Assembly (NCBI GenBank): GCA_028715175.1
Contig: JAQUSJ010000001.1
Location: 472,368 to 536,367, forward strand
Direction: 5' to 3'
DNA from: Candidatus Daviesbacteria bacterium
GTDB taxonomy: Bacteria > Patescibacteriota > Microgenomatia > Daviesbacterales > UBA10151
Length of the DNA stretch: 64,000 bases
Shown: piece after piece, positions 1 to 64,000 of the stretch
How positions within the stretch are numbered: the stretch's first letter is position 1
How the letters are laid out: each line of letters starts with the position of its first letter
Made by a program: the position numbers and the translations under genes
The notes under the pieces: model-generated
Databases searched by the model: none
Told to the model about the DNA's origin: nothing
What the model saw: only the letters and a program-made list of their open reading frames with translations

Positions 1-743
1 ATCCTATAGCTATAGCCTCCAAGGCGTCCCCCTGGAGGCTGCCGGATTACAGGGTAGAGTTAAAGAATATTAACAGCTTTAGATTTATAGTAGCAGCAAT
101 TGAGTATGAAATTAAACGGCAAATTGAAGCTTTGGAAAAGAGAGAGAAACTTACTCAGGAAACCAGAGGTTGGAATGAGGACAAAAAGTGTACGTTTTTG
201 CAAAGAAGCAAAGAAGAAGCTCATGATTACCGCTATTTTCCCGAACCGGACCTGCCGGAACTCCGAATTGAAGAGTCTAGAGTCAAAAGCCTGGAGTCAA
301 GTTTGCCAGAATTGCCTTGGGATAAACTAAAAAGATTTGCGGAGGAATATGGTATTAGTAAAAATGATGCCCAGATTCTTTCTGAGACAAAAGAACTGGC
401 CGAGTTTTTTGAAAGTGCTTTAGAACATGGTAAAAAACATGGTGTTTCTATCAAAGAAGTGGCAAATTATATAGTTAACAGAAAGCCCGACATAAGTTCT
501 GTACTGCCAACACAGATTATAGAGGAATTAAAGGGTAAAAAAGTGGGAATAATAGAGAGCGAGAAAGAACTTGAAAAACTCGCTGAACAAGCTGTCAAAG
601 AAAATGCGAACGCAGTTCTGGATTATAAGAAAGGTAAAGAGGCAGCGCTGCAAGTTTTAATAGGCGGAGTAATGAAATTATCTTTAGGTAAAGCAGACAT
701 TGCTAAATTGAAGCCGATTCTGGAAAAATTACTTAAATCTTAA
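1..743 (+). CDS. gatB: Asp-tRNA(Asn)/Glu-tRNA(Gln) amidotransferase subunit B, C-terminal part (5' end lies upstream of window)
   Basis: Frame 3 is open from nt 3 with no stop; GatB signature YRYFPEPDLP and C-terminal GatB/YqeY helical domain; EYEIKRQIEALEK matches GatB. Confidence 0.85.
   Translation, partial: PIAIASKASPWRLPDYRVELKNINSFRFIVAAIEYEIKRQIEALEKREKLTQETRGWNEDKKCTFLQRSKEEAHDYRYFPEPDLPELRIEESRVKSLESSLPELPWDKLKRFAEEYGISKNDAQILSETKELAEFFESALEHGKKHGVSIKEVANYIVNRKPDISSVLPTQIIEELKGKKVGIIESEKELEKLAEQAVKENANAVLDYKKGKEAALQVLIGGVMKLSLGKADIAKLKPILEKLLKS
14..40. repeat. 27-bp GC-rich hairpin element, family A copy 1 (reverse orientation), in-frame inside gatB (encodes ASKASPWRL)
   Basis: agcctccaaggcgtccccctggaggct; stem AGCCTCCA/TGGAGGCT; reverse complement of the core seen at 4343, 39792 etc. 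Confidence 0.7.
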
Positions 744-780
744 ACTCCCTCTTGAAATAACATCCTAAGGTGCTGGTAAA

Positions 781-3700
781 ATGACAATCACAAAGACTAT
801 TATGCCTAAATTTGTTCACCTTCATGGCCACACCCAATATTCTCTTTTAGACGGACTGTCAAAAGTTCCGAAATTAATTAAGACTGTTAAAGATTTAGGT
901 ATGGAATCAATAGCCATTACGGATCATGGGGTAATGTATGGGGCAATCGAGTTCTACAAAGCTTGCCGGGAAGCCGGGGTAAAACCTATTGTCGGGGTAG
1001 AAATGTATGTTGCCAAAAGATCCCATAAAGACAAAGAAGGAAAACTTGACAGCGAACCGTTTCATTTAACAGTACTGGCTAAAAATTACCAGGGATATCT
1101 TAACTTGATGAAGCTGACAACTATTGCCCATTGTGACGGATACTACTACAGACCAAGGGTGGATAAAGCTTTATTGAAAGAGTTTCACGAAGGATTAATA
1201 GCTTTGTCAGGCTGTCCTGCAGGAGAATTTGTCAGGTCTTTAAATACGAGAGACCCCAAAAAGGCCGAGGAAGTAATCAAAAATTATTTAAGTATATTTG
1301 GCGAAGGTAACTTTTATCTGGAATTGCAAAGTCATCCATATCAGCAGTCTTTGGACGAAGCGGTGGACGATACAGTCAAAAAGGACTTGCAGGAGATACT
1401 GGATATACAAACCCAAACCTGGAGTACGGTAAAGCAGTTATCGAAAAAAATTGGCATACCAATAGTTGGAACCAACGATTACCACTATGTCGCAAAAGAA
1501 GATGCCCAGGCTCAAGATGCATTGCTTTGTGTCCAAACCGGAAAATTACTTAGCGATGTTGTAAGGCTTCGGATGATTGATACCCCGGATTATTTTGTGA
1601 AATCACCGGTTGAGATGGCGGAAAATTTTAAAGATATTCCGGAAGCTCTGGAAAATACTGTAAAAATTGCGAAACTGATTGATTTGGAAATTCCATTGGG
1701 GGTAGCCCGGTTTCCGGTATTTGAAACTCCAAACAAGGCTTCCTCAATGGAGTATTTGCGGGAGATAACATATCAAAAAGCAGCTGAAAAATTGGAATTG
1801 ACAAAAGAAATAAAAGAGCGTTTGGATTTTGAACTTAGCGTGATTGAGAAAAAGAAATATGCGGACTATTTTCTGGTAGTTGCGGATTTTATGGACTGGG
1901 CTCACCAGCGGGGGATTATTACCAACACCAGGGGTTCTGCGGCAGCTTCAATGGTTTTATATTGTTTAGGGGTAACTAACCTAAACCCTTTGGGTTATTT
2001 GCTGCCTTTTGAGCGTTTTTTAACAGTCTATCGGCCTTCTCTGCCGGATATTGATGTTGATATAGCTGATGACCGCCGTGATGAAGTGATAGATTATGTG
2101 ATGAAAAAATATGGTAAAGATCGGGTTGCTCACATTGTGACTTTTGGAACCATGATGGGCCGGGCTGCCATTAGGGATGTGGGCAGGGTTATGGGGATGT
2201 CTTACTCCGATGTAGACAGGATTGCCAAATTAGTTCCGCCCCCCCATCAGGGTTTTCACAAACCTTTAGGGTTGGCAGTTAAAGAAGTGCCGGATTTGCA
2301 GAATTTATATAGAAGCGATCCTCAAATTAAGAAACTTTTGGATTTGGCTGCCAGGATTGAAGGTACTGTGCGTCATGCTTCGGTGCATGCAGCGGGTATT
2401 GTTATTGCCCCGGATGAAATAACCAATTTTACCCCTTTGCAAAAAGAATCCAGCGGAGAAAGACTGGTATCCCAATATGACATGTTTGCGGTAGAAGATG
2501 CAGGTTTGGTGAAAATGGACCTTTTGGGTATCAGAAATTTATCAATTTTGGGTAAAGCCGTTGAATTTGTCAAAGAAAATAGAGGAATAAGCATTGACCT
2601 GGATAAAATCCCCCTGGATTACAAAAAGGCTTTTGAGCTTTTGGCCAAAGGCGAAACCATGGGAGTTTTTCAGCTGGAAGGTTCGGGTATGACCAGATAT
2701 GTAACAGAACTAAAACCAACCAGTATTACCGATATTCAGGCCATGGTGGCTTTATACCGCCCGGGGCCTTTGGGGGTAATCCCGGAATATATTGCCCGGA
2801 AGCATGACCCGAAAAAAGTGAAATTTTTTGACCCCCGGATGAAAGATTATACCGAAGCCTCCTTGGGTTTGCTGGTTTATCAGGACGATGTATTGCTTAC
2901 AGCTATTAACATTGCCGGTTATTCCTGGGAAGAGGCTGATAAGTTCAGGAAAGCCATGGGTAAAAAAATTCCCTCTGAAATGGCCAGGCAAAAAGACAAG
3001 TTTATTGAAGGGTGTATTAAAAACGGCATGAGAGCGGAAAAAGCGGAAGAGTTATTTGCCATGATTGCTCCCTTTGCAGCTTATGGATTTAATAAAGCTC
3101 ATGCGGCCAGTTATGCCATGATTGCTTATCAAACAGCTTACATGAAAGCAAGCTTCCCTGTTGAGTTTATGGCAGCGGTTATGACGGCCGAATCAGGAGA
3201 CAGCGATAAGATTGCTTCGGCGATTGAAGAATGTAAAAGACTTCAGATTGTAGTTTTGCCGCCTGATGTCAATAAATCGGGAATCGGTTTTTCTCTGGAG
3301 AAACTAAAAGAGCTTTCGCAGGCCGATCTGGAGCGAAGCTTGAGTGTTGGAGAAAGCGGTATAAAGCAGGGTATTAGGTTTGGCTTATCAGCTGTGAAAA
3401 ATGTCGGTATTTCTGCGATTGAATCAATCATTCTGGCAAGAGAAGATGGAGAGTTTGTGTCTTTGGCGGATCTTTGTTCACGGGTTGATACCCGTTTGGT
3501 GAATAGAAAAACCCTGGAAAGTTTAATTAAAGCAGGCGCCCTGGATCATTTGGGGAGCCGGGCCGGACAGCTTTTGGTTTTGGACTCTTGTTTGGAGCAG
3601 TCTCATAAGCAAAGTAGGGCAAGATTGTCGGGACAGGTGCTGCTGTTTGACAGCGAAGAGGATCAGGGAGTATTTGCTGTGAAACTGCCGGATGTTGCCG

Positions 3701-4344
3701 AGTTGCCTCTTGAACAATTGCTGGTTTTCGAAAAAGATCTTTTGGGTTTTTACCTGCATGAACCCCCTTTTCTTGCAGCACTTCAAAAATTAACCAGGTT
3801 TGTATCTATCAAACTTTCCGATTTGAGCGAGGAAAGTATCGGGAAAACTTTGAAACTGGGAGGAGTTATTGTTGCGGTTAAAAAAGTATTAACCAAAAAA
3901 GCAAGCAAGGAAATGGCATTTGTTAAAATTTCCGATGGGATTTTTAGTTTAGAAGTGGTAGTTTTTCCCAAAATATTTGAAACAAGCAAAGAATTTTTGG
4001 TTTCGGATCAGGTTGTTTTAATCTCCGGACGTGTTGAGAAAAGAGAAGAGGAGCTTTCTTTAATTGTTGAAAAAATTGCCCCGTTTGATCCGGAGAGCGC
4101 GGGTGATCTGCAGCAAAATAGCTTAATGGTTGAGATTTATATTCCGGCAGGGGCAGATATATCGGTATTACAAAATATAAACAGAACTCTGCGGGGATTT
4201 CCGGGAGGCACGCCGGTTGCGTTATTTTTAAATAGCGACAAGGGTGTAAGACGTATGGATTTGCCGTTTTCTGTTGATCCGCAACCTTTACTCGAGGAAA
4301 AAGTTAAAGAGATTCTAGGCAAAGAGGCTTTTAAAATAGTCTAG
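781..4344 (+). CDS. dnaE: DNA polymerase III alpha subunit
   Basis: 1187 aa; N-terminal PHP domain (FVHLHGHTQYSLLDG), polymerase core and C-terminal OB fold; typical DnaE length. Confidence 0.95.
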   Translation: MTITKTIMPKFVHLHGHTQYSLLDGLSKVPKLIKTVKDLGMESIAITDHGVMYGAIEFYKACREAGVKPIVGVEMYVAKRSHKDKEGKLDSEPFHLTVLAKNYQGYLNLMKLTTIAHCDGYYYRPRVDKALLKEFHEGLIALSGCPAGEFVRSLNTRDPKKAEEVIKNYLSIFGEGNFYLELQSHPYQQSLDEAVDDTVKKDLQEILDIQTQTWSTVKQLSKKIGIPIVGTNDYHYVAKEDAQAQDALLCVQTGKLLSDVVRLRMIDTPDYFVKSPVEMAENFKDIPEALENTVKIAKLIDLEIPLGVARFPVFETPNKASSMEYLREITYQKAAEKLELTKEIKERLDFELSVIEKKKYADYFLVVADFMDWAHQRGIITNTRGSAAASMVLYCLGVTNLNPLGYLLPFERFLTVYRPSLPDIDVDIADDRRDEVIDYVMKKYGKDRVAHIVTFGTMMGRAAIRDVGRVMGMSYSDVDRIAKLVPPPHQGFHKPLGLAVKEVPDLQNLYRSDPQIKKLLDLAARIEGTVRHASVHAAGIVIAPDEITNFTPLQKESSGERLVSQYDMFAVEDAGLVKMDLLGIRNLSILGKAVEFVKENRGISIDLDKIPLDYKKAFELLAKGETMGVFQLEGSGMTRYVTELKPTSITDIQAMVALYRPGPLGVIPEYIARKHDPKKVKFFDPRMKDYTEASLGLLVYQDDVLLTAINIAGYSWEEADKFRKAMGKKIPSEMARQKDKFIEGCIKNGMRAEKAEELFAMIAPFAAYGFNKAHAASYAMIAYQTAYMKASFPVEFMAAVMTAESGDSDKIASAIEECKRLQIVVLPPDVNKSGIGFSLEKLKELSQADLERSLSVGESGIKQGIRFGLSAVKNVGISAIESIILAREDGEFVSLADLCSRVDTRLVNRKTLESLIKAGALDHLGSRAGQLLVLDSCLEQSHKQSRARLSGQVLLFDSEEDQGVFAVKLPDVAELPLEQLLVFEKDLLGFYLHEPPFLAALQKLTRFVSIKLSDLSEESIGKTLKLGGVIVAVKKVLTKKASKEMAFVKISDGIFSLEVVVFPKIFETSKEFLVSDQVVLISGRVEKREEELSLIVEKIAPFDPESAGDLQQNSLMVEIYIPAGADISVLQNINRTLRGFPGGTPVALFLNSDKGVRRMDLPFSVDPQPLLEEKVKEILGKEAFKIV

Positions 4345-4370
4345 CCTCCAGGGGGACGCCTTGCAAGGCT
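4343..4370. repeat. family A hairpin element copy 2, overlapping the dnaE stop codon
   Basis: agcctccagggggacgccttgcaaggct; dnaE TAG at 4342-4344. Confidence 0.7.
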
Positions 4371-4418
4371 AAGCGGGTGCAGGTTGCCAGCAGGCTTAGA
4401 TTATGTTAGTATTCCTTA

Positions 4419-4733
4419 ATGATTTCAGTGAAAGTTGACGAGCAAAACATACATATTGGAGATACTGTAAGAGTACATAGTAAGGTGGTAGAAGGAACAA
4501 AAAGCAGAGTGCAGATTTTCGAAGGAATTTTAATCAGGCTTCGGGGCCGGGATGTTAATAAAACTTTCACTGTCCGTAAAATTGGAGCAGGAGGGATTGG
4601 GATTGAAAGAACCTGGCCACTGGATTCAAATTCTATTGTTAAAATTGAAGTTAAAAAAAAGGCCGGAAAAGTTAGAAGATCAAAGCTTTATTTTTTAAGA
4701 GGATTGACCGGTAAAAGCGCTGTAAGAGTTTAA
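4419..4733 (+). CDS. rplS: 50S ribosomal protein L19
   Basis: 104 aa; conserved [28 protein letters not shown]...GKVRR.KLY.LR pattern of L19. Confidence 0.9.
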
Positions 4734-4752
4734 TCATTCTTCCAATAATTCA

Positions 4753-5112
4753 ATGTCCAATACCGATATCGGAAATAAAGGAGAAGAACTGGCGTGCAAG
4801 TATCTTAAGAAACTGGGGTATAGAATTCTTGAAAGGAACTTTCGGATCAGGGGTGGGGAAATAGATATTGTAGCCAAAGATAGGGATACTTTGGTGTTTG
4901 CGGAGGTAAAAACCCGATACTCTCATGAGTTTGGTTTACCTTGTGAGTCCATGACGCCATGGAAAATTCGCTCACTTTTAAAAACTGCCAGATTTTATAT
5001 CCAAAAAATCAGCTGGGGTAATAGGGAATACAGGTTGGATTTTGTGGGGGTGGATTTTGCTGAGTCCGGGGATAATCCCAAAATAGAACTAATTAAGAAT
5101 ATCATCTTATAG
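4753..5112 (+). CDS. YraN/UPF0102 family endonuclease
   Basis: 119 aa; GGEIDIVAKD..LVFAEVKTR motif typical of UPF0102; common neighbour of rplS/rnhB. Confidence 0.7.
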   Translation: MSNTDIGNKGEELACKYLKKLGYRILERNFRIRGGEIDIVAKDRDTLVFAEVKTRYSHEFGLPCESMTPWKIRSLLKTARFYIQKISWGNREYRLDFVGVDFAESGDNPKIELIKNIIL

Positions 5113-5117
5113 TATTA

Positions 5118-5145
5118 CGCTCCAGGGAAACGCCTTGCGAAGCTG
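5118..5145. repeat. family A hairpin element copy 3 (degenerate) between convergent genes
   Basis: cgctccagggaaacgccttgcgaagctg, directly after the yraN stop (5110-5112). Confidence 0.6.
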
Positions 5146-5149
5146 CTCC

Positions 5150-6031
5150 TTATTTTTCCGCTACCACAAAGGGGATTTCTTCCCAGTCTTTAACTTTTCT
5201 AATTTTTTTATTAATTTCCCAAACTGTTTCCAAAAGTTTTGGATCAAGTTTTAAACTCTTAGCCCGGCCAATTAAGGCAACGATATCTTTAGGAAAACAT
5301 TTCCCCCCAAACCCTTTGGATGTAGTTACATCCAGGTGTGAGTTAAAAATCCGGCGGTCTGCCACAACAATGCTTTTAACTTCTTCATATTTAATACCTA
5401 AAGCCTGGCATAAATCATACATCTGATTGGCAAAAATTACCTTGGTGGCCAAAAAAGCATTAGCCATATATTTGACCATTTCGGCAGTTGTAGTATCTGT
5501 TTGGAAAACCTTGGTTTTCGGGAATCTTTGTCTGTATAAAGAGATCAATCTTCGGGAAACCGTATCGTTATTCGCTCCTACAACATTGCGGTCTGATTTT
5601 ATAAAATCCTCTAAATAATTTGCCTCTGTTAAAAATTCCGGGTTCATGGCAAAGTTGCTTTTTGGGTATTTTTTTTCTAAAGCAACAGTGGTGCCCGGTA
5701 CAACAGTTGATTTAATCACAATGATTTTGTCGGTATTGTCGGTATATTGGGTAATCTCTTTAATGTTTTCTTCGATGATGGAAAGGTCAATCCCCGACTC
5801 GTCTTCTTTCATCGGCGTGGGTAAACAAATAAAAATAAACTCGCTTGATGCAACTACGCTTTCTAAAGACTCGGTGTTTTTGTATTTGTCATAAAATCTA
5901 ATTTCATATTTATCTTTTATCTCCGGTTGGGAAAAGCCGTATGCCAGGGCCTGACCGACTATTCCGTAACCGATAATTCCAAGTTTGGCGGGGTTGATTA
6001 GTTCTGCGGAGTCCTCTTGTTGCTTATTCAT
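5150..6031 (-). CDS. UDP-glucose/GDP-mannose dehydrogenase family protein, short form lacking the C-terminal UDP-binding domain
   Basis: Start moved to ATG at 6031 (MNKQQ...). Rossmann GIIGYGIVG and catalytic GGKCFPKD motif present. 294 aa is shorter than canonical ~400 aa, so possibly truncated. Confidence 0.65.
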   Translation of the reverse strand: MNKQQEDSAELINPAKLGIIGYGIVGQALAYGFSQPEIKDKYEIRFYDKYKNTESLESVVASSEFIFICLPTPMKEDESGIDLSIIEENIKEITQYTDNTDKIIVIKSTVVPGTTVALEKKYPKSNFAMNPEFLTEANYLEDFIKSDRNVVGANNDTVSRRLISLYRQRFPKTKVFQTDTTTAEMVKYMANAFLATKVIFANQMYDLCQALGIKYEEVKSIVVADRRIFNSHLDVTTSKGFGGKCFPKDIVALIGRAKSLKLDPKLLETVWEINKKIRKVKDWEEIPFVVAEK

Positions 6032-6061
6032 GCAAAAAAAGTATAGCATAAAGAGTAAAGC

Positions 6062-6466
6062 ATGGGTATTATTAAAAAGGTAGCTTTGGCAGCGTTCAAA
6101 GACAAGAAGCTGCTGCAGGTAAGAACACACAAAGAAAGTCATGTGTTCTTTACGCTTGGCGGTAAACCGGAAAAGGGTGAGTGTGAAATTGAATGTTTAA
6201 AAAGAGAGGTTAAAGAAGAAATCGGGTGTGGGTTGGATGAGTCGTCAATAAAGTTTTTGACAGAATTTGAAGATGTGGCACACGGTAAAGATGGCGTTTT
6301 TGTAAACATCAAAATGTATGAAGGGAATTTAATCGGCAGTCCTAAACCCTCCTCAGAGGTGGTGGAAATTGGCTATTTTGATACCCGCTCGGATAAGAAA
6401 AATCTTTCAACAATTGCCCAACGAACAATTTTCCCCTGGCTCAAGGCTCATGGGTATATAAACTAG
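6062..6466 (+). CDS. NUDIX hydrolase
   Basis: Nudix box GGKPEKGECEIECLKREVKEEIG (GX5EX7REUXEEXGU). Confidence 0.8.
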   Translation: MGIIKKVALAAFKDKKLLQVRTHKESHVFFTLGGKPEKGECEIECLKREVKEEIGCGLDESSIKFLTEFEDVAHGKDGVFVNIKMYEGNLIGSPKPSSEVVEIGYFDTRSDKKNLSTIAQRTIFPWLKAHGYIN

Positions 6467-6469
6467 GCA

Positions 6470-6498
6470 TTGACAGGCACGAAATCTTATAATAATAT
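6470..6498 (+). promoter_or_regulatory. sigma70-like promoter TTGACA-N17-TAATAT for the 6505 ORF
   Basis: ttgaca at 6470-6475, 17-nt spacer, taatat at 6493-6498; 6 nt upstream of the ATG region. Confidence 0.5.
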
Positions 6499-6504
6499 CT
6501 GGAC

Positions 6505-6897
6505 ATGAGTAGCAGAGGTGAAGTCTATAGAGCTTTAGTTGAATCAACTGTAGCCCAGTTAATGGGAGCCCGTGTTCCTGATGTTACTGTTGTGGAGCAA
6601 CAAATAGAACGAGGTCATGTGGTTTCTGGAAATTGGTTAGGAGGAGTTACTAGGAACACACCTATGCCAGAAAGCTTGGTGAGGCGACTTGTTACTCAAA
6701 TAGAACCAAGAGTAAAAGCGGCTTTTGCAGATATGTCTGAGTGTACTCTCTCTATTCGTATATCGGAAGGATGGAAACCTCCTATAATTGATTCAGTAGT
6801 TCCTGATTTGCGGATAAGATGGCGCTTGCGACGTCTAAAGGAGCCTACTTTGTATCAACATGTAACTGGTCGATATGCAACTCAGCCGCTTGACTAA
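6505..6897 (+). CDS. hypothetical protein (lysine-poor, compositionally atypical)
   Basis: 130-aa ORF with consensus promoter; no recognisable motif; composition unlike neighbouring K-rich proteins. Confidence 0.4.
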   Translation: MSSRGEVYRALVESTVAQLMGARVPDVTVVEQQIERGHVVSGNWLGGVTRNTPMPESLVRRLVTQIEPRVKAAFADMSECTLSIRISEGWKPPIIDSVVPDLRIRWRLRRLKEPTLYQHVTGRYATQPLD

Positions 6898-6949
6898 GCA
6901 GTATTACACTTGAGAGTAATATTCAATTCCAGTATAATCTAAACAGTTT

Positions 6950-7023
6950 GCCGCGTTCGTCTAGTGGCCTAGGACGTTGGGTTTTCATCCCAGAAATCAC
7001 GGGTTCGACTCCCGTACGCGGTA
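6950..7023 (+). tRNA. tRNA-Glu (anticodon TTC)
   Basis: Hand-folded cloverleaf: acceptor GCCGCGT/ACGCGGT, D loop with GG, anticodon stem TTGGG/CCCAG, loop TTTTCAT, T loop TTCGACT; no encoded CCA. Confidence 0.8.
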
Positions 7024-7135
7024 CTAGCTCCAAAATTTAATCCTTGCGATTAAATTTCTGGAGATACTACTTCGTTAGAGTGAATCCTAGCTCGAAGAGC
7101 GGTTCGCCATCCGCCTTTGGCGGATGATCTGCGTT

Positions 7136-7151
7136 CTCCCGTACGCGGTAC
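7136..7151 (+). repeat. direct repeat of the tRNA-Glu 3' end (ctcccgtacgcggtac) followed by CCA; attL/attR-like scar
   Basis: Identical 16-mer at 7009-7024 (inside tRNA) and 7136-7151. The second copy continues with cca, while the intact gene continues with cta. Confidence 0.6.
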
Positions 7152-7163
7152 CAGAATTACAGA

Positions 7164-7742
7164 TTAGATTGTTATACCAAGCTTTTTAAGCTTTTCTTTT
7201 AAATCTTGTGGGTTATTAAACAGAATACCCTTCATACCTACGTTTACAGCGCCTGTGATATTGCTTTCTCTGTCATCGATAAATACTGCCTCTTGTGGTT
7301 TAACTCCCAACATCTCAGCTATTAATTGATACATTTTTGGATCAGGCTTTATCATCTTGTGTTCTGTAGAGACAATCATTGCATCAAAAACTTCTTTTAT
7401 ATTAAATTTTTTTAAAAGAATCTTAAGCCACTCTGATATAAAGTTTGATAAAAGACCAATCTTGTAATTCCTCTTTAATTTTTTCATTAACTTATAAACT
7501 TCTTTATTTAAAACAAAAGTGCTAAGAATTTCTTTTTTCACTTGTTTTGCTTCCTTGCCTGATTCTTTTGCAAGGTAATTTAAAAATTGATCGGGAGAAA
7601 TACTGCTGCTGTCAACTTTATAGGAAATATCATGGAAGAAATCTCTCCTTTTTTCAAGATTAGGGATATTTTTATGCAACCAAAGCCAATATGCCTCTGT
7701 CATAATAACTCCTGCGTTATCAAAAATAATGGCTTTAATCAT
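7164..7742 (-). CDS. HAD-superfamily hydrolase
   Basis: 192 aa; motif I FDNAGV (DxD-type) and motif IV FIDDR. Confidence 0.75.
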   Translation of the reverse strand: MIKAIIFDNAGVIMTEAYWLWLHKNIPNLEKRRDFFHDISYKVDSSSISPDQFLNYLAKESGKEAKQVKKEILSTFVLNKEVYKLMKKLKRNYKIGLLSNFISEWLKILLKKFNIKEVFDAMIVSTEHKMIKPDPKMYQLIAEMLGVKPQEAVFIDDRESNITGAVNVGMKGILFNNPQDLKEKLKKLGITI

Positions 7743-7845
7743 TGGGGTAAATATATCACGATTCTAATCCCTAATGGTAGTTATATGCTAGATTTGAAGT
7801 GAAGCTGTACTTGAGTAAAGCATCCCATGCCTGAAGTGTACCTAG

Positions 7846-7880
7846 AAGCTGGTTCTCCTTCGACAAGCTCAGGACTATAG
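7846..7880. repeat. solo copy of the cttcgacaagctcaggac motif (related to the family B TIR region in uvrA)
   Basis: ccttcgacaagctcaggactatag here vs ctttcgacaagctcaggacaagag at 35117-35140. Confidence 0.45.
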
Positions 7881-7955
7881 CAATTCTGAAACACTTGGGG
7901 TACTTATGAGCCCTATAGTTTGCAATTATTTTTCCATTTATAGTATAATTCCTTA

Positions 7956-8645
7956 ATGGCAAATTGCGAACAACAAACAGGCTTTTATGGGTTGGTTTCC
8001 AGAGTTAAAAGCGTGAATTGTAGATGTGGGCCAGGGATAAAATTTAATGATGTTAATCTAGCTAGATGGTATCCTCTAGATGTGCTTTGGAAAATGTTGA
8101 AATCAACAGGCAGGGGTGGAGATATGAGGGATATAGGTGGAACTGCTGTTCATCATGTGATTTATGATGATCAAATTAATGAGGGGGATATCAAATGGTT
8201 AAGTTCCCAATCAAAGTTTGGTTTGGAAAGATTTTTCAATAATTTAATTATTGCAGATGAAACAAGAGTTTTAGAAGTCATAAGGAATGATAGTTTTGCA
8301 TTAGAAAAGCCAGAGAATAAATTACACACATTAACTAGACGTTTGTCAGATTTGTTAGAAGTATTACCACATGGTTTATCAGCTGGATTACTGCTGGCAG
8401 TTGCAAACCCTTATTTTAGGAAGGTAGAGACAATGGATATTTCACAAGCACAGAAGACTCTAAATTATGCTAGAGATGCATTTGTTTTTCTTCCACCAGA
8501 CGCAAGACTTGATATTTTTGGCGAAATGGTTCAACTTTCCCCAGGTCCAAATGGTACTGCACGAAAGTTCTTGAGGTCAGTTGCTTTGAGTAATGGAGAT
8601 GCAGCAATTCCTTATAATGAACTGTTGCAATTAGTAGGAACTTAA
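7956..8645 (+). CDS. hypothetical protein (lysine-poor)
   Basis: 229-aa ORF preceded by a tataat-like box; no motif recognised; lies between tRNA scars. Confidence 0.45.
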   Translation: MANCEQQTGFYGLVSRVKSVNCRCGPGIKFNDVNLARWYPLDVLWKMLKSTGRGGDMRDIGGTAVHHVIYDDQINEGDIKWLSSQSKFGLERFFNNLIIADETRVLEVIRNDSFALEKPENKLHTLTRRLSDLLEVLPHGLSAGLLLAVANPYFRKVETMDISQAQKTLNYARDAFVFLPPDARLDIFGEMVQLSPGPNGTARKFLRSVALSNGDAAIPYNELLQLVGT

Positions 8646-8710
8646 ATGGCGAAAAAGCCTCTTAAGAAAAATTGAAGAAGTTAATGGCACGGAGCCACTA
8701 TTTCTTTTTG

Positions 8711-8782
8711 TGATCCGGCAGGGATTCGAACCCTGGACCAAGAGCTTAAAAGGCTCCTGCTCTACCGCTGAGCTACCGGACC
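8711..8782 (-). tRNA. tRNA-Lys (anticodon TTT)
   Basis: Reverse complement GGTCCGGTAGCTCAGCGGTAGAGCAGGAGCCTTTTAAGCTCTTGGTCCAGGGTTCGAATCCCTGCCGGATCA; anticodon loop CTTTTAA; T loop TTCGAAT. Confidence 0.8.
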
Positions 8783-9030
8783 AAGATATTTTTTAACCAA
8801 TCTCGACCTATATGTGACTTTAGGTACTTTTCTCTTTTTAATGCTTCTTGTCTCGTATTGTACTCTTCCTTATAAACTACATTCCATGGGCCCTTATTTA
8901 TTTTAGTATAGCTTTTAATTTTACTAGGTAACAAACCATTATGTCTTGCTAGTCTACTTTCTAAATTCCCTGTTTGCCCAATGTATATTTTACCAGTTGT
9001 TTTACTCTTAATTACATAAACACTGTACAT
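8773..9030 (-). CDS. GIY-YIG nuclease family protein (YhbQ/UPF0213-like, 85 aa)
   Basis: YVIKS..GKIYIGQTGNLESRLARHN matches the GIY-YIG core; 3' end overlaps the tRNA-Lys 5' end by 10 nt. Confidence 0.8.
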   Translation of the reverse strand: MYSVYVIKSKTTGKIYIGQTGNLESRLARHNGLLPSKIKSYTKINKGPWNVVYKEEYNTRQEALKREKYLKSHIGRDWLKNILVR

Positions 9031-9072
9031 AAACTAATAGAACCAATAGCTTAAAAGTCCGGCTGCGCCGGA

Positions 9073-9094
9073 TCTACCGCTGAGCTACCGGACC
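9073..9094 (-). repeat. 22-bp duplicate of tRNA-Lys(TTT) nt 1-22, followed by a CCGGC/GCCGG hairpin
   Basis: tctaccgctgagctaccggacc is identical at 8761-8782 and 9073-9094; the two copies flank the GIY-YIG gene. Confidence 0.65.
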
Positions 9095-9141
9095 TCGAAT
9101 GTATTGTACTAAATTTAAGCTGGATTTGCTATGATTTATCT

Positions 9142-10104
9142 ATGTTCTTCGGTCTGAACTGGGTTGATTTAGTGATTATCGGAATACTTCTCCTTTTTGC
9201 CCTGGAGGCTTTGGGCCGCCCTTTAATTTTAGAACTATTGGATTTTGCCAGCTTCCTTTTGGCAGGTATCTTATCCTTTAGTTACTACAATCTTCCTGCC
9301 AAATTTTTTGAAAGCCAGTTTCATATTCCCCATGGACTTACCCTGGTGCTGGGTTTTATGACTGTCTGGTTTTTATCTGAAATTGTTTTTTATTTGTTGG
9401 TTAGGTTCATTTTACCAAAGATCCCTAAGTTTAGGATCCTTCGGTCTAAAGTTTTATCTGCAGTTCCGGCAATGCTTAGGAGCTTGATTTTTATTGCCTT
9501 AGTTTTAGTGATGGTGGCAACTTTCCCTATCCAGCCTGCTATTAAAAAAAGCGTTCTGGATTCCAAAATTGGCAGCCGGATATTAAAAGCTGCATACGGA
9601 TTGGAATCTCCTGTCAAGAAAGTTTTTGGAGGAGTGGCTAATGATTCCCTGACTTTTTTGACTATAGAACCCAGGACAAATGAAAAAGTTAACTTGGGTT
9701 TTCAAACTACTCAGGTATCCCTTGATAGCGCTTCGGAAGATAAAATGATTGAGATGGTAAATAAAGAAAGGGTCAGCAGGGGAATCAGGGCCTTAGTGTT
9801 TGACGTTAAGCTTCGGGATATCGCCCGATCTCACAGCGAGGATATGTTTAAAAGAGGTTATTTTTCCCATTATTCACCTGAAGGTCAAACTGTAGCTGAT
9901 CGGGCTTTGAATGCGGGAGTGGATTTTTTGGTAATCGGTGAGAATTTGGCATATGCCCCAAGCGTGGAATTGGCCGGGCAAGGGTTGATGAACTCCCCGG
10001 GCCACAGGGCAAATATACTGTCTGCTGATTATGGAAGAATTGGGATAGGCGTAATGGACGGGGGAGTTTACGGTAAGATGTTTACCCAGGTATTTACAAA
10101 CTAG
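9142..10104 (+). CDS. fusion protein: CvpA-like membrane domain plus CAP/SCP (YkwD-like) domain
   Basis: N-terminal multi-TM region; C-terminal GHRANILSADYGRIGIGV motif of SCP/CAP. Confidence 0.6.
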   Translation: MFFGLNWVDLVIIGILLLFALEALGRPLILELLDFASFLLAGILSFSYYNLPAKFFESQFHIPHGLTLVLGFMTVWFLSEIVFYLLVRFILPKIPKFRILRSKVLSAVPAMLRSLIFIALVLVMVATFPIQPAIKKSVLDSKIGSRILKAAYGLESPVKKVFGGVANDSLTFLTIEPRTNEKVNLGFQTTQVSLDSASEDKMIEMVNKERVSRGIRALVFDVKLRDIARSHSEDMFKRGYFSHYSPEGQTVADRALNAGVDFLVIGENLAYAPSVELAGQGLMNSPGHRANILSADYGRIGIGVMDGGVYGKMFTQVFTN

Positions 10105-10129
10105 TAGCTGGTAGTACGTAGAACGTATT

Positions 10130-10705
10130 ATGGAGAAGCGCGTATTTGCAGGAATTTCGTTGCTCATTATTGGTTTTGGGATTTTGTGGTTTGGGTGGAA
10201 CCAGACAGCCAAAATCCAACCTGTTTCAGACAGTAGCCCTATACCTGTTGTTCAAGCACCCGAACTGGCTACAAGTTCTGCAACACAGGGTGTAGAAGGG
10301 GAAAGGGTGTTGGTGACCAGGGTGGTGGATGGAGATACCATAGTGTTGGATAATGGTAAAACAGTCCGTTTCATAGGCATAGATACTCCGGAAACCGTTG
10401 ATCCCCGCCGACCTGTAGGTTGTTTTGGTAAAGAAGCCAGCAGCGAAACTAAAAAGTTATTGACGGACAAAGTTGTGATTTTGCAAAAAGATACCTCCGA
10501 CACTGATAAATATGGCCGGTTATTGCGGTTAATCTTTCTTCCTTTGGAGAATGGAGAGATACTTTTTGTTAATGATTATTTGGTCAGGGAAGGTTTTGCC
10601 AGAGTCAAAACTTATATTCCTGATGTAAAATTTGAAAGCCGTTTATACGAGGCGGAAAGACAAGCAAAAGAAGCTAAAAAAGGACTTTGGGGTAAATGTA
10701 TTTAG
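10130..10705 (+). CDS. membrane-anchored thermonuclease (staphylococcal nuclease homologue)
   Basis: N-terminal TM; VVDGDTIVL...RFIGIDTPE...YGRLL..........NDYLVREGFA matches the SNase fold motifs. Confidence 0.8.
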   Translation: MEKRVFAGISLLIIGFGILWFGWNQTAKIQPVSDSSPIPVVQAPELATSSATQGVEGERVLVTRVVDGDTIVLDNGKTVRFIGIDTPETVDPRRPVGCFGKEASSETKKLLTDKVVILQKDTSDTDKYGRLLRLIFLPLENGEILFVNDYLVREGFARVKTYIPDVKFESRLYEAERQAKEAKKGLWGKCI

Positions 10706-10791
10706 TGTGGTAAACTAAACCGTAGGACTATAATTTGAAGAATTACAGTCTTTCGTAGAAAGTATATTTTCCTGCGGAAAAGAAAATTAAG

Positions 10792-11274
10792 GTGAAAAAA
10801 TTTGTTATTCAGATCATACTTTTACTTGTATTTATTGTTGGGGGAGTATATTTATATAAATCAAGCGGACAAATTTCCGGTTTGCCTTTTATACCTTCCG
10901 GGCCTGTATTTAAGCAAATACAAATTAACGGATCAAAATTTAATGTTGAAATAGCGGATACGCAGGAAAAAAGAGCTAAAGGTTTGGCCGGAAGAAGTAG
11001 TTTGGCATCGGATTCGGGAATGCTGTTTATTTTTTCCGAGCCGTCTAAACATTCATTTTGGATGAAAGGTCTTTTATTCCCGCTGGATTTTATATGGATT
11101 AGCGGGGATAAAGTAGTAGGTATTTTACAAAATGTTCCGCCGCCTGCTCAGGGTCAACCGGATTCGTCTTTGCCGATTTACCAGTCAAGCGTAGAGGTGG
11201 ATAAGGTTTTGGAAGTTAATGCCGGAGTAGTCCAGCGTTTAAACATTAAAGTAGGGGACATCCTGACTCAATGA
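10792..11274 (+). CDS. DUF192 domain protein
   Basis: N-terminal TM; KGLAGR..L....GMLFIF......FWMKGLLFPLDFIW pattern of DUF192/COG1430. Confidence 0.65.
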   Translation: MKKFVIQIILLLVFIVGGVYLYKSSGQISGLPFIPSGPVFKQIQINGSKFNVEIADTQEKRAKGLAGRSSLASDSGMLFIFSEPSKHSFWMKGLLFPLDFIWISGDKVVGILQNVPPPAQGQPDSSLPIYQSSVEVDKVLEVNAGVVQRLNIKVGDILTQ

Positions 11275-12767
11275 TTGAAGTTCTGCCAATTAGATTACTA
11301 ACAGATGAGGATGCGCCGATTTTCGGCAGCTTAAATTTGAATTTGGCAAAGCTGTTTCGGTCCGGAGTTCCTGTCGGGTCCGGGTTAGTTGTCACGCCGC
11401 CGCAGTTTAAACTCAAAACAGTTTTGGAAAATTATGATTTTGGCACCAAGGAGGTTTTTCAACAGTCTCTGACCCTGGTTAAAAGAGAAATACGTTCAAT
11501 TCCTGTCCCGGATGTTTTAATTAACGGTGTCAACCCAACCCACAGAAATTTTTTGCTTAATGGAGAAAAGATTAGCTCAATTAAAAATCTTTGGTTGAAA
11601 TTATTATCAATTTGGATAGAGCAAATTGAAAACAAGTTATGGAATAACGGATTTTATCCGGGTATTACCAGGGACTTGGATCCGCAGATTGTGATTTTTG
11701 TGAAAAAAATGGAATCCTCAGGAAACGCTTATTATGACCAGTTGCAGGATGATGTAGAAGTTCAAGTAAAAACAGGGAAACTATATCCGAACGATCTCAA
11801 AAAGATTATAGAAATAGTCCAGATAGCCGATAAAAAACTTTTTATCCCTCACGAATATGAATGGGTACTGGATGGAGGGGTAAAATTAGTTGGTCTAAAA
11901 CAATATACTCCTTCTGTTACCATTGAGCCTACCCCTATAGTTGCAGGCTCCAGGGGAACGCCTTGCGAGGCTAGAAACGCCGTTAAAGTATTTCTCGACT
12001 TATCCGCCGGATTGACCTTTGAAAAAGAAGTTGACGGGATATATATCGCATCGGAAAAAATATTTGACCTGGATAACCCTTCGGAATCATTTGAAAATTT
12101 GGTTTCCAGATTAGTAGAAGGAGCTATGACTTTTCCAAACTCCCCTATTTTTTTAAAATTGGCAGATAAGTCAGAAGGTATGGGTAAAGTGCGCGGAACC
12201 TTGCGCTTGCTTCACCAGAAAAGTCTATTTGATCCGTTAGCGAAAGTTTTGGATTTTGCCCGACATAAAAAAGGCTTAACAAATGTTCATATAGTTGTGC
12301 CGTTTGTGAGGGGTGTAACTGAACTGCTGAAAATGAAAAGGGAGCTGGCTGTCCGGAAGCTCTCCAGGAAAAATTCCCTGCAGCTTTGGATGGAAGTGGC
12401 CGTGCCGGAGAATATTGTTAATCTGGAAGATTATCTGGTTGCCGGCATTGATGGGGTGGTTTTAAACCTGGATGAGCTTGTATCTTACTTAAATGGTGTT
12501 GATTGTTCGGAGGAAGATTTAGTATTTTACAAGAGTGAAGTTTCGGGGTTACTTAAGTTTCTGGAAGATGGGATTAAGCTTTTGCATAAGTCAAAAGTCC
12601 CTTTCATGGTCTATGGCAGCTTGGTTCTTACCCCAAAAGTGCTGGAATTTTTGGTGGAAAAAGGGGTTTATGGAGTGGTAGTGGAAAAATATGAAGCTCA
12701 CTCAGCTAAGGATTTACTACATCAAGCAGAAAAAAGGATGATTCTAAAAAGAGTGGATAGAATATGA
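11271..12767 (+). CDS. PEP-utilising enzyme family protein (PPDK_N-like ATP-grasp plus C-terminal TIM-barrel domain, no central phosphohistidine domain)
   Basis: N-terminal FGSLNLNLAKLFRSGVPVGSGLVVT resembles G.K.aNL..l...GvpVP.GF; C-terminal VVLNLDELVSYL resembles fSIGTNDLTQ; no GGxTSHAAI motif. Confidence 0.45.
   Translation: MIEVLPIRLLTDEDAPIFGSLNLNLAKLFRSGVPVGSGLVVTPPQFKLKTVLENYDFGTKEVFQQSLTLVKREIRSIPVPDVLINGVNPTHRNFLLNGEKISSIKNLWLKLLSIWIEQIENKLWNNGFYPGITRDLDPQIVIFVKKMESSGNAYYDQLQDDVEVQVKTGKLYPNDLKKIIEIVQIADKKLFIPHEYEWVLDGGVKLVGLKQYTPSVTIEPTPIVAGSRGTPCEARNAVKVFLDLSAGLTFEKEVDGIYIASEKIFDLDNPSESFENLVSRLVEGAMTFPNSPIFLKLADKSEGMGKVRGTLRLLHQKSLFDPLAKVLDFARHKKGLTNVHIVVPFVRGVTELLKMKRELAVRKLSRKNSLQLWMEVAVPENIVNLEDYLVAGIDGVVLNLDELVSYLNGVDCSEEDLVFYKSEVSGLLKFLEDGIKLLHKSKVPFMVYGSLVLTPKVLEFLVEKGVYGVVVEKYEAHSAKDLLHQAEKRMILKRVDRI
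11946..11972. repeat. family A hairpin element copy 4, in-frame inside the PEP-enzyme-like CDS (encodes GSRGTPCEA)
   Basis: ggctccaggggaacgccttgcgaggct. Confidence 0.65.
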
Positions 12768-13303
12768 CAGAAGGCGAAATAAATCCAGAGGCGCCAGTAC
12801 ATGATTTAGCGCGCCGTAATGAGTGGTTAAGGAGAGAAGGACCCAACCATGGAATTGACCCTGAAAAATTTTTTCTGGGAGAGACGTTAGATACTGTTTT
12901 GGTTAGAATTTTAGATGATAGAAATTGCTTTTCTTGGCATAGACCACAGGATGATTTAGAAAACCCCGAGCGATTTCCAAGCGAGGCTCCTGGCGCGCGT
13001 ATGGACTACCTGGGACGTTTAGATGGAGAAATTGATACGTTAGATAGAGAGATTAATATTGTAGCGCCACTTTCAGAAATAAGTGCGGAGTTGAAAGGAA
13101 TAAGAGAGGATGTAAGATTAGCTGATTGGACAGTCAGAGACCAATTCTCCAGTGCTTATGGAAGATGGCAAAAATTAAGTGATCGGGTGGGAGAAATAAT
13201 TAAAGAAAATCCCGAACTTCAGGAAGCATCCGAATACTATATCAACAATATGGATAAGATTGCCAAATTATATTCAGCTTCATCCGGGCAAACGGAAGAT
13301 TAA
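12764..13303 (+). CDS. hypothetical acidic protein
   Basis: 179 aa; start overlaps the upstream stop (ATGA); 3' end overlaps convergent rsmI by 24 nt; K-poor and R/E-rich, unlike neighbours. Confidence 0.4.
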   Translation: MTEGEINPEAPVHDLARRNEWLRREGPNHGIDPEKFFLGETLDTVLVRILDDRNCFSWHRPQDDLENPERFPSEAPGARMDYLGRLDGEIDTLDREINIVAPLSEISAELKGIREDVRLADWTVRDQFSSAYGRWQKLSDRVGEIIKENPELQEASEYYINNMDKIAKLYSASSGQTED

Positions 13304-13972
13304 AACATATTCTCCCTTGGGTCCGCCAGCTGCCGGATTTTTTAGTTCTTCCAGCCATTCGCTAATTTTTTGCCCTTTCACGCTTTGGTGGATTTTGGTT
13401 AGTTCTTTTGCTAAAATTATTTCCATGTCCCCAAAAACTTCCTGCATATCCTGTAAAATTTTAACCAGCTTATGAGGTGAAACAAACAAAATATAGGTCA
13501 CTTTCATATAATCATTTTGTTCACGGTCGTGAACATTTTGAAATAATTTTAATCTGTGGCTTTCTTTTTCTGGAGGATATCCTAAGAACATAAATTTATC
13601 AGGCGGTAAACCGGAAAGGGTCAGTGCAGGCAGGATGGAAGATGGGCCGGGCAGAGAATCAACCGCAATTCCTTGCTGTAAGCATTCCCGGATCAGTTTA
13701 TACCCGGGGTCAGAAACGAGCGGTGTGCCGGCATCAGAAACTAAGGCCAGATTTTCTCCGGATTTTAACCTGTCAACAATCTCCAGGAAAATCCTTCCCT
13801 CATTATAGTCATTTAAAACAATCAGAGGTTTTTTAATTTGGTAATGGGAAAGCAGCAAACCAGTTCTTCTGGTATCTTCACAAATAATCGTATCCACAAA
13901 GCGGAGGACCTCTAGAGCCCTTAAAGTGATATCCTTTAAATTGCCGATTGGCGTTGGAATGATGTAAAGCAC
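13280..13972 (-). CDS. rsmI: 16S rRNA (cytidine1402-2'-O)-methyltransferase
   Basis: 230 aa; tetrapyrrole-methylase fold; N-terminal LYIIPTPIGNL..ITLRA...L and LVSDAGTP motifs typical of RsmI. Confidence 0.85.
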   Translation of the reverse strand: MLYIIPTPIGNLKDITLRALEVLRFVDTIICEDTRRTGLLLSHYQIKKPLIVLNDYNEGRIFLEIVDRLKSGENLALVSDAGTPLVSDPGYKLIRECLQQGIAVDSLPGPSSILPALTLSGLPPDKFMFLGYPPEKESHRLKLFQNVHDREQNDYMKVTYILFVSPHKLVKILQDMQEVFGDMEIILAKELTKIHQSVKGQKISEWLEELKNPAAGGPKGEYVLIFRLPG

Positions 13973-14196
13973 TGAATGAGTAGTATACTGTAAACACCTT
14001 TATTCTTTCAATTGCTTTTTCTTGAGATGACAAGGTTTCCAAAAATATAATCCAGAAAACTTTCCCTTGAGTTAATCTTATATGATTCTTCTTTGATGGA
14101 TTTAATAGCCGGAGCATCGGTAGGAGCATCCCAAAGTATCACAAAATCCCACAGAAATGTTTTCATCAGAAATTTTTTGATTTTTAACATAAGGTT

Positions 14197-14316
14197 TTAT
14201 TCAGCTGAAGGGTAGGCTTAAGAATTGTTGAGAAAGAACGTTTTACATAAATGTAGCTTTCCCGATATTCTTAGATATTTAACTTTTAAGTTAATTCCTA
14301 CCCCCAGCCTGAATAA
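14197..14316. repeat. 120-bp element with nested inverted repeats (20-bp arms) in the rsmI-receiver intergenic region; MITE-like or structured RNA
   Basis: ttattcagctgaagggtagg (14197-14216) vs cctacccccagcctgaataa (14297-14316); inner IR cttaagaat/attcttag. Confidence 0.4.
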
Positions 14317-14386
14317 GTTAAACATATCATTAGATGAAATAATAATCTGTAATTTAAATAACAATCCGAAGTTTTGAGTAGAAAGT

Positions 14387-14767
14387 CTAATGATCTTCTG
14401 GCTGTAATACTTCACTAACTTGTTTAACAATATCAGCAAGTTTGACTTCGCTTTTAACTAAAAAGTCATAAACTCCAATCTCTATTGCTTCAGATACTTT
14501 CTTTTGGTCGCTTAAATTCGACAGAATAATTACAGGTACTGTTTCTCCCCATGGATCTTGGCGAAGTTTTTTCAACATGGTCAGACCGTTCATTTTGGGC
14601 AATAGAATATCGAGTAAAATTAAATCCGGTAAGTTTTGTAAAGCCTTTTTTATGCCATCTTCCGCACTGGTGGCCTCACTAACAATAAAGCCGGAATCTT
14701 TAAATTTGTCAGACAACAGTTCCAAAAGTACCTGTTCGTCTTCAATGATTAGAATTTGTTTTTTCAT
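14387..14767 (-). CDS. stand-alone response regulator receiver domain (CheY-like)
   Basis: 126 aa; ILIIEDE, phospho-acceptor D in LILLDILLP, and conserved K in KSEV; no output domain. Confidence 0.85.
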   Translation of the reverse strand: MKKQILIIEDEQVLLELLSDKFKDSGFIVSEATSAEDGIKKALQNLPDLILLDILLPKMNGLTMLKKLRQDPWGETVPVIILSNLSDQKKVSEAIEIGVYDFLVKSEVKLADIVKQVSEVLQPEDH

Positions 14768-16674
14768 ACTGCGAAAGGAAGCATCACCATAAAAGTACTT
14801 CCTTTATTTACCTTCGATTCCACAATAATATTTCCCTTTAGATAATTTACCATAGCTTTGGTGATATACAAGCCCAGCCCGGTGCCTTCAACTCGATTTT
14901 TAACATTATTAGCCCGATATATTTTTTGGAATATCTTTTCTTGGGCTGATCTTGGAATACCAATGCCAGAGTCGGTAACTTGTAAAATAAGTTTATCATC
15001 TAATTTCTGTATTTTTAAGCGGATCCAACCACCGCTTGATGTAAATTTGACAGCATTAGACAGCAGGTTTCTTAAAATTATATAGATGGCGTTTGAATAA
15101 GTTTTGTATGGTTTAATATCTTTGTCAAAGAAAAAGTTAAATTTTATTTTTTTATCCTTAATTCTGTCTTTTAAGTTTTCAATAACATTTGAAGCAATCT
15201 CGATAGGATCAATTTTTTCGTGTGTGTATGAATGCACACCCAGTTCGATTTTGGTGGTGGTTAATAGGTTGCTGGTTAGTTCAATCATGTTTTGGGTTTG
15301 TTTATATATTTTATCTAAACTTTTCTTTTGTGAGTTAGAATAGAGATTTTGGTCTTCGAAAAGGCGTTCCAAAGACCAGGCTACAGCAGAGAGTGGAGTC
15401 CGCAGTTCGTGCGAAGCCAGGGAAACAAATTCGTCTTTAGCCTGGTTAATTGCCAGTTGCTGGCTATAATCACGATAAACGCTAATAGCTCCTACTATGG
15501 CATTATCCAAAATCACCGGTGAAGAAGTAATAAGTAGAGGGAATTTATCTTTTTTAACCAGGAAATAAACTCCGCGAACTACTTGAGCGGTATTCAGCGC
15601 TAGTAATGTAGGATGCAATTCAGAAGGTATTAAATTATCTTGTTCGTCTTCCAGCTCCACTTGTTTAAAAATCGATTTGCCTAATATCTTTTGTACATTC
15701 CAGCCAAATAAGTCTTCGGTTTTTCTATTTGCCTTAATGATCACTCCATATTTATCAACAACTATTATTCCATCCCCGATACTTTCAAATAAAGCTTCTT
15801 GTTTGGCAAGCATTTCCTCTAAGGAATTATTTAAAAGTTCTAGTTTTTGGGCATAGTTAGTAAGCTGTTCTTCAGCTTTTTTAAGCTCGGTGATATCATG
15901 GGTCATGCCTATGGATTTAATAACCGTACCTGATTTATTTTTAATATGCTCGCATTTTTCGTGTACAATTCGGATTTCACTGGTATTTTTTCTAATAATC
16001 CGGTGAATTATTTCGTAGCCATCTAATTTTTTACGAAGGGATTCAGTATATGCAAGGTTTACTTTTTCCCGGTCATCAGGGTGGACTGTTTTAAGAAAAG
16101 CTTCATAAGTGGCTTTAAATTCTTGAGGTTTTAGACCAAATATCCGGTAGGCCTCATCCGACCAAGTTAATTTATTATTTAAAAGATCAAGTTCCCAACT
16201 GCCTAACTGAGCAATTTCCTGAGATCTTTTAAGTAGCCTTTCGTTCTCACGCAAGGCCTCCTCGGCCTGTTTGAGTTCGGTGATGTCCTGATTCATGCCA
16301 ATCCATTCCAAAACTTTGCCATTCCCGTCAAAAATCGGTACAGCGGTACTTTTAATAATTCGGTATTCTCCTTTGGCATTTAATTGTCTAAATTCAACGC
16401 GAGAAGGGGTTTTTGTCTTTAAACGGTGGCGCCAGACTTTTTTAAGGAGGTTTCTATCGTCCGCATGGACGGCAGAGAGCCAATTCCAACCAAGAAAATC
16501 CTTGTATTTTCTGCCGGTAAAAATTCGCCAAGATAGTGAGTCTTCGATAATACCTCCGGAAGCATCAGTCACCCAGATCGCCTCGCTCGAGACTTCGATC
16601 AGCCGCCTGAATCTCTCTTCGCTTCTTCTCAAAGCCTCTTCGGACTTAGTTAGTTTAGTATTTAAGCTTTTCAT
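14764..16674 (-). CDS. cytoplasmic multi-PAS sensor histidine kinase
   Basis: 636 aa; three PAS-like repeats; HisKA H-box HELRTPLSAV; HATPase_c N/G1/G2 boxes (LLSNAVKFT, DSGIGIP, GTGLGLYI); no TM segments. Confidence 0.9.
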   Translation of the reverse strand: MKSLNTKLTKSEEALRRSEERFRRLIEVSSEAIWVTDASGGIIEDSLSWRIFTGRKYKDFLGWNWLSAVHADDRNLLKKVWRHRLKTKTPSRVEFRQLNAKGEYRIIKSTAVPIFDGNGKVLEWIGMNQDITELKQAEEALRENERLLKRSQEIAQLGSWELDLLNNKLTWSDEAYRIFGLKPQEFKATYEAFLKTVHPDDREKVNLAYTESLRKKLDGYEIIHRIIRKNTSEIRIVHEKCEHIKNKSGTVIKSIGMTHDITELKKAEEQLTNYAQKLELLNNSLEEMLAKQEALFESIGDGIIVVDKYGVIIKANRKTEDLFGWNVQKILGKSIFKQVELEDEQDNLIPSELHPTLLALNTAQVVRGVYFLVKKDKFPLLITSSPVILDNAIVGAISVYRDYSQQLAINQAKDEFVSLASHELRTPLSAVAWSLERLFEDQNLYSNSQKKSLDKIYKQTQNMIELTSNLLTTTKIELGVHSYTHEKIDPIEIASNVIENLKDRIKDKKIKFNFFFDKDIKPYKTYSNAIYIILRNLLSNAVKFTSSGGWIRLKIQKLDDKLILQVTDSGIGIPRSAQEKIFQKIYRANNVKNRVEGTGLGLYITKAMVNYLKGNIIVESKVNKGSTFMVMLPFAV

Positions 16675-17984
16675 ACTTTCATCTCTTGATATATCCTAGA
16701 CTCTTTTCCTTCGTGATGAAGAAGAGTTCTGAATCCGCCGTCACCAAAGATATGGCGAAATCTTAAGTGGTTAAGAATATACCTTTGCGAAACCACAAAT
16801 GGTTCTAACTCCTCAAGTTTAATCAGTCCTGCTTCTATAGTTTCACTACCTTCCGGTAGAAAAAAGTAAGTCTGTAAAACTGGTATTTTAGCTTGAGCTC
16901 CTTTCCTTTCAAGAACTTCTGATATTCTTACACCAAAATTCATTGAGGCAATGTCTTCGTCTGAAAAGCCCACTGCTCTCATTGCTGCGGAACGGGTAGC
17001 TCTGCCTTCTGGAGTTAGGAATTGACTTATTAGCTTGTTGTAATCACCTGTTTTAGCAATCCCAATCTCCGCAATGTGACCGGGTCGAATGATGCCACCA
17101 AAAAGATCAGCGGTGTATTTAGGAGGATTATTAGTAACTGTATTTCCGTAACAGATATTCACTACTCCCGGCTGTTCTGCTAGTTGTTTATATCTGTTTT
17201 TATCTGGTAAATTTTTCAATTCTTCAAACTTTTTATGTATACGTACAATTTCAACGTTATCACCAAAAGCCGCTTTTAGATTTTTAGAAGACTCCCTAAG
17301 CATGTCCATACTACAGTCAATTATCACTACAGTCACCTTTCGCCCGCTTTCCACGACTGCTCTCAAACGTTCAATTTCTTTCTGACAATCACCTGGGCCA
17401 TAAATACAGTAAACAGTTGGATTTCTACCAAGATATTGAGCTAGATCTCCGTTCGCGTCTTTAACGCCAAGCGCTTTGGCTTGGTCTTTTTCGTCCGCAT
17501 TGCTTTTTTGGCGATTAGCTGATGCTAAGAATTGAAGCATAAGCCGTCCGGAATCTTTAGCCCTAGTCAACGCCCAAGAAGGTATGTTGCCATTGCAAGC
17601 GTAGAATAAAAATGCCGGACTCTTCAAGGATCTGCCAATTTTCCGAGCCCGTTTATACTCTAATAATCTACCAAACATACCTTCAGGCGAGAAATGCATT
17701 TCTCTTCTTTCTTCTGGTATTTTATTTATATAGTACTGAATCATATCCAAATATGGTCTACGAACATTTGGATGTAGTTTGACGAAAGTAAGTTCACATA
17801 ACTGCGATAGAATAGTATTATCCCGCAAAAATGGTGCCCATATCTCACGAAGGCGAGGATAATTAGGATCAGCTTCTAAAATCGGTCTAGCTTTCTTCGC
17901 CTGATCACTTATGGGTAATAGTTCGACAGGTTTTTTAAATAGGACAGGTCTTTCGGGACTTCCACCAAAATTTACTGCATACAT
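16671..17984 (-). CDS. Methyltransf_33 (EgtD-like) SAM-dependent methyltransferase homologue with a ~190-aa N-terminal extension of unknown function
   Basis: CIYGPGDCQKEIERL....VTVVIIDCSMDML resembles ELGSGsseKtr.LL....YvPvDIS; ICYGNTVTNNPP resembles FLGSTIGNLtP; recalled from memory, not searched. Confidence 0.4.
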   Translation of the reverse strand: MYAVNFGGSPERPVLFKKPVELLPISDQAKKARPILEADPNYPRLREIWAPFLRDNTILSQLCELTFVKLHPNVRRPYLDMIQYYINKIPEERREMHFSPEGMFGRLLEYKRARKIGRSLKSPAFLFYACNGNIPSWALTRAKDSGRLMLQFLASANRQKSNADEKDQAKALGVKDANGDLAQYLGRNPTVYCIYGPGDCQKEIERLRAVVESGRKVTVVIIDCSMDMLRESSKNLKAAFGDNVEIVRIHKKFEELKNLPDKNRYKQLAEQPGVVNICYGNTVTNNPPKYTADLFGGIIRPGHIAEIGIAKTGDYNKLISQFLTPEGRATRSAAMRAVGFSDEDIASMNFGVRISEVLERKGAQAKIPVLQTYFFLPEGSETIEAGLIKLEELEPFVVSQRYILNHLRFRHIFGDGGFRTLLHHEGKESRIYQEMKV

Positions 17985-17986
17985 TT

Positions 17987-18628
17987 CTACTGATACTCCT
18001 TTTTTAATAATTCAAAGTTTGGAATAGTGATAAAACGGTTGTGGTAAATAATCAGCTTTTTGTTTATGAGATTATTAATTTCAATGGTAACCCGCTCGCG
18101 CGACAATCCAGCCAAAGTGGCAATGTCCCGATGGGTAAACCAGTACGAAATTACTATGCTTCTTTTGTCCTTTTTTCCAAAATATTTAGCCAGATCCAAA
18201 ATAGTGGCTATCACTTGTTTCCGGGCATCACCAAAAATTTTGGTTTCCAACTTTTTCATAAGTTCTAAAGAAAGCGAGGTTAATTGTTGGGTTATTTCTG
18301 ATCTAGCTGCCGGATTTTTGGTTAAAAATTGATATAGCTTATTTTTTTCGCATGAATAAACTTCAACCGGTGTTAAGGACTCAAAGTAATAACCATTAAA
18401 GTCCCCATTATTCTCTAACCAAAGAGGGAATAGGGAAGAAGGAGCAAATATGTGAAGCGTCAATTCGTTTCCTTCTTGCGATAAGGTATAAAGTCTGACA
18501 TAACCCTGATTTAGATAAAAAACTGTATTTGTAGAAGTTTCCAATCGACCTACCTCCTGTTTTCTTCTGAAAAGCATAGGTTTAAATTGTTTCAAGAAAC
18601 TTTCCAGTTTAGGATACGCTGTATTCAT
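17987..18628 (-). CDS. Crp/Fnr family transcriptional regulator
   Basis: 213 aa; N-terminal cNMP-binding beta-roll; C-terminal HTH (RDIATLAGLSRERVTIEINNL). Confidence 0.8.
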   Translation of the reverse strand: MNTAYPKLESFLKQFKPMLFRRKQEVGRLETSTNTVFYLNQGYVRLYTLSQEGNELTLHIFAPSSLFPLWLENNGDFNGYYFESLTPVEVYSCEKNKLYQFLTKNPAARSEITQQLTSLSLELMKKLETKIFGDARKQVIATILDLAKYFGKKDKRSIVISYWFTHRDIATLAGLSRERVTIEINNLINKKLIIYHNRFITIPNFELLKKEYQ

Positions 18629-18764
18629 CTATAGAGAGATTACAAGAGAAAGTGTCAGGGCGAGTATAACACTTTAAGCGTTTAGCCTACAACCTAAAAG
18701 TCTTCCTCTATTTTCTGCTATATTTATTTTTAAATTTAATCTATACTGGTGACAATGTTATTTC

Positions 18765-18780
18765 TGTAATCTAGATCACA
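18765..18780. promoter_or_regulatory. CRP-consensus-like site TGTAATCTAGATCACA (TGTGA-N6-TCACA, 1 mismatch)
   Basis: Lies in the divergent crp/dedA intergenic region, about 140 bp upstream of the crp start. Confidence 0.5.
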
Positions 18781-18784
18781 AATT

Positions 18785-19393
18785 ATGCTGGAAATTGTGG
18801 CAGGGTGGATCATTGATGTTATCTCAACTCTCGGATATCCGGGCATTGTTATTACCATGGCTATTGAATCAGCTTTGATTCCGTTGCCTTCAGAAATTAT
18901 CATGCCATTTTCTGGCTATCTGGTATCTACAGGCAGGTTTGATCTTAACCTGGTGGCTTTGGCAGGAGCTTTCGGCAATGTTTTAGGGTCGTTAATTGCT
19001 TATGCTATCGGTTTTTATGGACATGAAAAATTAGTCAGAAGATTTATCAGAAAATTCGGCAAATGGATTTTAATTAGCGAAAAAGAGTTGGATGAAACCG
19101 AAGTTTTGCTTCATAGATTTAAGGATTTGGTAGTTTTGGGAAGCAGGGTGATACCGGGGATTAGGACAGTTATTTCCCTGCCTTGCGGGTTTGCAAAGCT
19201 GCCTTTGGGGAGGTTTATAGCATTAACTTTTATCGGGTCGCTTGTCTGGTCATATTTCCTGGCCTGGATTGGGTTTGTTTTAGGGCAAAACTGGAGAACA
19301 ATTGGCCCATATTTCCACAAAGCAGATGTAGTGATAGTGGTACTAATTATTGGAGTAGTTACCTTTTACATTTATCACAAAGTTAAAAAATAA
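18785..19393 (+). CDS. DedA/SNARE-associated (TVP38) family membrane protein
   Basis: 202 aa; GYPGIV...IES..IPLPSE..MPFSGYL DedA signature; multiple TM segments. Confidence 0.85.
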   Translation: MLEIVAGWIIDVISTLGYPGIVITMAIESALIPLPSEIIMPFSGYLVSTGRFDLNLVALAGAFGNVLGSLIAYAIGFYGHEKLVRRFIRKFGKWILISEKELDETEVLLHRFKDLVVLGSRVIPGIRTVISLPCGFAKLPLGRFIALTFIGSLVWSYFLAWIGFVLGQNWRTIGPYFHKADVVIVVLIIGVVTFYIYHKVKK

Positions 19394-19421
19394 ATTCTCA
19401 AAGGTTTCTCAATCAGGGTAA

Positions 19422-20786
19422 TCAGGGGATTTCTTGATCTGAATCCCTCCTCTCTCGATTCTCCCTCTCTCGCAGTTCAAGTAACTCCTGCATCGCTTTA
19501 CGATTACTCTCTCGCATTCGATTTCTCCACGACGTCTTATTATGTGCAGTTTTTGTATTTTGTTTTGTACCCTCTCTATGGGCTTTGTAAAATGGATAGT
19601 CATTTTTTATATCTCCATCTCCTGCAGTTTTTGTTCCTGGTGCTTGCAAACTACTTAAGACATTGGCCAAAAAATCCGGATTACTAAAGGCATTATGAAG
19701 ATTAACTAAATCTGTGCTGCGTTGATGCTTTCCGTGACCTAAATATGGCCATGCATCAACCTCTTCCATATATCCTGTATGGAATTTAGTTACCTCTACC
19801 ACCACAGCTATTCTTGGTTTACTATCACCGGTTGTTTGCCTAACTGCTATTGTTAGATATAAATTATCTTTTGTCTCTTCTGGCGTAAAACATTTTCCCA
19901 ATCTCATGCTTTCGCTTTTTTGATCGCATTGCCTCGCAAATTCAGCAAGATCAAATCCTGCAAATTTTAACTCAATTTCCCCATTCTGCAATAATCTAAT
20001 ATCAACCGGAATCCAAGTTCCTTCGAGAGGGAAAACTGCTCTTCTAGTCTCCTCACCTGCCGCCATTTCATTGCGTACAGGGCGTACAGGATAAGTTTGA
20101 ATCCTATCCCGCAATTCATCAAGAACTGCTTGGGGAGTATCCACAGTCGTTTTTGGAGTTTCTTGAGTGTTTGTTTCCTTCATCAGGTCTGCTGGGTTGA
20201 CTAGTCTGCCATTACTGACTACCTCTCTCCATCTGGCCGGCAGACTGAGTGGTCCAATGTATAAGCACTTATTTTTTGGATCATCAACCATCAGTAGTAC
20301 ATCATTTGATCCTAGACGTATTGCATCTATAGGCGGTGAGTTACTAGTTCTAATGCTAATTCCTGGTGGATTTCTTAATTCTGACTCAGATATTCCAGGC
20401 AACAGAAATAGTTTATTGGAATCTTCTACTTCTTCTGGAATAGGTAAAATAACAGAACTATTCCAATTAGGCAATACTTGCCTTATATTTAAAAAAAGAC
20501 TTTTATTGGTATCCCAAACAGAGTGATATCTAACTTTGGCTATTACTAAGCCACTAACAGATTCTGGGCAATCAGTAACAATTATTACTGGTAAACCCCC
20601 TAATCCTTCCATTTTCTGTAAAGCTGGAGTTGTCTCAGTACCTTGTTCCATAACGACTGTGGGAAAAAGAATCTGTTTAGGATCGATGTTCTTCACAAAA
20701 GGCCTACCTCGGAGTACTGCAGCTTCTCCTCGTATTCTCCTTGTAACTATATCAAGCAGACTAGCGTTTGATGATGTTTCTACCAT
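19422..20786 (-). CDS. hypothetical protein (454 aa, lysine-poor, Arg/Glu-rich C-terminal tail)
   Basis: Long ORF with non-native composition; no motif recognised; sits between the dedA 3' end and its diverged duplicate. Confidence 0.5.
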   Translation of the reverse strand: MVETSSNASLLDIVTRRIRGEAAVLRGRPFVKNIDPKQILFPTVVMEQGTETTPALQKMEGLGGLPVIIVTDCPESVSGLVIAKVRYHSVWDTNKSLFLNIRQVLPNWNSSVILPIPEEVEDSNKLFLLPGISESELRNPPGISIRTSNSPPIDAIRLGSNDVLLMVDDPKNKCLYIGPLSLPARWREVVSNGRLVNPADLMKETNTQETPKTTVDTPQAVLDELRDRIQTYPVRPVRNEMAAGEETRRAVFPLEGTWIPVDIRLLQNGEIELKFAGFDLAEFARQCDQKSESMRLGKCFTPEETKDNLYLTIAVRQTTGDSKPRIAVVVEVTKFHTGYMEEVDAWPYLGHGKHQRSTDLVNLHNAFSNPDFLANVLSSLQAPGTKTAGDGDIKNDYPFYKAHREGTKQNTKTAHNKTSWRNRMRESNRKAMQELLELRERENRERRDSDQEIP

Positions 20787-20832
20787 AATAATTTAAGATA
20801 AGATCGGATGATATCTTATAAGGTGAATTTAG

Positions 20833-20918
20833 TCAACATTTCTACAAAGCAGATGCAGCAATAGTGATTTTAATAATCGGAGCAATCATTTTCTATATCT
20901 ACCACAAGATTAAAAACT
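20833..20918 (+). repeat. diverged duplicate of the dedA 3' end (encodes FYKADAAIVILIIGAIIFYIYHKIKN*)
   Basis: About 73 percent nt identity to 19310-19393 (FHKADVVIVVLIIGVVTFYIYHKVKK*); same orientation. Confidence 0.7.
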
Positions 20919-20976
20919 AGGGATAATCCACAGTTTCTACCATCAGTTTCTGTCACTACGTTCAGGATGACAGTCT

Positions 20977-21594
20977 TTAGTTAAATCTTCTAATCACTGC
21001 AGAGCATTTACCTTGGATTTTAACATCTGTTGCATAAATAGGAGCCATAGAAGAATTGGCCGGTTCCAAACGGATCCGGTCAGCTTCCTTAAAGAATCTT
21101 TTTAAAGTGGCCAGGCCATTATCTAACAGGGCTACCACAATATCCCCGTCTGTGGCTGTTGCTTGTTCTTCAATAATAACGTAATCCCCGTCCAAAATCC
21201 CATCTTCGATCATCGAATCACCTTTGACTTGCAAAACATACGAACGTTTTTTGCCTGAAACCATATTGGGAGCAACTTTAATAGTGGCATCGGGATCAGT
21301 ATAGGTCATAATAGGTTGACCCGCGGCAATAAATCCCAAAACCGGAAGTTCAATTCCTTTTAGAGCGGAAGAAATTTGCTGGTCCAAAACCTCAATTCCT
21401 CTGACAGCCCCTTCAAATTTTTTAATGACGCCTTTTAGAACCAGAGCTTGGAGGTGTTCGTGTATTGTAGCCAGGGAAGAAACGCCGATCGCCTCGGCAA
21501 TCTCACCCAAAGTCGGTGAATAACCGTATTTGTCTATATATTGTTTTATGAAATCTAAAATTTGCTTTTGTCGGCGGTATAAAGTTATCGGCAT
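20977..21594 (-). CDS. lexA: LexA repressor
   Basis: 205 aa; N-terminal wHTH; S24 peptidase domain with catalytic S in GDSM and K in TLKRF; AG cleavage site in FIAAGQP. Confidence 0.9.
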   Translation of the reverse strand: MPITLYRRQKQILDFIKQYIDKYGYSPTLGEIAEAIGVSSLATIHEHLQALVLKGVIKKFEGAVRGIEVLDQQISSALKGIELPVLGFIAAGQPIMTYTDPDATIKVAPNMVSGKKRSYVLQVKGDSMIEDGILDGDYVIIEEQATATDGDIVVALLDNGLATLKRFFKEADRIRLEPANSSMAPIYATDVKIQGKCSAVIRRFN

Positions 21595-21638
21595 AGTATT
21601 TCTACATTACCAAAGATTACCCGAACTTGTCAACTAGG

Positions 21639-21657
21639 TTAAACTGTATCAGTTTAA
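21639..21657. promoter_or_regulatory. 19-bp perfect palindrome TTAAACTGTATCAGTTTAA between divergent lexA and the ECF sigma gene; candidate operator
   Basis: ttaaactg-tat-cagtttaa; the only strong palindrome in this 89-bp intergenic region. Confidence 0.35.
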
Positions 21658-21791
21658 GGTATTGAAATTTAAAGACTCATAGTTTGTATTTAGAGCTTAT
21701 TTTTGGTATGATCGCATTGCTAACTTTTCTAATGAAGGTTCATAAGCCTCAAAGTAGTCAAGAGAAAAATGACTATTCTTCGAAAGAAGAA

Positions 21792-22310
21792 ATGAGCCAC
21801 TTGGTTGCTTTAGCAAAAGCTGGAGATGTACAGGCTTTTGGCAAAGTTTATGACCGGTTAGTAAAAAGGGTCTATCGTTTTGTTCAGTTTAGGGTAGGCA
21901 TAAGGGAAGAGGTAGAGGATTTAACCGAAGAGATTTTTTTAAAAGCCTATGAGAAACTTGAAAGTTTTGATGAAAGCAAGCATGTTCCTTTTGAAGCTTG
22001 GCTCTTCAGAATTGCCAGGAATCATATAATCGATTACTATCGGACTGAAAAAAAGAGATTAATGATTGATCAGCGGGAAATCGCAGATGATTGTATTTCT
22101 ACCGAGGAGGCACTAGAAAAACAACTTTTGTTAAAGGATGTGATGGAAGCCTTAAAGAAACTACCTTTAAGCTATCAGGAAATTGTGATTTTGAAATTTA
22201 TAGAGGATCGGGACAATAAAGATATTGCCCATATTTTAAATAAACGTTGTGATCAGGTAAGAGTCTTGCAAAGCAGGGCCCTTAAAGCCTTAAAAAAGAT
22301 ATTAAAATGA
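21792..22310 (+). CDS. ECF-type RNA polymerase sigma factor (sigma-70 regions 2 and 4)
   Basis: Start set at ATG 21792 (MSHLVALAKAGDVQAF...) giving a typical 172-aa ECF sigma; the ORF track starts at 21684; region 2 FLKAYEKL...ARNHIIDYYR and region 4 HTH present. Confidence 0.8.
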   Translation: MSHLVALAKAGDVQAFGKVYDRLVKRVYRFVQFRVGIREEVEDLTEEIFLKAYEKLESFDESKHVPFEAWLFRIARNHIIDYYRTEKKRLMIDQREIADDCISTEEALEKQLLLKDVMEALKKLPLSYQEIVILKFIEDRDNKDIAHILNKRCDQVRVLQSRALKALKKILK

Positions 22311-23071
22311 AAAGAAAAATAACTAATAAAAATTTAATAGTTTTGCTGGGTTTACTGCGCCGTTTTAATAAAGATCCGGAACCACGTTTCTGCCGGCAGG
22401 CGAGAGAAAGATTGTTGGAGAAGATCTCTCCGCGTAAAAGGTTTTGGCTTTTGCCATCCATAAACTCTCATCCTTTAATATGGAGGCGGTTAACTGCTGC
22501 ATCTTTTAAATATGGTTTGAGTATATTTTTATGTTTTGTGTTGCTGGGAGCAAGCACAGCTTTAGCTGCCCAATCCAGCTTACCCGCTTCACCGCTTTAT
22601 CCTATTAAAAAAGCTACAGAACAGGTTTTTTTAACTGTTAGTAAAGTGTTTTCACAACAAACCCAAATAGAGCAAAAAATTACTAATGAGCGTTTTAAAG
22701 AAGTTCAGAAATTAGAAGAACTGATAGAAGAGACTGCTAAGGAATATCACAACAATGTAGAAAAGTTTGAGAGAATAGATCCACAGTTTAAGAAAGAAGC
22801 CCGTGAGCAGGTTGTCCGACAAAAGGCAATTTTGGAAAAGAATAGCGCTAAAAAAGAAGAGCAAAATGAAACTAAACTGAATAACCAGGATAATATTTTA
22901 AACAACGCAACGGAGGTTCAACCAGTCAAAGAAGAAAGAGTAGTAACTAAGGAAAAAGAAGCACCTGTCTCGAATGATACTAAACAACAAAAAAATAGTG
23001 AAGAAAAGAAACAGGATAATCCTCAGCCGCAAAAGAATGAAGATAAATCTTCTAAAGATCATAAAAAATAA
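22307..23071 (+). CDS. putative anti-sigma factor (single TM, DUF5667-like extracytoplasmic domain, K/E-rich tail)
   Basis: Overlaps the sigma gene stop by 4 nt; N-terminal cytoplasmic segment, one TM (LSIFLCFVLLGASTALAA), coiled-coil ectodomain. Confidence 0.5.
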   Translation: MKRKITNKNLIVLLGLLRRFNKDPEPRFCRQARERLLEKISPRKRFWLLPSINSHPLIWRRLTAASFKYGLSIFLCFVLLGASTALAAQSSLPASPLYPIKKATEQVFLTVSKVFSQQTQIEQKITNERFKEVQKLEELIEETAKEYHNNVEKFERIDPQFKKEAREQVVRQKAILEKNSAKKEEQNETKLNNQDNILNNATEVQPVKEERVVTKEKEAPVSNDTKQQKNSEEKKQDNPQPQKNEDKSSKDHKK

Positions 23072-23140
23072 GCCTCTTTTTTAAAAAAGTGTAACGTTTT
23101 TTAACTTTCATCGTATTAACAAGAAAGACTGACTATTCTT

Positions 23141-26100
23141 GTGATTAAAAAGTTAAAAAGCGCAAGCCAAGCTTTATTTAAAACTATTTGTTTTTTTACA
23201 ACACTTCTTATTATCTTTCAACCTGCGATGGTTTACCCTCTTTTGGCTCAGGAAGCTACTTTATCTGCAGAGTCTGTGGTTTCTGAAACTCCTAATCCTA
23301 CGCCTGCCCCTACTGATCAGCCGGCAGAAACTCCAACTCCGCAGCCAAGTGAGCCGACAATCACCCCTGAACCATCTCCTTCCGTTACCCCGATACTGGA
23401 ACCAATACCTTCCCCGACTGTTGAACCAACTATAACTTCGGAGGCTTCACCTGTGCTGACTCCCTCACCAAGTCCTTCGATTGAATCTTTACCAACCGAT
23501 CAAGTTGAAAGTAGTAGTACATCTGAACCAACTGTAGGACAACCCAACGCTCCGCCTGAAATTCCGGTTCCTTCTGATGCTCCAACACCCAGCCCCAGTC
23601 CAACCATAACTCCAGTTCCAAACATTCAGGGGCACCTGGCAGCAACAATTGTAGAAAGTTCCGCGCTAAATTCTCTAAACCTAGATCTTAACCCGGCAAA
23701 TACCAATACCAGTGCCAGTTTAACAACCGACAAGCCTGATTATGCCCCTACCGAGATGGTAATTATTTCCGGGACTGATTTTTTGCCGAACACAACTTAT
23801 ACGCTAAGGATTGCTTCTTCAGATCCGCCTCCGGTTGACTTCCAGGCTGAAGTTACCACTAATGATAAAGGTACATTTATATATAGTTATCAATTAGATG
23901 GTAATTACAGGCCAAATTATTTAGTAGAAGCCAAAGATTCCAGTGGAAATATTGTTGCAACAGTCACATTTACTGACTCTCCGGCGCCAAGCAACACAAA
24001 ATTATATCAATGGGAAACCATACCATCAGGAAATTGGATAACAGGTGCTCTAAATTCAAGTAATTCAAATTATTTAGAAGGTGAAACCGTTCCTTTTGAG
24101 CTAGACCTAGGAAAAATTTCAACATCAGGAAATCCCTATACTTTTTCTATCTGTAGAGATTATCAGAGCGGATCGCACTTTGGATATATCTCTTTGCAAC
24201 TGTTCAATACTAGCAGAGCTGCTGTTCCAGATGGTGCAATATCTACTACAAATAACCCGTTTAGCGGATCAAATATCTCAAGTATTAATTTTACAGAGGT
24301 TGGCGGGCAAGGCGCTTGTAGTTCTGGACAAAGAGAAACACAGCTATCGATTAATGTTACAAGCGAAAGCGTAAACACATACCTTTTATGGGGAGGAAGA
24401 TTAGCATCCCCATCAGACTTGGGTGTTGGAGCAGGTAACGGTTCTTCTTCCTATCCAGGCGGAAGTCTTCATATGCATTTATTATCCCCGAACAAAGATG
24501 TTGGAATACAAACAAATGCAATCATACAACTTGCCCAAATAACTGTTACAAAAGTAGTTGATAGCGGTTCTGCAAATACTAACCAATGGTGTTTTAACAT
24601 TTCTCCTGATCCAAACGGACAATCGGGCACTATATGTGGGCCTTCCGGTATTTTTACAGGATTACCAACAGGCAGTTATACCATTACCGAGAGTTCTGTA
24701 AGTGGATATTCATTTGCTTCAGGGATAGGAACGAATTGTACTTTTTCCGGTTCTACTGCCACTGCTAGTGTTACTGCTGCCACAACTGCTGTGAATGCCT
24801 CATGTACTTTTCATAACACCTTAAGTCAAGGAACGTTAAGAGTTATTAAGTCTGTCACTAATAATAGTGGAGGTACAGCTGTTCCTGGTAATTTCAACCT
24901 TCATGTTAAAAGTGGGGGTGTTGATGTTTCCGGCAGTCCTGCGGCAGGGTCAGTAACCGGTACAGTTTATACTTTGCCTGTTGGTACTTATGCGGTTAGT
25001 GAAGACGCGCCGCCTGCCGGTTATACTCAAACAGGCTTTAGCGGTGATTGTGATAGTCAAGGTTCGATAACGGTTGTTGCAGGTGTTGAAAAAACCTGCA
25101 CAATTACTAATGATGATCAGCAGGGAACATTAATTGTCAAAAAAATAATAGTTAACGATAATGGTGGAGTTAAAACTGCTTCGGACTTTTCTTTCTCAGT
25201 TAATAGTGCAACCGCTGTCAACTTTGAAGCCGATGGTCAGAATGATTTGACTGTAAATGCCGGAACTTACAACATAGTTGAACCAGCTGTTTCCGGCTAC
25301 GATACAACCTACGATAATTGCTCAAATGTCCAAATCCCTAATGGTGGTTCTGCCACTTGTACGATCACTAATAATGACAAAGTCGCGCATTTGGTAGTTA
25401 TTAAGCATGTTGTTAATAATAACGGTGGGACTGCTTCAGCTTCCGCATTCACGATGACAATTAATAATGTAGTTACATCAGGTGGTAATTCATTTGCCGG
25501 CAATGAGGGTGGAGTTAATAAGACTTTGACCAGCGTAGGTTTCTACAGCGTGATTGAAACAGGTCTTTCCGGTTATGCGCAGTCCGATTCCGCAGATTGT
25601 TCTGGTACTATTGCTTTGGGTGAAACTAAGACTTGCACAATCACCAATGATGATATTGCTCCCTCCTTGACCTTGAACAAAATCACTAACTACACCCACG
25701 GTGGCACGGCTCCTGAGTCTTCTTGGACTTTAACTGCTAGCGGTCCAACATCAATTTCAGGTCCTGGTGCAGCAGGTTCCGCCGACGTAGTTAGCGACGG
25801 AACTTTCTCTGCCGGTACTTATACCTTATCTGAAAGTACAGCCCCAACCGGCTACACCAACGGTACCTCATACAGTTGTGTGAAGAATGAAAGCGCACCG
25901 GTCTCTGGTAACAGCATAATACTCGCTATCGGTGACACCGCGGTTTGCTCCATCACCAACACTGACGTGCAGGCGAAATTGACTGTTACAAAGATCGTTA
26001 ACAATCACGGCGGCAGCAAAGTAATCTCTGATTTTCCGCTCTTTGTCGGGGCGACCGGTGTGACAAGTGGTGTGCAAAATGGATTCGATGCTGGTTCGTA

Positions 26101-28063
26101 TACCGTTTCTGAAACCGGCGACTCGAACTATACAGAAACGATCACAGGAGACTGTGCAGCAAATGGCAATGTGATGCTCGCCGTCGGCGATGTGAAATCC
26201 TGCACCATTACAAATGAAGAGAAGCCGGCCAAGTTGGTCGTAACCAAAGTTGTTGTAAATGATAATGGTGGTACTGCATCCGAGTCTGCCTTTCCGCTTT
26301 TTGTTGATCAGACCGGCGTAACTTCCGGTGCGATGAATACATTTAATTCCGGTTCGTATATTGTCTCTGAGACTAATCAGCCTGGTTACTCTGGTACGGT
26401 TAGTGGGGACTGCGATGCAAACGGGAATGTGATCCTGGTTCCAGGACAAACAAAATCTTGTACAATTACAAATGATGACCAGCCTGGAAGAATTAGCGGA
26501 AAGAAATTTAACGATATAGATGGTGATCATTTGTATACTGATGGTACGACAGATCCAAATTTATCAGGTTGGACTATCACACTAGATAAGCAGAACGACA
26601 TTAATCCCCCTGTTTGTACGAGTGGAACCATAGTTGGTGAACTTTGTGTCGAAATGACTAATTCTTTCGGTAATTATGCTTTTTATGGTCTTGAACCCGG
26701 GACTTATATTGTCAGCGAAGTTTTGCAAAATGGATGGTTCCAGACTAGACCTGAGGCTAATGGAACATATATTCTAACAATTGGATTGGGTGATGATATA
26801 GATGGCCGTGATTTTGGTAATCAAGGTAGAGGAACAATTAAAATTAATAAGATAGTTAATCCAGCTGATGATTCTCAGTGGGATTTTAGGGTAACAGGAA
26901 GTGTGGGAGGATATGATCAAAGCAGGACTTTAGGAAATGGAGGGACCAGTACTTTAACAAATGTTCCTGCTGCTAATTACACCATAACTGAGGTTACCAG
27001 TTCCGCTTACACTACTACGATTGATTGTGGAAGCAACGGCAGTGTTACAAATAATGCAATAGATTTCACTGTTGATCCTGGTGAGAATGTTGAGTGTACT
27101 TTTACCAACACCAGAAATACTGGCGTAATTATAGTTCATAAAGCTGTTGATCAAGGAAATGGTTACCAGGAAGATGATGTTGAAGCAAATAGGCTAGGTT
27201 TTAGATGGATTCTTGATGGAGGCAGTGAATATGAAATGGGTGCAAGCGCCAGTGCTGCCACATCTGATAATCATGATATTAATGAAAATTCTATCCCGGG
27301 TTATCAATTCACCGGCTGGTATGAGACCGGGAACGAACAATTCAGTTGTGCTGAACCCGAATCAACCAGTTTGCCGGTTTCTCTGACAGTGACAAAGAAT
27401 CAGACCAGGGGCATAACTTTGTGCAACCAGCTGAAAAATCCAGTTTTGACCATTACTAAATCCAATGATAAAACCGGAGTTGATTTAACAGCCGGCAGCA
27501 GTGTTTTATATACCATTACTGTTGAAGCCACGCAGGCTGCTGCTTCAAATGTGGTAGTTAAAGATTTATTGCCTGATGGGTTTAAATACAGGGGTGGTTC
27601 CTGGGCTGTAAATTCCAGTACCAGAGGGAATATCACCAGTTTAATTATTGAGCCAGTTTATGCCTCTCCGGGCACCTGGAGTTTGGGTGACATGGCTAAA
27701 GACGAAAAAATAACTCTTACTTTGACAGCAGATATTGATGGTTCCAAGCAGCCCGGTCTTTATAAAGATTTGGCTTGGGCCAAGGGAGAATCCTTTGCCT
27801 CAACTCAAGTTTTGGCTAATGCGGAGGATCCCGGCTTTGTGGATAGTAACTTTGTGGGTACAGAGGTTAATATTGTTAAAAACCCGGACGGAACAGCTGC
27901 CAATATTGAAAATGAAGAATTAAGGGGTGAGGTGTTGGGCGCCTCAATAGCCTTGCCGTCAACCGGAGCCAATGCTTTATGGATAATTCTGGCTATTCTG
28001 CTTTTGGTAGGCGGTAGCGGATCTATTGTCCTGGGGCGAACTTTAAGGAGGGAAAATGGTTAA
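23141..28063 (+). CDS. giant LPXTG-anchored cell-surface protein (1640 aa) with a Pro/Thr/Ser-rich stalk and many ~100-aa repeat domains
   Basis: Signal peptide; PTPAPT/PSPS linker; repeated GTL.V.K.V.N..GGTA....F motif (SdrD-B/DUF11-like); C-terminal LPSTGA + hydrophobic segment + RTLRREN sortase sorting signal. Confidence 0.85.
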   Translation: MIKKLKSASQALFKTICFFTTLLIIFQPAMVYPLLAQEATLSAESVVSETPNPTPAPTDQPAETPTPQPSEPTITPEPSPSVTPILEPIPSPTVEPTITSEASPVLTPSPSPSIESLPTDQVESSSTSEPTVGQPNAPPEIPVPSDAPTPSPSPTITPVPNIQGHLAATIVESSALNSLNLDLNPANTNTSASLTTDKPDYAPTEMVIISGTDFLPNTTYTLRIASSDPPPVDFQAEVTTNDKGTFIYSYQLDGNYRPNYLVEAKDSSGNIVATVTFTDSPAPSNTKLYQWETIPSGNWITGALNSSNSNYLEGETVPFELDLGKISTSGNPYTFSICRDYQSGSHFGYISLQLFNTSRAAVPDGAISTTNNPFSGSNISSINFTEVGGQGACSSGQRETQLSINVTSESVNTYLLWGGRLASPSDLGVGAGNGSSSYPGGSLHMHLLSPNKDVGIQTNAIIQLAQITVTKVVDSGSANTNQWCFNISPDPNGQSGTICGPSGIFTGLPTGSYTITESSVSGYSFASGIGTNCTFSGSTATASVTAATTAVNASCTFHNTLSQGTLRVIKSVTNNSGGTAVPGNFNLHVKSGGVDVSGSPAAGSVTGTVYTLPVGTYAVSEDAPPAGYTQTGFSGDCDSQGSITVVAGVEKTCTITNDDQQGTLIVKKIIVNDNGGVKTASDFSFSVNSATAVNFEADGQNDLTVNAGTYNIVEPAVSGYDTTYDNCSNVQIPNGGSATCTITNNDKVAHLVVIKHVVNNNGGTASASAFTMTINNVVTSGGNSFAGNEGGVNKTLTSVGFYSVIETGLSGYAQSDSADCSGTIALGETKTCTITNDDIAPSLTLNKITNYTHGGTAPESSWTLTASGPTSISGPGAAGSADVVSDGTFSAGTYTLSESTAPTGYTNGTSYSCVKNESAPVSGNSIILAIGDTAVCSITNTDVQAKLTVTKIVNNHGGSKVISDFPLFVGATGVTSGVQNGFDAGSYTVSETGDSNYTETITGDCAANGNVMLAVGDVKSCTITNEEKPAKLVVTKVVVNDNGGTASESAFPLFVDQTGVTSGAMNTFNSGSYIVSETNQPGYSGTVSGDCDANGNVILVPGQTKSCTITNDDQPGRISGKKFNDIDGDHLYTDGTTDPNLSGWTITLDKQNDINPPVCTSGTIVGELCVEMTNSFGNYAFYGLEPGTYIVSEVLQNGWFQTRPEANGTYILTIGLGDDIDGRDFGNQGRGTIKINKIVNPADDSQWDFRVTGSVGGYDQSRTLGNGGTSTLTNVPAANYTITEVTSSAYTTTIDCGSNGSVTNNAIDFTVDPGENVECTFTNTRNTGVIIVHKAVDQGNGYQEDDVEANRLGFRWILDGGSEYEMGASASAATSDNHDINENSIPGYQFTGWYETGNEQFSCAEPESTSLPVSLTVTKNQTRGITLCNQLKNPVLTITKSNDKTGVDLTAGSSVLYTITVEATQAAASNVVVKDLLPDGFKYRGGSWAVNSSTRGNITSLIIEPVYASPGTWSLGDMAKDEKITLTLTADIDGSKQPGLYKDLAWAKGESFASTQVLANAEDPGFVDSNFVGTEVNIVKNPDGTAANIENEELRGEVLGASIALPSTGANALWIILAILLLVGGSGSIVLGRTLRRENG

Positions 28064-29039
28064 AACTCTGTTTGCGACAGCTACTATGTTTATTTTGACT
28101 CTCTTGCTGACAACCGTTGTTTATGCTGCCAATTTATCTGTGAGAATTGAGGTTCCCAAAACACCTACTAACCAGAACGCTTTTAAAATAAATTTTGTTA
28201 CCATGGATATCTTGGGAAGATCCGTGGATGTTCAATGCTTTAAAAAAGGACCCGGGGATTCTTCATCTTCCCAATTTGGATCTACTCTTAATTTATCCGC
28301 CGGAGGGAACAGTGGAAATTGTGAAGTGACGTCGTCTATTGTCTCTGCCGAGGGAACTTACGAATTTTATGTGATAGCTACAGCAGGTTCAGATACGGCA
28401 ACCAGTTCTACTGTCAATGTGGAATATAAAACTTCTGCTCCCTCTACCCCCGGAAATTATAACAAGGAACTTCTTGGCAGTTGCCAATATAAAATAACTT
28501 TTAAAACTGCTGATGACGGAGGCAGAACCTCTAGGGTAGAAGTTTACAGGTCAGATCAGACCAGTTTTACAGCTGACAGCGGTACCAGGGTAGGGACAGT
28601 TTGGATTGGTTCTAATTTAGAGGGCAGTTTTATTGATAATGTGCCTGATTGTGGTAAAGGCTATTATTATGTTATCCGGGCCTTTGACGGGGCAGGAAAC
28701 GGTTCCGGTATTGCAGGCGATAGTGTGACCAAAGTTACTATAACTTCCACTACTACAACGACGACGCAAACTTCTCCTGCACCTACCGCAGCAGCAGGAG
28801 CTATTCTTGCTGTTACTTCTCAAGTTGGACAGGGAGATATTCTGGGAGTTAACGGAGAAGAGGCAACTTCAGAAGGAGATATTTTAGGAGAAGGAACGCC
28901 TTCTTCAGAGGAAGCCGGACCATCTGAAACCGTAACCCCGGAGAAGAAACTACTTACACCTAAAAACATTTTTCTTGCAACTCTTGTCCTGATTATTTTA
29001 GGTGGTGGCTATTATTACTACAGATCCAGACAAAAATAA
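28056..29039 (+). CDS. secreted surface protein with two FN3-like domains and a C-terminal TM anchor
   Basis: Signal peptide; YYYVIRAFDGAGNGS FN3-like ending; Thr-rich linker; C-terminal LATLVLIILGGGYYYYRSRQK. Confidence 0.5.
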   Translation: MVKTLFATATMFILTLLLTTVVYAANLSVRIEVPKTPTNQNAFKINFVTMDILGRSVDVQCFKKGPGDSSSSQFGSTLNLSAGGNSGNCEVTSSIVSAEGTYEFYVIATAGSDTATSSTVNVEYKTSAPSTPGNYNKELLGSCQYKITFKTADDGGRTSRVEVYRSDQTSFTADSGTRVGTVWIGSNLEGSFIDNVPDCGKGYYYVIRAFDGAGNGSGIAGDSVTKVTITSTTTTTTQTSPAPTAAAGAILAVTSQVGQGDILGVNGEEATSEGDILGEGTPSSEEAGPSETVTPEKKLLTPKNIFLATLVLIILGGGYYYYRSRQK

Positions 29040-29048
29040 TTTTCCCGA

Positions 29049-29645
29049 ATGAAAATATCATCTATCCTGATATTTATAGGATTTTTATGCATAATTTTAG
29101 GCATTGCTATTTTTGTAAAAACTTATTTTCCGGTGATTTCGCTTGAGCTTAATTATCAAGTTAATGCAGCTCAGGGACAGTTAGCGATTAAAAGGGAAAT
29201 CAAACCCCAGGATAGTCAGTTTGGAATAGTTATTCCTAAAATTGATGCAAATGCCAAAATTATTCCCAATGTGGATCCGTATAATGCCAGGCAGTACCAG
29301 GTGGCATTAACAAAAGGCATAGCTCATGCCCTGGGAACAGCTTTCCCGGGCAACGAGGGTGATGTTTTTTTATTTTCCCACTCCTCTGTCAATTTTTATG
29401 AAGCTCAAAAATATAATTCTATTTTTTACCTTTTAAATAAAATGGAAAAGGGAGACGAGATAGACCTTTATTATAACAACGGGAAATTTAAATACTTAGT
29501 CACTGATAAAAAAACTGTGGCTGCAGAACAGGTGAAATATTTATCAGGAAATGGATCAAAAAAAACTGTCACTCTGATGACCTGCTGGCCGCCGGGTACA
29601 ACCTGGGAGAGGCTGCTTGTGACAGGAGAGTTAGTGAAAGATTAA
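29049..29645 (+). CDS. sortase (class A/E-like transpeptidase)
   Basis: N-terminal TM; catalytic TLMTCWP (TLxTC) and LFSHSS His motif. Confidence 0.85.
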   Translation: MKISSILIFIGFLCIILGIAIFVKTYFPVISLELNYQVNAAQGQLAIKREIKPQDSQFGIVIPKIDANAKIIPNVDPYNARQYQVALTKGIAHALGTAFPGNEGDVFLFSHSSVNFYEAQKYNSIFYLLNKMEKGDEIDLYYNNGKFKYLVTDKKTVAAEQVKYLSGNGSKKTVTLMTCWPPGTTWERLLVTGELVKD

Positions 29646-29687
29646 AACTTGATAACTATAAATTATAAATAGAAGGGGGGTGAAAAA

Positions 29688-30428
29688 ATGAATATTAAAA
29701 AAATGTTAATTGGTACAGCAGCAGGTGCTCTAATGCTTGGAAGTATTACAGCAATAGCATTAGCTGTAGGAAGCAATGGAAGTCTTGAAACTGGTACTAA
29801 TCCTGGTGTATTTATAACGCTTACATCGCCTAACACCTCCGATATTACGGATTGGTCGGTTGATTCTGGAAGCGTTGATTACATCGGCAGCTATTGGGTA
29901 GCATCTAATGGGTCACGGAGTATCGATCTTAACGGTCTTGCAGCAGGATCTGTTAGTCAAGCATTAACAACAGTAACTGGAGCTACTTATAATGTTACCT
30001 TTGATTTGTCCGGAAATCCGGATAGTCGGCCAGCTGAGGATCCTCTCTTCAGTCCGAGCAATAAAGTGTTAAGAGCTAGCGCAACCGGTGCAGTTTCTCA
30101 AGACTTTAGTTATGATACAAGTTCTAAAGGTAATAGCCTCTCTGATATGAAATGGGAAAGCCAGTCTTATTCCTTCGTTGCAACGGGGATAAGTACTGTC
30201 TTGACTTTTGCCAGTCAGATTCCAGGTGCTTTTGGTCCTGCATTGGATAATGTAGCAATTGCAGAAATTTTACCAACTCCATCTCCGTCACCGACTCCTA
30301 TTGGTCTACCGACCAACAAGGATCAGTGCAAAAAAGGTAAGTGGGAGGACTTTGGTGTGTTTAAAAACCAGGGGGATTGTGTTTCATTCGTAGCAACAGG
30401 CGGTAAAAATTTACCAGCAAATCCATAA
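29688..30428 (+). CDS. secreted beta-rich protein (DUF642/choice-of-anchor-like, tentative)
   Basis: Signal peptide with RBS aagggggg; Ser/Thr/Gly-rich; C-terminal Cys pair. Confidence 0.45.
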   Translation: MNIKKMLIGTAAGALMLGSITAIALAVGSNGSLETGTNPGVFITLTSPNTSDITDWSVDSGSVDYIGSYWVASNGSRSIDLNGLAAGSVSQALTTVTGATYNVTFDLSGNPDSRPAEDPLFSPSNKVLRASATGAVSQDFSYDTSSKGNSLSDMKWESQSYSFVATGISTVLTFASQIPGAFGPALDNVAIAEILPTPSPSPTPIGLPTNKDQCKKGKWEDFGVFKNQGDCVSFVATGGKNLPANP

Positions 30429-30446
30429 GCTGCGATTTTTTTAAGC

Positions 30447-30507
30447 AACCCATCGGGATGGCCCTTCGATATCGCTCAGGGTTATAACTTGGTGGGTTGT
30501 TTTTTTA
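30447..30507 (+). terminator. putative intrinsic terminator or structured element (caaccca...tgggttg stem followed by T8)
   Basis: 7-bp stem arms at 30447-30453 and 30493-30499 with a 39-nt interior (includes an inner ccc-atc-ggg hairpin), then tttttttt. Confidence 0.35.
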
Positions 30508-30508
30508 G

Positions 30509-30539
30509 TTGACAGCCTTTTTGACAAATAGCCTATAAT
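30509..30539 (+). promoter_or_regulatory. sigma70-like promoter (TTGACA ... TATAAT) upstream of the 30560 ORF
   Basis: ttgaca at 30509-30514 and again at 30521-30526; tataat at 30534-30539. Confidence 0.45.
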
Positions 30540-30559
30540 CTGGTAGTATTTCCTCTAAT

Positions 30560-31228
30560 ATGGTAATTGAATCAGGGAGTTCTCACCTCAGACAAGCAAT
30601 AATTGCCTATGATGCCTGTAGAGATAGATTGACACCACAGTTAGTCACTGCATATTGGCGGACAAAATTCAGAGTTAATGGAGCAAAAGTAGGACTTGAT
30701 ATAGTTGTACCAGACTGTGATTGGACAGAAGAGGAAATTAGAAGACCGATGATGAGTATATCAGGTGAAGGAGTTCTTGGAATGATGGTATATAGACCAC
30801 CAGAAATTACTCTCCCGCTTTTAAACAGGTTGTATCCTTTAATGGGGATGGCGACTGATTTTGTTGAAGAAGACTCTCTCGTAATCGATACTCATGGTAC
30901 CACTGGATGGATAAAAGTTGAAGCAACTATTGATGCTCCAAATTGTAATACTTTCCAAAAAGATCTGAAGAGTTTTATTGAAAGGAGTGGATATTTTGGA
31001 CAAAGACTGATTGTTTATATTTTAGCTTCTCAAGCTAGTAAAGATTTAACTGGTCGATATTTTGATCAAGAACTTATTTATTGTAGACTGTTTGGGTCTC
31101 ATCTGGATGGAGGCGGGATTATATCCGCTGGCTTTGATCCGAGTGGCTATCTGGGGTTCGACTGGCGCCTCAATCCCAACTTTCGCGACCGATTCCTAGG
31201 TGCTCGTTTTGAGGAGATAAAAAGATAA
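30560..31228 (+). CDS. hypothetical protein (222 aa, lysine-poor)
   Basis: ORF with its own consensus promoter; no motif recognised; composition atypical for this genome. Confidence 0.45.
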   Translation: MVIESGSSHLRQAIIAYDACRDRLTPQLVTAYWRTKFRVNGAKVGLDIVVPDCDWTEEEIRRPMMSISGEGVLGMMVYRPPEITLPLLNRLYPLMGMATDFVEEDSLVIDTHGTTGWIKVEATIDAPNCNTFQKDLKSFIERSGYFGQRLIVYILASQASKDLTGRYFDQELIYCRLFGSHLDGGGIISAGFDPSGYLGFDWRLNPNFRDRFLGARFEEIKR

Positions 31229-31240
31229 ATATTTTCAAAA

Positions 31241-31268
31241 TTGACATTTATCAGTTATAGGGTAAAAT
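31241..31268 (+). promoter_or_regulatory. sigma70-like promoter TTGACA-N16-TAAAAT
   Basis: ttgaca 31241-31246; taaaat 31263-31268; followed by a weak hairpin plus T5 (31279-31303) and RBS aaggaggtg. Confidence 0.45.
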
Positions 31269-31324
31269 ATAGTTAGTACCATGACTCAAAGGTCGTGGTT
31301 TTTGTTAAAAAAGGAGGTGAAAAT

Positions 31325-31564
31325 ATGCCAGAAAGAATGAGAGAAGTATTAGAAATGGTTATTGGGAGAGCAGGTATGAGAATGAGGAGGAGTGGATATC
31401 CATACGGTGGGATTACTCGTAGTAATGATGTTGTTTACGGCTTATCGTTCAAAAAAGGGGGAAAACCTAGGGAGGATCCGCGTAACGGACCTGTGATTAT
31501 TTTAAGAGCTGCTGGTAAGCAAGATCATCCTCCTTTAGAAAAAAACCAAGACAATTCAAAATAG
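31325..31564 (+). CDS. hypothetical small protein (79 aa)
   Basis: Start moved to ATG 31325 (MPERMREV...), 6 nt after the strong RBS aaggaggtg; ORF track start 31295 lacks an RBS. Confidence 0.4.
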   Translation: MPERMREVLEMVIGRAGMRMRRSGYPYGGITRSNDVVYGLSFKKGGKPREDPRNGPVIILRAAGKQDHPPLEKNQDNSK

Positions 31565-31605
31565 CTTTTTTAGCCTTTTCGTCTTTTATTTGGTAGATGG
31601 TATAA

Positions 31606-33636
31606 TTGGCTGTTATGCCGAAATTCCAAATTGTTTCTGATTTTAAGCCAACCGGTGATCAGCCACAAGCCATTGGAAAACTTGCGACAGGTCTCAAAAA
31701 TGGGTCCAAACACCAGGTCCTTTTAGGGGTAACCGGCTCCGGTAAAACTTTCACCATAGCCAATGTTATTGAAAAAGTCCAAAAGCCAACTTTGGTTATT
31801 TCCCACAATAAGACTTTGGCAGGTCAGCTAGCCCAGGAATTTAAATCCCTTTTTCCCCGAAACGCCATTGAGTATTTTGTTTCCTACTACGATTATTATC
31901 AACCCGAAGCTTATATTCCCCAATCCGACACCTATATAGAAAAAGATGCCTCGATTAATGAGGAAATCGAAAAACTCAGGTTATCCACGACTGCCTCGCT
32001 TTTAACGCGCAAAGACACCGTGGTGGTGGCTTCTGTTTCCTGCATTTATAACCTGGGTTCTCCGGTTGAATACGGTCAGGCGATATTGGAAATTGGCAGC
32101 GGTATGAAAGCCGGAAGGCAAGCAGTGATGAAAATCCTGCAGAAAATGTATTACGAGAGAAACGATATTGATTTCCAAAGAGGTGCATACCGGGTGCGCG
32201 GTGATACTTTGGATATTTTCCCGCCGTATTTGGATCAAGGTTACAGGCTACAATTTTTAGGGGACAGGGTAGAGAAAGTAAGTCAACTCGAAGTTGTGAC
32301 AGGTCATGCCACAAAAATGCAAGGAGTACAAATTATTTATCCGGCAAAACACTACATTACTCCGGCACAGCGGATTGTCCCCGGAATAAAACAAATAGAG
32401 AAGGATTTAGAATCTAGAGTCAAGAGTCTAGAGTCTGGTGGAAAGCTGGTAGAAGCTCAAAGACTCTTACAAAGAACCCATTACGACTTGGAGATGATAA
32501 AAGAGTTTGGATATTGTAACGGGATTGAGAATTACTCCCGTTATTTTGATGGGAGAGAGCCGGGTGAGCCCCCTTTTACTTTGATGGATTATTTTCCCAA
32601 GGACTTTTTAACTATTATTGATGAATCCCATATTACTATTCCGCAAATCAGGGGGATGTATAACGGGGACCGTTCCAGAAAAGAAACTTTAATTGATTTT
32701 GGGTTTAGATTACCTTCTGCGCTGGATAACAGGCCTCTTAAATTTGATGAATTCCAGAGAAGGGTTAATCAGGTAATTTATGCTTCAGCCACACCTGATG
32801 ATTATGAAGTGTCTTTGGCGCAAACCTACAATCCCGGTTTGTCAAGCCAAATTCAAACCGGGATTGAAAACGTAAATGGTATAGCAGAGCAATTGGTTAG
32901 GCCTACAGGAATTCTGGATCCGGAAATCAGTATAAGACCCACTCAAGGGCAGATAGAAGATTTAATACGGGAAATCAAATTGCGGGTAGTGAAACATGAA
33001 CGTACCCTGGTAACAACACTGACAAAACGTATGGCTGAAGACTTAACAGATTATCTGGCTGAAAAAGGAATTAAGGTACAGTATTTGCACTCTGACGTGG
33101 CTACGCTTGAACGTTCTGATGTGCTGCAATCCTTAAGACTTGGTGAATATGATGTGATTGTAGGTATAAATTTGCTCAGAGAAGGGTTGGATTTGCCGGA
33201 AGTTTCGCTGGTAGCTATTTTGGACGCTGATAAAGAAGGGTTCTTAAGATCTAAAACTTCCCTTATTCAGACCATGGGACGGGCTGCAAGACACGTTAAG
33301 GGTAAGGTAATCATGTACGCGGAGGCGGTAACCGGTTCAATAAAAGCTGCAATTGAGGAGGTAGAGAGGAGAAGAAAGTACCAGGAAGCATATAACAAAA
33401 AGCACCATATTATTCCCAAAAGTATTGAAAAAGCTTTGAGGGAAAGACTGGTTGAAAAAGTAGAGGAATTGGAAGAAAAGTTGGGTAAAAGGGATCTGAC
33501 AATTGATGACATTCCTCCCAACGAGCGGAAAAAGATGGTTAGAAATCTGGAGGCCCAGATGAGGGAAGCAGCAGAGCTTTTAGACTTCGAAGAAGCAGCC
33601 AAACTTCGGGATCAGATTAAGGAATTGAGCATGTAG
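31606..33636 (+). CDS. uvrB: excinuclease ABC subunit B
   Basis: 676 aa; Walker A GVTGSGKT, DEAD-like helicase motifs, beta-hairpin region, C-terminal UVR domain. Confidence 0.95.
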   Translation: MAVMPKFQIVSDFKPTGDQPQAIGKLATGLKNGSKHQVLLGVTGSGKTFTIANVIEKVQKPTLVISHNKTLAGQLAQEFKSLFPRNAIEYFVSYYDYYQPEAYIPQSDTYIEKDASINEEIEKLRLSTTASLLTRKDTVVVASVSCIYNLGSPVEYGQAILEIGSGMKAGRQAVMKILQKMYYERNDIDFQRGAYRVRGDTLDIFPPYLDQGYRLQFLGDRVEKVSQLEVVTGHATKMQGVQIIYPAKHYITPAQRIVPGIKQIEKDLESRVKSLESGGKLVEAQRLLQRTHYDLEMIKEFGYCNGIENYSRYFDGREPGEPPFTLMDYFPKDFLTIIDESHITIPQIRGMYNGDRSRKETLIDFGFRLPSALDNRPLKFDEFQRRVNQVIYASATPDDYEVSLAQTYNPGLSSQIQTGIENVNGIAEQLVRPTGILDPEISIRPTQGQIEDLIREIKLRVVKHERTLVTTLTKRMAEDLTDYLAEKGIKVQYLHSDVATLERSDVLQSLRLGEYDVIVGINLLREGLDLPEVSLVAILDADKEGFLRSKTSLIQTMGRAARHVKGKVIMYAEAVTGSIKAAIEEVERRRKYQEAYNKKHHIIPKSIEKALRERLVEKVEELEEKLGKRDLTIDDIPPNERKKMVRNLEAQMREAAELLDFEEAAKLRDQIKELSM

Positions 33637-33659
33637 ACAGGTATGTTATAATAATAATT

Positions 33660-33947
33660 ATGGCAGGACCAGGAAAAGAAAGAACAGGGGAAAAACATCC
33701 TTCTAGGACTAGAAGATGTCTGAACTTAATAGAGAGAATAGAAATACTAACAATGGAATTGCCAGGCAGGCCCGCAATTACAGCAAGCCCTTTTGATGGC
33801 TGTGGTATTAAGACTCCTGAACAAGTTGAATCAGAAAGAAGACGGACGAGTGATGTAGAACGAATAAGAGTCCAAAGAAGAGCCCTAACTGAGTCACTAA
33901 AAACTAACGCAATAGATATATTAGGTGTTCCTTTTAGATTACCCTAG
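33660..33947 (+). CDS. hypothetical small ORF (95 aa), possibly non-coding
   Basis: ORF only; R/E-rich, atypical composition; lies in the 700-bp uvrB-uvrA spacer. Confidence 0.2.
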   Translation: MAGPGKERTGEKHPSRTRRCLNLIERIEILTMELPGRPAITASPFDGCGIKTPEQVESERRRTSDVERIRVQRRALTESLKTNAIDILGVPFRLP

Positions 33948-33989
33948 ATAAGCTTCTTTAAAATTTCAATTTATGATATTTATATTAAT

Positions 33990-34193
33990 ATGAATATAGG
34001 AGTAGAATCGAGCATAGAATACAGGAGAAATGGACTTATTGATGCTAGTGTATTTTCTAGTAAACAACCTGGTTTAAATTCAACGGGTTCAACAGTAATA
34101 GATAGAATAGGTGGATTTAGTGGTCCTTCGTGTCGGGATATGATTAAGAGAATTATAAAGGAAGATCCTGAATTTCATAAACGACTCCATTAA
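33990..34193 (+). CDS. hypothetical small ORF (67 aa), possibly non-coding
   Basis: ORF only; no motif. Confidence 0.2.
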   Translation: MNIGVESSIEYRRNGLIDASVFSSKQPGLNSTGSTVIDRIGGFSGPSCRDMIKRIIKEDPEFHKRLH

Positions 34194-34284
34194 AATTTAA
34201 TTTTTTTGGGATAAATACCCCTTTTCAAATCTTGCAAAATGGTGTAAAATAAATCATTCATTTTCGGGAAAAATTCGTCCTTCC

Positions 34285-34347
34285 TGTCATTCTGAGGCGA
34301 AGCCGAAGAATATAATTATATCCTTCACTAATCGCTCAGGATGACAA
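34285..34347. repeat. 63-bp element with terminal inverted repeats, family B copy 1, immediately upstream of the uvrA start
   Basis: tgtcattctgag...ctcaggatgacaa; TIR tgtcattctgag/ctcaggatgaca (1 mismatch). Confidence 0.7.
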
Positions 34348-34351
34348 TAAT

Positions 34352-37300
34352 ATGGCTATAGACAAGATAGTTATCAAAGGAGCTAGAGAACATAACCTTA
34401 AAAACGTTGACCTGGAAATTCCCAAAAACAAGCTGGTAGTTTTAACAGGAATTTCCGGTTCAGGCAAGTCTTCTTTGGCTTTTGATACCCTTTATGCCGA
34501 AGGTCAAAGAAGGTATGTAGAATCACTTTCTTCCTATGCCAGGCAGTTTTTGGGGGTAATGGATAAACCTGATGTGGATTTGATTGAAGGGCTTTCTCCG
34601 GCCATTTCTATTGACCAAAAAGGTGTTTCACATAATCCCCGTTCAACTGTCGGTACGACCACCGAAATCTATGATTATTTGCGGCTGCTTTTTGCCCGGG
34701 TTGGCCATCCACATTGTCCTGTCTGCGGCAGAGAAGTTGCCAAGATGAGCGTGGAACAGATAGTGGAGAAAGTAATAAGTGACAAGAAACAAGTAACAAG
34801 TAAGGGGAAAAGAATTATGATTTTGGCGCCGGTGGTTAAAGATAGGAAAGGGGAATATTCCCAGCTTTTTGAAGACTTTAGAAAAAAAGGATTTTCTAAA
34901 GTTAGAGTTGATGGACAAGTAAGAGATCTTGATGACTCGCCTCGCTCCGCGGGCGGAGCGGGAGATCTGGTGTTAATTAAAACTAACAAACACACGATTG
35001 ATTTGGTAGTAGACAGATTAGTGTTAGATAAAACTGTCATTCTGAGCGAAGCGAAGAATATAAAGTTATATCCTTCGGCTACGCCTCAGGATGACAAGAG
35101 TAAAAATAGTGTTCATCTTTCGACAAGCTCAGGACAAGAGAACAATATGTACTCAAGATTGTCACAAAGTATTGAGACAGCGCTTAAATTAGGCGAAGGA
35201 TCAGTGATTATCTCGCAAGTTCTGGATGCTTCTTTAGAATTTCCACAGTACCCTAAAAAAATGGATGACCGTCTTTATTCGGAAAGGTTTGCCTGTCCGT
35301 TGGACAGCATTTCTCTTCCGGAAGTTGAGCCAAGACTTTTATCTTTCAATTCGCCTCATGGAGCTTGTTCCGTCTGCGCCGGACTGGGTAGTCTTTTGGA
35401 GATAGATGAGACAGCGGTTTTAAATCCAATTCTTTCTATTGCGGAAGGCGGAATACTTCCCTGGTCAAGACTTGCTTCAAGTGATACCTGGTTTAGCAGG
35501 TTGATTGAAGCTGTTGGGAAAAAATACGGTTTTGATTTAAATACCAGACTGGGAAATTTAACAACTGAGGCTAAAAAGATTTTGCTTTTCGGCAGCGGAC
35601 AAGATCAATTTAAAGTGGAAGGTAGAAACAGACAAGGCAGATGGACCCATTTTTATTCGGAGTTTCAGGGCTTGGTAGCTTATCTTAAGCAAAGATATCA
35701 GGAATCGGAATCAGACTTTGTTAAGGCCGAAATTGAAAAATATATGGTGAAGGAAGTTTGTCCGAAATGTAAGGGTGCAAGATTAAAGGATGAGGCTCTT
35801 TCAATCACCATAGACGGATTAAATATTGCTGAAGTCACCAGCCAATCAATAGTGCAAGTGCTGGAATGGATATCACACCTCGGAGGTGTGATATCGGAAC
35901 GCGAAGCGCAAATTGCCACACCGATCGTAAAGGAAATTATATTACGCTTAAGTTTTTTAATTGATGTTGGTTTGGATTATTTAACGCTTGACCGTCCTGC
36001 TTCGACTTTGGCCGGGGGGGAATCACAACGGATCAGGCTGGCTTCTCAAATTGGTTCAGGGCTCTCCGGGGTACTGTATGTCTTAGATGAACCATCCATT
36101 GGTTTGCACCAGCGGGATAACCGTCGCTTGATTGAGACTTTAAAAAAGCTGAGAGATTTGGGTAATACGGTTATTGTTAATGAACATGATGCTGAAACAA
36201 TGGAGGCTGCGGATTTGCTCATAGAGATTGGTCCGGGAGCTGGTGAACACGGAGGCAACATTATCTTTATAGGAACTCCGGAGCAAATGAAAAAAAATCC
36301 GAATTCTTTGACAGGGCAATATTTATCCGGCAAGAAAAAAGTGACTCCGATATTTCATCGGAGTCATCCTGATCCGGCTTTACCGGAGAAGGATCTCTCG
36401 AATAACAGGGCTTTAACCGTATTTGGAGCCACAGAGCACAATTTAAAAAATATCAACGTTTCCTTCCCTTTGGGGCAATTTATTGCTGTGACAGGTGTTT
36501 CCGGTTCAGGTAAATCAACTTTAATTCATGATATTTTGTACAAAGCTTTAGCGCAAAAAATATACAGGTCAAGAGAAAAATCCGGAGGACACAAAGGGAT
36601 GGAAGGAGTAGAAAATATAGATAAAGTTGTTTTGGTGGATCAGTCGCCGATTGGCCGTACCCCCCGCAGCAATCCAGCCACTTATACCGGCGCATTCACT
36701 TTTATCAGAGATTTATTTGCACAGTCTCCTGAAGCGAAAATAAGGGGATATGGACCGGGCAGGTTTTCATTCAATGTCAAAGGAGGAAGATGTGAGGTTT
36801 GCGAAGGCGAAGGTACTCTTAAAATCGAAATGCAATTTTTGCCGGATGTTTATGTTACTTGTGAGTCGTGTAACGGCGCAAGGTATAACAGGGAGGCTTT
36901 GGAAATTAATTTTAAGGATAAAAACATAGCGGAAGTGTTGGATATGACGGTAGAAGAGGCCTTGAGGTTTTTTGAGAATATTCCTCATATTAAAAACAAG
37001 CTGCAGGTTTTATTTGATGTCGGGCTTGGCTATATTAAACTGGGGCAACCGGCCCCCACACTGTCAGGAGGAGAGGCTCAACGGATTAAACTGTCTTCGG
37101 AGCTCTCCAAACGGCCCACAGGGCACACCATGTATATTTTAGATGAACCAACCACCGGACTCCATTTTGCAGACATTGAAAGACTCTTGACGATTTTGCG
37201 AAAACTGGTAAATTACGGCAATACTGTGATCATTATTGAGCACAATTTAGATGTCATTAAAAATACGGATTGGATTGTAGACCTTGGGCCGGAGGGCGGA

Positions 37301-37396
37301 GACAAAGGCGGTAAAGTTGTAGCGGAAGGTACCCCCCGGCAGCTTGCCAAAATAAAATCTTCCTACACAGGCCAGTATTTAGCTAGGATAATTTAA
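34352..37396 (+). CDS. uvrA: excinuclease ABC subunit A
   Basis: 1014 aa; two ABC ATPase modules ([20 protein letters not shown]), LSGGE signatures, zinc-finger cysteines; carries in-frame repeat insertions. Confidence 0.95.
34937..34963. repeat. 27-bp GC-rich palindromic in-frame insertion in uvrA (encodes SPRSAGGAG)
   Basis: tcgcctcgctccgcgggcggagcggga; stem CGCTCCGC/GCGGAGCG; flanked by AGATCT on both sides; 9 aa extra relative to my recollection of E. coli UvrA. Confidence 0.5.
35035..35097. repeat. family B 63-bp TIR element copy 2, inserted in-frame inside uvrA (encodes [21 protein letters not shown])
   Basis: tgtcattctgagcgaagcgaagaatataaagttatatccttcggctacgcctcaggatgacaa; about 85 percent identical to copy 1; 63 bp = 21 codons. 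Confidence 0.7.
35107..35134. repeat. partial TIR-like repeat adjacent to B2 (ctttcgacaagctcaggacaagag)
   Basis: Repeats ctcagga(tga)caagag of the B2 right end; shares an 18-mer with 7850-7868. Confidence 0.45.
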
Positions 37397-37419
37397 AGGT
37401 ATTTTGCTACAATAATCAG

Positions 37420-39312
37420 ATGATTAAAAAGATTTCTGTTTTAATTATTTTCTTAATTCTTTTGGTTTTGCCACAGACTGTTTTTGCAGAAGGGGAATTT
37501 GCCACATCTTATGATGTTTTGTATGACGTTTCGGAGGCTGGAGTGACTACAGTCACAGAAAAAATTACCCTCAAAAATCTGACCTCACAATACTATGCCA
37601 ACCAGTTCAAATTAACTATTGGGGCAACCCAAATTTCCGATATTAAGGCTGCAGACCCCGGAGGAGCATTGGATGTAACCTCAGAGCAAAAAGATACAAC
37701 CACCACGATTAGTGTTAAATTTAACCAGCAGGTGGCGGGTTTGGGTAAGAGCTTGCCGTGGACTCTTTCTTTTAAGTCAAAAGATTTTGCTGAAAAAGTC
37801 GGTAAGGTTTGGGAGGTTAGGGTTCCAAGAATTTCTTCAACCACGAATTTGGAAGCCTATAACCTGACTCTTTCGGTACCGCAGAGTTTCGGCCAACCTT
37901 CTTTGATTAGTCCGAACCCCAAAAACCAGACTGTTTCCTCCGGAAGAATATTTTTGACTTTTGATAAAAGCCAGCTTACATCATCCGGTATTTCTGCAAA
38001 TTTCGGCAGCATGCAGATTTTTGATTTTGATTTGAGTTACCATCTGGAAAATAAAAACCTGGTGCCGATATTAACAAACATCGCGCTTCCTCCGGACACA
38101 TCTTTCCAGGATGTCATTTTTCAGCGCATAGACCCAAAGCCGCTTAACGTGACAGTAGACAGCGATGGTAACTACCTGGCCTGGTATAGATTAAACCGCG
38201 GACAAAAAATCGATGTTAAAGTTTTTGGCTCGGCAAAACTTTATACAAACTCTAAGGTAAAGCTCCCTGTGCTGGATGAGGCCTTAAGAAAAAAATATAC
38301 CGAATCTCAAAAATACTGGGAAAAAGATAACCCCCAAATTATGAGTAAGCTGGATGAAATTTTGGGTGACAGTCCCCCGGGCGATTTTGAAGGTAAAGCT
38401 AAGCTCATTTTTCAATACGTAGTGAATTCCCTGAAATATGATTCCGGCCGGTTAAAAAATAGTGATATTGAACGGCTTGGAGCTGTTACGGTTTTAGATA
38501 ACTCCAATTCTGCTGTTTGCATGGAATTTACCGATTTATTTCTGGCTTTATCCAGAGCGGCCGGCATTCCGGCCAGGGAATTAAACGGGTATGCGTACAC
38601 CGAGAATACAACGCTGCGGCCGCTATCTTTAACAAAAGATGTTTTACATGCATGGCCGGAGTATTGGAACGAACGGCGCGGATGGGTTATGGTTGATCCT
38701 ACCTGGGAAAATACCACCGGCGGCGTGGATTATTTTAATAAGCTGGATCTTAATCATTTTGTTTTTGCGGTTAAGGGTTCATCTTCACAGGAGCCAATTC
38801 CTGCCGGTTCGTATAAATATGCGGGTCAGGACAGTCATGATGTAAAAGTAACCTTATCGGAAAATGATTTTCTTGGTAAACCGCAGATTGATGTTGTGAT
38901 TGATGCTTTAAGCCCGATCTTGTCCGGTTTCCCCGGGGTTATCAAGGTGAAAGTTACAAATACAGGCAATGCTGTTTATCCCTCTGCGCCTCTTCAGATT
39001 TCCGCTGATAAACTCACAGCGCTTAACGGAGAGAATCAAAAAACAGGCCCTATACCCCCCTTTGGAAACGGCGAATTCAATTTTAATATCCGGACCAAAT
39101 CGCTTTTTGATTCTTATAAGGATCAAATTGTGATTAATATAGGCAGCCAGAAGTTTACTAAGGATGTGGTAGTAAAACCCTTTATCGTATTCCAACCTGT
39201 TTCTCTTTTGATAGCCGGAATATCTGTTGCTATGGTACTAATCTATTTTGTAGTGCTGGGCGGCCATATTTACCGTAAAAGAATTAAGAATGAACCTGTC
39301 AAAAAATCATGA
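37420..39312 (+). CDS. secreted transglutaminase-like domain protein with a C-terminal TM anchor
   Basis: Signal peptide; transglutaminase core Cys in AVCMEFTDLFLALSRAAGIPARELNGY, His in DVLHAWPEYW, Asp in VDPTW. Confidence 0.7.
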   Translation: MIKKISVLIIFLILLVLPQTVFAEGEFATSYDVLYDVSEAGVTTVTEKITLKNLTSQYYANQFKLTIGATQISDIKAADPGGALDVTSEQKDTTTTISVKFNQQVAGLGKSLPWTLSFKSKDFAEKVGKVWEVRVPRISSTTNLEAYNLTLSVPQSFGQPSLISPNPKNQTVSSGRIFLTFDKSQLTSSGISANFGSMQIFDFDLSYHLENKNLVPILTNIALPPDTSFQDVIFQRIDPKPLNVTVDSDGNYLAWYRLNRGQKIDVKVFGSAKLYTNSKVKLPVLDEALRKKYTESQKYWEKDNPQIMSKLDEILGDSPPGDFEGKAKLIFQYVVNSLKYDSGRLKNSDIERLGAVTVLDNSNSAVCMEFTDLFLALSRAAGIPARELNGYAYTENTTLRPLSLTKDVLHAWPEYWNERRGWVMVDPTWENTTGGVDYFNKLDLNHFVFAVKGSSSQEPIPAGSYKYAGQDSHDVKVTLSENDFLGKPQIDVVIDALSPILSGFPGVIKVKVTNTGNAVYPSAPLQISADKLTALNGENQKTGPIPPFGNGEFNFNIRTKSLFDSYKDQIVINIGSQKFTKDVVVKPFIVFQPVSLLIAGISVAMVLIYFVVLGGHIYRKRIKNEPVKKS

Positions 39313-40628
39313 GTTGGCTCCGCTTTAAATCCGAAATTCCGCGAAGACCAGGTGTCTATATATTTAAAGATAAAGACGGGAAGATTTTATATGTCGGAAA
39401 GGCTGTTGATCTTTATCAGCGCGTTACTTCATACGGTGTCAACCTAACCCACACCAGGGGTGGGATACGCATACACCGTGATAATACTAAAGTAGCAACT
39501 CTTGTTGAACATATCGCCAAAGTGGAAACAATTACAGTTGAATCGGAGCTTGAAGCTTTGATCCTGGAAGCCAATCTTATTAAAAAATATTTGCCTCCGT
39601 TTAATGTCAGACTCACAGATGACAAGGATTATTTGTACATTGCAGTCAGTAAAGAAGCTTTCCCAAAAATTGTGACTGCCAGGAAAAAAGATCTCCAGAT
39701 AATGAAAAAACATTGGGGTCCATTCCCTTCAAGCAGAACTGTCAGGGAAACATTAAAATCATTAAGAAAAGTCTTCCCCTGGTGCGCTGCAGCTTCGCAA
39801 GGGGACGCCTTGCGAAGCAAAACACGATTCCGTCCATGTTTTTATTATCACCTGAAACTATGTCCAGGAGCGTGCATTGGCTTAATAAGTAAAGAAGAAT
39901 ACAACAAAATTATTAACAGGTTTTCCAAATTTATGGACGGAAAAAAGGAGCAACTGATTACCGAACTGACTGCCGAAATGAAGCAAGCAGGGCAAAAACA
40001 AAAATTTGAGGAAGCAGCTAAGATCAAAAAAACAATCGAGGGTATTTTCTATTTAACCCAAACCAACAGGACCGGGCTTTATTTAGAAAATCCTAATTTT
40101 TTACAGGATGAAGGAAGCCTTGCCCTTGAGCAATTAAAAAAAGATTTAAACCTGGGGAAACTACCTGAAAGGATAGAAGGGTATGATATTTCAAATATCC
40201 AGGGCTATGAGGCCACCGGTTCAATGGTTGTTTTAACTAAAGGGGAAATTGATAAATCGCAGTACAGGAAATTTAAGATTAGCTCGTCAGCCGGCGGATT
40301 CAGTCGTCCAAACGATGTGGCTATGATACGTGAGGTGCTGCGGCGCAGATTAAAGCATACCGAGTGGCCTTTGCCTGATTTAATATTAGTAGACGGCGGT
40401 AGAGGACAAGCTAGAGCTGTTCAGGTAACAATTCAACAATTTAGCAATGCAGCAATTCCCGTATTTGGTCTGGCAAAACGGATGGAATGGCTTTATCCGC
40501 CTAAAGGTGAAATTCTAAAGCTTCCAAGAAAAAGTCTTTCTTTGAAATTGTTGCAAAAGCTGCGTGATGAGGCTCACAGGTTTGCCATTAGCTATCACAG
40601 GAAACTTCGTGATAGGATTATAGTATAA
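39309..40628 (+). CDS. uvrC: excinuclease ABC subunit C, short form lacking the C-terminal (HhH)2 domain
   Basis: 439 aa; N-terminal GIY-YIG (GVYIFKDKDGKILYVGKA, ELEALILEANLIKKY), UvrBC motif (KFEEAAKIKKTIEGI), RNase H-like endonuclease domain (EGYDISN); no HhH at the C-terminus. Confidence 0.8.
   Translation: MSWLRFKSEIPRRPGVYIFKDKDGKILYVGKAVDLYQRVTSYGVNLTHTRGGIRIHRDNTKVATLVEHIAKVETITVESELEALILEANLIKKYLPPFNVRLTDDKDYLYIAVSKEAFPKIVTARKKDLQIMKKHWGPFPSSRTVRETLKSLRKVFPWCAAASQGDALRSKTRFRPCFYYHLKLCPGACIGLISKEEYNKIINRFSKFMDGKKEQLITELTAEMKQAGQKQKFEEAAKIKKTIEGIFYLTQTNRTGLYLENPNFLQDEGSLALEQLKKDLNLGKLPERIEGYDISNIQGYEATGSMVVLTKGEIDKSQYRKFKISSSAGGFSRPNDVAMIREVLRRRLKHTEWPLPDLILVDGGRGQARAVQVTIQQFSNAAIPVFGLAKRMEWLYPPKGEILKLPRKSLSLKLLQKLRDEAHRFAISYHRKLRDRIIV
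39792..39818. repeat. family A hairpin element copy 5, a perfect 11-bp stem, in-frame inside uvrC (encodes ASQGDALRS)
   Basis: gcttcgcaagg-ggacg-ccttgcgaagc. Confidence 0.75.
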
Positions 40629-40694
40629 GAGTAGCTAGTGATGAGTCAAAATAAAAAGACTCATCACTCTTATCTTAGTTACTCGTATCCTAAT

Positions 40695-41096
40695 ATGAAA
40701 ACTTTGCTCCGCTATTTCCTGATCAATACAGTTTCCCTTTGGATGGTTACAAGAGCGGTCCCCGGTTTGACTTATTCAGGCGGGGTAAAGAGTTTGTTTC
40801 TTGGGGGATTGGCATTTATGCTGATAAATTTTCTCCTGGTTCCCATACTTAAAATATTGTTTCTGCCGCTAAATCTTTTGACGCTGGGATTTTTTGCCTG
40901 GGTTACAAATGTTTTGGCCCTTTATGCCCTGACTACAATTGTTTCCGATTTTCAATTAGTTCCTTATACTTTTCCCGGATATAGCTACAACGGATTTAAC
41001 CTTCCCCCTTATGATTTATCTCCTTTTTTGGTGGCAGTCGTAGTCTCTTTTTTAATCGGGGTAATTACCCATTTTCTGCAGTGGCTTACTCATTAA
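40695..41096 (+). CDS. YvlD/DUF360 (phage_holin_4_2 superfamily) small membrane protein
   Basis: Start moved to ATG 40695 (MKTLLRYF...); four predicted TM helices with the pattern LINFLLVPIL...N.L..Y.LT. Confidence 0.5.
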   Translation: MKTLLRYFLINTVSLWMVTRAVPGLTYSGGVKSLFLGGLAFMLINFLLVPILKILFLPLNLLTLGFFAWVTNVLALYALTTIVSDFQLVPYTFPGYSYNGFNLPPYDLSPFLVAVVVSFLIGVITHFLQWLTH

Positions 41097-41121
41097 AGTT
41101 TGGTGTATAATCTAACCGATT

Positions 41122-41337
41122 ATGAAAGCTGCAATCTCGCTAATTCAAATAATACTGGGTATTCTTTTGATTTTGATAATTATTATTCAACAAAAAGGTT
41201 CAGGTTTAGGTACCAGCTTTGGCGGCGATATGTCTTTTTACCGCACAAAAAGGGGAGCGGAGAAACTCCTTTTCTATGCAACTATTGCTGTAGCCTTAGC
41301 CTTTGTTTTATTTTCCTTAATCGGTTTAATGGTTTAG
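41122..41337 (+). CDS. secG: preprotein translocase subunit SecG
   Basis: 71 aa, two TM segments, central GSGLGTSFGG motif. Confidence 0.75.
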   Translation: MKAAISLIQIILGILLILIIIIQQKGSGLGTSFGGDMSFYRTKRGAEKLLFYATIAVALAFVLFSLIGLMV

Positions 41338-41343
41338 TAAATT

Positions 41344-42717
41344 ATGAATCTTAGATCCGTGAGGCTTTTTCTTTTGATTACCCGGGAATACCTGAAAAGA
41401 AATGCAATCCGGGTTATAGGCGGCATAGTTTTGATCATGCTTCTGGTGATTTTTCAGACCAGGCTAAAGCTTTTCTATTCACCGGACATTATCAGGGTAG
41501 GTTTAATCGGGACTTATCAGGAACATGATCTGCCTATTGAGGTAACAAGACTGTTATCTTCCGGCTTGATTGAAGCAAGCAGCGACGGAAAAATTAAACC
41601 AAACCTGGTAAGCGGCTGGGAAACCAATAATGATGCCACAAGTTTTAAGTTTAAATTGAAGGATTTAAAATGGGTTGATAAAGAAACTGTAAAAGCATCC
41701 GATCTGGAATTTTCTATCCCAAATACAAACGTTTCCTTTCCGGATGATAAAATAATTCAATTCGACCTGAAGGAATCATATTCTCCTTTGCCCTCGCTTC
41801 TAACGAAACCTATTTTTAAAAAAGGTACTCTGATTGGGACAGGTCCGTATAAGATAAAAAAGATTGAAAAAAGCAGGATTTTTATTACGAAACTTATTCT
41901 GGAACCGCAGGATGGTAAATCTCCAGGTATAGTTGTAAGATTTTACCCGAACGAGAAGATAGCCGTTACAGGTTTTAATTTGGGAGAGGTACAGGTTTTA
42001 ATGGGTTTAAGCAATCCAAAGCTGGTTGGTTCAAGTCCCTTAATCGGTGCAGTGCAAACTATTGATTACTCAAAAATTGTCACAATTTTATTCCAGACAA
42101 CGGATTCGCTTTTGCATAACCGTTCACTCCGTCAGTCATTAGCTTTCCAGACTCCTAAAATAGAAAATGAAGAAGTTGCTAATAATCCTTATCCTCCGCA
42201 ATCCTGGGCCCGCGACAGCGATTCCAAAAAATATCTGTCTAATCCTGAGGAAGCAGCAGCAGCTCTGGAGCGGGCAAAGTCGACTCTACCGGATGATCAG
42301 CTGCGTTCGGGGTTAATTCTAACAGCGACTCCGAATTTGGAGGAGGTGGGAAAAGTTGTTGTAGAATCCTGGAAAAAGTTGGGATTTGACAGTAAGCTCC
42401 GGATAGAATCAGGTATCCCTCAAAATTTTCAAGCGCTTTTAATCACCCAAAGCATACCGGTTGATCCTGACCAGTATTTTCTGTGGCACGCAACTCAAGC
42501 AAAAACCAATTTAACAAGATACGATTCCAAAAGAGTAGATAAGGATTTAGAGGACGGAAGGAAGATAATTTCAGAGGAAGATAGAAAGGTAAAATATTTT
42601 GATTTTCAAAAAACCCTGCTGGAAGATGCTCCTGCAGTATTTTTATATTTCCCGAAACATAATGTTATTTACCTTAAAAAGTTGGAGCCGTTTTTGAATA
42701 AAATATTAATTCCTTAA
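41344..42717 (+). CDS. family-5 solute-binding protein-like (peptide/nickel ABC substrate-binding fold), membrane-anchored
   Basis: N-terminal TM; loose SBP_bac_5 similarity (IGTGPYKIKKIE..., LRSGLILTATPN...). Confidence 0.4.
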   Translation: MNLRSVRLFLLITREYLKRNAIRVIGGIVLIMLLVIFQTRLKLFYSPDIIRVGLIGTYQEHDLPIEVTRLLSSGLIEASSDGKIKPNLVSGWETNNDATSFKFKLKDLKWVDKETVKASDLEFSIPNTNVSFPDDKIIQFDLKESYSPLPSLLTKPIFKKGTLIGTGPYKIKKIEKSRIFITKLILEPQDGKSPGIVVRFYPNEKIAVTGFNLGEVQVLMGLSNPKLVGSSPLIGAVQTIDYSKIVTILFQTTDSLLHNRSLRQSLAFQTPKIENEEVANNPYPPQSWARDSDSKKYLSNPEEAAAALERAKSTLPDDQLRSGLILTATPNLEEVGKVVVESWKKLGFDSKLRIESGIPQNFQALLITQSIPVDPDQYFLWHATQAKTNLTRYDSKRVDKDLEDGRKIISEEDRKVKYFDFQKTLLEDAPAVFLYFPKHNVIYLKKLEPFLNKILIP

Positions 42718-43083
42718 TTTAGGAAGATGGTTGCCGGTAGACTTTAAAATGCTGCCTCTTTTTAAGGCATTAAGCTCGTGTTGCATTGCTTTTATCTGAT
42801 GTCCGGTATAAATTAAGCCGTTGTAGGTTTTTTCTTCACCTTCCTGGAGTTCTTCTATATGTTTTTTTACCTCATCCAGACCTTTGGTGTTTTTGTTAAC
42901 AGATATCTGAATCAGGGTTGTAAGGTAAAGTACCTCCAAAAATACTGCCATAACTAAAATAAACTGAATTAAACCCGTTGTCAGCCCAAGCAGTCCGAGA
43001 ACAAAAATTCCACCAAAAAGCAGGAGATTTATTATTAAAGGCAGAAAAATTTTTTTAGATGAAAATAATTCTTTCAAAATCAT
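42706..43083 (-). CDS. small membrane protein (two TM segments + coiled-coil tail), uncharacterised
   Basis: 125-aa ORF, hydrophobic N-terminal half. Confidence 0.35.
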   Translation of the reverse strand: MILKELFSSKKIFLPLIINLLLFGGIFVLGLLGLTTGLIQFILVMAVFLEVLYLTTLIQISVNKNTKGLDEVKKHIEELQEGEEKTYNGLIYTGHQIKAMQHELNALKRGSILKSTGNHLPKLRN

Positions 43084-43196
43084 GCTTCCCCCTAAATCAC
43101 TAAAAAAATCTCTTAACCTGCTCTTTTAACGGTTTTAGAGATTTCTAAATTAATTGTCTACCTGTTGGTTTAATATGTCAACACCCCAAATTAGCT

Positions 43197-44288
43197 TTAA
43201 AACCAACCTCTTTTTTTAAAATAAAGGCTCATTAAAAGAGCAGGAATTGTACCCGTGATCAGGATAATTATAAATGTGGTGTATTTTCCTAAAAAGGTCC
43301 AGGATCCGGCTTCTATTCCTCCCGGGAGTAAAACATTCATCCCAAAAAATGTTCCGATAACTGTAGCCGGAAGGGTGAAGGTAAAAAGAATAGTCAAAAC
43401 AGCCAAAGTTTTGTTGGTTTTTTCTGAACTGATAGTAAAATCCGCATCTTTATAAATATCAACCGTTTCCCGCGCTTCTTCTAAAGTTTCCCAGGCTTTG
43501 TCAATCGAATCGGCAATATTCTCAAAATAAATGGATAAATTAGTTGAACTGAATTTGTTTATTTTAGTGGTCATCTCTGCCATTAATGATTTTAAAGGTC
43601 TGATTACCCGCCTTGAGGAAAGTATCTTGTGTCTTAATTGACCGATTTTATAAACTCCGGATACCTTATCGTCAAACACAATATCCTCTGTTTCATCTAC
43701 CTCTTTTAAGATTATTTGCAATAGTTGAGTTAAGTCATCGGTTAGCTGGTTAATAATGGTGTACAACAAGTTGGCAGAAGAATTATCAATGTACACCTTT
43801 CGTTGTTCTTTGCTTTCTTTACACTCATTAAATATCCTGGAAACCGTATCTTTAGAGCTGTCATGGACGGTAACGAGGTAATTTTTACCTAAAAAGAAGC
43901 ATATTTGATTAATAGTGATACTTTCTTCATTGGCATTAAGCGCGGGAAAACGAAGCAGTAAAAATAAATATTTATCCTCTGAATTTTGCTCAATTTTAGG
44001 GAAATGTCCTTTAGACATACAATCTTCAAGGTGTAAAGGATGGAAAGGATATTTTTGGACCAGTTCGCTAATTTCCTTTCGGCTGGGATTTCTGACATCT
44101 ACCCAAAGGATCTTGCCGTTGCGGATTGATTGTATTTTATCATTTTTTTGGTCTGAATCTATTTCTTGCTTTCCATCTTCTTTGATATTGAGGAAGCTTA
44201 AATAGTATTTAAGAGCCCCGACCAGTTTTCTAGGTTTACCCAGTAAAATTTGTATATCTTTTAGTGTTCCGGTTAAAGTTTTGGTCAT
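43197..44288 (-). CDS. corA: magnesium/cobalt transporter CorA
   Basis: 363 aa; C-terminal two TM segments with the GMN motif (FFGMNVLLPGG). Confidence 0.9.
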   Translation of the reverse strand: MTKTLTGTLKDIQILLGKPRKLVGALKYYLSFLNIKEDGKQEIDSDQKNDKIQSIRNGKILWVDVRNPSRKEISELVQKYPFHPLHLEDCMSKGHFPKIEQNSEDKYLFLLLRFPALNANEESITINQICFFLGKNYLVTVHDSSKDTVSRIFNECKESKEQRKVYIDNSSANLLYTIINQLTDDLTQLLQIILKEVDETEDIVFDDKVSGVYKIGQLRHKILSSRRVIRPLKSLMAEMTTKINKFSSTNLSIYFENIADSIDKAWETLEEARETVDIYKDADFTISSEKTNKTLAVLTILFTFTLPATVIGTFFGMNVLLPGGIEAGSWTFLGKYTTFIIILITGTIPALLMSLYFKKRGWF

Positions 44289-44303
44289 AATTTTTCCCCT
44301 TTT

Positions 44304-44343
44304 AAAAAAGCGTAGGAAGAAAAGATACTTGCTTCTTCTACGC
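44304..44343 (-). terminator. intrinsic terminator/attenuator in the corA 5' leader (12-bp stem, then U6, then RBS and ATG)
   Basis: Minus strand reads gcgtagaagaagcaagtatcttttcttcctacgc + tttttt + aaaagggg + N9 + ATG. Confidence 0.6.
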
Positions 44344-44517
44344 TCAACAAGTTAAGTTTAGTCCCCTGCTTTGAGGCTTGTCAAGACTGCAAATTGGCTT
44401 CATTAAACTTAGGTTTCTCCAATAGTACAAGAAGTTCTAGCACCTGTTAACTAGAGTAACTCTTGCTCAATTTTAGGGAGTTGTGAATCATGTAGTTTTT
44501 GAATTACAGGATATCTT

Positions 44518-44988
44518 TTGATATTATTATCTGCTATGGCAGGCAAAGAAGCTCCTTGGTTAATAGACCTAAGAAAAACTCTTAAGACAATGAGGGATAC
44601 AAATGCCGATTACTTGGTAGCTGATGATGGTTACAATAAGACTGTTATCAGACGGCGTAGCCATACCTCTGTTCCTAAAGGATTTTCTCCAGAAGAAGAC
44701 CTTCCCAATTATGAAAATGAGACAAGATATTCACAAATAAAGGCTCCTTTTACTGGTGTTTTATACCGAAGACCTGAACCAGAAAAACCATATTATGTAA
44801 ATGAAGGTGATTTCGTTGAAGAGGGCCAAATTGTGGCTATGATCGAAGCCATGAAACTTGTTAATGTAATCGAGGCAACAAGGTCGGGACAAGTAATTAA
44901 AATTTTTTGCCAAGATGGAACAACCGTCAATAAAGACGATATCTTAATGGTTTTAAACCTTACCAAAATTCCAATGCAAAACCACTAG
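44518..44988 (+). CDS. biotinyl/lipoyl-domain protein (BCCP-like), orphan
   Basis: C-terminal EGQIVAMIEAMKLVNVIEA resembles the biotinyl domain with an AMK motif. Confidence 0.55.
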   Translation: MILLSAMAGKEAPWLIDLRKTLKTMRDTNADYLVADDGYNKTVIRRRSHTSVPKGFSPEEDLPNYENETRYSQIKAPFTGVLYRRPEPEKPYYVNEGDFVEEGQIVAMIEAMKLVNVIEATRSGQVIKIFCQDGTTVNKDDILMVLNLTKIPMQNH

Positions 44989-45044
44989 ACTACTTGGAAG
45001 GTGATTAGCTTGAATCATGCGATATTTCTTGTTACTATTCCAGA

Positions 45045-45527
45045 ATGAAAAGATTGTCTGGTGTTGCGGATCAGGCTAGGTTGAGTGATGCTAAATCGAT
45101 CCAAAAGCTAGTCAATCATTTTGCCGACCAGGATAGAATGCTTCACCGTAAGTTAAAGGATATCCGCAAAGACATCGGTGATTTCATCGTCTACAGAATG
45201 GACGGTGAAGTTGTGGGATGTGCTGCTCTTCATAGGCTCTCAGACAATTTGGCTGAAATTAGAGCAGTGGCAGTCCGGGAAAAAGATCAAAAACATGGTA
45301 TTGGGAGAAAGCTGGTTGAAGCTTGTCTGGAAAAAGCCCAAACTTCAGGAATCCCTGATGTACTTTTACTCACATATGAACCTGGTTATTTCGGACGTTT
45401 TGGCTTCGAGAAGACCAAAATCAAAATAGAGAATTTTCATCACAAATTGTACGGTGAATGCTTAAATCGTCCTAAAGGTCCACCAGGTAAATGCGGCGAA
45501 ATTGCCATGGTTTACCATTTATCCTAA
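45045..45527 (+). CDS. GNAT family N-acetyltransferase
   Basis: AVREKDQKHGIGRKLVEACLEKA acetyl-CoA binding motif (Q/RxxGxG/A). Confidence 0.75.
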   Translation: MKRLSGVADQARLSDAKSIQKLVNHFADQDRMLHRKLKDIRKDIGDFIVYRMDGEVVGCAALHRLSDNLAEIRAVAVREKDQKHGIGRKLVEACLEKAQTSGIPDVLLLTYEPGYFGRFGFEKTKIKIENFHHKLYGECLNRPKGPPGKCGEIAMVYHLS

Positions 45528-45598
45528 TACTGGTGCTGGCAGACTGTTAGTAGGTAAGTTTCCCTAAGTACTTTTTCTACAGCTTGCCAGCTTTTTCT

Positions 45599-46015
45599 TT
45601 AATCTGTTTTAACTTCTATCCTTTTAGGCTTTGGTGCAGGAACTTTTTCAAATATTGCATGCATCATGCCATTTTTATAAGTCACCTTTGGCTCCTTTTT
45701 GCTATCCAGGCTTTCTGGAACAACTACAGAGTAAGCAAATTGACTGGTTGCTTTTCTGTAAAACTTTTTTCCTTTCTCTTCTTCTTTTCCTTCTCCTCGA
45801 ATATGTAATATCCCTCTATCAAAAGTTACCTCTATATCTTTAGGACCTAGACCAGGAAAGGCTGCATCTACGTAATAGCTCTTTTCATCCTCGGAAACTG
45901 ACAATCCGCTCGGAATAGTATCTAGCCTAGTTTCGCTCATCAGATCTTCCCAAATAGATGGCAACATGGTTTTAGGAAAGGTCCAAAAATCTCGTAACAT
46001 TAAGCCGTTTGGCAT
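45599..46015 (-). CDS. Hsp20/alpha-crystallin family small heat-shock protein
   Basis: 138 aa; alpha-crystallin domain (DAAFPGLGPKDIEV...GILHIRGE). Confidence 0.85.
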   Translation of the reverse strand: MPNGLMLRDFWTFPKTMLPSIWEDLMSETRLDTIPSGLSVSEDEKSYYVDAAFPGLGPKDIEVTFDRGILHIRGEGKEEEKGKKFYRKATSQFAYSVVVPESLDSKKEPKVTYKNGMMHAIFEKVPAPKPKRIEVKTD

Positions 46016-46050
46016 TATTTTTCACCTCCAATCTGCCTCTAGATGAGGAG

Positions 46051-46395
46051 TTAATAACCCAATCTTGTCCTGGGTTCTCCTTGAAACAGCTTGATCCCTG
46101 CCAGAATTACCGTTATCCCTCCGATGATCATTAATGTCCATACCGCCGCAGTTACGGTAGTAAAGTTTAAAACAAATGGAGCTAAAATGGTTCCTATGCC
46201 GGCAATGCCAACAATCCAGTATTCCCAGGTATCTTTACCTTTAGCAAAACCTGCTAAAGTTGATGCCACAATTAAAACTGCTCCAAAGATAAAGCTAGTC
46301 CACAGTGCGCTAGGATTATCACTGTAATTCAATAAGTAAGGAGTAATAATTGAAACAAAACCTAATAAACCTGTAAACCAGTGCATACTTTTCAC
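46051..46395 (-). CDS. SPW-repeat-like small membrane protein
   Basis: 114 aa, four TM segments with repeated ITPY/LAPF motifs. Confidence 0.4.
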   Translation of the reverse strand: MKSMHWFTGLLGFVSIITPYLLNYSDNPSALWTSFIFGAVLIVASTLAGFAKGKDTWEYWIVGIAGIGTILAPFVLNFTTVTAAVWTLMIIGGITVILAGIKLFQGEPRTRLGY

Positions 46396-46452
46396 CTCCT
46401 CTCTTGTAAAGATTTTATATTTTCAACTATAAAACGAGATACAAGTTTTTGC

Positions 46453-46468
46453 AGTGATCTAGATCACG
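46453..46468. promoter_or_regulatory. CRP-consensus-like perfect palindrome aGTGATCTAGATCACg
   Basis: GTGATCTAGATCAC; about 60 bp upstream of the 46395 start of the SPW membrane-protein gene. Confidence 0.5.
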
Positions 46469-46510
46469 GGAGAATTAAAAGTTACTACAAAGCAAGAGTG
46501 AGTTGCTTGT

Positions 46511-46540
46511 GACCCCGGAGCGATTTGAACGCTCGACCCA
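46511..46540 (-). other. tRNA 3'-half-like fragment (T arm GAGCG-TTCAAAT-CGCTC + acceptor 3' strand CGGGGTCA) next to a GC hairpin; no matching 5' half
   Basis: Minus-strand sequence gtcgagcgttcaaatcgctccggggtca. The adjacent ccccgcctctggcgggg hairpin (46551-46567) is part of the same observation. No complementary GACCCCG 5' acceptor was found. Confidence 0.4.
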
Positions 46541-46589
46541 TGGATAATACACTCCCCGCCAGAGGCGGGGCAAGAGTCCATAGATGCTG

Positions 46590-46661
46590 TGAGCCGGGTG
46601 GGATTCGAACCCACGGCCAATGGATTAAGAGTCCATTGCTCTACCGCTGAGCTACCGGCCC
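46590..46661 (-). tRNA. tRNA-Lys (anticodon CTT)
   Basis: GGGCCGGTAGCTCAGCGGTAGAGCAATGGACTCTTAATCCATTGGCCGTGGGTTCGAATCCCACCCGGCTCA; anticodon loop CTCTTAA. Confidence 0.8.
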
Positions 46662-46728
46662 ATTGTTGTATATTCTAACAAATTGAGAGATCCTTGCGCC
46701 ACCGCTAAAGCTACGGCGGCACGCGGTC

Positions 46729-46747
46729 GCTACGCTTCAGAATGACA
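46729..46747. repeat. partial family B element (right TIR portion gctacgcttcagaatgaca), overlapping the annotated start of the downstream ORF
   Basis: Matches the B2 right end ggctacgcctcaggatgacaa. Confidence 0.45.
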
Positions 46748-47461
46748 GTAGTGAGAAGTGTTGTTATACTAATTCTAATGTTCTATTTTATTACTTTTCT
46801 GTTTGAACTTATTTTACTTTTCTTTTTATCCAGGAAATTAATCAATTCTTTAGTTAAATTAATCTACAAATTAACCAGAAGCCATAGGGTTGTAGTGCAT
46901 ATTTTAGCCCTTATATTCTTACCCGGTACAATAATACACGAACTGGCACATCTTTTATTTGCCGGAGTAGTGCTGGTTCCGGTCGGAGAAATGAATGTAT
47001 TACCGGAGATTGAAGAAAAAGGAGTTAAACTGGGCAGCGTACAGATTGGTTATACAGATCCGTTGCGCAGGATGATCGTAGGGGTGGCTCCGGTCCTTTT
47101 AGGTATGATTTTAATTTTTTCAATTTTTCTTCTGGTCAAAATAGGAACCTCTCCCTGGTGGCAGGTGATTTTAGCCATTTACCTGCTTTTTGAAATCGGC
47201 AACACCATGTTTTCTTCAAGAAAAGATATTGAAGGCAGTATTCTTTTTGTAATTTTAATCCTAGCTGTTGCTGCAGCAATTTTAGTAGTTTTATATTTTC
47301 TAAATCCGGCCCTTATTCAAAAAATTTGGCTTTGGTCGAATGGTTTGAATTTGGAGGGAGCTTCAAATTTTTTTGAAACGGCATCAATCTATCTTATTGT
47401 GCCTGTTGTGTTGGATTTTTCAGCCATATTTTTAACAAAACCTTTTGCAGGTAGAAGCTAG
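46742..47461 (+). CDS. polytopic membrane protein with an HExxH motif (putative intramembrane metalloprotease)
   Basis: HELAHLLFAG within a TM helix; six or more TM segments; true start may be a downstream Met. Confidence 0.45.
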   Translation: MTVVRSVVILILMFYFITFLFELILLFFLSRKLINSLVKLIYKLTRSHRVVVHILALIFLPGTIIHELAHLLFAGVVLVPVGEMNVLPEIEEKGVKLGSVQIGYTDPLRRMIVGVAPVLLGMILIFSIFLLVKIGTSPWWQVILAIYLLFEIGNTMFSSRKDIEGSILFVILILAVAAAILVVLYFLNPALIQKIWLWSNGLNLEGASNFFETASIYLIVPVVLDFSAIFLTKPFAGRS

Positions 47462-47504
47462 GTTATAGTTTTTGTGGTATAATAAGCATACTGCTGAAAT
47501 GGAA

Positions 47505-47526
47505 CCCCGCCATGGCGGGGTTTTTT
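47505..47526 (+). terminator. rho-independent terminator (ccccgc-catg-gcgggg + T6)
   Basis: GC stem then tttttt; 44 nt after the upstream stop. Confidence 0.7.
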
Positions 47527-47540
47527 AATGGCAGATCATT

Positions 47541-49328
47541 ATGACAAACATACGAAATGTAGCTATCATTGCCCATGTTGATCATGGCAAAACTACCTTA
47601 GTGGATGCTTTACTTCGTCAATCCAAAACTAAGCTTGGAAAGCAATTTACAGACACTTCAGAGCTAATTATGGATTCCAATGACCTGGAAAAAGAGCGGG
47701 GGATTACCATTTTTTCCAAAAATGCCTCAGTGAACTGGAAAAATACCAAAATCAATATTATTGATACTCCGGGGCATGCTGATTTTGGCGGGGAAGTGGA
47801 ACGGGTTTTAAAAATGGCTGACGGAGTTTTACTTTTAATTGATGCCAAAGAGGGACCAATGCCGCAAACCAGGTTTGTTTTGAAAAAAGCACTGGAGTTG
47901 GGCCACAAAATAATTGTGGTTATTAACAAAATAGACAAACCTGATGCCAGAATAGAATATGTTATTAATAAAACTTTTGATCTCTTTTTAGAATTGGGGG
48001 CTGATGAAGAAACTGCGTATTTTCCCACCATTTATTCCTCAGGTAAGCACGGCAAAGCCGGACTTAAAACAAATCTTTCCAAAATGGATGATATTTCACC
48101 TGTTTTTGATGCCATATTAGAGCATATTCCGGCACCTCATGATGATATAAGCAAACCTTTGCAAATTTTAATTACCAATACTATTTATGACAATTTCAAA
48201 GGCAGGATTGCTACAGGCAGGGTTTACAATGGTACCATTAAAGCCGGTCAGGAAGCAGCCTACATAAACAGGGATGGGGTTATCAAAAAATTCAGGCTGA
48301 CTTCTTTAATGGGTTTTGAAGGGTTAGACAGAGTTGATATTAAAGAGGCTCATGCCGGTGATATTGTGGCTCTTTCCGGTATTCCTGATATTACTATTGG
48401 TGAAACCATTGCAGATTCCAGCAGTCCCGTTGCTTTACCTGTTTTGGATATTGAAGAGTCTACTGTCAGAATGAATTTTGGGGTCAATACTTCTCCTTTT
48501 GCCGGACTGGAGGGTGAATTTAAAACTGCCAGACAAATCCGGGAAAGGCTTTTCAAAGCAGCAGAGGCAGATGTAGCTTTAACGGTTGAAGATGGTTCTT
48601 CCGGTGACTTGATTGTTAACGGCAGGGGAGAACTGCATCTGGCTATTTTAATTGAGCGGTTGCGAAGGGAAGGCTATGAATTTCAGGTCGGCAAGCCTCA
48701 GGTTATTGAGAAAACAATAAACGGAAAACTCATGACCCCATATGAAAAAGTAGCTATCGAGGTTCCGGAAGCTATGTCAGGGACAGTTATGCAAAAAATG
48801 GGTCTTAGACATGCCGAGTTATTAGATATGAATACCGAGAACGGTATTGTATACCTGCTGTTTTGTATTGCCACCAAGGAGTTTTTTGGCTATAGAAGTC
48901 AGTTCATGACCGATACAAAGGGTTTGGGAATAATCAGCAGTTCATTTTTGGAATACAGGGAGGATAAAGGAGGAAAGTTTGAAAGAATGCAGGGGTCTTT
49001 GGTAGTACATGAATCGGGAACTACCAAGCTATATGCCCTGGTAGGTGCTCAAGATAGAGGAATTCTGTTTGTAGGGCCCGGTATCAGTGTTTATAAAGGG
49101 CAGGTTATTGGTATGAATTCCAGAGGGGATGATATTAAAATAAATGTTTGTAAGGAAAAACAGCAAACAAATCACAGATCCAGCGGGGAAGGAACCAGCG
49201 AGCATTTTAATACTCCGAAAATCATGAGTTTGGAGCAGGCTATCGAATATATTGATGAGACGGAACTGGTAGAAGTTACCCCCAAAAACATCAGAATCAG
49301 AAAAATTGACTTAAACTCTAAATTCTAA
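47541..49328 (+). CDS. typA: translational GTPase TypA/BipA
   Basis: 595 aa; G1 AHVDHGKTT, G3 DTPGHADF, G4 NKID; EF-G-like domains III-V. Confidence 0.95.
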   Translation: MTNIRNVAIIAHVDHGKTTLVDALLRQSKTKLGKQFTDTSELIMDSNDLEKERGITIFSKNASVNWKNTKINIIDTPGHADFGGEVERVLKMADGVLLLIDAKEGPMPQTRFVLKKALELGHKIIVVINKIDKPDARIEYVINKTFDLFLELGADEETAYFPTIYSSGKHGKAGLKTNLSKMDDISPVFDAILEHIPAPHDDISKPLQILITNTIYDNFKGRIATGRVYNGTIKAGQEAAYINRDGVIKKFRLTSLMGFEGLDRVDIKEAHAGDIVALSGIPDITIGETIADSSSPVALPVLDIEESTVRMNFGVNTSPFAGLEGEFKTARQIRERLFKAAEADVALTVEDGSSGDLIVNGRGELHLAILIERLRREGYEFQVGKPQVIEKTINGKLMTPYEKVAIEVPEAMSGTVMQKMGLRHAELLDMNTENGIVYLLFCIATKEFFGYRSQFMTDTKGLGIISSSFLEYREDKGGKFERMQGSLVVHESGTTKLYALVGAQDRGILFVGPGISVYKGQVIGMNSRGDDIKINVCKEKQQTNHRSSGEGTSEHFNTPKIMSLEQAIEYIDETELVEVTPKNIRIRKIDLNSKF

Positions 49329-49330
49329 TT

Positions 49331-49717
49331 TTATCGTCTCTCAGGACACGCAGCTCTATTATATGCAGCTAATTCTGCCTTACCATGATCCCAAGGACCA
49401 TTATATCTTGCCCGCCTTAATTGGCTTTCCAGTTCATCAAGGGACATTTCTCCGTTGCAGGTTTTAACTTTTGTTCCACAAGCTGCATTATTGTAGGCTC
49501 TGAGTTCTTCACCAAGATTTTCTCGGCCCAGAGGACCATTATACCTTGCCAGATTTAATTCTTTTTCCATCTGACCAACAGTAATCTCTTCTCCTTTACA
49601 GGTTTCAATCATATTCTTTCTGTAAGCCCCACTATCTGCACAAGCTGAAAGCAGAGACGCAGCAAGAGCAATTCCAACTCCTCTTAATAATCCTCTTCGA
49701 AGATCAACATAACGCAT
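49331..49717 (-). CDS. lipoprotein with two ~40-aa tandem repeats (TC.GE...ARYNGP....AAC)
   Basis: Signal peptide with lipobox LLSAC; internal repeat visible by eye. Confidence 0.45.
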   Translation of the reverse strand: MRYVDLRRGLLRGVGIALAASLLSACADSGAYRKNMIETCKGEEITVGQMEKELNLARYNGPLGRENLGEELRAYNNAACGTKVKTCNGEMSLDELESQLRRARYNGPWDHGKAELAAYNRAACPERR

Positions 49718-49771
49718 AATTTTGGAATAGTAGCATTGTTCTTACCATAAATCAACTCTTCTAGCGCTTTG

Positions 49772-49844
49772 CGCCCCTGGAAGGAATTGCACCCTCGACC
49801 CTTTCGTCCGAAGCGAAATGCTCTATCTGCTGAGCTACAGGGGC
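49772..49844 (-). tRNA. tRNA-Arg (anticodon TCG) with an unusual T loop (TGCAATT)
   Basis: GCCCCTGTAGCTCAGCAGATAGAGCATTTCGCTTCGGACGAAAGGGTCGAGGGTGCAATTCCTTCCAGGGGCG; acceptor GCCCCTG/CAGGGGC. Confidence 0.7.
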
Positions 49845-49893
49845 ATATATTCACTAATATTAACAAATTATATACTCAATGTATAATTCTCAT

Positions 49894-49931
49894 TTGACAA
49901 ATATCTAACGATCGTCAATAATTTGTCAACA
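49894..49931. promoter_or_regulatory. 38-bp nested palindrome R1 (TTGACAAA-TATCTA-ACGATCGT-CAATAA-TTTGTCAA) overlapping the -35/-10 of the PaaX-like gene
   Basis: Outer IR ttgacaaa/tttgtcaa, inner acgatcgt; contains a TTGACA -35 box. Confidence 0.55.
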
Positions 49932-49937
49932 TACATT

Positions 49938-50465
49938 ATGGTTAGAAAAAGATCAAAATTAGTTAATGCTGCACTTTTTGCTTTGGAGAAATCTGTTTGG
50001 GTTGGAGCGACGATTTACGATTTTGCAACTTACATGCACCAATATTCTCATGGAAACCCGCAAGGAGCTGACCGTTATGAATTCTACCAACTTATATGGA
50101 GGTTAAGAAAAGAAGGTTTTATCGAAAGAACAAAGGATTTAAATGATGATAAAATAATTCTCAAATTAACGGCAAAAGGGGAAAATTACTTAAAGATAGA
50201 GAATGCTTTAAGGGATGAGAAATGGGATGGTAAATGGAGACTGGTTGTGTTCGACATTCCGGAAAGCAAAAGAAGATTGCGAAATACCCTAAGACAAAAG
50301 CTGAAAGAATGGGGGTTTAAATACTGGCAAAAAAGTTTGTGGGCCAGCAAAAAAGACGTTGCAGAACCCTTAAGGGAATTTATACAAGAATTGAGTCTTT
50401 CAGATTTTGTGCTCGTAGTAGTATCAAATGATCTCGGTACTTTCAGCAAGTTGACAAAAATCTAA
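49938..50465 (+). CDS. PaaX-family-like transcriptional regulator (wHTH + PaaX_C-like domain)
   Basis: Start moved to ATG 49938 (ORF track uses TTG 49923); C-terminal W.GKWRLVVFDIPE..R..R..LR..L...GF...Q.S.W motif. Confidence 0.5.
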   Translation: MVRKRSKLVNAALFALEKSVWVGATIYDFATYMHQYSHGNPQGADRYEFYQLIWRLRKEGFIERTKDLNDDKIILKLTAKGENYLKIENALRDEKWDGKWRLVVFDIPESKRRLRNTLRQKLKEWGFKYWQKSLWASKKDVAEPLREFIQELSLSDFVLVVVSNDLGTFSKLTKI

Positions 50466-50488
50466 CGATCGTCAATTGTTTGTCAACA
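50451..50488. promoter_or_regulatory. 38-bp nested palindrome R2 (35/38 identical to R1), overlapping the stop codons of the convergent PaaX-like and glucokinase genes
   Basis: ttgacaaaaatctaacgatcgtcaattgtttgtcaaca. Confidence 0.55.
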
Positions 50489-51296
50489 AATAGAGTGCTC
50501 CGTATAAGCCTGCGTCATGACCTAATGTAGCTTTAACTACTTCCGGAGCTTGGGGGAAAATTGTCAGAAACTCACTAAGATAGGTTTTGACTTTTTCCAA
50601 AGGAATACTTTTGGAAACGCCGCCTCCTAGGATAATAATATCCGGAGTCCAATGAACAGTTGTATTGACCAAACTGATTGCCAGATATCTTGATATTTCA
50701 TCCCAGATTTTTGGATCAGTAATATCTTCCCCTTTTTGTCCGTACATTTTTTCAAAATATGATCCGGAAACATACGCTTCCATATGGCCTTTGCCTCCGC
50801 AATTACAAAGATTTCCATCAGGTACGATAATTTGATGCCCGGGTTCAAAATTAAAACTGTCGTTGGAAATTTTTCCGTTAACAATCCTTTTTCCGCCTAC
50901 CCCTGTGCCAATAGCTATATATCCCACTATCTCCTTGCCTATTCCCGCTCCTTTTACAGCTTCACCTATGCCACCCGTGGCAGTATCATTTTCCAAAATT
51001 ACCTTGCAGTCAAAAACTGTTTCTAATTCGGTTTTTAAAGGTTTATTAATCCATCCAGGAATGTGAGGACTGGTAACCAGCATAGTTTTTTCCTTATCAA
51101 GAGGGCCGGCAACACCTCCGGCAATCCCAATAATTTTTTCGCCATGCGATAGCTCGTCTGCAGTTTGCTTTAAGGTTTTCATTCCTTCATTAAAATCTTT
51201 CGGAGTAGGAATAATTTTTGATCCGGCAAAAGTTTCACCGTCAGAAGAAGTGGCTAGACGCATATTTGTTCCGCCAATATCAAAACTTAAGTACAT
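50472..51296 (-). CDS. ROK family glucokinase
   Basis: 274 aa; N-terminal DIGGTNMR ATP motif; ROK Cys/His zinc motif (CNCGGKGHMEAY). Confidence 0.85.
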   Translation of the reverse strand: MYLSFDIGGTNMRLATSSDGETFAGSKIIPTPKDFNEGMKTLKQTADELSHGEKIIGIAGGVAGPLDKEKTMLVTSPHIPGWINKPLKTELETVFDCKVILENDTATGGIGEAVKGAGIGKEIVGYIAIGTGVGGKRIVNGKISNDSFNFEPGHQIIVPDGNLCNCGGKGHMEAYVSGSYFEKMYGQKGEDITDPKIWDEISRYLAISLVNTTVHWTPDIIILGGGVSKSIPLEKVKTYLSEFLTIFPQAPEVVKATLGHDAGLYGALYLLTNN

Positions 51297-51310
51297 GATA
51301 TAATTCTACC

Positions 51311-52273
51311 ATGAAAATTGGGTTTATTGGACTGGGCAGAATGGGCAAAAATATGGTTTTGCATCTTTTGGAAAAAGGGGTCGAGGTAGTAGCTTGGAAC
51401 AGGTCTCCTGAGCCTCGCGAAGAATTAAAAAAGGAAGCTAATACGCTTGCAAGGGGACGCCTTGCGAGGCTAACGGCTGCAGAAGACTTGGATGGGTTGA
51501 TTGGTAAACTTGATGCCCCTAGAATCATATGGTTAATGGTGACTGCTGGACCGGCAGTTGATGAACTTCTAGCCCAACTTGCCAATAAGTTAAATCCAGG
51601 GGATTTGGTAATTGATGGCGGTAATTCTTTCTACAAAGATACGATTAGAAGGGCAAATGAGTTAAAAAGCCATGGTATCCATTTTATGGATGCGGGTACC
51701 TCGGGCGGTATAGAAGGAGCAAGAAACGGTGCATGTATTATGGTGGGGGGTTCACAGGAGGATTTTAAGAGGGTTGAACCTGTTTTAAAGGTGGCTGCCG
51801 TCCCTGAAGGCTATGCTCATCTGGGTCCAGCGGGTAGCGGACACTTTGCCAAAACCGTTCATAATGGTATTGAATATGGCATGATGGAAGCAATTGGAGA
51901 AGGAGCAGCCATCCTGAAATATTCACCGTTTAACTATGACCTGCGGGAAGTATTTAGAATTTATAATAACGGATCAATCATTGAATCACGTCTGGTAGGC
52001 TGGTCTTTGGCAGAATTTAGGAGTGATCCTGATTTATCCAATATATCCTCTGTAATTGGATCAGGTGGAGGTGCTGGAAAAATCAAGGGGGAAGCACACT
52101 GGACACTAAAGTTGGCACAAAAGCTGGGGATAGATACACCGGTAATTGAGGCTTCAGTCAAAGTCAGAGATAACTCAGACAAAGATAAAGAAAATTCTCC
52201 AAACAGTTTCCGTAACAAAGTAGTTGCTGCCATGCGTTGGCAATTCGGCCGCCATCCTGTTAAAAAATCTTAA
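51311..52273 (+). CDS. gnd: 6-phosphogluconate dehydrogenase (decarboxylating), short-form Gnd
   Basis: 320 aa; Rossmann IGFIGLGRMGKNM; 6PGDH catalytic region; contains an in-frame family A element. Confidence 0.8.
   Translation: MKIGFIGLGRMGKNMVLHLLEKGVEVVAWNRSPEPREELKKEANTLARGRLARLTAAEDLDGLIGKLDAPRIIWLMVTAGPAVDELLAQLANKLNPGDLVIDGGNSFYKDTIRRANELKSHGIHFMDAGTSGGIEGARNGACIMVGGSQEDFKRVEPVLKVAAVPEGYAHLGPAGSGHFAKTVHNGIEYGMMEAIGEGAAILKYSPFNYDLREVFRIYNNGSIIESRLVGWSLAEFRSDPDLSNISSVIGSGGGAGKIKGEAHWTLKLAQKLGIDTPVIEASVKVRDNSDKDKENSPNSFRNKVVAAMRWQFGRHPVKKS
51445..51471. repeat. family A hairpin element copy 6, in-frame inside gnd (encodes LARGRLARL)
   Basis: gcttgcaaggggacgccttgcgaggct. Confidence 0.7.
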
Positions 52274-52775
52274 AAGGGAATTCTCCTACAATTTGCCAAT
52301 CGTCCACCTCTCCACCTTTGATCAGGGTAACTTTATTTACTTCCCATTGAGCTGATTGATCTCTGCCGATTTCTTTTATAATCTTCTCTTTGAGTTCAAC
52401 TGGAAAAGTTCCGTATAAGAGGCTCAAATGTGCCATATATTGTGGAATATTAGTCATATTAAAAATTTGTTTAGCCCTGTCATGCAGAGCTTGTAGTTCT
52501 TCGGTGATTTTAGCTTTGACGAAAAGTGTCCTGAAGAAAAAATCCTCATAATAAATTTGTCCAAGTTCCAAAGTGAATGACTTTTGACCTTTTACTAATT
52601 CTTTAGTTTTCTCAATACATTCTTCTTCCGTCTGCAAAAATTCACCCAATAAGGTAACATGGGGGCGAAATACTGGAGCATAGTACTGCTTGGACAGCCT
52701 TTGTATTAAATTGTTAAATTTCTCAAAAGCCTCGCCTGTCGGTACTAACCAGAGTGTGTAACCTTTTAATTTCAT
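52260..52775 (-). CDS. 2H phosphoesterase superfamily protein (LigT/2'-5' RNA ligase-like)
   Basis: Two H-x-T/S-x motifs (PHVTLLG, AHLSLLYG). Confidence 0.65.
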   Translation of the reverse strand: MKLKGYTLWLVPTGEAFEKFNNLIQRLSKQYYAPVFRPHVTLLGEFLQTEEECIEKTKELVKGQKSFTLELGQIYYEDFFFRTLFVKAKITEELQALHDRAKQIFNMTNIPQYMAHLSLLYGTFPVELKEKIIKEIGRDQSAQWEVNKVTLIKGGEVDDWQIVGEFPFKIF

Positions 52776-52777
52776 GG

Positions 52778-53578
52778 TTATTTATTTAATAAATTCAGTA
52801 TAGCAGTATGCAAAATCCCATTAGAAGCCAGCATTTCTGGATTAAAAACATTCCATTTGTCGCCGTTGGGAGTAGTGATTTTACCGCCGGCTTTTTCAAT
52901 TAATAAAGAAGATGCTGCTGTATCCCAGGGTTTTAAGCCAGAATGTAAATAAATGTCTATACTGCCATCTGCCAAACTGGCCAGATCTGCTACAGCAGAA
53001 CCCATGCATTTAATTTGTCTGACAAAGGCATTTACTTTTTCCAACCATTTAACAACTGTGATCCTTGTTTCTAAATTCCAACCCCAATCACAACAAAACA
53101 CAACCTCTTTTAAATCACCAGTAGTAGAAACTTTAATCGGTTTGCCGTTAAGAAATGCTTCATTCCGGTCAGCCTGCGCCCAATATAACTTATTTTCTAT
53201 AGGAAGATAGACTACGCTAAGTTGTGGTACGCCCTTGTTAACTAAACCGACCGATATGGCAAAATGCGGATGATGCCTTGAAAAATTAACTGTTCCGTCA
53301 AGCGGATCAATAATCCATAAATTATCTGCATTTTTTAATGATGAATAGTCTTCAGGTGCAGTTTCTTCTGTTAACAGTTTAGATTTAGGATATTGTTTTT
53401 GAATATTTTCCCTTAAAAACTGATCTACTTCCTCATCAGCCTCAGTTAAAAGATCTACACCACCTTTTGATCTTGAAGTAAATTTACCGGACTCAAAGTA
53501 TTTTTTTAAAATCTTGCCTGCCTGTAAAACTAATTCAGTTATATATTGTCGTACCTCTGTTAAATCTATGTCTTTCAT
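52778..53578 (-). CDS. inositol monophosphatase family protein (SuhB-like)
   Basis: Start moved to ATG 53578 (ORF track uses GTG 53590); IMPase motifs WIIDPLDGT and WDTAA. Confidence 0.85.
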   Translation of the reverse strand: MKDIDLTEVRQYITELVLQAGKILKKYFESGKFTSRSKGGVDLLTEADEEVDQFLRENIQKQYPKSKLLTEETAPEDYSSLKNADNLWIIDPLDGTVNFSRHHPHFAISVGLVNKGVPQLSVVYLPIENKLYWAQADRNEAFLNGKPIKVSTTGDLKEVVFCCDWGWNLETRITVVKWLEKVNAFVRQIKCMGSAVADLASLADGSIDIYLHSGLKPWDTAASSLLIEKAGGKITTPNGDKWNVFNPEMLASNGILHTAILNLLNK

Positions 53579-53585
53579 ATAGTTA

Positions 53586-53613
53586 CGCACCCAAGGGGAC
53601 GCCTTGCGAGGCT
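53586..53613. repeat. family A hairpin element copy 7, between the zwf stop and the IMPase start
   Basis: cgcacccaaggggacgccttgcgaggct; overlaps the zwf stop codon at 53612-53614. Confidence 0.65.
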
Positions 53614-55036
53614 AAATTCTGCAAAAATCCATTGAAGGTTCAAGCCAAATCCTTCCGTCTTTTTCTATTAACTCATCAGCTTCTTTTGGCCCCCAGGACC
53701 CGGGTTCGTAAATTGCGGGTTTCCCGCGGACTGCAATTAAGGGATCTATAAAGGCCCATTGTGCTTCCACTTCCTCCGCATCATTAAAGAATGTCTGATC
53801 GCCTCTGATTGTATCGATCAGCAAACGTTCATACGGGTCGGGAATCTTGTGCGTATATGGATTGGGTCTGTAGCAATACTGCATATATTCCGGTTGCAAT
53901 TTTGCATCATAGCCCGGTACTTTGGTTAAAATCTTAAGCACAATTCCCTCATTCGGCTGAATACGGTAGATTAAAACATTTGGTTCATCCCCGCTATCTG
54001 CGCTTTTGAATAGTCTGTTAACATGATTTTTAAAGACAATAGAGATTTCCGTCACTGTTTGCTTTAACTTTTTCCCGGCTCTGATATAAATCGGGACATC
54101 CTTAAAACGTTCGTTGTTAATATAAGTTTTTAAGGCATAGAATGTATCTGTATTGGACTGCAGAGAAACATTTTCTTCTTTTCGATAACCCTCATATTGA
54201 CCGTAAACTACCTTGTCAGGCATAGGTATCAGGTTTTTGAGAATCTTGATCCTCTCTTTGGTGACTGCCTCATTAGAGAATTCACTTGGTGCATCCATGG
54301 CGGCAAAAGCCAGCATCTGCAGTTGATGATTTTGACCAACATCTTTTAACGCCCCTACCTGATCATAATACCCGCCCCGTTTGCCAATGCCGAAATCCTC
54401 GGCAGCAGCAATTTGGATGTGGTCAATATAATCTTTATTGATAAGGGGTTCAAAAATATCATTGGCAAATCTAAAGGTAAGAATATTTTGCAGAGTTTCC
54501 TTGCCTAAATAATGATCCAGCCGGAAAATTTGATCCTCTGTAAAATATTTTAAAAGCAGCTTGTTTAGCTTCTTAGCTGAGGGAAGATTACAACCAATAG
54601 GTTTTTCAATCATTAACCTGATCCAACCCTTGTTTTGTTTGTTCAAATTATTTTTTTGTAAATTCTCGAAAATTTGATGATAGAGTTCAGGGTAGGTAGC
54701 CAGATAAAAAATTCTATTGCCATGTTTTAAGATATTACTTAGCTTTTCATATAAATTTTGGTCTTGAATTTGACCGCTTAGATATGTAAATTTCTTACAA
54801 AGTCTTTTAAAAACTTCTTCTTTAATTTCATGTTTATGATGGATATTTTCCAGATGCAAAACGGTGTGAACATAATGCTTTAATTCCTCATCAGACATTT
54901 CTTTTCTGGCAATACCGACAATAGTCATATCAGATGGCAAAAGGTCTTTTTCCTCCATATCATAAAGAGCCGGAATCAATTTGATCTGGGCGAGATTTCC
55001 GGTAATGCCAAAAATAATTAAGGTAAAAGAGTCCAT
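53612..55036 (-). CDS. zwf: glucose-6-phosphate 1-dehydrogenase
   Basis: 474 aa; N-terminal GDLA-type NADP site; RLDHYLGKE signature. Confidence 0.9.
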   Translation of the reverse strand: MDSFTLIIFGITGNLAQIKLIPALYDMEEKDLLPSDMTIVGIARKEMSDEELKHYVHTVLHLENIHHKHEIKEEVFKRLCKKFTYLSGQIQDQNLYEKLSNILKHGNRIFYLATYPELYHQIFENLQKNNLNKQNKGWIRLMIEKPIGCNLPSAKKLNKLLLKYFTEDQIFRLDHYLGKETLQNILTFRFANDIFEPLINKDYIDHIQIAAAEDFGIGKRGGYYDQVGALKDVGQNHQLQMLAFAAMDAPSEFSNEAVTKERIKILKNLIPMPDKVVYGQYEGYRKEENVSLQSNTDTFYALKTYINNERFKDVPIYIRAGKKLKQTVTEISIVFKNHVNRLFKSADSGDEPNVLIYRIQPNEGIVLKILTKVPGYDAKLQPEYMQYCYRPNPYTHKIPDPYERLLIDTIRGDQTFFNDAEEVEAQWAFIDPLIAVRGKPAIYEPGSWGPKEADELIEKDGRIWLEPSMDFCRI

Positions 55037-55068
55037 GTTATAATGGATTATATACTATACCTTAATTT

Positions 55069-55677
55069 ATGTTAAAGCCCTATGCTCCCAGATTGCATGA
55101 AATGATGAAGGAAGTGTTGATGAAACCGGATGCGTCTGGTCCGGAAATTCACTATTACATGGTCCGGGGCGGCAAAGACAAGACAAACATAACGGTTTGG
55201 GAAACAGGTACGGTGGGTGGTGAATATATTAAGACCTACGGACATTATCATGTTGGTCAGCTTGATGAAACATATCATGTAGCCGCCGGTGAAGGAATAG
55301 TTCTGCTGCAAGAGAGGAAGCTAGATTCCAAGGGCAATCCGATTGATGATGAAATAGAAACTTTTTATGCAATACCTGTAAAACCCGGGGACAGCATATT
55401 TATTCCTTCGGGTACCGGACATTTAATTGCAAATACCGGAAAGACTTGGCTGGTGATGGTTGATAATTCTCCTGTGAACTTTGAGGAAGTTGATCCGGTA
55501 TCTTTACCCGGTCATGCAGATTATGAACCGGTCAAAAAAATGCAGGGGTTTGCTTATTATGTGATTGAAGAGGATGGAAAACCAAAATTAGTGAAGAATC
55601 TCAAGTATAAAGTTGTTCCGGAACCAGTTTGGTTTACCCCTGAAGAATACGCCCAAAAAATTGCCTCAAAACCCTAG
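55069..55677 (+). CDS. cupin-type (archaeal-like) glucose-6-phosphate isomerase
   Basis: TYGHYH metal-binding motif and GTGHLIANTG cupin motif; about 200 aa as in cPGI. Confidence 0.55.
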   Translation: MLKPYAPRLHEMMKEVLMKPDASGPEIHYYMVRGGKDKTNITVWETGTVGGEYIKTYGHYHVGQLDETYHVAAGEGIVLLQERKLDSKGNPIDDEIETFYAIPVKPGDSIFIPSGTGHLIANTGKTWLVMVDNSPVNFEEVDPVSLPGHADYEPVKKMQGFAYYVIEEDGKPKLVKNLKYKVVPEPVWFTPEEYAQKIASKP

Positions 55678-55718
55678 GTGTAGCTTCACTCCTACCTCCG
55701 AGGTGGGATACAAATTGC

Positions 55719-56909
55719 TTATTCATATCTTAATGCCTGGATGGGATCTAAGCGGGCAGCACGGATAGCCGGAGCAACTCCAAAGATTATTCCCACCAGA
55801 GTAGAGAATCCAAAAGAGAGTAATACCGACCACCAGGGTACTGTGGTAGTAAAAAATCTGCCGACAATCAAAGATATTCCTACTCCTAAAACAATACCGA
55901 TAATTCCTCCAAAGCCGGATAAAATAATTGCCTCAACCAAAAATTGATTCCGAATATCGGAAGGTCTTGCTCCAACCGCCTTTCGCAACCCAATCTCCCG
56001 GGTTCTTTCCGTAACCGATACCAGCATGATATTCATGATTCCGATGCCTCCTACCAATAGCGATATTGCCGCAATTCCCCCCAATGCCGCTGTTAAAACT
56101 CCCGTAATTTGAGAAATGGTAGATAAGGTTTGCTCTTGGCTTTGTACAGTAAAATCATCTTCAGTTAAGCGTTTTTTCAAAATCGCTATAGCCTTTTTTT
56201 GAACGCTAGCAACATTACTGGAATTATTGGCCCCGATGTAAATGGTATTTAATCTGTCAATGCCGAATTGCCTTTGTGCTGTAGTAATCGGCATATAGAT
56301 TGAATTATCCTGGTCAATTCCAAAAATCGAACCTCTTGGTTCCAAAATACCTATTACGGTATACTTTTGGCCTGCCACATCAATTGACTGGTTTAATGGT
56401 TGGCCCTGGGCAAACAAATTATTCTTTACTGTTTGGCCGATCACGGCAACACGCCTCGCAGCTTGTTGATCAACTTCCCTGAAAAATCTTCCGCCGGATA
56501 GCTTAATGGAGATAATTTTGGGATAAGTTGCCTCGACTCCAAAAACAGCTGCTCCTTTATCATTTTTATTTTTGAATTGTAATGTTGCATTCTTTTGGAC
56601 AGCACCGGATATTTCTGCTTCACCTGCCAATTTCATTTTAAGATTTAGGGCATCTTGATATACCAGTTTGTTTTCCTGAATACCTCCTGGAGACCTTGCC
56701 CCTCCGACCCTGCCCGGAATAACAAACAACAAATTTGACCCTAAACCTTGAATTTGAGTTGTAATAAAGGTTTGAAGACCGGAAACAACAGCTATCAGTA
56801 AAATTACTGAAGTTACTCCAATAACTATGCCGAGGGTTGTTAAAAATGACCGCACTTTGTTAGCTAAAATTGCAGTAAAAGCTGATTTTATAGTTTGAAC
56901 AATTTCCAT
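55719..56909 (-). CDS. ABC transporter permease, MacB/FtsX family
   Basis: 396 aa; N-terminal TM + periplasmic MacB_PCD + C-terminal FtsX 3-TM domain. Confidence 0.85.
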   Translation of the reverse strand: MEIVQTIKSAFTAILANKVRSFLTTLGIVIGVTSVILLIAVVSGLQTFITTQIQGLGSNLLFVIPGRVGGARSPGGIQENKLVYQDALNLKMKLAGEAEISGAVQKNATLQFKNKNDKGAAVFGVEATYPKIISIKLSGGRFFREVDQQAARRVAVIGQTVKNNLFAQGQPLNQSIDVAGQKYTVIGILEPRGSIFGIDQDNSIYMPITTAQRQFGIDRLNTIYIGANNSSNVASVQKKAIAILKKRLTEDDFTVQSQEQTLSTISQITGVLTAALGGIAAISLLVGGIGIMNIMLVSVTERTREIGLRKAVGARPSDIRNQFLVEAIILSGFGGIIGIVLGVGISLIVGRFFTTTVPWWSVLLSFGFSTLVGIIFGVAPAIRAARLDPIQALRYE

Positions 56910-56910
56910 A

Positions 56911-57576
56911 TTAAGTTATTTCTCCATCCTTGATTTTGATAACTCTTCTGGCATTCTTAGCTATATCGGCTTCGTGGGTAATCATGACAATGGTTTTGCC
57001 TTGATTGTGTAGCTCCTGGAAAATTTTCATGATTTCCTGGCCAGATTTGGAATCCAGATTTCCTGTGGGTTCATCTGCCAAAATAATTTCCGGGTTATTC
57101 ACCAGTGCCCGGGCAATTGCTACCCTTTGCTGTTGGCCTCCGGAAAGCTGGCTTGGGCGGGAGTTAAGTTTATCGTCAAGCCCTACCTGCTCCAGGGCTT
57201 TTTTTGCCATATCTTTTCGCTTATCTTCCGAAACCCCTGCATAAATTAAAGGTATGGCTACATTATCCAAAGCAGATGTTCTTGGAAGTAGATTAAATGA
57301 TTGAAAAACAAAGCCTATTTTTTTATTTCTGATCCTTGCCGAGTTATCTTCTTTCAAACGAGAGGTATCTTGTCCGTCAAGTTCATATAATCCTGTTGTG
57401 GGTTTATCCAGCAAACCAATGATATTCATAAGTGTTGATTTTCCCGAACCTGAAGCCCCGATAATTGCTACGAATTCGCCTTTTTTAATATCCAGGTTGA
57501 TATTTTTCAAAGCCTGGAATTTTACTTCTCCTGAATTGTAGATTTTATTGATCTTTAAAAGTTTTACTAGAGTCAT
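56911..57576 (-). CDS. ABC transporter ATP-binding protein (MacB/LolD-like)
   Basis: Walker [10 protein letters not shown], signature [15 protein letters not shown], Walker B ILADEPT. Confidence 0.9.
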
Positions 57577-58622
57577 TTTACATTTGTTGGTAATTTGGCG
57601 CCCGGAGCAGGGGGGTTTAGTAAAACGGTTTCTCCCTCACTCAGTCCATCTTTAATTTCTACATCTGTATCCGAACTGATTCCCGGAGTGACTTTTTGTA
57701 CGCTTAATGTATTGCCTTTTTTCAAAACAACACTATTGTCGTCACGTAAAGCTTCTTGCGAGATAGTCAGGACACTGCCTTCTTCTTTCGTTATAATTGA
57801 TACTTGTCCTGTTAAACCGTTTACTAAAGATAAATTCTGATCATTCAGTTTAATTCTGACAGTTACCACATTGGCTCCCTGCGTGGTAGTCTTTGTCTGG
57901 GGAATTATTCGGTCAACAATGCCTGTTAGTGTTTTATCCGGGTACGCATCTAAAGTTAGATCTGCTTTCATGCCCAAAGCAATGCTGCCGTAATCCGCTT
58001 CATCAATATCAGCATCAAAAAAAATGGCCGAAGTATCAACAACTTGAGCGATTAAGTCGGATTGAGAAACTATTTGGCCGGAAACTTCAATTGCCTGCGT
58101 CACTATTCCATTAATAGGTGAGATGATTACAGCATCCTGGAAAGCTCTTTGGGCAGCCTTCACAGCGTCAAATGCAGAGTCTCTGGCAGCTTGGGCAGTA
58201 GTTCTGGTTACTTTTTGGGCGAATGATTCATCGCTTGAGTGATCTTTAACATCATCTTCGGCTTTCTGCGCAATTGCCTGTTTGTCTCTTAAAGTATTTT
58301 GTGCTTGCTGAAGGGCAATAGCAAGATCCTGAGTATCCAGTCCGGCAATAACTTGACCGGCATAAACTTTATCTCCGGCTTTAACATTTGAGTAACTCAA
58401 TTTTCCTGATGATTTAAACTTCAAATTGACAGTATTTTTACCTGTTAACGTACCGGAGGATGAAACAGTAGCTTTGATATCCTGTTTTTTAACATTTGCA
58501 AATTGTAATGGGGTTTCTTTCTTTTGGCCGAAAAAATAAAAGCCTGTTATTGCTGCTATGATTAAAAGACCCAGTATAAAGATTTTCTTTTTACCGGGTT
58601 TTAAGATATCCGGAATTCGCAT
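57573..58622 (-). CDS. HlyD/MacA family periplasmic adaptor
   Basis: N-terminal TM; coiled-coil hairpin and beta-barrel/lipoyl-like segments; translationally coupled to the ABC genes. Confidence 0.8.
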   Translation of the reverse strand: MRIPDILKPGKKKIFILGLLIIAAITGFYFFGQKKETPLQFANVKKQDIKATVSSSGTLTGKNTVNLKFKSSGKLSYSNVKAGDKVYAGQVIAGLDTQDLAIALQQAQNTLRDKQAIAQKAEDDVKDHSSDESFAQKVTRTTAQAARDSAFDAVKAAQRAFQDAVIISPINGIVTQAIEVSGQIVSQSDLIAQVVDTSAIFFDADIDEADYGSIALGMKADLTLDAYPDKTLTGIVDRIIPQTKTTTQGANVVTVRIKLNDQNLSLVNGLTGQVSIITKEEGSVLTISQEALRDDNSVVLKKGNTLSVQKVTPGISSDTDVEIKDGLSEGETVLLNPPAPGAKLPTNVK

Positions 58623-58638
58623 GATCCGTGTATTTTAA

Positions 58639-59232
58639 TCATTTCCTGATTAAGTTGCAAACGCGGCTTACAGCTTCATCCAGTTTACCGGGGATATTTT
58701 CAACAACAAAATCATAGCTATCTTTAAACTCTTGCCAAAATTTGGCATCTTCACTCATTCTTTTGGCAATTTCTTCTTCCCTTAAACCGCGCTTTTTTAA
58801 CCTTGTTAAAACAACATCATCATTGACAGTTAAATAGATTACCTTGACTTTTTTTAACAAATCTTCAGCCAAGTTAGGTTCAAAAGAGTCTTTTATAAAT
58901 TTTCTAATTTGGCCGGCTCTAGATGGATCTATCCTCCAGATTAAATTTTTATGCAAATTGTTGGTAATTTGAGATTTCTCAGTGCCATATAAATTCCCTC
59001 CGTACTCCACATATTCAATGAAGTCACCCTTGTCTATTTTTTCTCTAAAATCCGGCTCAGAGATAAAATTGTAGTCCACGCCATTTTTCTCTCCAGGTCT
59101 TAGATGTCTTGAAGTAGTGGTAATTACTCTTTCAAAACCAGGGAATCTAGAAAGAAGCTTAGCCATTACAGTATCCTTACCCGAAGCTGTTTTTCCGGTG
59201 AGAACTACCAGAAGTTTAGAAGATTGTTCCAC
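58639..59232 (-). CDS. gmk: guanylate kinase
   Basis: TTTSR..RPGE..GVDY.F.S...F...I....F.E.....GN.YGT pattern. Confidence 0.8.
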   Translation of the reverse strand: MEQSSKLLVVLTGKTASGKDTVMAKLLSRFPGFERVITTTSRHLRPGEKNGVDYNFISEPDFREKIDKGDFIEYVEYGGNLYGTEKSQITNNLHKNLIWRIDPSRAGQIRKFIKDSFEPNLAEDLLKKVKVIYLTVNDDVVLTRLKKRGLREEEIAKRMSEDAKFWQEFKDSYDFVVENIPGKLDEAVSRVCNLIRK

Positions 59233-59235
59233 TTC

Positions 59236-59595
59236 TTAATTATGGTCAATGGAGATTAATTTTTCAATAGTATGATCTTTATAGATAATCTTGCGGTGCT
59301 CTTTGGGCAAAGTCAATCCGTGGATGATTCCGCCCAAAAGAATGCCTTTGGTAACAATGTAATCGACTACGCCGAGGGACACGAAAAATGAAACCAGGAG
59401 AATTACAGAAAAATATATCCAGTGATGAAAATGTATCACTCTGCCAAATATTTTAACTCTTAGCACAGGAAAAACCTGGACTCTTTTTGTCTTAATGCTT
59501 GGCATTTTCCTTCTGATTCGTGAAGTCGGGTGAGTTACTGTTCTGGATGCTAAATAACCTAGTGCCGTAGCTGGTATTAATGATAAATATTCCAT
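59236..59595 (-). CDS. hypothetical membrane protein
   Basis: 119-aa ORF with two hydrophobic segments. Confidence 0.3.
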   Translation of the reverse strand: MEYLSLIPATALGYLASRTVTHPTSRIRRKMPSIKTKRVQVFPVLRVKIFGRVIHFHHWIYFSVILLVSFFVSLGVVDYIVTKGILLGGIIHGLTLPKEHRKIIYKDHTIEKLISIDHN

Positions 59596-59635
59596 AAACT
59601 AACCATGTATATATGGTACTAAAAACAGCTTCCCT

Positions 59636-59911
59636 ATGCAAATTCTAAAGCGTGGTATAATAACTTCCGTGAACACGACGCAAGACTTTTTAAACATTAT
59701 ATTGACTTTAGGACTTCTTGTTATAACAGTCTGTATAGTTTATGTTTCCTATTATTTGGTGAAGGCTCTAAAATCGGTTACCAATCTTTCGGATTCTCTG
59801 GAAGATACGGCTCAGGGCATAAAAGATAAAATTCAAATTAAGGCATTGGCTGCAATTCCTGCTCTTTTAGTAGCTATTGCCGGAAAAATAATCAAAAAGA
59901 AAAGGGGGTGA
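59636..59911 (+). CDS. small membrane protein (DUF948-like, tentative)
   Basis: 91 aa, single TM then an amphipathic helix. Confidence 0.3.
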   Translation: MQILKRGIITSVNTTQDFLNIILTLGLLVITVCIVYVSYYLVKALKSVTNLSDSLEDTAQGIKDKIQIKALAAIPALLVAIAGKIIKKKRG

Positions 59912-59915
59912 GTTT

Positions 59916-60176
59916 ATGACAGAAGAAAATAAAGGTCCAAATCCGCTGGCAACCGGTGTGGCTGGCGCAATTATTGGCGCCGCAGCCGCAGCCGCAGCTA
60001 TCGCTCTTTCGGATGAGAAAAATAGGAAAAAAGCAGAAAAAGTTTTAGAGGGTTTACAAAAAGAAGGCAATAAAGTCTTAAAAGAAATCAGTAAAAAGGC
60101 GATGGAGATAAAAGATTCAGTCAGCCGGACTCAAGAAGTGAAAGAAACCAAAAAATTAAAAGCTAAAGGAAAGTAG
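59916..60176 (+). CDS. YtxH-like small protein (Gly/Ala-rich TM + coiled-coil)
   Basis: GVAGAIIGAAAAAAAIAL segment followed by a K/E-rich helix; RBS aaaagggggtg 6 nt upstream. Confidence 0.4.
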   Translation: MTEENKGPNPLATGVAGAIIGAAAAAAAIALSDEKNRKKAEKVLEGLQKEGNKVLKEISKKAMEIKDSVSRTQEVKETKKLKAKGK

Positions 60177-60590
60177 GATTATTTGGTATACTTAAAAATA
60201 TATGTTTATTCAAAGTCGGCCTAATGCTTTTTTCGTGGTAATTTTCCTGTCAATTATAGTTATTTTTCTTTATAGTTTGGGTTTGCTTCATTTTCTTGCC
60301 TGCAGCAGCCAAAACCCAACTCTTTTCTCTGTTTTGGGCTTCATTGAGAGTGTTTTAGGTATTTCGTATCCGCTGGGTACAAGAGTCATTAGCACCTATA
60401 TGCCCTTAACAAATTGCAGTTTCTAATTTCTGGTGAAAATTATGCCCACTGTCTTTTATAGAGAGGGTGTGCTATACTTAATAATAGTTGATTTAGAATT
60501 TTAAGCTACAGAGATCATTTTTTCCTCTAAGGACTGACTTTTCAAGTAGCTCCTGATATTTTTAAATATTAGTTTTCTTTTTCATACCTT

Positions 60591-61880
60591 ATGTACAACA
60601 GTAATCGATATAAGCATAGCTTGAAATCTTCGCTACGCTCAAATTATAGAAACAGAGTATCAATCCGCCATAGCGGTTCAGGTAATGGATTTTCCGGATC
60701 CTCTCGCAGAGGCAGGTTTGGTAATCCCGGATTCTCTTCAAATAACAGACAAAACACCCAAAGAAAGAGCCAGCTTGAAGGGGCAGACATTAACATGTTT
60801 ATCCGTAAATCCTGCCAAAATACTTTTGAACCGGAACAAAATACTGCTCAAACCTTTCAGAATTTTAACCTTAATCCAATTTTAAAACAAAATATAGCGG
60901 ATAAAGGCTACCTGCAACCCACCCCAATTCAACTTCAAGCGATAAACCCTATTTTAGAAGGCCGTGATGTAATTGGTCTTGCTTCCACAGGCACAGGAAA
61001 AACAGCTGCTTTCCTTATCCCTCTTATTCATAAAATCTATCTTAATGAAAGTCAAAAGGTATTAATTGTTGTTCCAACCAGGGAATTGGCCCTGCAAATT
61101 CAGGAGGAATTTAAGAATTTAAGCCGGAATATGAATTTGTATTCGGCATTTATAATCGGCGGAACCAATATGCGAAGACAAATTCAGGACCTGAGAAGAA
61201 ATCCGCACCTGGTAATCGCAACACCCGGACGCTTGAAAGATCTGATAGAGCGGAAAGCCATATTCCTGGATGATTTTCCCAATATTGTTTTAGATGAAGT
61301 AGATTTGATGGTAGATATAGGGTTTATCAGGGATGTTAAATTTTTTATCTCACTCATGCCAAAGGCGCGCCAGTCACTTTTTTTCTCTGCAACAATTCCA
61401 CCAAAAGTACAGGATATTCTTCAATCCTTTGTTACCAATCCAATAACTATTTCAATAAAGAAACAGGATACGCCGGAAAATGTTACGCAGGATGTTGTAA
61501 GGGTAGAGAAAATGGAAAAAAAGATAGACCAGCTTCATGATATATTAATTAAAGACGGTTTTGACAAAGTGCTGATCTTCGGCAGAACTAAACACGGGAT
61601 TGAAAAACTCAATAGGGAGTTGGAATCCCGGGGTTTTAAAGTGGGGGCAATTCACGGAAATAAAAGACAAAGTCAAAGACAAAGGGTCTTGCAGAGTTTT
61701 AAAGCTTCAGAAATACAAATCCTTTTAGCCACAGACTTAGCCTCCCGTGGTTTAGATATAGATAATGTTACACACGTTATAAACTATGATCTTCCTCAAA
61801 CTTATGATGATTATATTCACAGAATTGGAAGAACAGGCAGAGCCGGAAAAACAGGTTTTGCTCTGACATTTGTCAGTTAA
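60591..61880 (+). CDS. DEAD-box ATP-dependent RNA helicase with an RG/S-rich N-terminal extension
   Basis: Q motif, ASTGTGKTAAF, PTRELALQ, DEVD, SAT, HRIGRTGRAG; alternative start at ATG 60795 with an AGGGG RBS. Confidence 0.9.
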   Translation: MYNSNRYKHSLKSSLRSNYRNRVSIRHSGSGNGFSGSSRRGRFGNPGFSSNNRQNTQRKSQLEGADINMFIRKSCQNTFEPEQNTAQTFQNFNLNPILKQNIADKGYLQPTPIQLQAINPILEGRDVIGLASTGTGKTAAFLIPLIHKIYLNESQKVLIVVPTRELALQIQEEFKNLSRNMNLYSAFIIGGTNMRRQIQDLRRNPHLVIATPGRLKDLIERKAIFLDDFPNIVLDEVDLMVDIGFIRDVKFFISLMPKARQSLFFSATIPPKVQDILQSFVTNPITISIKKQDTPENVTQDVVRVEKMEKKIDQLHDILIKDGFDKVLIFGRTKHGIEKLNRELESRGFKVGAIHGNKRQSQRQRVLQSFKASEIQILLATDLASRGLDIDNVTHVINYDLPQTYDDYIHRIGRTGRAGKTGFALTFVS

Positions 61881-61898
61881 TAGTGTTATACTAAGTCA

Positions 61899-62348
61899 GT
61901 GCAAACCTCCTTTTATGCAAGCGGATTCCTTTACAGCCTCAAAACCCACCAGATTCTTTTGTTAAAATCCCAACAGAAAGACAGCACGGATTTTTTATGG
62001 TCTACCCTGGGAGGGGAAAGCAGCGATGGGGAAGAGGCTCAAACCGCTTTTCAACGGATTATAAATGAGTCATTGAACTTGAATCTTAAAACAAAAGATA
62101 TTTATCCGGTCTATGATTACTTTTACGACGCAAGGGATAAAATTAATTATGTGTTTTATGCTGAAGTACAAAGTCCCAAAGAATTCGATTCTTTTAAAGG
62201 AGATGCTTTTTCGTGGGTGGCCTTTGGTGAAATAGCCAAACTTCCATTTACCACCCGTACCAAACAGGATGTTATAGTTGGCGAGCGTGTTATTAGTGCT
62301 AAATGGAGAGAAGATGAGGCTAAAAAGAATGGACCAAGCCTCATTTGA
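61899..62348 (+). CDS. NUDIX-like protein with a degenerate Nudix box
   Basis: GGESSDGEEAQTAFQRIINESLNL approximates GX5EX7REUXEEXGU with substitutions. Confidence 0.35.
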   Translation: MQTSFYASGFLYSLKTHQILLLKSQQKDSTDFLWSTLGGESSDGEEAQTAFQRIINESLNLNLKTKDIYPVYDYFYDARDKINYVFYAEVQSPKEFDSFKGDAFSWVAFGEIAKLPFTTRTKQDVIVGERVISAKWREDEAKKNGPSLI

Positions 62349-62358
62349 CAGATAAGGG

Positions 62359-63105
62359 TTATTTAACTGCTGAAAAAGTAATACTTGATGCATATTCCGG
62401 TAAAAAGGCTGGAATTTCTTTGTGAATGGTGAGATTTGAAAATCCGGCACTTACAAGAAGTCTTAGATAATCTTGTTTCAAAATCGCACCGCTGACACAA
62501 CCTATTAGCAAGTCTTTATCATCTTTTAACTCATCAGGTAAGGGTTTTATTAAGACAACATCAGAAACCATCAATCTTCCACCAGTTTTTAATACTCTGT
62601 ATGCTTCTTTAAACACTTTTTCTTTATTGGGAGCTAAATTTATAACGCAGTTTGAGATAACTACATTGACTGAGCTATCTTCAACCGGCAGGTGCTCAAT
62701 ATCTCCTTTCCTAAACTCAACATTTGTAAAACCGCCCTTTTTAGCATTTTCCCTGGCTTTTTCCAGCATCTCATCTGTCATATCAACTCCAATCACCTTA
62801 CCGGTATTACCAACTCTTGAGGCAGCTAAAAAGGCATCAAAACCAGCTCCGGAGCCTAAATCCAAAACCACCTCACCTGGCTTTAATGAGGCAATCGCAA
62901 CAGGATTACCACAACCTAACCCTAAGTTTGAACCATCAGGAGCTTGTTTCATTTCATCTTGCGAATAACCCATCTGTCCTGACTGTAATTGAGCTGTTTG
63001 GTTAGCATTGGAGCAGCAACTTTTGCTTCCACAACACCCTGAAGTCTTGGCAATATTACCATACGACTGTTTAACTATTTTTTTAATATCCCGGGGACTA
63101 CTCAT
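62359..63105 (-). CDS. arsM: arsenite S-adenosylmethionine methyltransferase
   Basis: [23 protein letters not shown] motif plus conserved Cys pairs (CCGS, CC) typical of ArsM. Confidence 0.8.
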
Positions 63106-63587
63106 ATGTTGATTTTAGATAAAGAGTATAACCATTTGCTGTTTAAAAATAAATAGGTGGTATTAAAATTAAAGCTAATAAGCTCTTATAGCTATTACCC
63201 TGGTATAGCCCTAAAGTCTAAATCAGATGGTGAAAAACCAACACCAACTTCTAGTACTCTGGCTACTCCAGCTTTATTTAGAGCTTCAGCTAAATTATCA
63301 GTTCCCATAAAACTTGTTATATCTCTAAGGTCAGCTCTAATAGGAATTTCTTTTCTCATAATAGTAGAAATTATAAAGAATTCGAGGAAATAATGCAACC
63401 TATAGTTGATGGGTGGCTGGGCAGATTATAATTCTGAGTGAAGAATTTACTTCGTACCCAGATAAAGGAATTTCAGCCTGTTTATATGATTACAGATTAT
63501 TCATATAAATATGAAAAATGAATGTTTAAATGCTTGATATAGATAATCTATCTTGTCTTTTCGAAGTTTTGGAGTTAACATAAATTT

Positions 63588-63878
63588 ATGGATGAGAATA
63601 AGTTAAAAACAATAGTTGAGGAAGTTGTAAATAAAGCTGTAGATCCTATAAAAGAGGATTTAGCTGGAGTTAAACAAGACTTGAGTGGAGTTAAGGAAAC
63701 ACTAGAGGACCATACTAGGAAATTAGAAGCTTTGTCAGGAGATATGGAACAGGTTCTTTCGGAAGTAAAAGCCACACATGATGAAATAGGCCTTTGGCAT
63801 CAAAGAGACAAAAGAGAAATTGATCAAATCAAAAAACACCTGGATTTACCTCTCATACCAGATATACCCCAAGCTTAA
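63588..63878 (+). CDS. hypothetical coiled-coil protein
   Basis: 96-aa ORF, heptad-like K/E-rich sequence. Confidence 0.3.
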   Translation: MDENKLKTIVEEVVNKAVDPIKEDLAGVKQDLSGVKETLEDHTRKLEALSGDMEQVLSEVKATHDEIGLWHQRDKREIDQIKKHLDLPLIPDIPQA

Positions 63879-64000
63879 GACAATTAGACTTACTTCATAC
63901 CAACTACAAGAATTTAAGCCTATTTATAGGATTCCAGATTATCGCTTAGGATATGAGTGATTTGCATTGATTTATAGCTTGCAGTAAAATCCCAGCATAT

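Follow-up and report, generated by a model that had tools for sequence, protein, structure and literature searches.

A GC-rich hairpin of 27 nucleotides lying in frame within uvrA of a Candidatus Daviesbacteria bacterium is probably one copy of a very small selfish element

Within the 64,000-nt stretch of Candidatus Daviesbacteria DNA analyzed here (the window), the coding sequence of uvrA is interrupted by a short GC-rich palindrome, which raises the question of what this insert is and how it came to lie where it does. The original prediction placed a 27-bp palindrome at positions 34937 to 34963, which read tcgcctcgctccgcgggcggagcggga, and saw in it the product of a general palindrome insertion process. 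The palindrome is real and in frame, but the best-supported unit, as judged by comparing copies, appears to be C plus a 26-mer and lies one base to the left of that interval (Table 1). The base directly 5′ of the 26-mer is C at 33 of 34 distinct sites, and the base after it is variable. The a at 34963 lies outside the unit and belongs to the native codon, as its displaced final base.

Table 1. Positions of the hairpin insert, its parts, and its surroundings in the window
Feature	Position	Strand	Remark
27-nt GC-rich hairpin element CTCGCCTCGCTCCGCGGGCGGAGCGGG (family consensus)	34936..34962	+	uvrA frame: (D)SPRSAGGA(G)
Left stem arm CGCTCCGC	34943..34950	+	Inverted repeat, 100% complementary
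Right stem arm GCGGAGCG	34953..34960	+	Inverted repeat partner of 34943..34950
Opening bases ga of the interrupted native Glu/Asp codon	34934..34935	+	
Displaced third base (a) of the split codon, now third base of the last Gly codon	34963	+	
Host gene uvrA, 1014 aa, otherwise intact	34352..37396	+	Insert within the UvrB-interaction domain
Context: a second palindromic element of ~62 nt, unrelated and likewise in frame in uvrA	35035..35096	+	

The stem arms proved fully complementary, as predicted, with a 2-nt spacer between them, and the hairpin consists of an 8-bp stem and a 2-bp extension with a bulge. Its predicted energy is -9 kcal/mol as DNA and -15.4 kcal/mol as RNA, a stability that is not exceptional among composition-matched shuffles (z about -1.3). 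The element is the strongest GC island of the window, which has about 40% GC, and the 18-nt palindrome did not occur once in 100 dinucleotide-preserving shuffles. In the copy at locus L092, the central GG is replaced by CC while both arms are kept, so the loop is flipped. A 21-nt sibling of the element, CTCGCCTCGCGGCGAAGCGGG, encodes SPRGEAG, and one copy can sit within another, as in L003, L033, and L052. The insert had been set apart from another family of palindromes; the window indeed contains such a family, made up of GC palindromes of ~27 nt, and the insert differs from it in sequence. More broadly, short GC palindromes of several kinds are found within genes of this lineage. The ~62-nt palindromic element has a further copy at 34285 to 34346, upstream of the uvrA start.

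The insert reads SPRSAGGAG in the frame of the 1014-aa uvrA ORF, which agrees with the first translation, and the ribosome would read the element through, adding Ser-Pro-Arg-Ser-Ala-Gly-Gly-Ala-Gly to a loop of the domain that binds UvrB. The region matches the UvrA interaction domain in the PDB (3FPN and 4DFC). The segment was originally estimated to be about nine residues longer than in Escherichia coli UvrA; solved UvrA structures are exactly nine residues shorter here in an alignment with the Mycobacterium tuberculosis protein (3ZQJ), and 112 of 120 Daviesbacteria orthologues are likewise shorter. Residues 195 to 214 are coil with a pLDDT below 50 in the AF2 model, so that the insert would sit in coil modeled at low confidence and bordered by strands of the UvrB-binding domain. 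The effect of the nine added amino acids on UvrA is probably near neutral, and for uvrA itself the outcome would be an ordinary one, an intact gene with a probably neutral loop.

Among the 120 Daviesbacteria UvrA proteins that formed our comparison set, 8 carry the insert and 112 lack it, and none of these homologues contains the element elsewhere in UvrA. The closest orthologue, L001 (89% amino acid identity), has a clean empty site, gat gaa/gat ctg; the corresponding window sequence is gat gaC...GGa gat ctg. The pair L092 and L126 repeats the split-codon pattern (gaC..GGt when filled, gat when empty), and L125, L126, and L127, the nearest neighbors of three other carriers, have clean empty sites. 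No footprint was seen at empty uvrA sites. In these alignments, the insertion splits a native uvrA codon (GAA, GAG, or GAT; in the window GAA, for Glu) between codon positions 2 and 3. The nearest neighbor of each carrier is without the insert, and the 8 carriers are scattered over the UvrA tree. Parsimony on this tree, which is a simple neighbor-joining tree of one protein and not a species tree, yields 8 gains, compared to 33 losses after a single ancestral gain. The same uvrA codon thus seems to have been hit in at least eight separate lineages.

The insert DNA is identical among carriers at 24 to 26 of 26 positions, and the flanking 90 nt are only 64 to 84% identical. L093 holds a decayed, AT-drifted relic of the insert, and the 21-nt sibling occupies the same uvrA site. 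Inserts as long as ~60 aa are tolerated at a nearby hypervariable site of UvrA. It is extremely improbable that the segment represents an ancestral, vertically inherited UvrA loop or an insert allele spread by interspecies homologous recombination. The region is indeed a surface loop, and two fairly close relatives, P0021 and P0086, share the 21-mer; however, a single origin would require all 33 losses to be precise, no partial remnants other than L093 were seen, and divergence is far greater in the flanks than in the insert. Homologous recombination was rejected as the means of spreading the filled allele because the flanks of carriers show no excess similarity to one another over those of carrier/non-carrier pairs. 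That the insert is an assembly, chimera, or adapter artifact is almost inconceivable. Its odd composition, and nothing further, points that way, whereas the same codon is filled in independent NCBI, ENA, and JGI assemblies, including the complete genome CP066688.1, and the insert is always in frame.

A scan of genome contigs returned 58 matches in loci of at most 55% GC, and metagenomes contributed 28 further stretches, 23 of them in the SPRSAGGAG phase. The exact 26-mer is present in atpA, gyrA, aspS, pheT, typA, recR, and uvrA of different species, occupying about 20 sites in housekeeping genes in all across Daviesbacteria/Microgenomates and related metagenome contigs. SPRSAGGAG is in frame in gyrA, atpA, aspS, pheT, typA, recR, uvrC, murD, RNR, and other genes, with radA, peptidase, Pth, and RnpA genes as further hosts (host genes confirmed with Pfam). 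Nearly all copies run in the sense direction and are read in one and the same phase, and most lie inside long ORFs. The window itself supplies the empty site for typA (gag), which is filled in L010 (gaC..GGa), and in atpA, gyrA, and aspS, a single site per gene is reused across different species. Representative genomes hold one to three exact or exact-arm matches each, counts that are lower bounds. The arms of the element were found across several phyla, where lengths vary from 23 to 29 nt. A search of viral contigs gave only two matches, both long-gap, and nothing in Rfam came close to any gathering score. Based on these matches, the uvrA insert is one copy of a discrete dispersed element and not a local oddity. 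An ancestral segment with no other genomic copies had been named as the finding that would speak against an insertion; instead, the segment is non-ancestral and has copies in other genes and genomes, although the 64-kb window contains no other copy at up to 3 mismatches (18-nt core) or up to 7 (27-mer).

The proposal of a general process inserting 27-bp palindromes fared less well, as an identical 26-mer at that many gene sites, together with its 21-nt sibling, constitutes a sequence-conserved element family. A length divisible by three is expected to survive selection in coding DNA and does not speak for a mechanism that generates 27-bp units. A generic mutational process that makes 27-bp GC palindromes de novo, for example by template switching or hairpin-primed synthesis, is accordingly given little weight and seems very improbable to us. 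It would accommodate the three or more unrelated palindrome families in the window, some of them inside ORFs, the nesting and expansion of palindromes (27>21 in L033, 27>21>21 in uvrA of L003, and a variant in atpA of L052), and the flipped loop in L092, which resembles intrastrand switching of palindromes. Yet it cannot give an identical 26-mer at about 20 unrelated places in many species, the length is not fixed at 27 nt in other phyla, and the sibling at the very same uvrA site is 21 nt long.

A target motif search over the 34 distinct sites found only purines at -1, -2, +2, and +3; position -1 is always a purine, position -2 is G in 24 of the 34, and no site shows a target-site duplication. 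The nucleotide target is weak, at about 2 bits, and cannot alone explain why all independent uvrA events hit one codon. Nested insertions follow ...GCTC(C) and break the purine rule. Both the flank preference and the bias in orientation and phase could stem wholly from protein-level selection. Taken as a proxy for replication-strand bias, local GC skew is positive for 27 copies versus negative for 12, a difference confounded by gene orientation, and antisense copies sit on the C-rich strand. The hexamer AGATCT, originally reported to lie immediately on both sides of the palindrome, was rejected as a target or duplication. Its left copy (34924 to 34929) is 7 nt away, its right copy (34963 to 34968) overlaps the last base of the interval first assigned to the palindrome, and the same insert has no AGATCT around it in L002, L003, L034, L092, and L121. 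AGATCT occurs 15 times in the window, compared to about 16 expected by chance, and both copies beside the insert consist of native codons (Arg-Asp-Leu and Gly-Asp-Leu).

In relatives, a RAYT-like Y1 transposase gene adjoins uvrA, and RAYT-like Y1 genes are present in element-bearing genomes. Against NF047646, the RAYT-like gene reaches 55 bits, short of the cutoff of 80. The uvrA-adjacent gene gained no support as the mobilizer: it is flanked by a different hairpin, ACACCTYTCAGGTGT, is absent from the 64-kb window, and is not found near other copies of the element, with no RAYT-like/Y1 gene near ~100 other element-bearing loci.

Taken together, the insert is probably a copy of a selfish hairpin element that is very small and non-autonomous. 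Such an element would spread by copy-out/copy-in of the hairpin, which most plausibly would be moved as single-stranded DNA by a trans-acting enzyme of the HUH/Y1 type (RAYT/IS200-like), with a preference for inserting at purine-purine steps and hairpin apices. Purifying selection would then clear copies except where the frame is kept, the small and flexible SPRSAGGAG is accommodated, and the surface loop is tolerant.

The repeated use of single codons also enters into two other readings. We regard it as distinctly unlikely that the insert is a homing-like or functionally selected cassette, in which a useful hairpin (in DNA or mRNA), a useful SPRSAGGAG loop, or sequence- or structure-guided targeting takes the place of near-neutral parasitism. 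Eight or more independent events at one uvrA codon, with none elsewhere in the 120 UvrA proteins despite the tolerant hypervariable site, would fit a cassette, as would the single reused sites in atpA, gyrA, and aspS of different species and the same arms in several phyla, but the 34 sites and ~100 loci yielded neither a guide nor an enzyme nor a conserved target motif. Nearly invariant insert DNA between diverged flanks is consistent with a cassette as well; the 112 orthologues that do without the insert, the decaying relic in L093, and a position in low-confidence predicted coil argue against it. Many hosts act in DNA repair or replication (uvrA, uvrC, recR, radA, gyrA, and RNR), a bias that echoes intragenic REPs (PMC3733652), although hosts with unrelated functions occur too (peptidase, MurD, Pth, and RnpA). 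The other reading, which we consider unlikely, is a site-selective “nano-element,” comprising the 27-mer and its 21-nt sibling, that would re-insert at the same codons of uvrA, atpA, gyrA, and aspS via an unrecognized form of targeting (structure- or guide-directed integration or homing-like copying), the element or its machinery being shared across CPR, Melainabacteria, Bacteroidota, Ignavibacteriota, and Planctomycetota. If true, no smaller mobile DNA would be known that returns to one and the same codon time after time.

As a selfish hairpin element, the insert would extend to the Candidate Phyla Radiation a phenomenon known from Rickettsia and intragenic REPs, that of in-frame selfish palindromes in essential proteins. 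Its size (27 nt and 9 aa) is near the lower limit for mobile DNA. Inserts of this kind create lineage-specific indels in marker genes (gyrA, atpA, aaRS genes, and uvrA), and GC islands like this one could pass for errors in annotation or alignment. One-codon reuse, nesting, and the conservation of the arms across phyla raise the question of which enzyme is responsible and how the site is chosen, which is approachable with existing CPR genomes and simple single-stranded DNA biochemistry.

Our literature search found no earlier description of the element for CPR/Patescibacteria, and several known systems invite comparison. Intragenic REPs are GTAG- or CGTC-tagged single hairpins of 20 to 40 nt, regarded as miniature mobile DNA, and some are contained entirely in ORFs, with genes for replication and repair prominent among them (Di Nocera et al. 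2013, PMC3733652). They occur in uvrA of Thioalkalivibrio and Opitutus terrae and also in uvrB, and the recB genes of Xanthomonas carry REPs at about the same site (PMC3733652). The element falls within this class of 20- to 40-nt imperfect palindromes with a possible stem-loop. It differs in having no GTAG/CGTC tag in CTCGCC...GCGGG or its reverse complement and no cognate RAYT gene flanked by its hairpin (REPtron), in being low-copy and almost entirely intragenic where classical REPs are high-copy and mainly extragenic, and in its host, a CPR genome of ~40% GC.

Rickettsia palindromic elements (RPEs) are selfish palindromes that lie in frame in unrelated housekeeping genes, are translated, and are compatible with the protein fold (PMC10969869). 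The element similarly appears, from its reading frames, to be in frame in uvrA, gyrA, atpA, aspS, pheT, recR, murD, RNR, and other genes. RPEs, however, measure ~100 to 150 bp and ~30 to 50 aa, about five times the 27 nt and 9 aa seen here, and belong to another lineage (Rickettsia rather than Candidatus Daviesbacteria) with no sequence relation. We know of no description of RPEs that repeatedly hit one and the same codon across species.

The GC clusters of yeast and fungal mitochondria (e.g., GC42) are GC-rich hairpins in an AT-rich genome, with stems more conserved than loops, presence/absence polymorphism, and an unknown mechanism (PMC4478555). They are organellar and mostly intergenic and show an AG target duplication, in contrast to the element, which has no duplication. 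It resembles IS200/IS605 Y1 (HUH) transposition and the RAYT-REP system in being a hairpin that leaves no target duplication, in its seamless empty sites, and in its strand/orientation bias. Unlike IS200/IS605 elements, it shows a purine-purine preference in place of a fixed 4- to 5-nt 5′ target and is a single hairpin in place of left and right subterminal hairpins; no Y1 gene was found linked to its hairpin. IS200/IS605-derived PATEs insert 3′ of a fixed tetra- or pentanucleotide, leave no duplication, and have subterminal hairpins at each end; beside them, the element combines seamless, duplication-free sites with the purine-purine preference and the single hairpin. MITEs span 70 to 300 bp and have terminal inverted repeats and a duplication, whereas the 27-nt element shows none at 34 sites.

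Elhai and colleagues reportedly described, in 2008, the cyanobacterial small dispersed repeats SDR1 to SDR8 as hairpins of 21 to 27 nt nested in themselves and in other repeats, which are said to have been proposed as the smallest mobile elements, with the enzyme unknown. SDRs are not known outside Nostocaceae, where most occupy intergenic DNA or other repeats, and we know of no report of their in-frame colonization of conserved proteins. The element resembles SDRs, which we compared by description, in its 27- and 21-nt forms, its hairpin, and its nesting in L003, L033, and L052. Its sequence probably differs, and its CPR host places it outside the Nostocaceae restriction. The SDR work of Elhai et al. 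(2008, Genome Res 18:1484) is cited in PMC5861425. By analogy, the closest known counterparts of the element would be the intragenic REPs and RPEs and the 21- to 27-nt SDRs of cyanobacteria.

The uvrA gene of the window carries a GC-rich hairpin, tcgcctcgctccgcgggcggagcggga, at 34937-34963, whose arms (CGCTCCGC/GCGGAGCG) are perfectly complementary across a 2-nt gap. The palindrome recognized by the original prediction is thus real, and it is read in frame as SPRSAGGAG. Its host ORF encodes the UvrA of Candidatus Daviesbacteria (CPR/Patescibacteria), 100% identical to homologue P0001 from a 743-kb contig. The element is the strongest GC island in a window of ~40% GC, and none of 100 dinucleotide-preserving shuffles contained its 18-nt palindrome. 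Hairpin stability showed no unusual excess over same-composition expectation, and an Rfam search with the element matched no family.

We aligned 120 Daviesbacteria UvrA homologues (74-100% identity), 112 of which lack any residue between DLx(D/E) and DLVLIKT, leaving eight carriers. Alignment with Mycobacterium tuberculosis UvrA (3ZQJ) opens a gap of exactly 9 residues, which agrees with the predicted excess of about 9 residues over E. coli UvrA. The site falls within the UvrB-interaction domain (3FPN, 4DFC), and in an AlphaFold2 model from 64 homologues residues 195-214 form a coil (pLDDT <50) flanked by strands 189-192 and 215-225. The insert is probably neutral for uvrA itself.

The base preceding TCGCC is C in 33 of 34 distinct sites and the base following ...GCGGG varies, being the third base of the empty-allele codon in the two closest filled/empty pairs (GGa in the window and gaa in locus L001; GGt in L092 and gat in L126). 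The nearest homologue, P0002 of locus L001 (89% identical), has gat gaa gat ctg against gat gaC TCG ... GCG GGa gat ctg in the window; in typA, the window's own gene shows gag and L010 shows gaC..GGa at that position. Judged from these sequences, the two regularities define a unit of C plus the 26-mer, 27 nt at 34936-34962, which interrupts a GAN codon behind its second base. L001, L125, L126, and L127 have seamless empty sites, and insertion left no target duplication. The claim that AGATCT lies immediately on both sides holds only loosely: copies are nearby, at 34963-34968 on the right and 34924-34929 on the left, the latter 7 nt from the element. Both are native Asp-Leu codons (aga GAT CTt; gga GAT CTg), the window total of 15 is by our own arithmetic close to chance expectation, and the same insert in other genomes is flanked by, for example, agg gat ttg and ggg gat ttg. 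The initial observation stands with corrected boundaries, and the AGATCT flanks are irrelevant.

On a neighbor-joining tree of UvrA proteins, the eight carriers are dispersed. The nearest neighbour of each is a non-carrier (distance 0.056-0.155), and carriers lie 0.16-0.24 apart except for the close pair P0021/P0086 at 0.08. Fitch parsimony for gain and loss needs 8 changes, and a single ancestral gain would demand 33 precise losses. Inserts are identical among carriers at 24-26 of 26 positions, with the flanking 90 nt only 64-84% identical. Transfer of filled alleles by recombination is argued against by these flanks, in which carrier pairs show no excess identity over carrier/non-carrier pairs. 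As far as sequence comparison can tell, insertions in uvrA are recurrent and recent. L093 retains an AT-drifted remnant (agt tcg ggt gga gca ggt), an example of how an old copy appears. No SPRSAGGAG-like peptide occurs elsewhere in the 120 UvrA proteins, though a nearby site takes many other inserts.

Scanning 185,579 species-representative genomes for TCGCCTCGCTCC-N(0-30)-GGCGGAGCGGG returned 87 stretches, with 58 matches at loci of at most 55% GC and 31 at loci of at least 61% GC; we read the latter as chance, their spacers being long and unrelated. The original prediction pointed to a wider search for the 27-mer, and the exact 26-mer does occur in other genes of other genomes, inside long ORFs of Daviesbacteria/Microgenomates. 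Scanning metagenomes yielded 28 more stretches, 23 sharing the SPRSAGGAG phase, with M1 aminopeptidase, MurD, class II ribonucleotide reductase, Pth, RnpA, and a second PheT site as added hosts. UvrC, DnaJ, and RadA are further hosts assigned by eye, and Pfam confirmed ten host proteins. Rather than the general 27-bp palindrome insertion process first proposed, the uvrA hairpin is one member of a specific family of mobile mini-hairpins.

Features of the window and related loci, uvrA inserts, and 26-mer hosts
Feature	Location	Strand	Description
Left stem arm	34943-34950		CGCTCCGC
Right stem arm	34953-34960		GCGGAGCG
uvrA	34352-37396	+	host ORF, 1014 aa, element in frame
~62-nt palindromic element	35035-35096		TGTCATTCTGAG...CTCAGGATGACA; in frame in uvrA, read as 21 residues
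~62-nt element, second copy	34285-34346		just upstream of uvrA start codon
Family A palindrome	22-46	-	all seven about GCYTSCAAGGGGACGCCTTGCRAGGC
Family A palindrome	4341-4371
Family A palindrome	5112-5144
Family A palindrome	11943-11973
Family A palindrome	39790-39816
Family A palindrome	51444-51472
Family A palindrome	53586-53614
GC hairpin	46554-46570		CCCCGCCAGAGGCGGGG; adjoins tRNA-like repeat 46588-46662
GC hairpin	47503-47522		AACCCCGCCATGGCGGGGTT then TTTT; just upstream of typA
Y1 gene	L001 5974-6624
Y1 gene	L002 4795-5451
Y1 gene	L003 12953-13684
Y1 gene	L091 1-559
Y1 gene	L127 3185-3355
UvrA insert	P0001, P0084		SPRSAGGAG
UvrA insert	P0065		SPRSARGAG
UvrA insert	P0021, P0050, P0086		SPRGEAG
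UvrA insert	P0106		SSGGAG
UvrA insert	P0035		23-aa nested form
26-mer host	L005, L072, L052		atpA
26-mer host	L031, L051, L079		gyrA
26-mer host	L073, L090		aspS
26-mer host	L009		pheT
26-mer host	L010		typA
26-mer host	L028		recR
26-mer host	L034		uvrA

There is a strong bias of orientation and phase towards the SPRSAGGAG reading; antisense copies (PAPPAERGE) occupy two sites, a glycosyltransferase (L042/L109) and L032/L101, and a few copies use the LASLRGRSG phase or fall in short ORFs. Because by our own reading the element has no stop codon in any of six frames, the bias reflects either a benign peptide or a directional mechanism. The L042 glycosyltransferase also holds a second, partial GC island, GGGCGGGCGAAGCGGGCC (3854-3871), read GGRSGP. 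Several MAGs titled "uncultured Gammaproteobacteria" (binchicken co-assemblies L005, L010, L028, L031, L033, L034, L051, and L052; GTDB records) have Daviesbacteria-type genes; CAYHYM01, for example, contains the P0035 uvrA. These record titles look wrong.

The same uvrA codon holds a 21-nt sibling, TCGCCTCGCGGCGAAGCGGG (SPRGEAG), in L091 and L094, and in L033 this sibling is nested within the 27-mer. The uvrA nest of L003 places another 21 nt within a 21-mer within the 27-mer, 69 nt in total with the frame kept, and L052 atpA holds a similar nest. The loop is flipped in L092, with CC in place of the central GG and the arms unchanged. The same arms with other loops occur in other phyla, including Melainabacteria, Bacteroidota, Ignavibacteriota, Planctomycetota, Spechtbacteria, and Saccharibacteria, often at the apex of a longer palindrome or within another repeat. 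Outside CPR, such positions (...CCTCGCAATGAC type) are seen in L023, L054, L058, L062, L084, and L085 and in Melainabacteria L047, L053, L077, and L081, which suggests a preference for hairpin tips. In Bacteroidota MAGs (L020 6845-6891, L024 5583-5609, L060 363-408), the arms sit between the GGTTCG and AATCC of sequences resembling tRNA 3' ends (T arm plus acceptor), with intact tRNA genes 70-290 nt away; these sequences could be tRNA copies that were disrupted, or remnants of att sites.

Insertion is precise, recurrent, dispersed, nested, and free of duplication, and we commit to reading the element as a trans-mobilised ssDNA-hairpin mini-element that would then be filtered by selection, with an HUH/Y1 enzyme presumably acting in mobilisation. 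A candidate RAYT-like Y1 transposase gene adjoins uvrA in five related genomes (PF01797; top NCBIfam match "REP-associated tyrosine transposase", 55 bits against a cut-off of 80). It has its own, different hairpin, ACACCTYTCAGGTGT, on both sides (L001-L003, where checked). Gene and hairpin are absent from the window, where a transglutaminase gene directly follows uvrA, and the gene is absent near all other element-bearing loci; as the element's enzyme it is unsupported. Beside the L002 copy, the metagenome contig has a scaffolding gap, an N run at 5494-5593 bordered at each end by duplicated sequence. Target sites have purines at -1 and -2 and favour them at +2 and +3, with nothing more, a pattern that selection for hydrophilic loop codons would also produce. 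In a test of strand bias based on GC skew, gene orientation acted as a confounder, and a viral contig scan for the element made no useful addition.

The window holds other palindromes. At the in-frame ~62-nt element, after LDK, UvrA of other Daviesbacteria takes numerous and varied inserts as long as ~60 aa, and model residues 233-262 have pLDDT <50. Of family A, a different set of ~27-nt GC palindromes, four copies lie in long ORFs. One of these ORFs is uvrC, with the copy at 39790, and the UvrC of L003 contains a comparable segment, SQGLALRT. The other three copies are confined to short ORFs (24-109 aa) and could be intergenic. The hairpin upstream of typA looks like a terminator.

Our literature searches found no earlier description of the element. 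Cyanobacterial SDRs, reportedly 21-27 nt and nested (Elhai 2008), have its size and nesting in common. Yeast mitochondrial GC clusters, of unknown mechanism (PMC4478555), likewise combine GC hairpins with an AT-rich genome, and RPEs (~150 bp; PMC10969869) are the classic case of in-frame insertion, as seen here. Di Nocera et al. (PMC3733652) described intragenic REPs in uvrA of Thioalkalivibrio and in both uvrA genes of Opitutus terrae, as well as Xanthomonas recB genes with REPs at about one and the same site. Unlike REPs, the present element is without GTAG or CGTC tags, low-copy, and almost entirely intragenic; its host is CPR, and one codon is reused repeatedly. This repeated same-codon insertion and the arms shared across phyla are worth following.

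What the first reader, a model, noticed from the sequence alone, without database searches (positions are those of the whole stretch)
39792..39818. A 27-bp GC-rich palindromic element family inserted in-frame into housekeeping genes, RPE-like
**Shown directly in the sequence**
- The core GCTTCGCAAGGGGACGCCTTGCGAAGC forms a perfect 11-bp stem with loop GGACG at 39792-39818. It recurs with point variants at 14-40 (opposite orientation), 4343-4370, 5118-5145, 11946-11972, 51445-51471 and 53586-53613.
- Four copies lie inside conserved genes: gatB, the PEP-enzyme-like gene, uvrC and gnd.
- The in-gene copies are read in different frames and orientations, giving ASQGDALRS, LARGRLARL, GSRGTPCEA and ASKASPWRL. 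The shared unit is therefore DNA, not a protein motif.
- Each copy is 27 bp, so the host frame is always preserved.
- The element is strongly GC-rich in an AT-rich genome.

**Established knowledge**
- This mirrors Rickettsia palindromic elements, which insert in-frame into ORFs. That behaviour is rare.

**Inference**
- An active or recently active miniature palindromic element family that is tolerated as surface loops in essential proteins.
Basis: partly seen in the sequence, partly recalled or inferred. Interest (0 to 1): 0.75.

Follow-up and report, generated by a model that had tools for sequence, protein, structure and literature searches.

The report
REP hairpin repeats inside CPR genes
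A 31-bp GC-rich hairpin repeat scattered through this tiny Candidatus Daviesbacteria genome, partly in frame inside essential genes, belongs to a REP family that in related genomes flanks its own IS200-like tyrosine transposase; this kind of element is known, but I found no report of it in this bacterial group.

Summary
Seven copies of a GC-rich hairpin lie in the 64-kb window, against 0.6 expected by chance. Four are in frame inside gatB, a PEP-utilizer-like gene, uvrC and gnd. Two supply the TAG stop codon of dnaE and zwf. One lies between convergent genes.

The window comes from a Candidatus Daviesbacteria (CPR/Patescibacteria) genome. A scan of public genomes found about 60 further copies in Microgenomates-group CPR genomes. 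The consensus is TAGCTTCGCAAGG-GGACG-CCTTGCGAAGCTA.

In seven of seven complete loci, copies flank a Y1/HUH IS200-like transposase gene on both sides, and a third copy lies in frame inside it. That is the REP/RAYT arrangement. The window itself has no such gene.

Intragenic REPs in repair and replication genes, and REP-donated TAG stops, were already described by Di Nocera et al. 2013. The RPE analogy therefore describes the behaviour but names the wrong family.

"Recently active" is not supported: three window copies are shared at orthologous sites with relatives at 71-88% protein identity. Synonymous sites inside in-frame copies are nevertheless unusually conserved (about 80% versus 45% elsewhere).

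Verdict: new member of a known kind, of moderate interest.

The parts
13..40 (-). Copy 1, reverse orientation, in frame inside gatB (the gene runs off the left end of the window). It encodes (I)ASKASPWRL. 11-bp stem with one G-T pair.
   Evidence: (-21.5 kcal/mol, z = -4.7). Orthologs have a 7-aa variable loop (RPEGxxE) at this place. The net indel cannot be tested because the window truncates the gene.
4342..4371 (+). Copy 2, directly at the end of dnaE (781-4344). The dnaE TAG stop (4342-4344) is the TAG head of the element.
   Evidence: No terminator-like T-tract.
5117..5145 (+). Copy 3, filling the 37-bp spacer between the convergent genes UPF0102 (4753-5112) and a UDP-glucose dehydrogenase-like gene (5150-6142, minus strand). 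Degenerate left arm and AAACG loop.
   Evidence: In relative L103 the same two genes overlap, with no spacer and no element.
11945..11973 (+). Copy 4, in frame in the PEP-utilizer-like ORF 11271-12767. It encodes GSRGTPCEA.
   Evidence: The same site is occupied in Daviesbacteria STB_119 (L018, 88% aa identity; VAPRGTPCEA).
39791..39818 (+). Copy 5 (the reported one), a perfect 11-bp stem in frame in uvrC (39309-40628). It encodes ASQGDALRS (aa 162-170), between Cys159 and Cys177 of the Cys-rich region.
   Evidence: (pLDDT below 50 for coil 164-172).
51442..51472 (+). Copy 6, in frame in gnd (51311-52273). It encodes (T)LARGRLARL (aa 44-53).
   Evidence: There are 10 extra codons relative to the L102 ortholog and a 9-residue gap against solved 6PGDH 8ihe_A.
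53584..53614 (+). Copy 7, between zwf (53612-55036, minus strand) and the inositol-monophosphatase gene (52778-53590, minus strand). The zwf stop TAG (CTA at 53612-53614) is the element's terminal GCTA.
   Evidence: The same '...FCRI-TAG' ending with the element is seen in L005, whose Zwf is 71% identical. No terminator-like site.

Best explanation
The seven sequences are copies of a REP-type (repetitive extragenic palindrome) family of Microgenomates-group CPR bacteria. The family is a GC-rich hairpin of about 31 bp, consensus T-AGCTTCGCAAGG-GGACG-CCTTGCGAAGCT-A.

Shown: in related genomes the same hairpin lies 33-67 nt upstream and 5-60 nt downstream of a single Y1/HUH (IS200-like, RAYT-like) transposase gene, occurs once in frame inside that gene, and is dispersed as solo copies on other contigs.

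Inferred: the transposase recognises the hairpin as single-stranded DNA and spreads it in trans, as proposed for RAYT/REP systems. Copies that land in coding sequence survive only when three conditions hold: the net change is a multiple of three, the reading frame through the element has no stop (all frames are open except the one that reads the TAG head), and the site is a tolerant loop. Copies read in the TAG frame near a gene end become the new stop codon, as in dnaE and zwf.

The window copies are mostly old and vertically inherited, and partly degenerate in the left arm. They are not fresh insertions, and the 64-kb window has no transposase gene.
For: Repeat family well above chance.

The 18-mer scan of 185,579 genomes returned about 60 true hairpins with matching left arms and AT-rich flanks, all in CPR genomes once mislabelled records are corrected.

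L068 ORF 3154-3861 matches Pfam Y1_Tnp at E = 8e-12, and its best NCBIfam hit is REP-associated tyrosine transposase. JGI names a homolog 'REP element-mobilizing transposase RayT'. The HxH motif and Tyr are invariant in 28 homologs, and the profile aligns them to ISDra2 TnpA 2xm3.

Seven of seven complete loci show the upstream / in-frame / downstream hairpin layout, and the three copies share genome-specific variants. The same genomes carry solo copies on other contigs.

Intragenic copies in Nth-like, RluD-like, MurT, VanW, histidine kinase, MiaA, DHFR, CysRS and P-type ATPase genes use all six frames.

Sites are orthologous with relatives. The gnd segment is missing from an ortholog and from a solved homolog. 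The UvrC peptide lies in a low-pLDDT coil.

The same behaviour, namely intragenic REPs in uvrA, uvrB, dnaE, recB, tRNA synthetase and pseudouridine synthase genes and TAG stops donated by REP termini, is documented in PMC3733652.
Against: No transposase gene or remnant lies in the window, including the uvrB-uvrA gap where relatives have a Y1_Tnp gene. Whether the source genome has the cognate gene is unknown.

The NCBIfam RAYT model scores 44.5 bits against a cut-off of 80, and the E. coli RAYT structure is not reached by the profile.

The head is YTAG, not the canonical GTAG.

Flanking copies are not consistently inverted, and no REPIN-like inverted doublets were seen.

At three sites the net length change is far smaller than the element, so simple insertion is not demonstrated there.

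Mobility itself is inferred. No presence/absence polymorphism between near-identical genomes was available.
Confidence: 0.8

Rival explanations
1. The in-frame hairpins are functional nucleic-acid elements kept by selection, for example mRNA structures that pause ribosomes or block exonucleases, or binding sites for a domesticated RAYT. On this view they are not merely tolerated parasitic DNA. This can coexist with a REP origin.
For: For identical amino acids, codon identity is 82% inside the element against 45% elsewhere in seven transposase genes (132/161 vs 1206/2697). In four uvrC orthologs it is 79% against 44% (22/28 vs 738/1665). Rare codons TCG and CGA recur at the uvrC site. The in-frame copy inside the transposase gene is conserved across a clade with 54-76% identity. 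Loop plus right arm is conserved in 6 of 7 window copies.
Against: Five of seven window copies no longer fold better than shuffles. Intragenic copies occur in both orientations relative to the host gene, so the mRNA carries different sequences. Hairpin-free orthologs exist (L103, P0069, P0071). The same codon pattern would also arise from recent re-insertion or from gene conversion out of the repeat pool. The sequence pairs in the test are not independent.
Confidence: 0.2
2. This is an RPE-like family in the strict sense: a Rickettsia-type palindromic element that spreads into ORFs without a dedicated transposase.
For: In-frame occurrence in essential genes, palindromic structure, and GC-richness in an AT-rich small genome.
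Against: The element is about 31 bp and ends in TAGC/GCTA. CGTC occurs only as the reverse complement of the loop, not as a terminal tag. PMC3733652 describes the short RPEs as CGTC-tagged and not associated with transposase genes. This family flanks a Y1 transposase gene in 7 of 7 loci. Its distribution is CPR only.
Confidence: 0.04
3. The gene-end copies are intrinsic transcription terminators or 3'-end stabilisers, and the in-gene copies are accidental relatives.
For: Three of seven window copies sit within 0-5 nt of stop codons. In other genomes most copies are in short intergenic spacers. REPs are reported mostly downstream of ORFs.
Against: No T-tract follows any of them, and the terminator scan found 0 sites in both regions. 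The copy at zwf is antisense to the upstream gene. Four copies are inside ORFs.
Confidence: 0.1
4. It is a conserved protein motif or a chance resemblance, not a DNA element.
For: ASQGxALR recurs in UvrC orthologs and in the transposase family.
Against: The same DNA is read in six frame and orientation combinations, giving unrelated peptides. The family also has non-coding copies. Chance expectation is 0.6 against 9 matches observed.
Confidence: 0.01

Closest known systems
REP/RAYT systems (repetitive extragenic palindromes with REP-associated tyrosine transposases; Nunvar et al. 2010, PMC2817692; Bertels & Rainey 2011; Ton-Hoang et al. 2012)
   Same: A GC-rich hairpin in the 20-40 bp range in many dispersed solo copies. 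The same hairpin lies immediately on both sides of a Y1/HUH IS200-like transposase gene. Genome-specific repeat variants are shared by the copies around the gene. The gene's neighbourhood is conserved between genomes (an adjacent ORF at 82% identity, and a tRNA gene next to the transposase gene in L068 and L022).
   Different: Host is CPR/Patescibacteria rather than Proteobacteria. The head is YTAG rather than GT(A/G)G. Flanking copies are often in direct rather than inverted loop orientation. No REPIN doublets or BIMEs were seen. The protein scores below the NCBIfam RAYT cut-off, and its 'YIHRNPIxK' lacks the Gly of NP[LV][RK]xG. The transposase gene itself carries a conserved in-frame copy. 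In Daviesbacteria a large share of copies is intragenic (4 of 7 in the window).
Intragenic GTAG-type REPs (Opitutus terrae, Thioalkalivibrio, Xanthomonas and others; Di Nocera et al. 2013, PMC3733652)
   Same: Single REPs lie in frame inside uvrABC, dnaE, tRNA synthetase and pseudouridine synthase genes. REP termini provide TAG stop codons. The inserts are argued to sit in loops or linkers.
   Different: Different sequence family and phylum, and a genome of only about 0.74 Mb. Several copies are orthologous across relatives at 71-88% protein identity. At least two other hairpin families hit the same genes (uvrA, uvrC).
Rickettsia palindromic elements (RPE)
   Same: Palindromic repeats are tolerated in frame in essential proteins of a small genome.
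   Different: By PMC3733652, the short RPEs (RPE-4, RPE-6) are CGTC-tagged and the CGTC families have no transposase association. RPE-1 is longer (about 100-150 bp, from my own knowledge). This element is about 31 bp, TAG-headed and transposase-associated.
IS200/IS605 insertion sequences (e.g. ISDra2, IS608)
   Same: The transposase fold and catalytic motifs are shared, and the profile aligns the HUH and Tyr to 2xm3. Hairpins act as recognition elements. A single-strand mechanism is implied.
   Different: Here the hairpins are dispersed without the gene. The gene is about 235 aa (against about 140 aa) and sits in a conserved neighbourhood instead of moving as a unit.

Membership tests
REP/RAYT system | Short (20-40 bp) GC-rich imperfect palindrome present in many dispersed copies | tested here: met
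   Consensus of about 31 bp with a 13-bp stem. Seven copies in 64 kb against 0.6 expected. 65 aligned copies in the window and CPR loci.
REP/RAYT system | Conserved GT(A/G)G tetranucleotide head at one end | tested here: not met
   The base before TAG is T or C in most of the 65 copies; G occurs in only a few. Three of the four head positions match.
REP/RAYT system | Repeats flank a Y1 transposase (RAYT) gene on both sides | tested here: met
   Seven of seven complete loci in relatives have a hairpin 33-67 nt upstream and 5-60 nt downstream. This is not met inside the window itself, which has no such gene.
REP/RAYT system | The two flanking REPs are in inverted orientation | tested here: inconclusive
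   Loop orientation of the flanking copies relative to each other is direct in L068, L084, L022 and L048, and also in L088 where both are flipped relative to the gene; it is inverted in L025. The stems are perfect palindromes, so only the 5-nt loop defines orientation.
REP/RAYT system | Transposase with HUH motif and catalytic Tyr | tested here: met
   H95, H97 and Y155 are invariant in 28 sequences. Pfam Y1_Tnp E = 8e-12. Aligned to ISDra2 TnpA.
REP/RAYT system | RAYT-specific sequence signature (NP[LV][RK]xG after the Tyr; curated NCBIfam REP_Tyr_transpos score) | tested here: not met
   The motif reads YIHRNPI(A/S)K without the Gly. NF047646 scores 44.5 bits against a cut-off of 80. The E. 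coli RAYT structure is not reached at E <= 1.
REP/RAYT system | Predominantly extragenic, close to 3' ends of ORFs | tested here: inconclusive
   Most copies in the Gottesman-, Shapiro- and Levybacteria-type loci lie in short spacers. In the window only 3 of 7 are at or between gene ends, and 4 of 7 are intragenic.
REP/RAYT system | REPIN or BIME organisation (inverted doublets) | tested here: not met
   Window copies are singletons at least 775 bp apart. The few close pairs elsewhere are direct (L087, L095).
REP/RAYT system | Transposase binds and cleaves the hairpin; copies are mobile | not testable with these tools
   This needs biochemistry or presence/absence polymorphism between near-identical genomes.
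Rickettsia palindromic elements (RPE) | CGTC terminal tag (short RPEs) or 100-150 bp length (RPE-1); no dedicated transposase | tested here: not met
   The element is about 31 bp with TAGC/GCTA termini, and GACG occurs only in the loop. It is associated with Y1_Tnp. Features are taken from PMC3733652, plus my own knowledge for the RPE-1 length.
Rickettsia palindromic elements (RPE) | In-frame insertion into ORFs that still encode functional proteins | tested here: met
   The frames stay open through four window copies in conserved genes. Function of the proteins is inferred, not shown.
IS200/IS605 insertion sequence | Transposase gene plus subterminal hairpins move together as a multi-copy unit | tested here: not met
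   Hairpins occur alone at dozens of sites. The gene has a conserved neighbour ORF at 82% identity in three genomes.
Intrinsic terminator | GC-rich stem-loop followed by a T-tract | tested here: not met
   Zero terminator-like sites in 4250-5250 and 53300-53900.

The most novel reading that the evidence does not exclude
In Microgenomates-group CPR bacteria, REP hairpins may not be just tolerated in coding DNA. They may be actively kept or renewed there. Three observations point this way. The cognate transposase clade carries a conserved in-frame copy of its own target inside its gene, possibly a master copy or an autoregulatory site. In-frame copies show DNA-level conservation beyond what the protein needs. 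Several unrelated hairpin families repeatedly occupy the same loops of uvrA and uvrC. If so, transposase-linked hairpin insertion or conversion would be a main generator of the short lineage-specific loop inserts in proteins of these minimal genomes.
Probability: 0.25. Interest if true: 0.65.

Novelty: new member of a known kind. Interest (0 to 1): 0.45.

Why it matters
REP/RAYT systems have been studied almost only in Proteobacteria, and how RAYTs spread REPs is still unresolved. This work shows a well-defined REP family with its transposase in ultra-small CPR genomes. A large share of its copies is read as protein, and several are old enough to be shared between divergent relatives.

Practical consequences:
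- It explains part of the many short lineage-specific inserts seen in CPR housekeeping proteins.
- It warns annotators and alignment builders that peptides such as 'ASQGDALRS', 'LARGRLARL' and 'RGTPCEA' are repeat-derived.
- It offers a compact system (a 235-aa enzyme, a 31-nt hairpin and an in-gene copy) for testing RAYT biochemistry.
- It exposes a set of public MAGs titled 'Gammaproteobacteria' that are in fact CPR.

Tried and rejected
- The full 27-mer at up to 3 mismatches finds only itself, so I switched to the 15-mer core and an nhmmer profile.
- Exact-protein look-ups of the window UvrC and of P0001 found no record. The rest of the 743,708-bp source contig could therefore not be read, and the genome-wide copy number and the presence of a transposase remain unknown.
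- tblastn with three transposase clades found nothing in the window, including the syntenic uvrB-uvrA gap.
- A single-sequence PDB search with the transposase gave only noise. The profile reached ISDra2 TnpA only.
- The metagenome scan with UvrC returned mostly distant UvrCs. Only L104 and L105 were useful, so a covariation analysis of the uvrC hairpin across many orthologs was not possible.
- The gatB indel could not be settled because the window cuts the gene 4 residues upstream of the element.
- No solved structure covers the UvrC Cys-rich region.
- Rfam found only tRNAs in the window, and tRNAs plus one tmRNA in the nine loci scanned.
- Viral contigs had no match.
- The terminator scans were negative.
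- A first pattern for the second repeat family had the wrong spacing and found nothing; it was corrected.
- About 40 of the 99 genome hits are chance 18-mer matches in GC-rich genomes with no left arm, and were discarded.
Full report
**Observation.** The reported 27-mer is at 39792-39818 and forms a perfect 11-bp stem with a GGACG loop (-21.0 kcal/mol, z = -5.0 against shuffles). Read directly, the six other sites all hold related sequences. They are not point variants: the 27-mer at up to 3 mismatches matches only itself. The shared part is the loop plus right arm, GGGGACGCCTTGCGAGGCTA. This core at up to 3 mismatches gives 9 matches against 0.59 expected, and none of 100 shuffles reached 9. 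An nhmmer profile built from 62 copies finds exactly these seven sites in the window. Six copies share one orientation and the copy at 13-40 is reversed. Only copies 1 and 5 are strong hairpins. The other five have a divergent left arm (often CTCCAGGG) and fold at -9 to -14.5 kcal/mol. The window is about 40% GC and the element 67%.

**Position relative to genes.** Pfam identifies the host ORFs. These are gatB (running off the left edge), dnaE (781-4344), UPF0102 (4753-5112) convergent with a UDP-glucose-dehydrogenase-like gene (5150-6142), a PEP-utilizer-like ORF (11271-12767), uvrC (39309-40628), gnd (51311-52273), zwf (53612-55036, minus strand) and an inositol monophosphatase gene (52778-53590, minus strand). 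The other three are at gene ends. The dnaE stop TAG (4342-4344) is the element's TAG head. The zwf stop (CTA at 53612-53614 on the plus strand) is the element's terminal GCTA. Copy 3 fills the 37-bp spacer between two convergent genes.

**Source and distribution.** The UvrC is 100% identical to an NCBI protein of a Candidatus Daviesbacteria MAG on a 743,708-bp contig, and its next relatives (65-77%) are also Daviesbacteria. A scan of one genome per species (185,579 genomes) with GGGGACGCCTTGCGARGC returned 99 loci. About 40 are single hits in GC-rich genomes with no left arm, and are chance matches. About 60 are full hairpins with AT-rich flanks. They come from Daviesbacteria, Levybacteria, Shapirobacteria, Gottesmanbacteria, Blackburnbacteria, 'Microgenomates' and 'Patescibacteria group' MAGs, and from many MAGs titled 'uncultured Gammaproteobacteria'. 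Those titles are unreliable. L005 shares four ORFs at 60-77% protein identity with the window. L022 and L084 share a neighbouring gene at 82-83% with Gottesmanbacteria L068. L050 and L089 match Blackburnbacteria L034 at 61-68%. The consensus of 65 copies is aAAtt-TAGCTTCGCAAGG-GGACG-CCTTGCGAAGCTA-aaTtt, a 13-bp stem. The loop and right arm were fixed by the search pattern, so only the left arm and flanks are independent evidence. No copy was found in viral contigs. Rfam has nothing at these sites.

**The transposase link.** In Gottesmanbacteria locus L068 three copies bracket and interrupt a 235-aa ORF containing 'CLMPNHYHFLI' and 'YIHRNP'. It matches Pfam Y1_Tnp (IS200-like) at E = 8e-12. Its only NCBIfam hit is 'REP-associated tyrosine transposase', at 44.5 bits and below the curated 80. 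tblastn finds the same gene next to element copies in L022, L025, L084, L088, L048 (two genes), L012 and L086. All seven complete loci have one hairpin 33-67 nt upstream of the start, one in frame at codon 163-171, and one 5-60 nt after the stop. The three copies share genome-specific variants, for example CAAAAGG arms in L084 and a CGAGG loop in L086. The family is very large: at least 7,938 homologs at E <= 1e-10. Every source name is CPR, and JGI calls one 'REP element-mobilizing transposase RayT'. In an alignment of 28 members the HxH motif and the Tyr are invariant, and nearly all carry [L/P]ASQGxALRS after the Tyr motif. A profile aligns the catalytic motifs to ISDra2 TnpA (2xm3, E = 0.003) and does not reach the E. 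coli RAYT structure. The window has no such gene or remnant. This includes the uvrB-uvrA gap, where two Daviesbacteria relatives carry a different Y1_Tnp gene flanked by different hairpins. Daviesbacteria do encode the cognate clade (P0195, P0223). Whether the source genome does is unknown, because its contig could not be fetched.

**Are the in-gene copies insertions, and how old are they?**

- gnd: the window has 10 extra codons relative to the 65%-identical L102 ortholog, exactly at the element. It also has a 9-residue gap at TLARGRLAR against solved 6PGDH 8ihe_A.
- PEP-like gene: the 88%-identical ortholog in Daviesbacteria STB_119 (L018) has the element at the same site.
- zwf: the 71%-identical gene in L005 ends with the same '...FCRI' followed by the element's TAG.
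- Convergent pair: in L103 the two genes overlap, with no spacer and no element.
- uvrC: the loop between the invariant FPWC and CFYYH motifs is hypervariable. Many Daviesbacteria have ASQGxALR there, some have 6-9 residues with no hairpin, and others have unrelated inserts.
- uvrC at the DNA level: L102 has a 10-bp stem with a CAG loop, L101 and L100 have variants, L031 has the loop flipped, and L103 has no hairpin. L104 and L105 carry a different 13-bp-stem palindrome at the same place.
- gatB: the element lies where orthologs have a 7-residue variable loop before LPxYRVELKN, but the window cuts the gene, so the net change cannot be measured.

AlphaFold on the UvrC alignment (mean pLDDT 80.6) puts residues 164-172 in a coil with pLDDT below 50, between confident elements.

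The window copies are therefore mostly old and shared with relatives, which contradicts 'recently active'. At some sites the net length gain (+1 to +3 codons) is much smaller than the element. That remains unexplained.

**DNA-level conservation.** Among aligned residue pairs with the same amino acid, the codon is identical in 132/161 cases (82%) inside the in-frame element and in 1206/2697 (45%) elsewhere, in seven transposase genes. In four uvrC orthologs the figures are 22/28 (79%) and 738/1665 (44%). The pairs are not independent, but the difference is large. It means one of three things: selection on the nucleic-acid hairpin, conversion or re-insertion from the repeat pool, or insertion more recent than gene divergence. 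I cannot separate these.

**Other genomes.** Copies inside long ORFs occur in Nth-like, RluD-like, MurT, VanW, histidine kinase, MiaA, CysRS and P-type ATPase genes, and in DHFR genes of three genomes (two of them confirmed by Pfam). They use all six frame and orientation combinations, giving ASQGDALRS, (S)FARGRLAKL, xRGTPCEA, ASQGVPLEA, SFARRPLAKL and SKASPWRL. This confirms that the unit is DNA. Gene-end copies have no T-tract and are not terminator-like.

**Comparison with what is known.** Nunvar et al. 2010 (PMC2817692) define RAYTs as IS200-like Y1 transposases flanked by two inverted REPs with a GT(A/G)G head. Di Nocera et al. 2013 (PMC3733652) report REPs inside ORFs, notably in uvrA, uvrB, dnaE, recB, tRNA synthetase and pseudouridine synthase genes. 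They also report TAG stops donated by REP termini, and they class the short Rickettsia RPEs as CGTC-tagged repeats without a transposase. The present family works like a REP/RAYT system and shows the same intragenic behaviour. Strict membership is incomplete. The head is YTAG, flanking copies are not consistently inverted, there are no REPIN doublets, and the protein is below the curated RAYT score. No paper in the searchable library links REP, REPIN, RAYT or IS200 with CPR/Patescibacteria. That library is not exhaustive.

**Verdict.** The family assignment (RPE) and the 'recent activity' claim are wrong. This is a new member of a known kind, with some features worth following up: the conserved in-gene copy in the transposase, codon-level conservation, and several hairpin families hitting the same loops.

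Noticed in passing
window 34284-34347 and 35034-35097; half-copies at 20961-20985 (-) and 46725-46748 (-); L100 5574-5633: A second hairpin repeat family of about 62 bp (CTGTCATTCTGAG..GAAGAATATAA..TTATATCCTTC..CTCAGGATGACAA). One copy is intergenic just upstream of uvrA. One is in frame inside uvrA ([20 protein letters not shown], part of a 31-aa insert shared with L100 and absent from L101-L103).
   Followed up: partly
window 39435-39490 (uvrC aa 43-60): The N-terminal UvrC insert YGVNLTHTRGGIRIHR is encoded by a hairpin of about 50 nt (-22 kcal/mol). It is single-copy in the window, is shared with P0002 and P0003, and lies in a coil with pLDDT below 50 (residues 48-57).
   Followed up: partly
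window 34931-34966, 35869-35895, 36341-36366 (all in uvrA 34352-37396): Three more hairpins in uvrA. Two encode short inserts absent from relatives at 81-85% identity: a 72% GC hairpin encoding SPRSAGGAG, and TGACTCCGAT-ATTTC-ATCGGAGTCA encoding IFHRSH. The third, a perfect 12-bp-stem palindrome GATATCACACCTCGGAGGTGTGATATC, lies in a variable segment where the window is two residues longer than three of the four relatives.
   Followed up: partly
L104 and L105, uvrC Cys1-Cys2 loop: A third palindromic family (13-bp stem CAATCCCGGTTTG...CAAACCGGGATTG, encoding QSRFVxSISNRDWK) occupies the same UvrC loop as the focal element in other Daviesbacteria. The same peptide type is seen in P0013, P0050, P0056, P0061 and P0098.
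   Followed up: no
L101 3838-4515 and 13410-14081; L102 4302-4979: Daviesbacteria relatives carry other Y1_Tnp genes. One sits between uvrB and uvrA and is flanked by AAGGTCGGACCTT-type hairpins. Another is flanked by AACCCCTGGGGTT-type hairpins. So there are several REP/RAYT-like pairs per lineage. The syntenic gap in the window (33637-34351) has no remnant.
   Followed up: partly
L005, L022, L025, L050, L084, L088, L089 and other 'binchicken' TPA MAGs: Records titled 'uncultured Gammaproteobacteria bacterium' encode proteins 60-83% identical to Daviesbacteria, Gottesmanbacteria and Blackburnbacteria proteins, in conserved gene order. They are almost certainly mislabelled CPR genomes.
   Followed up: partly
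window 39309-40628: UvrC in this lineage is short (439 aa; orthologs 397-456 aa). It has GIY-YIG, UVR and RNase H-like domains, but no C-terminal helix-hairpin-helix domain was detected by Pfam.
   Followed up: no
window, all seven copies: Six of seven copies have the same orientation, on the strand with rising cumulative GC skew. This would fit a strand-biased single-strand mechanism, but n is too small (two-sided binomial p = 0.125).
   Followed up: no
uvrC loop in L101/L102 versus L103; gatB at window 13-40; DHFR in L065: The net length gain at element-bearing sites is often only +1 to +3 codons, although the element spans 9-10 codons. Insertion followed by trimming, replacement-type integration and in-situ origin cannot be told apart.
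   Followed up: partly

Follow-up and report, generated by a model that had tools for sequence, protein, structure and literature searches.

The M-box, a Mg2+ riboswitch found upstream of Mg2+ transporter genes, combines an aptamer of about 150–170 nt, built of three helices, with an intrinsic terminator platform placed just before the ribosome-binding site; its compaction and termination depend on Mg2+. Stem-loops at the very start of a transcript can also act in another way: the mRNAs of ompA in Escherichia coli and aprE in Bacillus subtilis are stabilized by 5'-terminal stem-loops that lie within a few nucleotides of the 5' end, are followed by an accessible Shine-Dalgarno sequence, lack a U-tract, and are not terminators. 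For corA itself, the enterobacterial leader contains the upstream ORF corL and responds to intracellular Mg2+ through Rho-dependent termination (PMC11552253), and a corA motif has been reported solely in Gammaproteobacteria (PMC6429828). At the phage PR'-tR' pair, a terminator follows right after an active promoter, expression is achieved by read-through with a Q-type antiterminator, and a short RNA is produced as a by-product (PMC7547250). More generally, transcripts that end prematurely within the 5' UTR are a widespread phenomenon among bacteria (PMC7815308, PMC10319736).

The locus described herein is the 5' region of a corA gene in a Candidatus Daviesbacteria genome, located in a window of 64,000 nt, which is the whole stretch of DNA that was analyzed. 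Its features are the following:

43197–44288, minus strand: corA, 363 aa, a GMN-type Mg2+/Co2+ channel (Pfam CorA PF01544, E 5e-53)
44296–44299, minus strand: Shine-Dalgarno GGGG in AAAAGGGGAAAAA, 7 nt 5' of the ATG and outside the hairpin
44304–44309, minus strand: U6 tract, directly 3' of the GC-rich stem base (GCG/CGC)
44310–44343, minus strand: class A hairpin, GCGUAGAAGAAG (44343–44332) paired with CUUUUCUUCCUACGC (44324–44310), with a 9-nt loop and one bulged C
44355–44364, minus strand: -10 region GGACTAAACT, with the hexamer TAAACT at 44360–44355, from the promoter scan and the alignment
44379–44384, minus strand: -35 box TTGACA of the class A promoter, a 10/12 consensus match and the best in 3.5 kb, with the block TATTGACAA invariant in nine relatives
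44389–44535, no strand: non-conserved DNA separating the corA promoter from the divergent biotinyl-domain gene, outside the element

With the M-box, this locus shares the position upstream of a Mg2+ transporter gene and a terminator-like platform just before the ribosome-binding site, but its predicted leader is only ~60 nt long and holds none of the aptamer helices. Like the enterobacterial leader, it is a cis-acting corA 5' region with putative premature transcription termination; the enterobacterial one, however, is long, with two alternative structures, a short ORF, and Rho, whereas here there are one hairpin and a U-tract, with no upstream ORF, and no sequence or Rfam match was found between the two. 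The resemblance to PR'-tR' lies in the order of promoter and terminator, with read-through and a short RNA as the expected outcome; the difference is that here the hairpin would fall within a few nucleotides of +1, and the locus is not known to have a Q-type antiterminator or another modulating factor. The closeness of the stem-loop to the predicted 5' end and the accessible Shine-Dalgarno recall ompA and aprE, but no feature here is more regular than the U-tract, above all in a second form of the element (class B, see below). The corA element would belong to the broad known class of aptamer-less 5' UTR terminators (PMC7815308, PMC10319736).

The corA ATG is at 44288–44286 and the stop codon at 43199–43197 (minus strand), and the product scores 143.5 bits with TIGR00383, below the equivalog cut-off. 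The minus strand of 44289–44345 reads GAGCGUAGAAGAAG-CAAGUAUCU-UUUCUUCCUACGC-UUUUUU-AAAAGGGGAAAAAUU-AUG, so that AAAAGGGGAAAAAUU alone stands between the U6 tract and the start codon, and the hairpin, U6, Shine-Dalgarno, and ATG, all read directly from this strand, are where the original prediction had placed them. Eleven pairs and a bulged C make up the stem, and GA/UU pairs can extend it to 44345/44308, for a total of 14 pairs. The 34-nt hairpin has a dG of -10.7 kcal/mol and the extended one of -14.1 kcal/mol (z = -3.18; 2 of 200 shuffles equally stable). The locus thus shows the anatomy of an intrinsic terminator: a GC-rich base, a stem of 11–14 bp, a dG of -10.7 to -14.1, and U6. On both strands of the 64-kb window, only five sites combine a dG of -10.7 or lower with a T-run of at least 6, and for this reason the observation is real and better than chance; the chance expectation of such a site in the 229-nt corA spacer is ~0.01. 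A consensus terminator scan missed the hairpin because it allowed loops of at most 8 nt. Sequestration of the Shine-Dalgarno by the 3' arm was considered and discarded, since it would involve at most five weak pairs and is absent from the folds, in which the Shine-Dalgarno is unpaired.

Within 3.5 kb, the sigma70-like site with the best match is TTGACA-18-TAAACT (44384–44355), also the only conserved one, which ends 11 nt before the stem and whose motif is unique within the window. In nine aligned corA upstream regions of relatives, invariance is confined to two blocks, TATTGACAA and GACTA.ACT, and the 15-nt stretch between them is free to vary in sequence, with its length kept. RNA pairing between the blocks was rejected, as neither complementarity nor covariation was seen, and they are therefore read as the -35 and -10 boxes. 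By blastn, homology to L002 (97%), L035 (88%), and L001 (80%) starts at 44388/44389, where the -35 block begins, and the sequence upstream of that point has no match in any of the three. In L009, the same class A promoter is followed by an ATG 8 nt past the -10 hexamer, a leaderless arrangement that would fix the position of the -10 box and the point where transcription starts. Given the invariant blocks, the homology boundary at the -35 box, the leaderless L009, and the near-leaderless class B loci, the class A promoter is a strong prediction.

Several corA orthologues appear to be leaderless or near-leaderless, with the ATG 8–14 nt past the -10 box and no Shine-Dalgarno: those of L009 (2990–3003), L006, L007, L013, L015, and L045. 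Within one genus-level group, corA would thus alternate between leaderless and leadered forms.

Transcription of corA is predicted to start at ~44348, ~7 nt after TAAACT, and because the conserved promoter and the homology boundary sit just upstream of the hairpin, the leader from this predicted start site would be only ~60 nt. A leader of ~230 nt closed by the hairpin, as first proposed, is not supported by these data: 44389–44535 has no counterpart in the relatives, what they share begins at 44388/9, and the conserved promoter abuts the hairpin. Only ~3–5 nt of predicted RNA precede the class A stem, too little to accommodate an aptamer or an antiterminator. No ORF is present in the predicted ~60-nt leader, and the hairpin is the only structure in its folds; no conserved complementary segment for a mutually exclusive antiterminator was found, a result that depends on the predicted start site. 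A pseudoknot or antiterminator between an upstream ACUUG and the CAAGU of the loop was dropped, the complementarity being absent in L002 and others.

Conservation of the hairpin was followed in 14 distinct lineages with the class A promoter, the window included. The nearest public record, L002, is a Candidatus Daviesbacteria metagenome-assembled genome, with a CorA 99% identical and DNA 97% identical, which assigns the window to the candidate phyla radiation (CPR, Patescibacteria). The state of the leader in each lineage is as follows:

Window, L002, L035, L001, and L005: arms unchanged and U6-7 present, loops of 9–13 nt fully diverged
L003: hairpin shortened to GCGUAG-5 nt-CUACGC, then UUUCUUU
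L066, L008, and L062: stem more or less intact, U-run degenerate, leader longer
L011 and L063: 5' arm alone kept
L064: 3' arm alone kept
L065: different hairpin
L009: leaderless

Stem and U-run (U6-U7) are thus kept together in only 5 of the 14 lineages, whose CorA proteins are 65–99% identical to that of the window and in which loops and promoter spacers have diverged; the spacing between the U-tract and the Shine-Dalgarno is also kept in these five. Counting the stem by itself, it is conserved in 5–8 of the 14, with several disruptive changes: that of L062 has a mismatch and a wobble, and the inner stem of L008 is disrupted, both of which weaken it. No compensatory changes were seen among the 14 lineages, the arms being either invariant or damaged. 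As judged from these alignments, the class A hairpin is constrained where it survives, yet dispensable and evolutionarily labile, and such lability is not how a riboswitch would be predicted to behave. The stem kept after loss of the U-run in L066, L008, and L062 suggests a role other than termination, and the partnerless 5' arm of L011 and L063 may point to a function of the sequence itself near +1.

In all the loci fetched, the class A arms occur only upstream of corA, with one occurrence in the window. Generic repeats were discarded as an explanation for either class, since each is unique in the window and found in the loci solely at corA or p125 positions, and a scan of viral contigs for the class A and class B motifs found none. 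The orientation of the upstream gene was also compared: ~6 loci with the hairpin are co-directional and 6 divergent, with 7 and 5, respectively, among those without it. The hairpin is thus present or absent regardless of which way the upstream gene points, which indicates that it acts on corA's own transcript. A terminator for the upstream gene, one of the possibilities first raised for this hairpin, is dismissed on this ground and because the gene in the window is divergent and transcribed away from it. Nor would it serve the opposite strand, as inspection of the reverse complement revealed no U-tract on the plus strand.

A second promoter-and-hairpin unit, class B, lies downstream of corA in the window, ahead of a gene here called p125:

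43153–43181, minus strand: class B promoter, TTGACA-17-GACAAT, lying past the corA stop and ahead of the next gene
43102–43146, minus strand: class B hairpin, GAAAUCUCUAAAACC-loop-GGUUAAGAGAU, then U7, in the p125 leader
42706–43083, minus strand: p125, 125 aa with two transmembrane helices, ATG at 43083, located by tblastn synteny

The hairpin at 43102–43146 is the only terminator-like site after corA. corA followed by p125 is a conserved gene pair, and class B precedes p125 in every locus that has p125, the window included. Its promoter is conserved as TTTTGGGGGGTTGACA-N17-GACAAT in ~30 loci, and at p125 the complete unit consists of this promoter and GAAAUCUCUAAAACC-loop-(GAGCA)GGUUAAGAGAU with U6-8 (for example, L013:4142–4186 and L005:4158–4203). 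In other Daviesbacteria, the corA promoter is also of a different kind, TTTTGGGGGGTTGAC-N17-AACAAT. In ten lineages, a hairpin non-homologous to class A precedes corA, GAAAUCUCUAAAACC-loop-GGU..AGAGAU with U6-7, and is followed by a Shine-Dalgarno; in approximately eight other lineages with the class B-type corA promoter, the ATG comes directly after the promoter, and in several class B loci it is 12–14 nt past the -10 box.

A covariance model (R1) scored the class B copy of the window at 57 bits (E 1e-9), its sole match there, and over the window and 35 loci (~230 kb) it found class B solely before corA and p125. Standard pairs make up 98% of the pairs counted, and 7 of 12 pairs have changed on both sides (for instance, AACC/GGUU to UACC/GGUA), the observed value being reached in 0 of 500 shuffles; these counts come from a hand-made structural alignment in which the inner helix columns were chosen as pairable, so that the inner helix is biased towards pairing, and the covariation is modest. 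The loops tolerate insertions of 35–60 nt (L016, L044), which favors an RNA hairpin over a DNA operator. Some loop and internal-loop bases are conserved beyond the needs of pairing (UAAAA; GAGCAGG or CAGAYGG), and of the ~40 class B copies listed, nearly all have a U-run of at least 5 straight after the stem, the p125 copy of L001 reading UUUUAUU. No Rfam match to class B was found. Class B is proposed as a candidate new cis-regulatory RNA, or else a dual-use terminator and leader hairpin. With its conserved loop nucleotides and its strict association with the two genes, it is a better candidate than class A for a signal-responsive terminator, and the better one to follow up. It is specific to corA and p125, and may reasonably be considered as a small new regulatory RNA.

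The p125 protein has no family in Pfam, NCBIfam, or the PDB. Among the precomputed matches of a distant homologue, P0176, is DUF1003 (PF06210), which is only a hint of a possible kinship. Its homologues (56 proteins) come almost only from Daviesbacteria. In p125, the two transmembrane helices contain a conserved LE(A/V)IY motif, and the helical tail after them contains GHQ(I/M)K..Q..LD.L(K/R)K and NGNGH. Among the loop and leader insertions are short, recurring, GC-richer segments, for example GCGAAGGTTTCAAGCTTCGC and TCGCAAGCTTCGCTTA, seen in the class B loops of L016:4150–4250 and L044:2646–2725, in the corA leaders of L043 and L040, and in the p125 leader of L051. One possibility is that these segments represent a Daviesbacteria miniature repeat or insertion element.

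The succession of a promoter, a hairpin with U-run, and a start codon was also observed at other genes of the window. A small ORF with its ATG at 31326 is preceded (31243–31326, plus strand) by TTGACA-16-TAAAAT, CCAUGACUCAAAGGUCGUGG-U5, and GGAGG, and a GTPase gene with its ATG at 47541 is preceded (47470–47543, plus strand) by gTGgTATAAT and CCCCGCCAUGGCGGGG-U6. The GTPase site is conserved in L010:6681–6702, L013:7045–7067, and L016:4870–4892, with a compensatory change of C-G to U-A at the outer pair. Among the intergenic terminator-like sites of the window and 22 loci, 11 of 30 have a promoter-like site ending 3–40 nt upstream, or 6 of 25 when the corA and p125 leaders are left aside; the expectation is roughly 2–3, given a shuffle density of about one promoter-like site per 700 nt of strand. 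The conventional order, with the promoter-like site just downstream of the terminator-like site, was seen in 6 of 30. Since canonical terminators are present at some gene ends, intrinsic termination is suggested to be in use in this organism, and, on these predictions, the order of promoter, terminator hairpin, and gene is a recurring habit of the genome. Experimental knowledge of promoters, leaders, and termination in Patescibacteria is, to our knowledge, almost nonexistent. The picture across the lineage would be that of a genome-reduced CPR bacterium in which strong sigma70-type promoters are immediately followed by terminator hairpins, and it raises the question of how expression is achieved from a promoter that leads directly into a terminator. 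The conserved modules are also ready-made promoter and terminator parts. What deserves pursuing is the class B hairpin, together with the promoter-then-terminator order across the genome.

What the sequences show is the anatomy, a promoter and a stem conserved among relatives, no match to a known RNA family, and a layout that is met again at other genes; the start site, termination, and the consequences outlined here are inferred. On the best-supported reading, to which we give about an even chance, the corA hairpin would be a leaky promoter-proximal intrinsic terminator that doubles as a 5' hairpin, and not a ligand sensor. The conserved sigma70-type promoter (-35 at 44384–44379, -10 at 44360–44355) would drive corA, and the hairpin at 44343–44310 would form almost from the first nucleotides of the RNA, with the Shine-Dalgarno and the ATG following within 20 nt. 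RNA polymerase would either stop at U6, releasing an RNA of ~45 nt, or read through into corA. Because no aptamer or competing antiterminator can form, the fraction of read-through would depend on the hairpin, which is of modest strength (a 9-nt loop and one bulge), and on general elongation conditions, and not on a dedicated ligand. Such a terminator would damp corA expression and block transcription arriving from upstream, and the read-through mRNA would keep a stem-loop beside its 5' end that probably protects it from decay.

In favor of a leaky terminator are the invariant promoter blocks at the right spacing, the better-than-chance hairpin with U6, the arms identical in five lineages, and the shortened hairpin with UUUCUUU in L003, together with the non-homologous hairpin and U6-7 at the equivalent corA position in ten other Daviesbacteria lineages and the same order at p125, the 31326 gene, and the 47541 GTPase gene. 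Against it, a terminator so near a strong promoter would seem a waste in the absence of regulation, stem and U-run are found together in just 5 of the 14 class A lineages, with no compensatory change, three lineages have the stem without the U-run, and two have a lone 5' arm. The first claim for this locus, that of a leader terminator as a riboswitch or attenuator candidate and possible M-box, holds in part: a terminator-like hairpin and U-tract does lie between promoter and ribosome-binding site and is kept in several relatives, and the riboswitch and M-box part is not supported. As a leader terminator or attenuator candidate, the element would be viable only in a weak form.

The chief rival, unlikely in our estimate though to be taken seriously, is that the stem-loop mainly guards the mRNA from 5'-end-dependent decay, with the U/A-rich stretch serving ribosome loading and termination being incidental or negligible. 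Between the predicted start and the hairpin there are ~3–5 nt in class A and 0–2 nt in class B, the stem persists without the U-run in L066, L008, and L062, and the orthologues are mostly either near-leaderless or provided with a 5' hairpin before the Shine-Dalgarno (exceptions being L011, L052, and L054), an arrangement for which the 5'-terminal stem-loops of ompA and aprE are a precedent. A stabilizer, however, would need no U-run, and yet almost every one of the ~40 listed class B copies has one of at least 5 nt, and so do five class A lineages; the other examples in the window, moreover, are textbook GC-rich terminators.

Somewhat more doubtful is a conditional attenuator without a separate aptamer, in which a signal such as Mg2+ would act on hairpin folding or the polymerase, or an RNA-binding antiterminator would intervene, to control a small corA/p125 regulon. 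Two unrelated elements of hairpin and U-run stand at the same place before orthologous corA genes, R1 confines class B to corA and p125 over ~230 kb, the bases UAAAA and GAGCAGG or CAGAYGG are conserved in class B beyond pairing, and the corA leader of E. coli mediates Mg2+ control, albeit by a different mechanism (PMC11552253). Against such control, the ~60-nt leader allows no alternative structure and the same architecture is found at unrelated genes, while class A is lost or broken in most lineages and several corA genes are near-leaderless, so that any control must be dispensable. A more specific proposal, which we hold to be less likely again, is that class A and class B are convergent "terminator-only" sensors, whose read-through would respond to Mg2+ or another ion, directly or via a CPR-specific antiterminator, with corA and p125 as the regulon and class B as a new RNA family.

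That the hairpin is a decaying remnant, for example the terminator of a former co-directional upstream gene, neutral or nearly so in this genome, is improbable. The patchwork of truncations and half-deletions among close relatives, the absence of covariation, and the co-directional gene of L005 that ends 8 nt before the promoter would fit decay. Against it, both 12-nt arms are the same in five lineages despite free divergence of the loops and promoter spacers, and these five also keep the U-tract and its spacing to the Shine-Dalgarno. A DNA operator, with the inverted repeat just past +1 binding a dimeric repressor, would account for arms conserved without covariation and for the unpaired 5' arm of L011 and L063; it is very improbable, as the distance between arms varies from 9 to 13 nt and has collapsed to a 5-nt loop in L003, the conserved U-tract would be left unexplained, and the analogous class B tolerates loop insertions of 35–60 nt.

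An M-box or other known riboswitch with a ~230-nt leader, suggested only by the Mg2+ channel gene and the terminator-like hairpin, is hardly credible and already refuted as far as sequence analysis reaches, since Rfam is empty for it both at gathering score and at E<=10, the fold of the spacer is insignificant, the conserved promoter abuts the hairpin, and 44389–44535 is missing from relatives, including one with 97% DNA identity. In detail, cmscan of the whole window at gathering scores returned four tRNAs and no other family, with the gathering score of the M-box (RF00380) not reached and no conserved structured aptamer upstream of the hairpin. At E<=10, a scan of 44200–44620 gave just two spurious eukaryotic families, E-value scans of the corA and p125 leaders found nothing beyond such spurious matches, and the 261-nt corA spacer folds no better than its shuffles (z = -0.79). 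The segment GTTAACAGGTGCT, in which a resemblance to the M-box 5' end had been seen, is indeed present (44451–44439), but in non-conserved DNA without an Rfam match. With this false M-box candidate removed, the riboswitch lead fails.

In one Daviesbacteria group, which includes the window (region 41344–44288), the corA-p125 cassette is inverted relative to the neighboring SBP_bac_5 substrate-binding-protein gene; the contrast in orientation is between L010, L013–L016, and L044 on the one hand and L001, L003, L005, L009, and L011 on the other. The change of orientation goes together with a change of corA promoter and leader, class A taking the place of class B. Between a GNAT gene and corA, at 44389–44988 (plus strand), the window contains a stand-alone biotinyl/lipoyl-domain gene (150–156 aa; Pfam Biotin_lipoyl, E 3e-19) together with its ~150-nt spacer. 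L035 has neither the biotinyl gene nor the spacer at 44389–44535, and there the GNAT gene faces the corA promoter directly; the biotinyl gene and the spacer may be a recent insertion.
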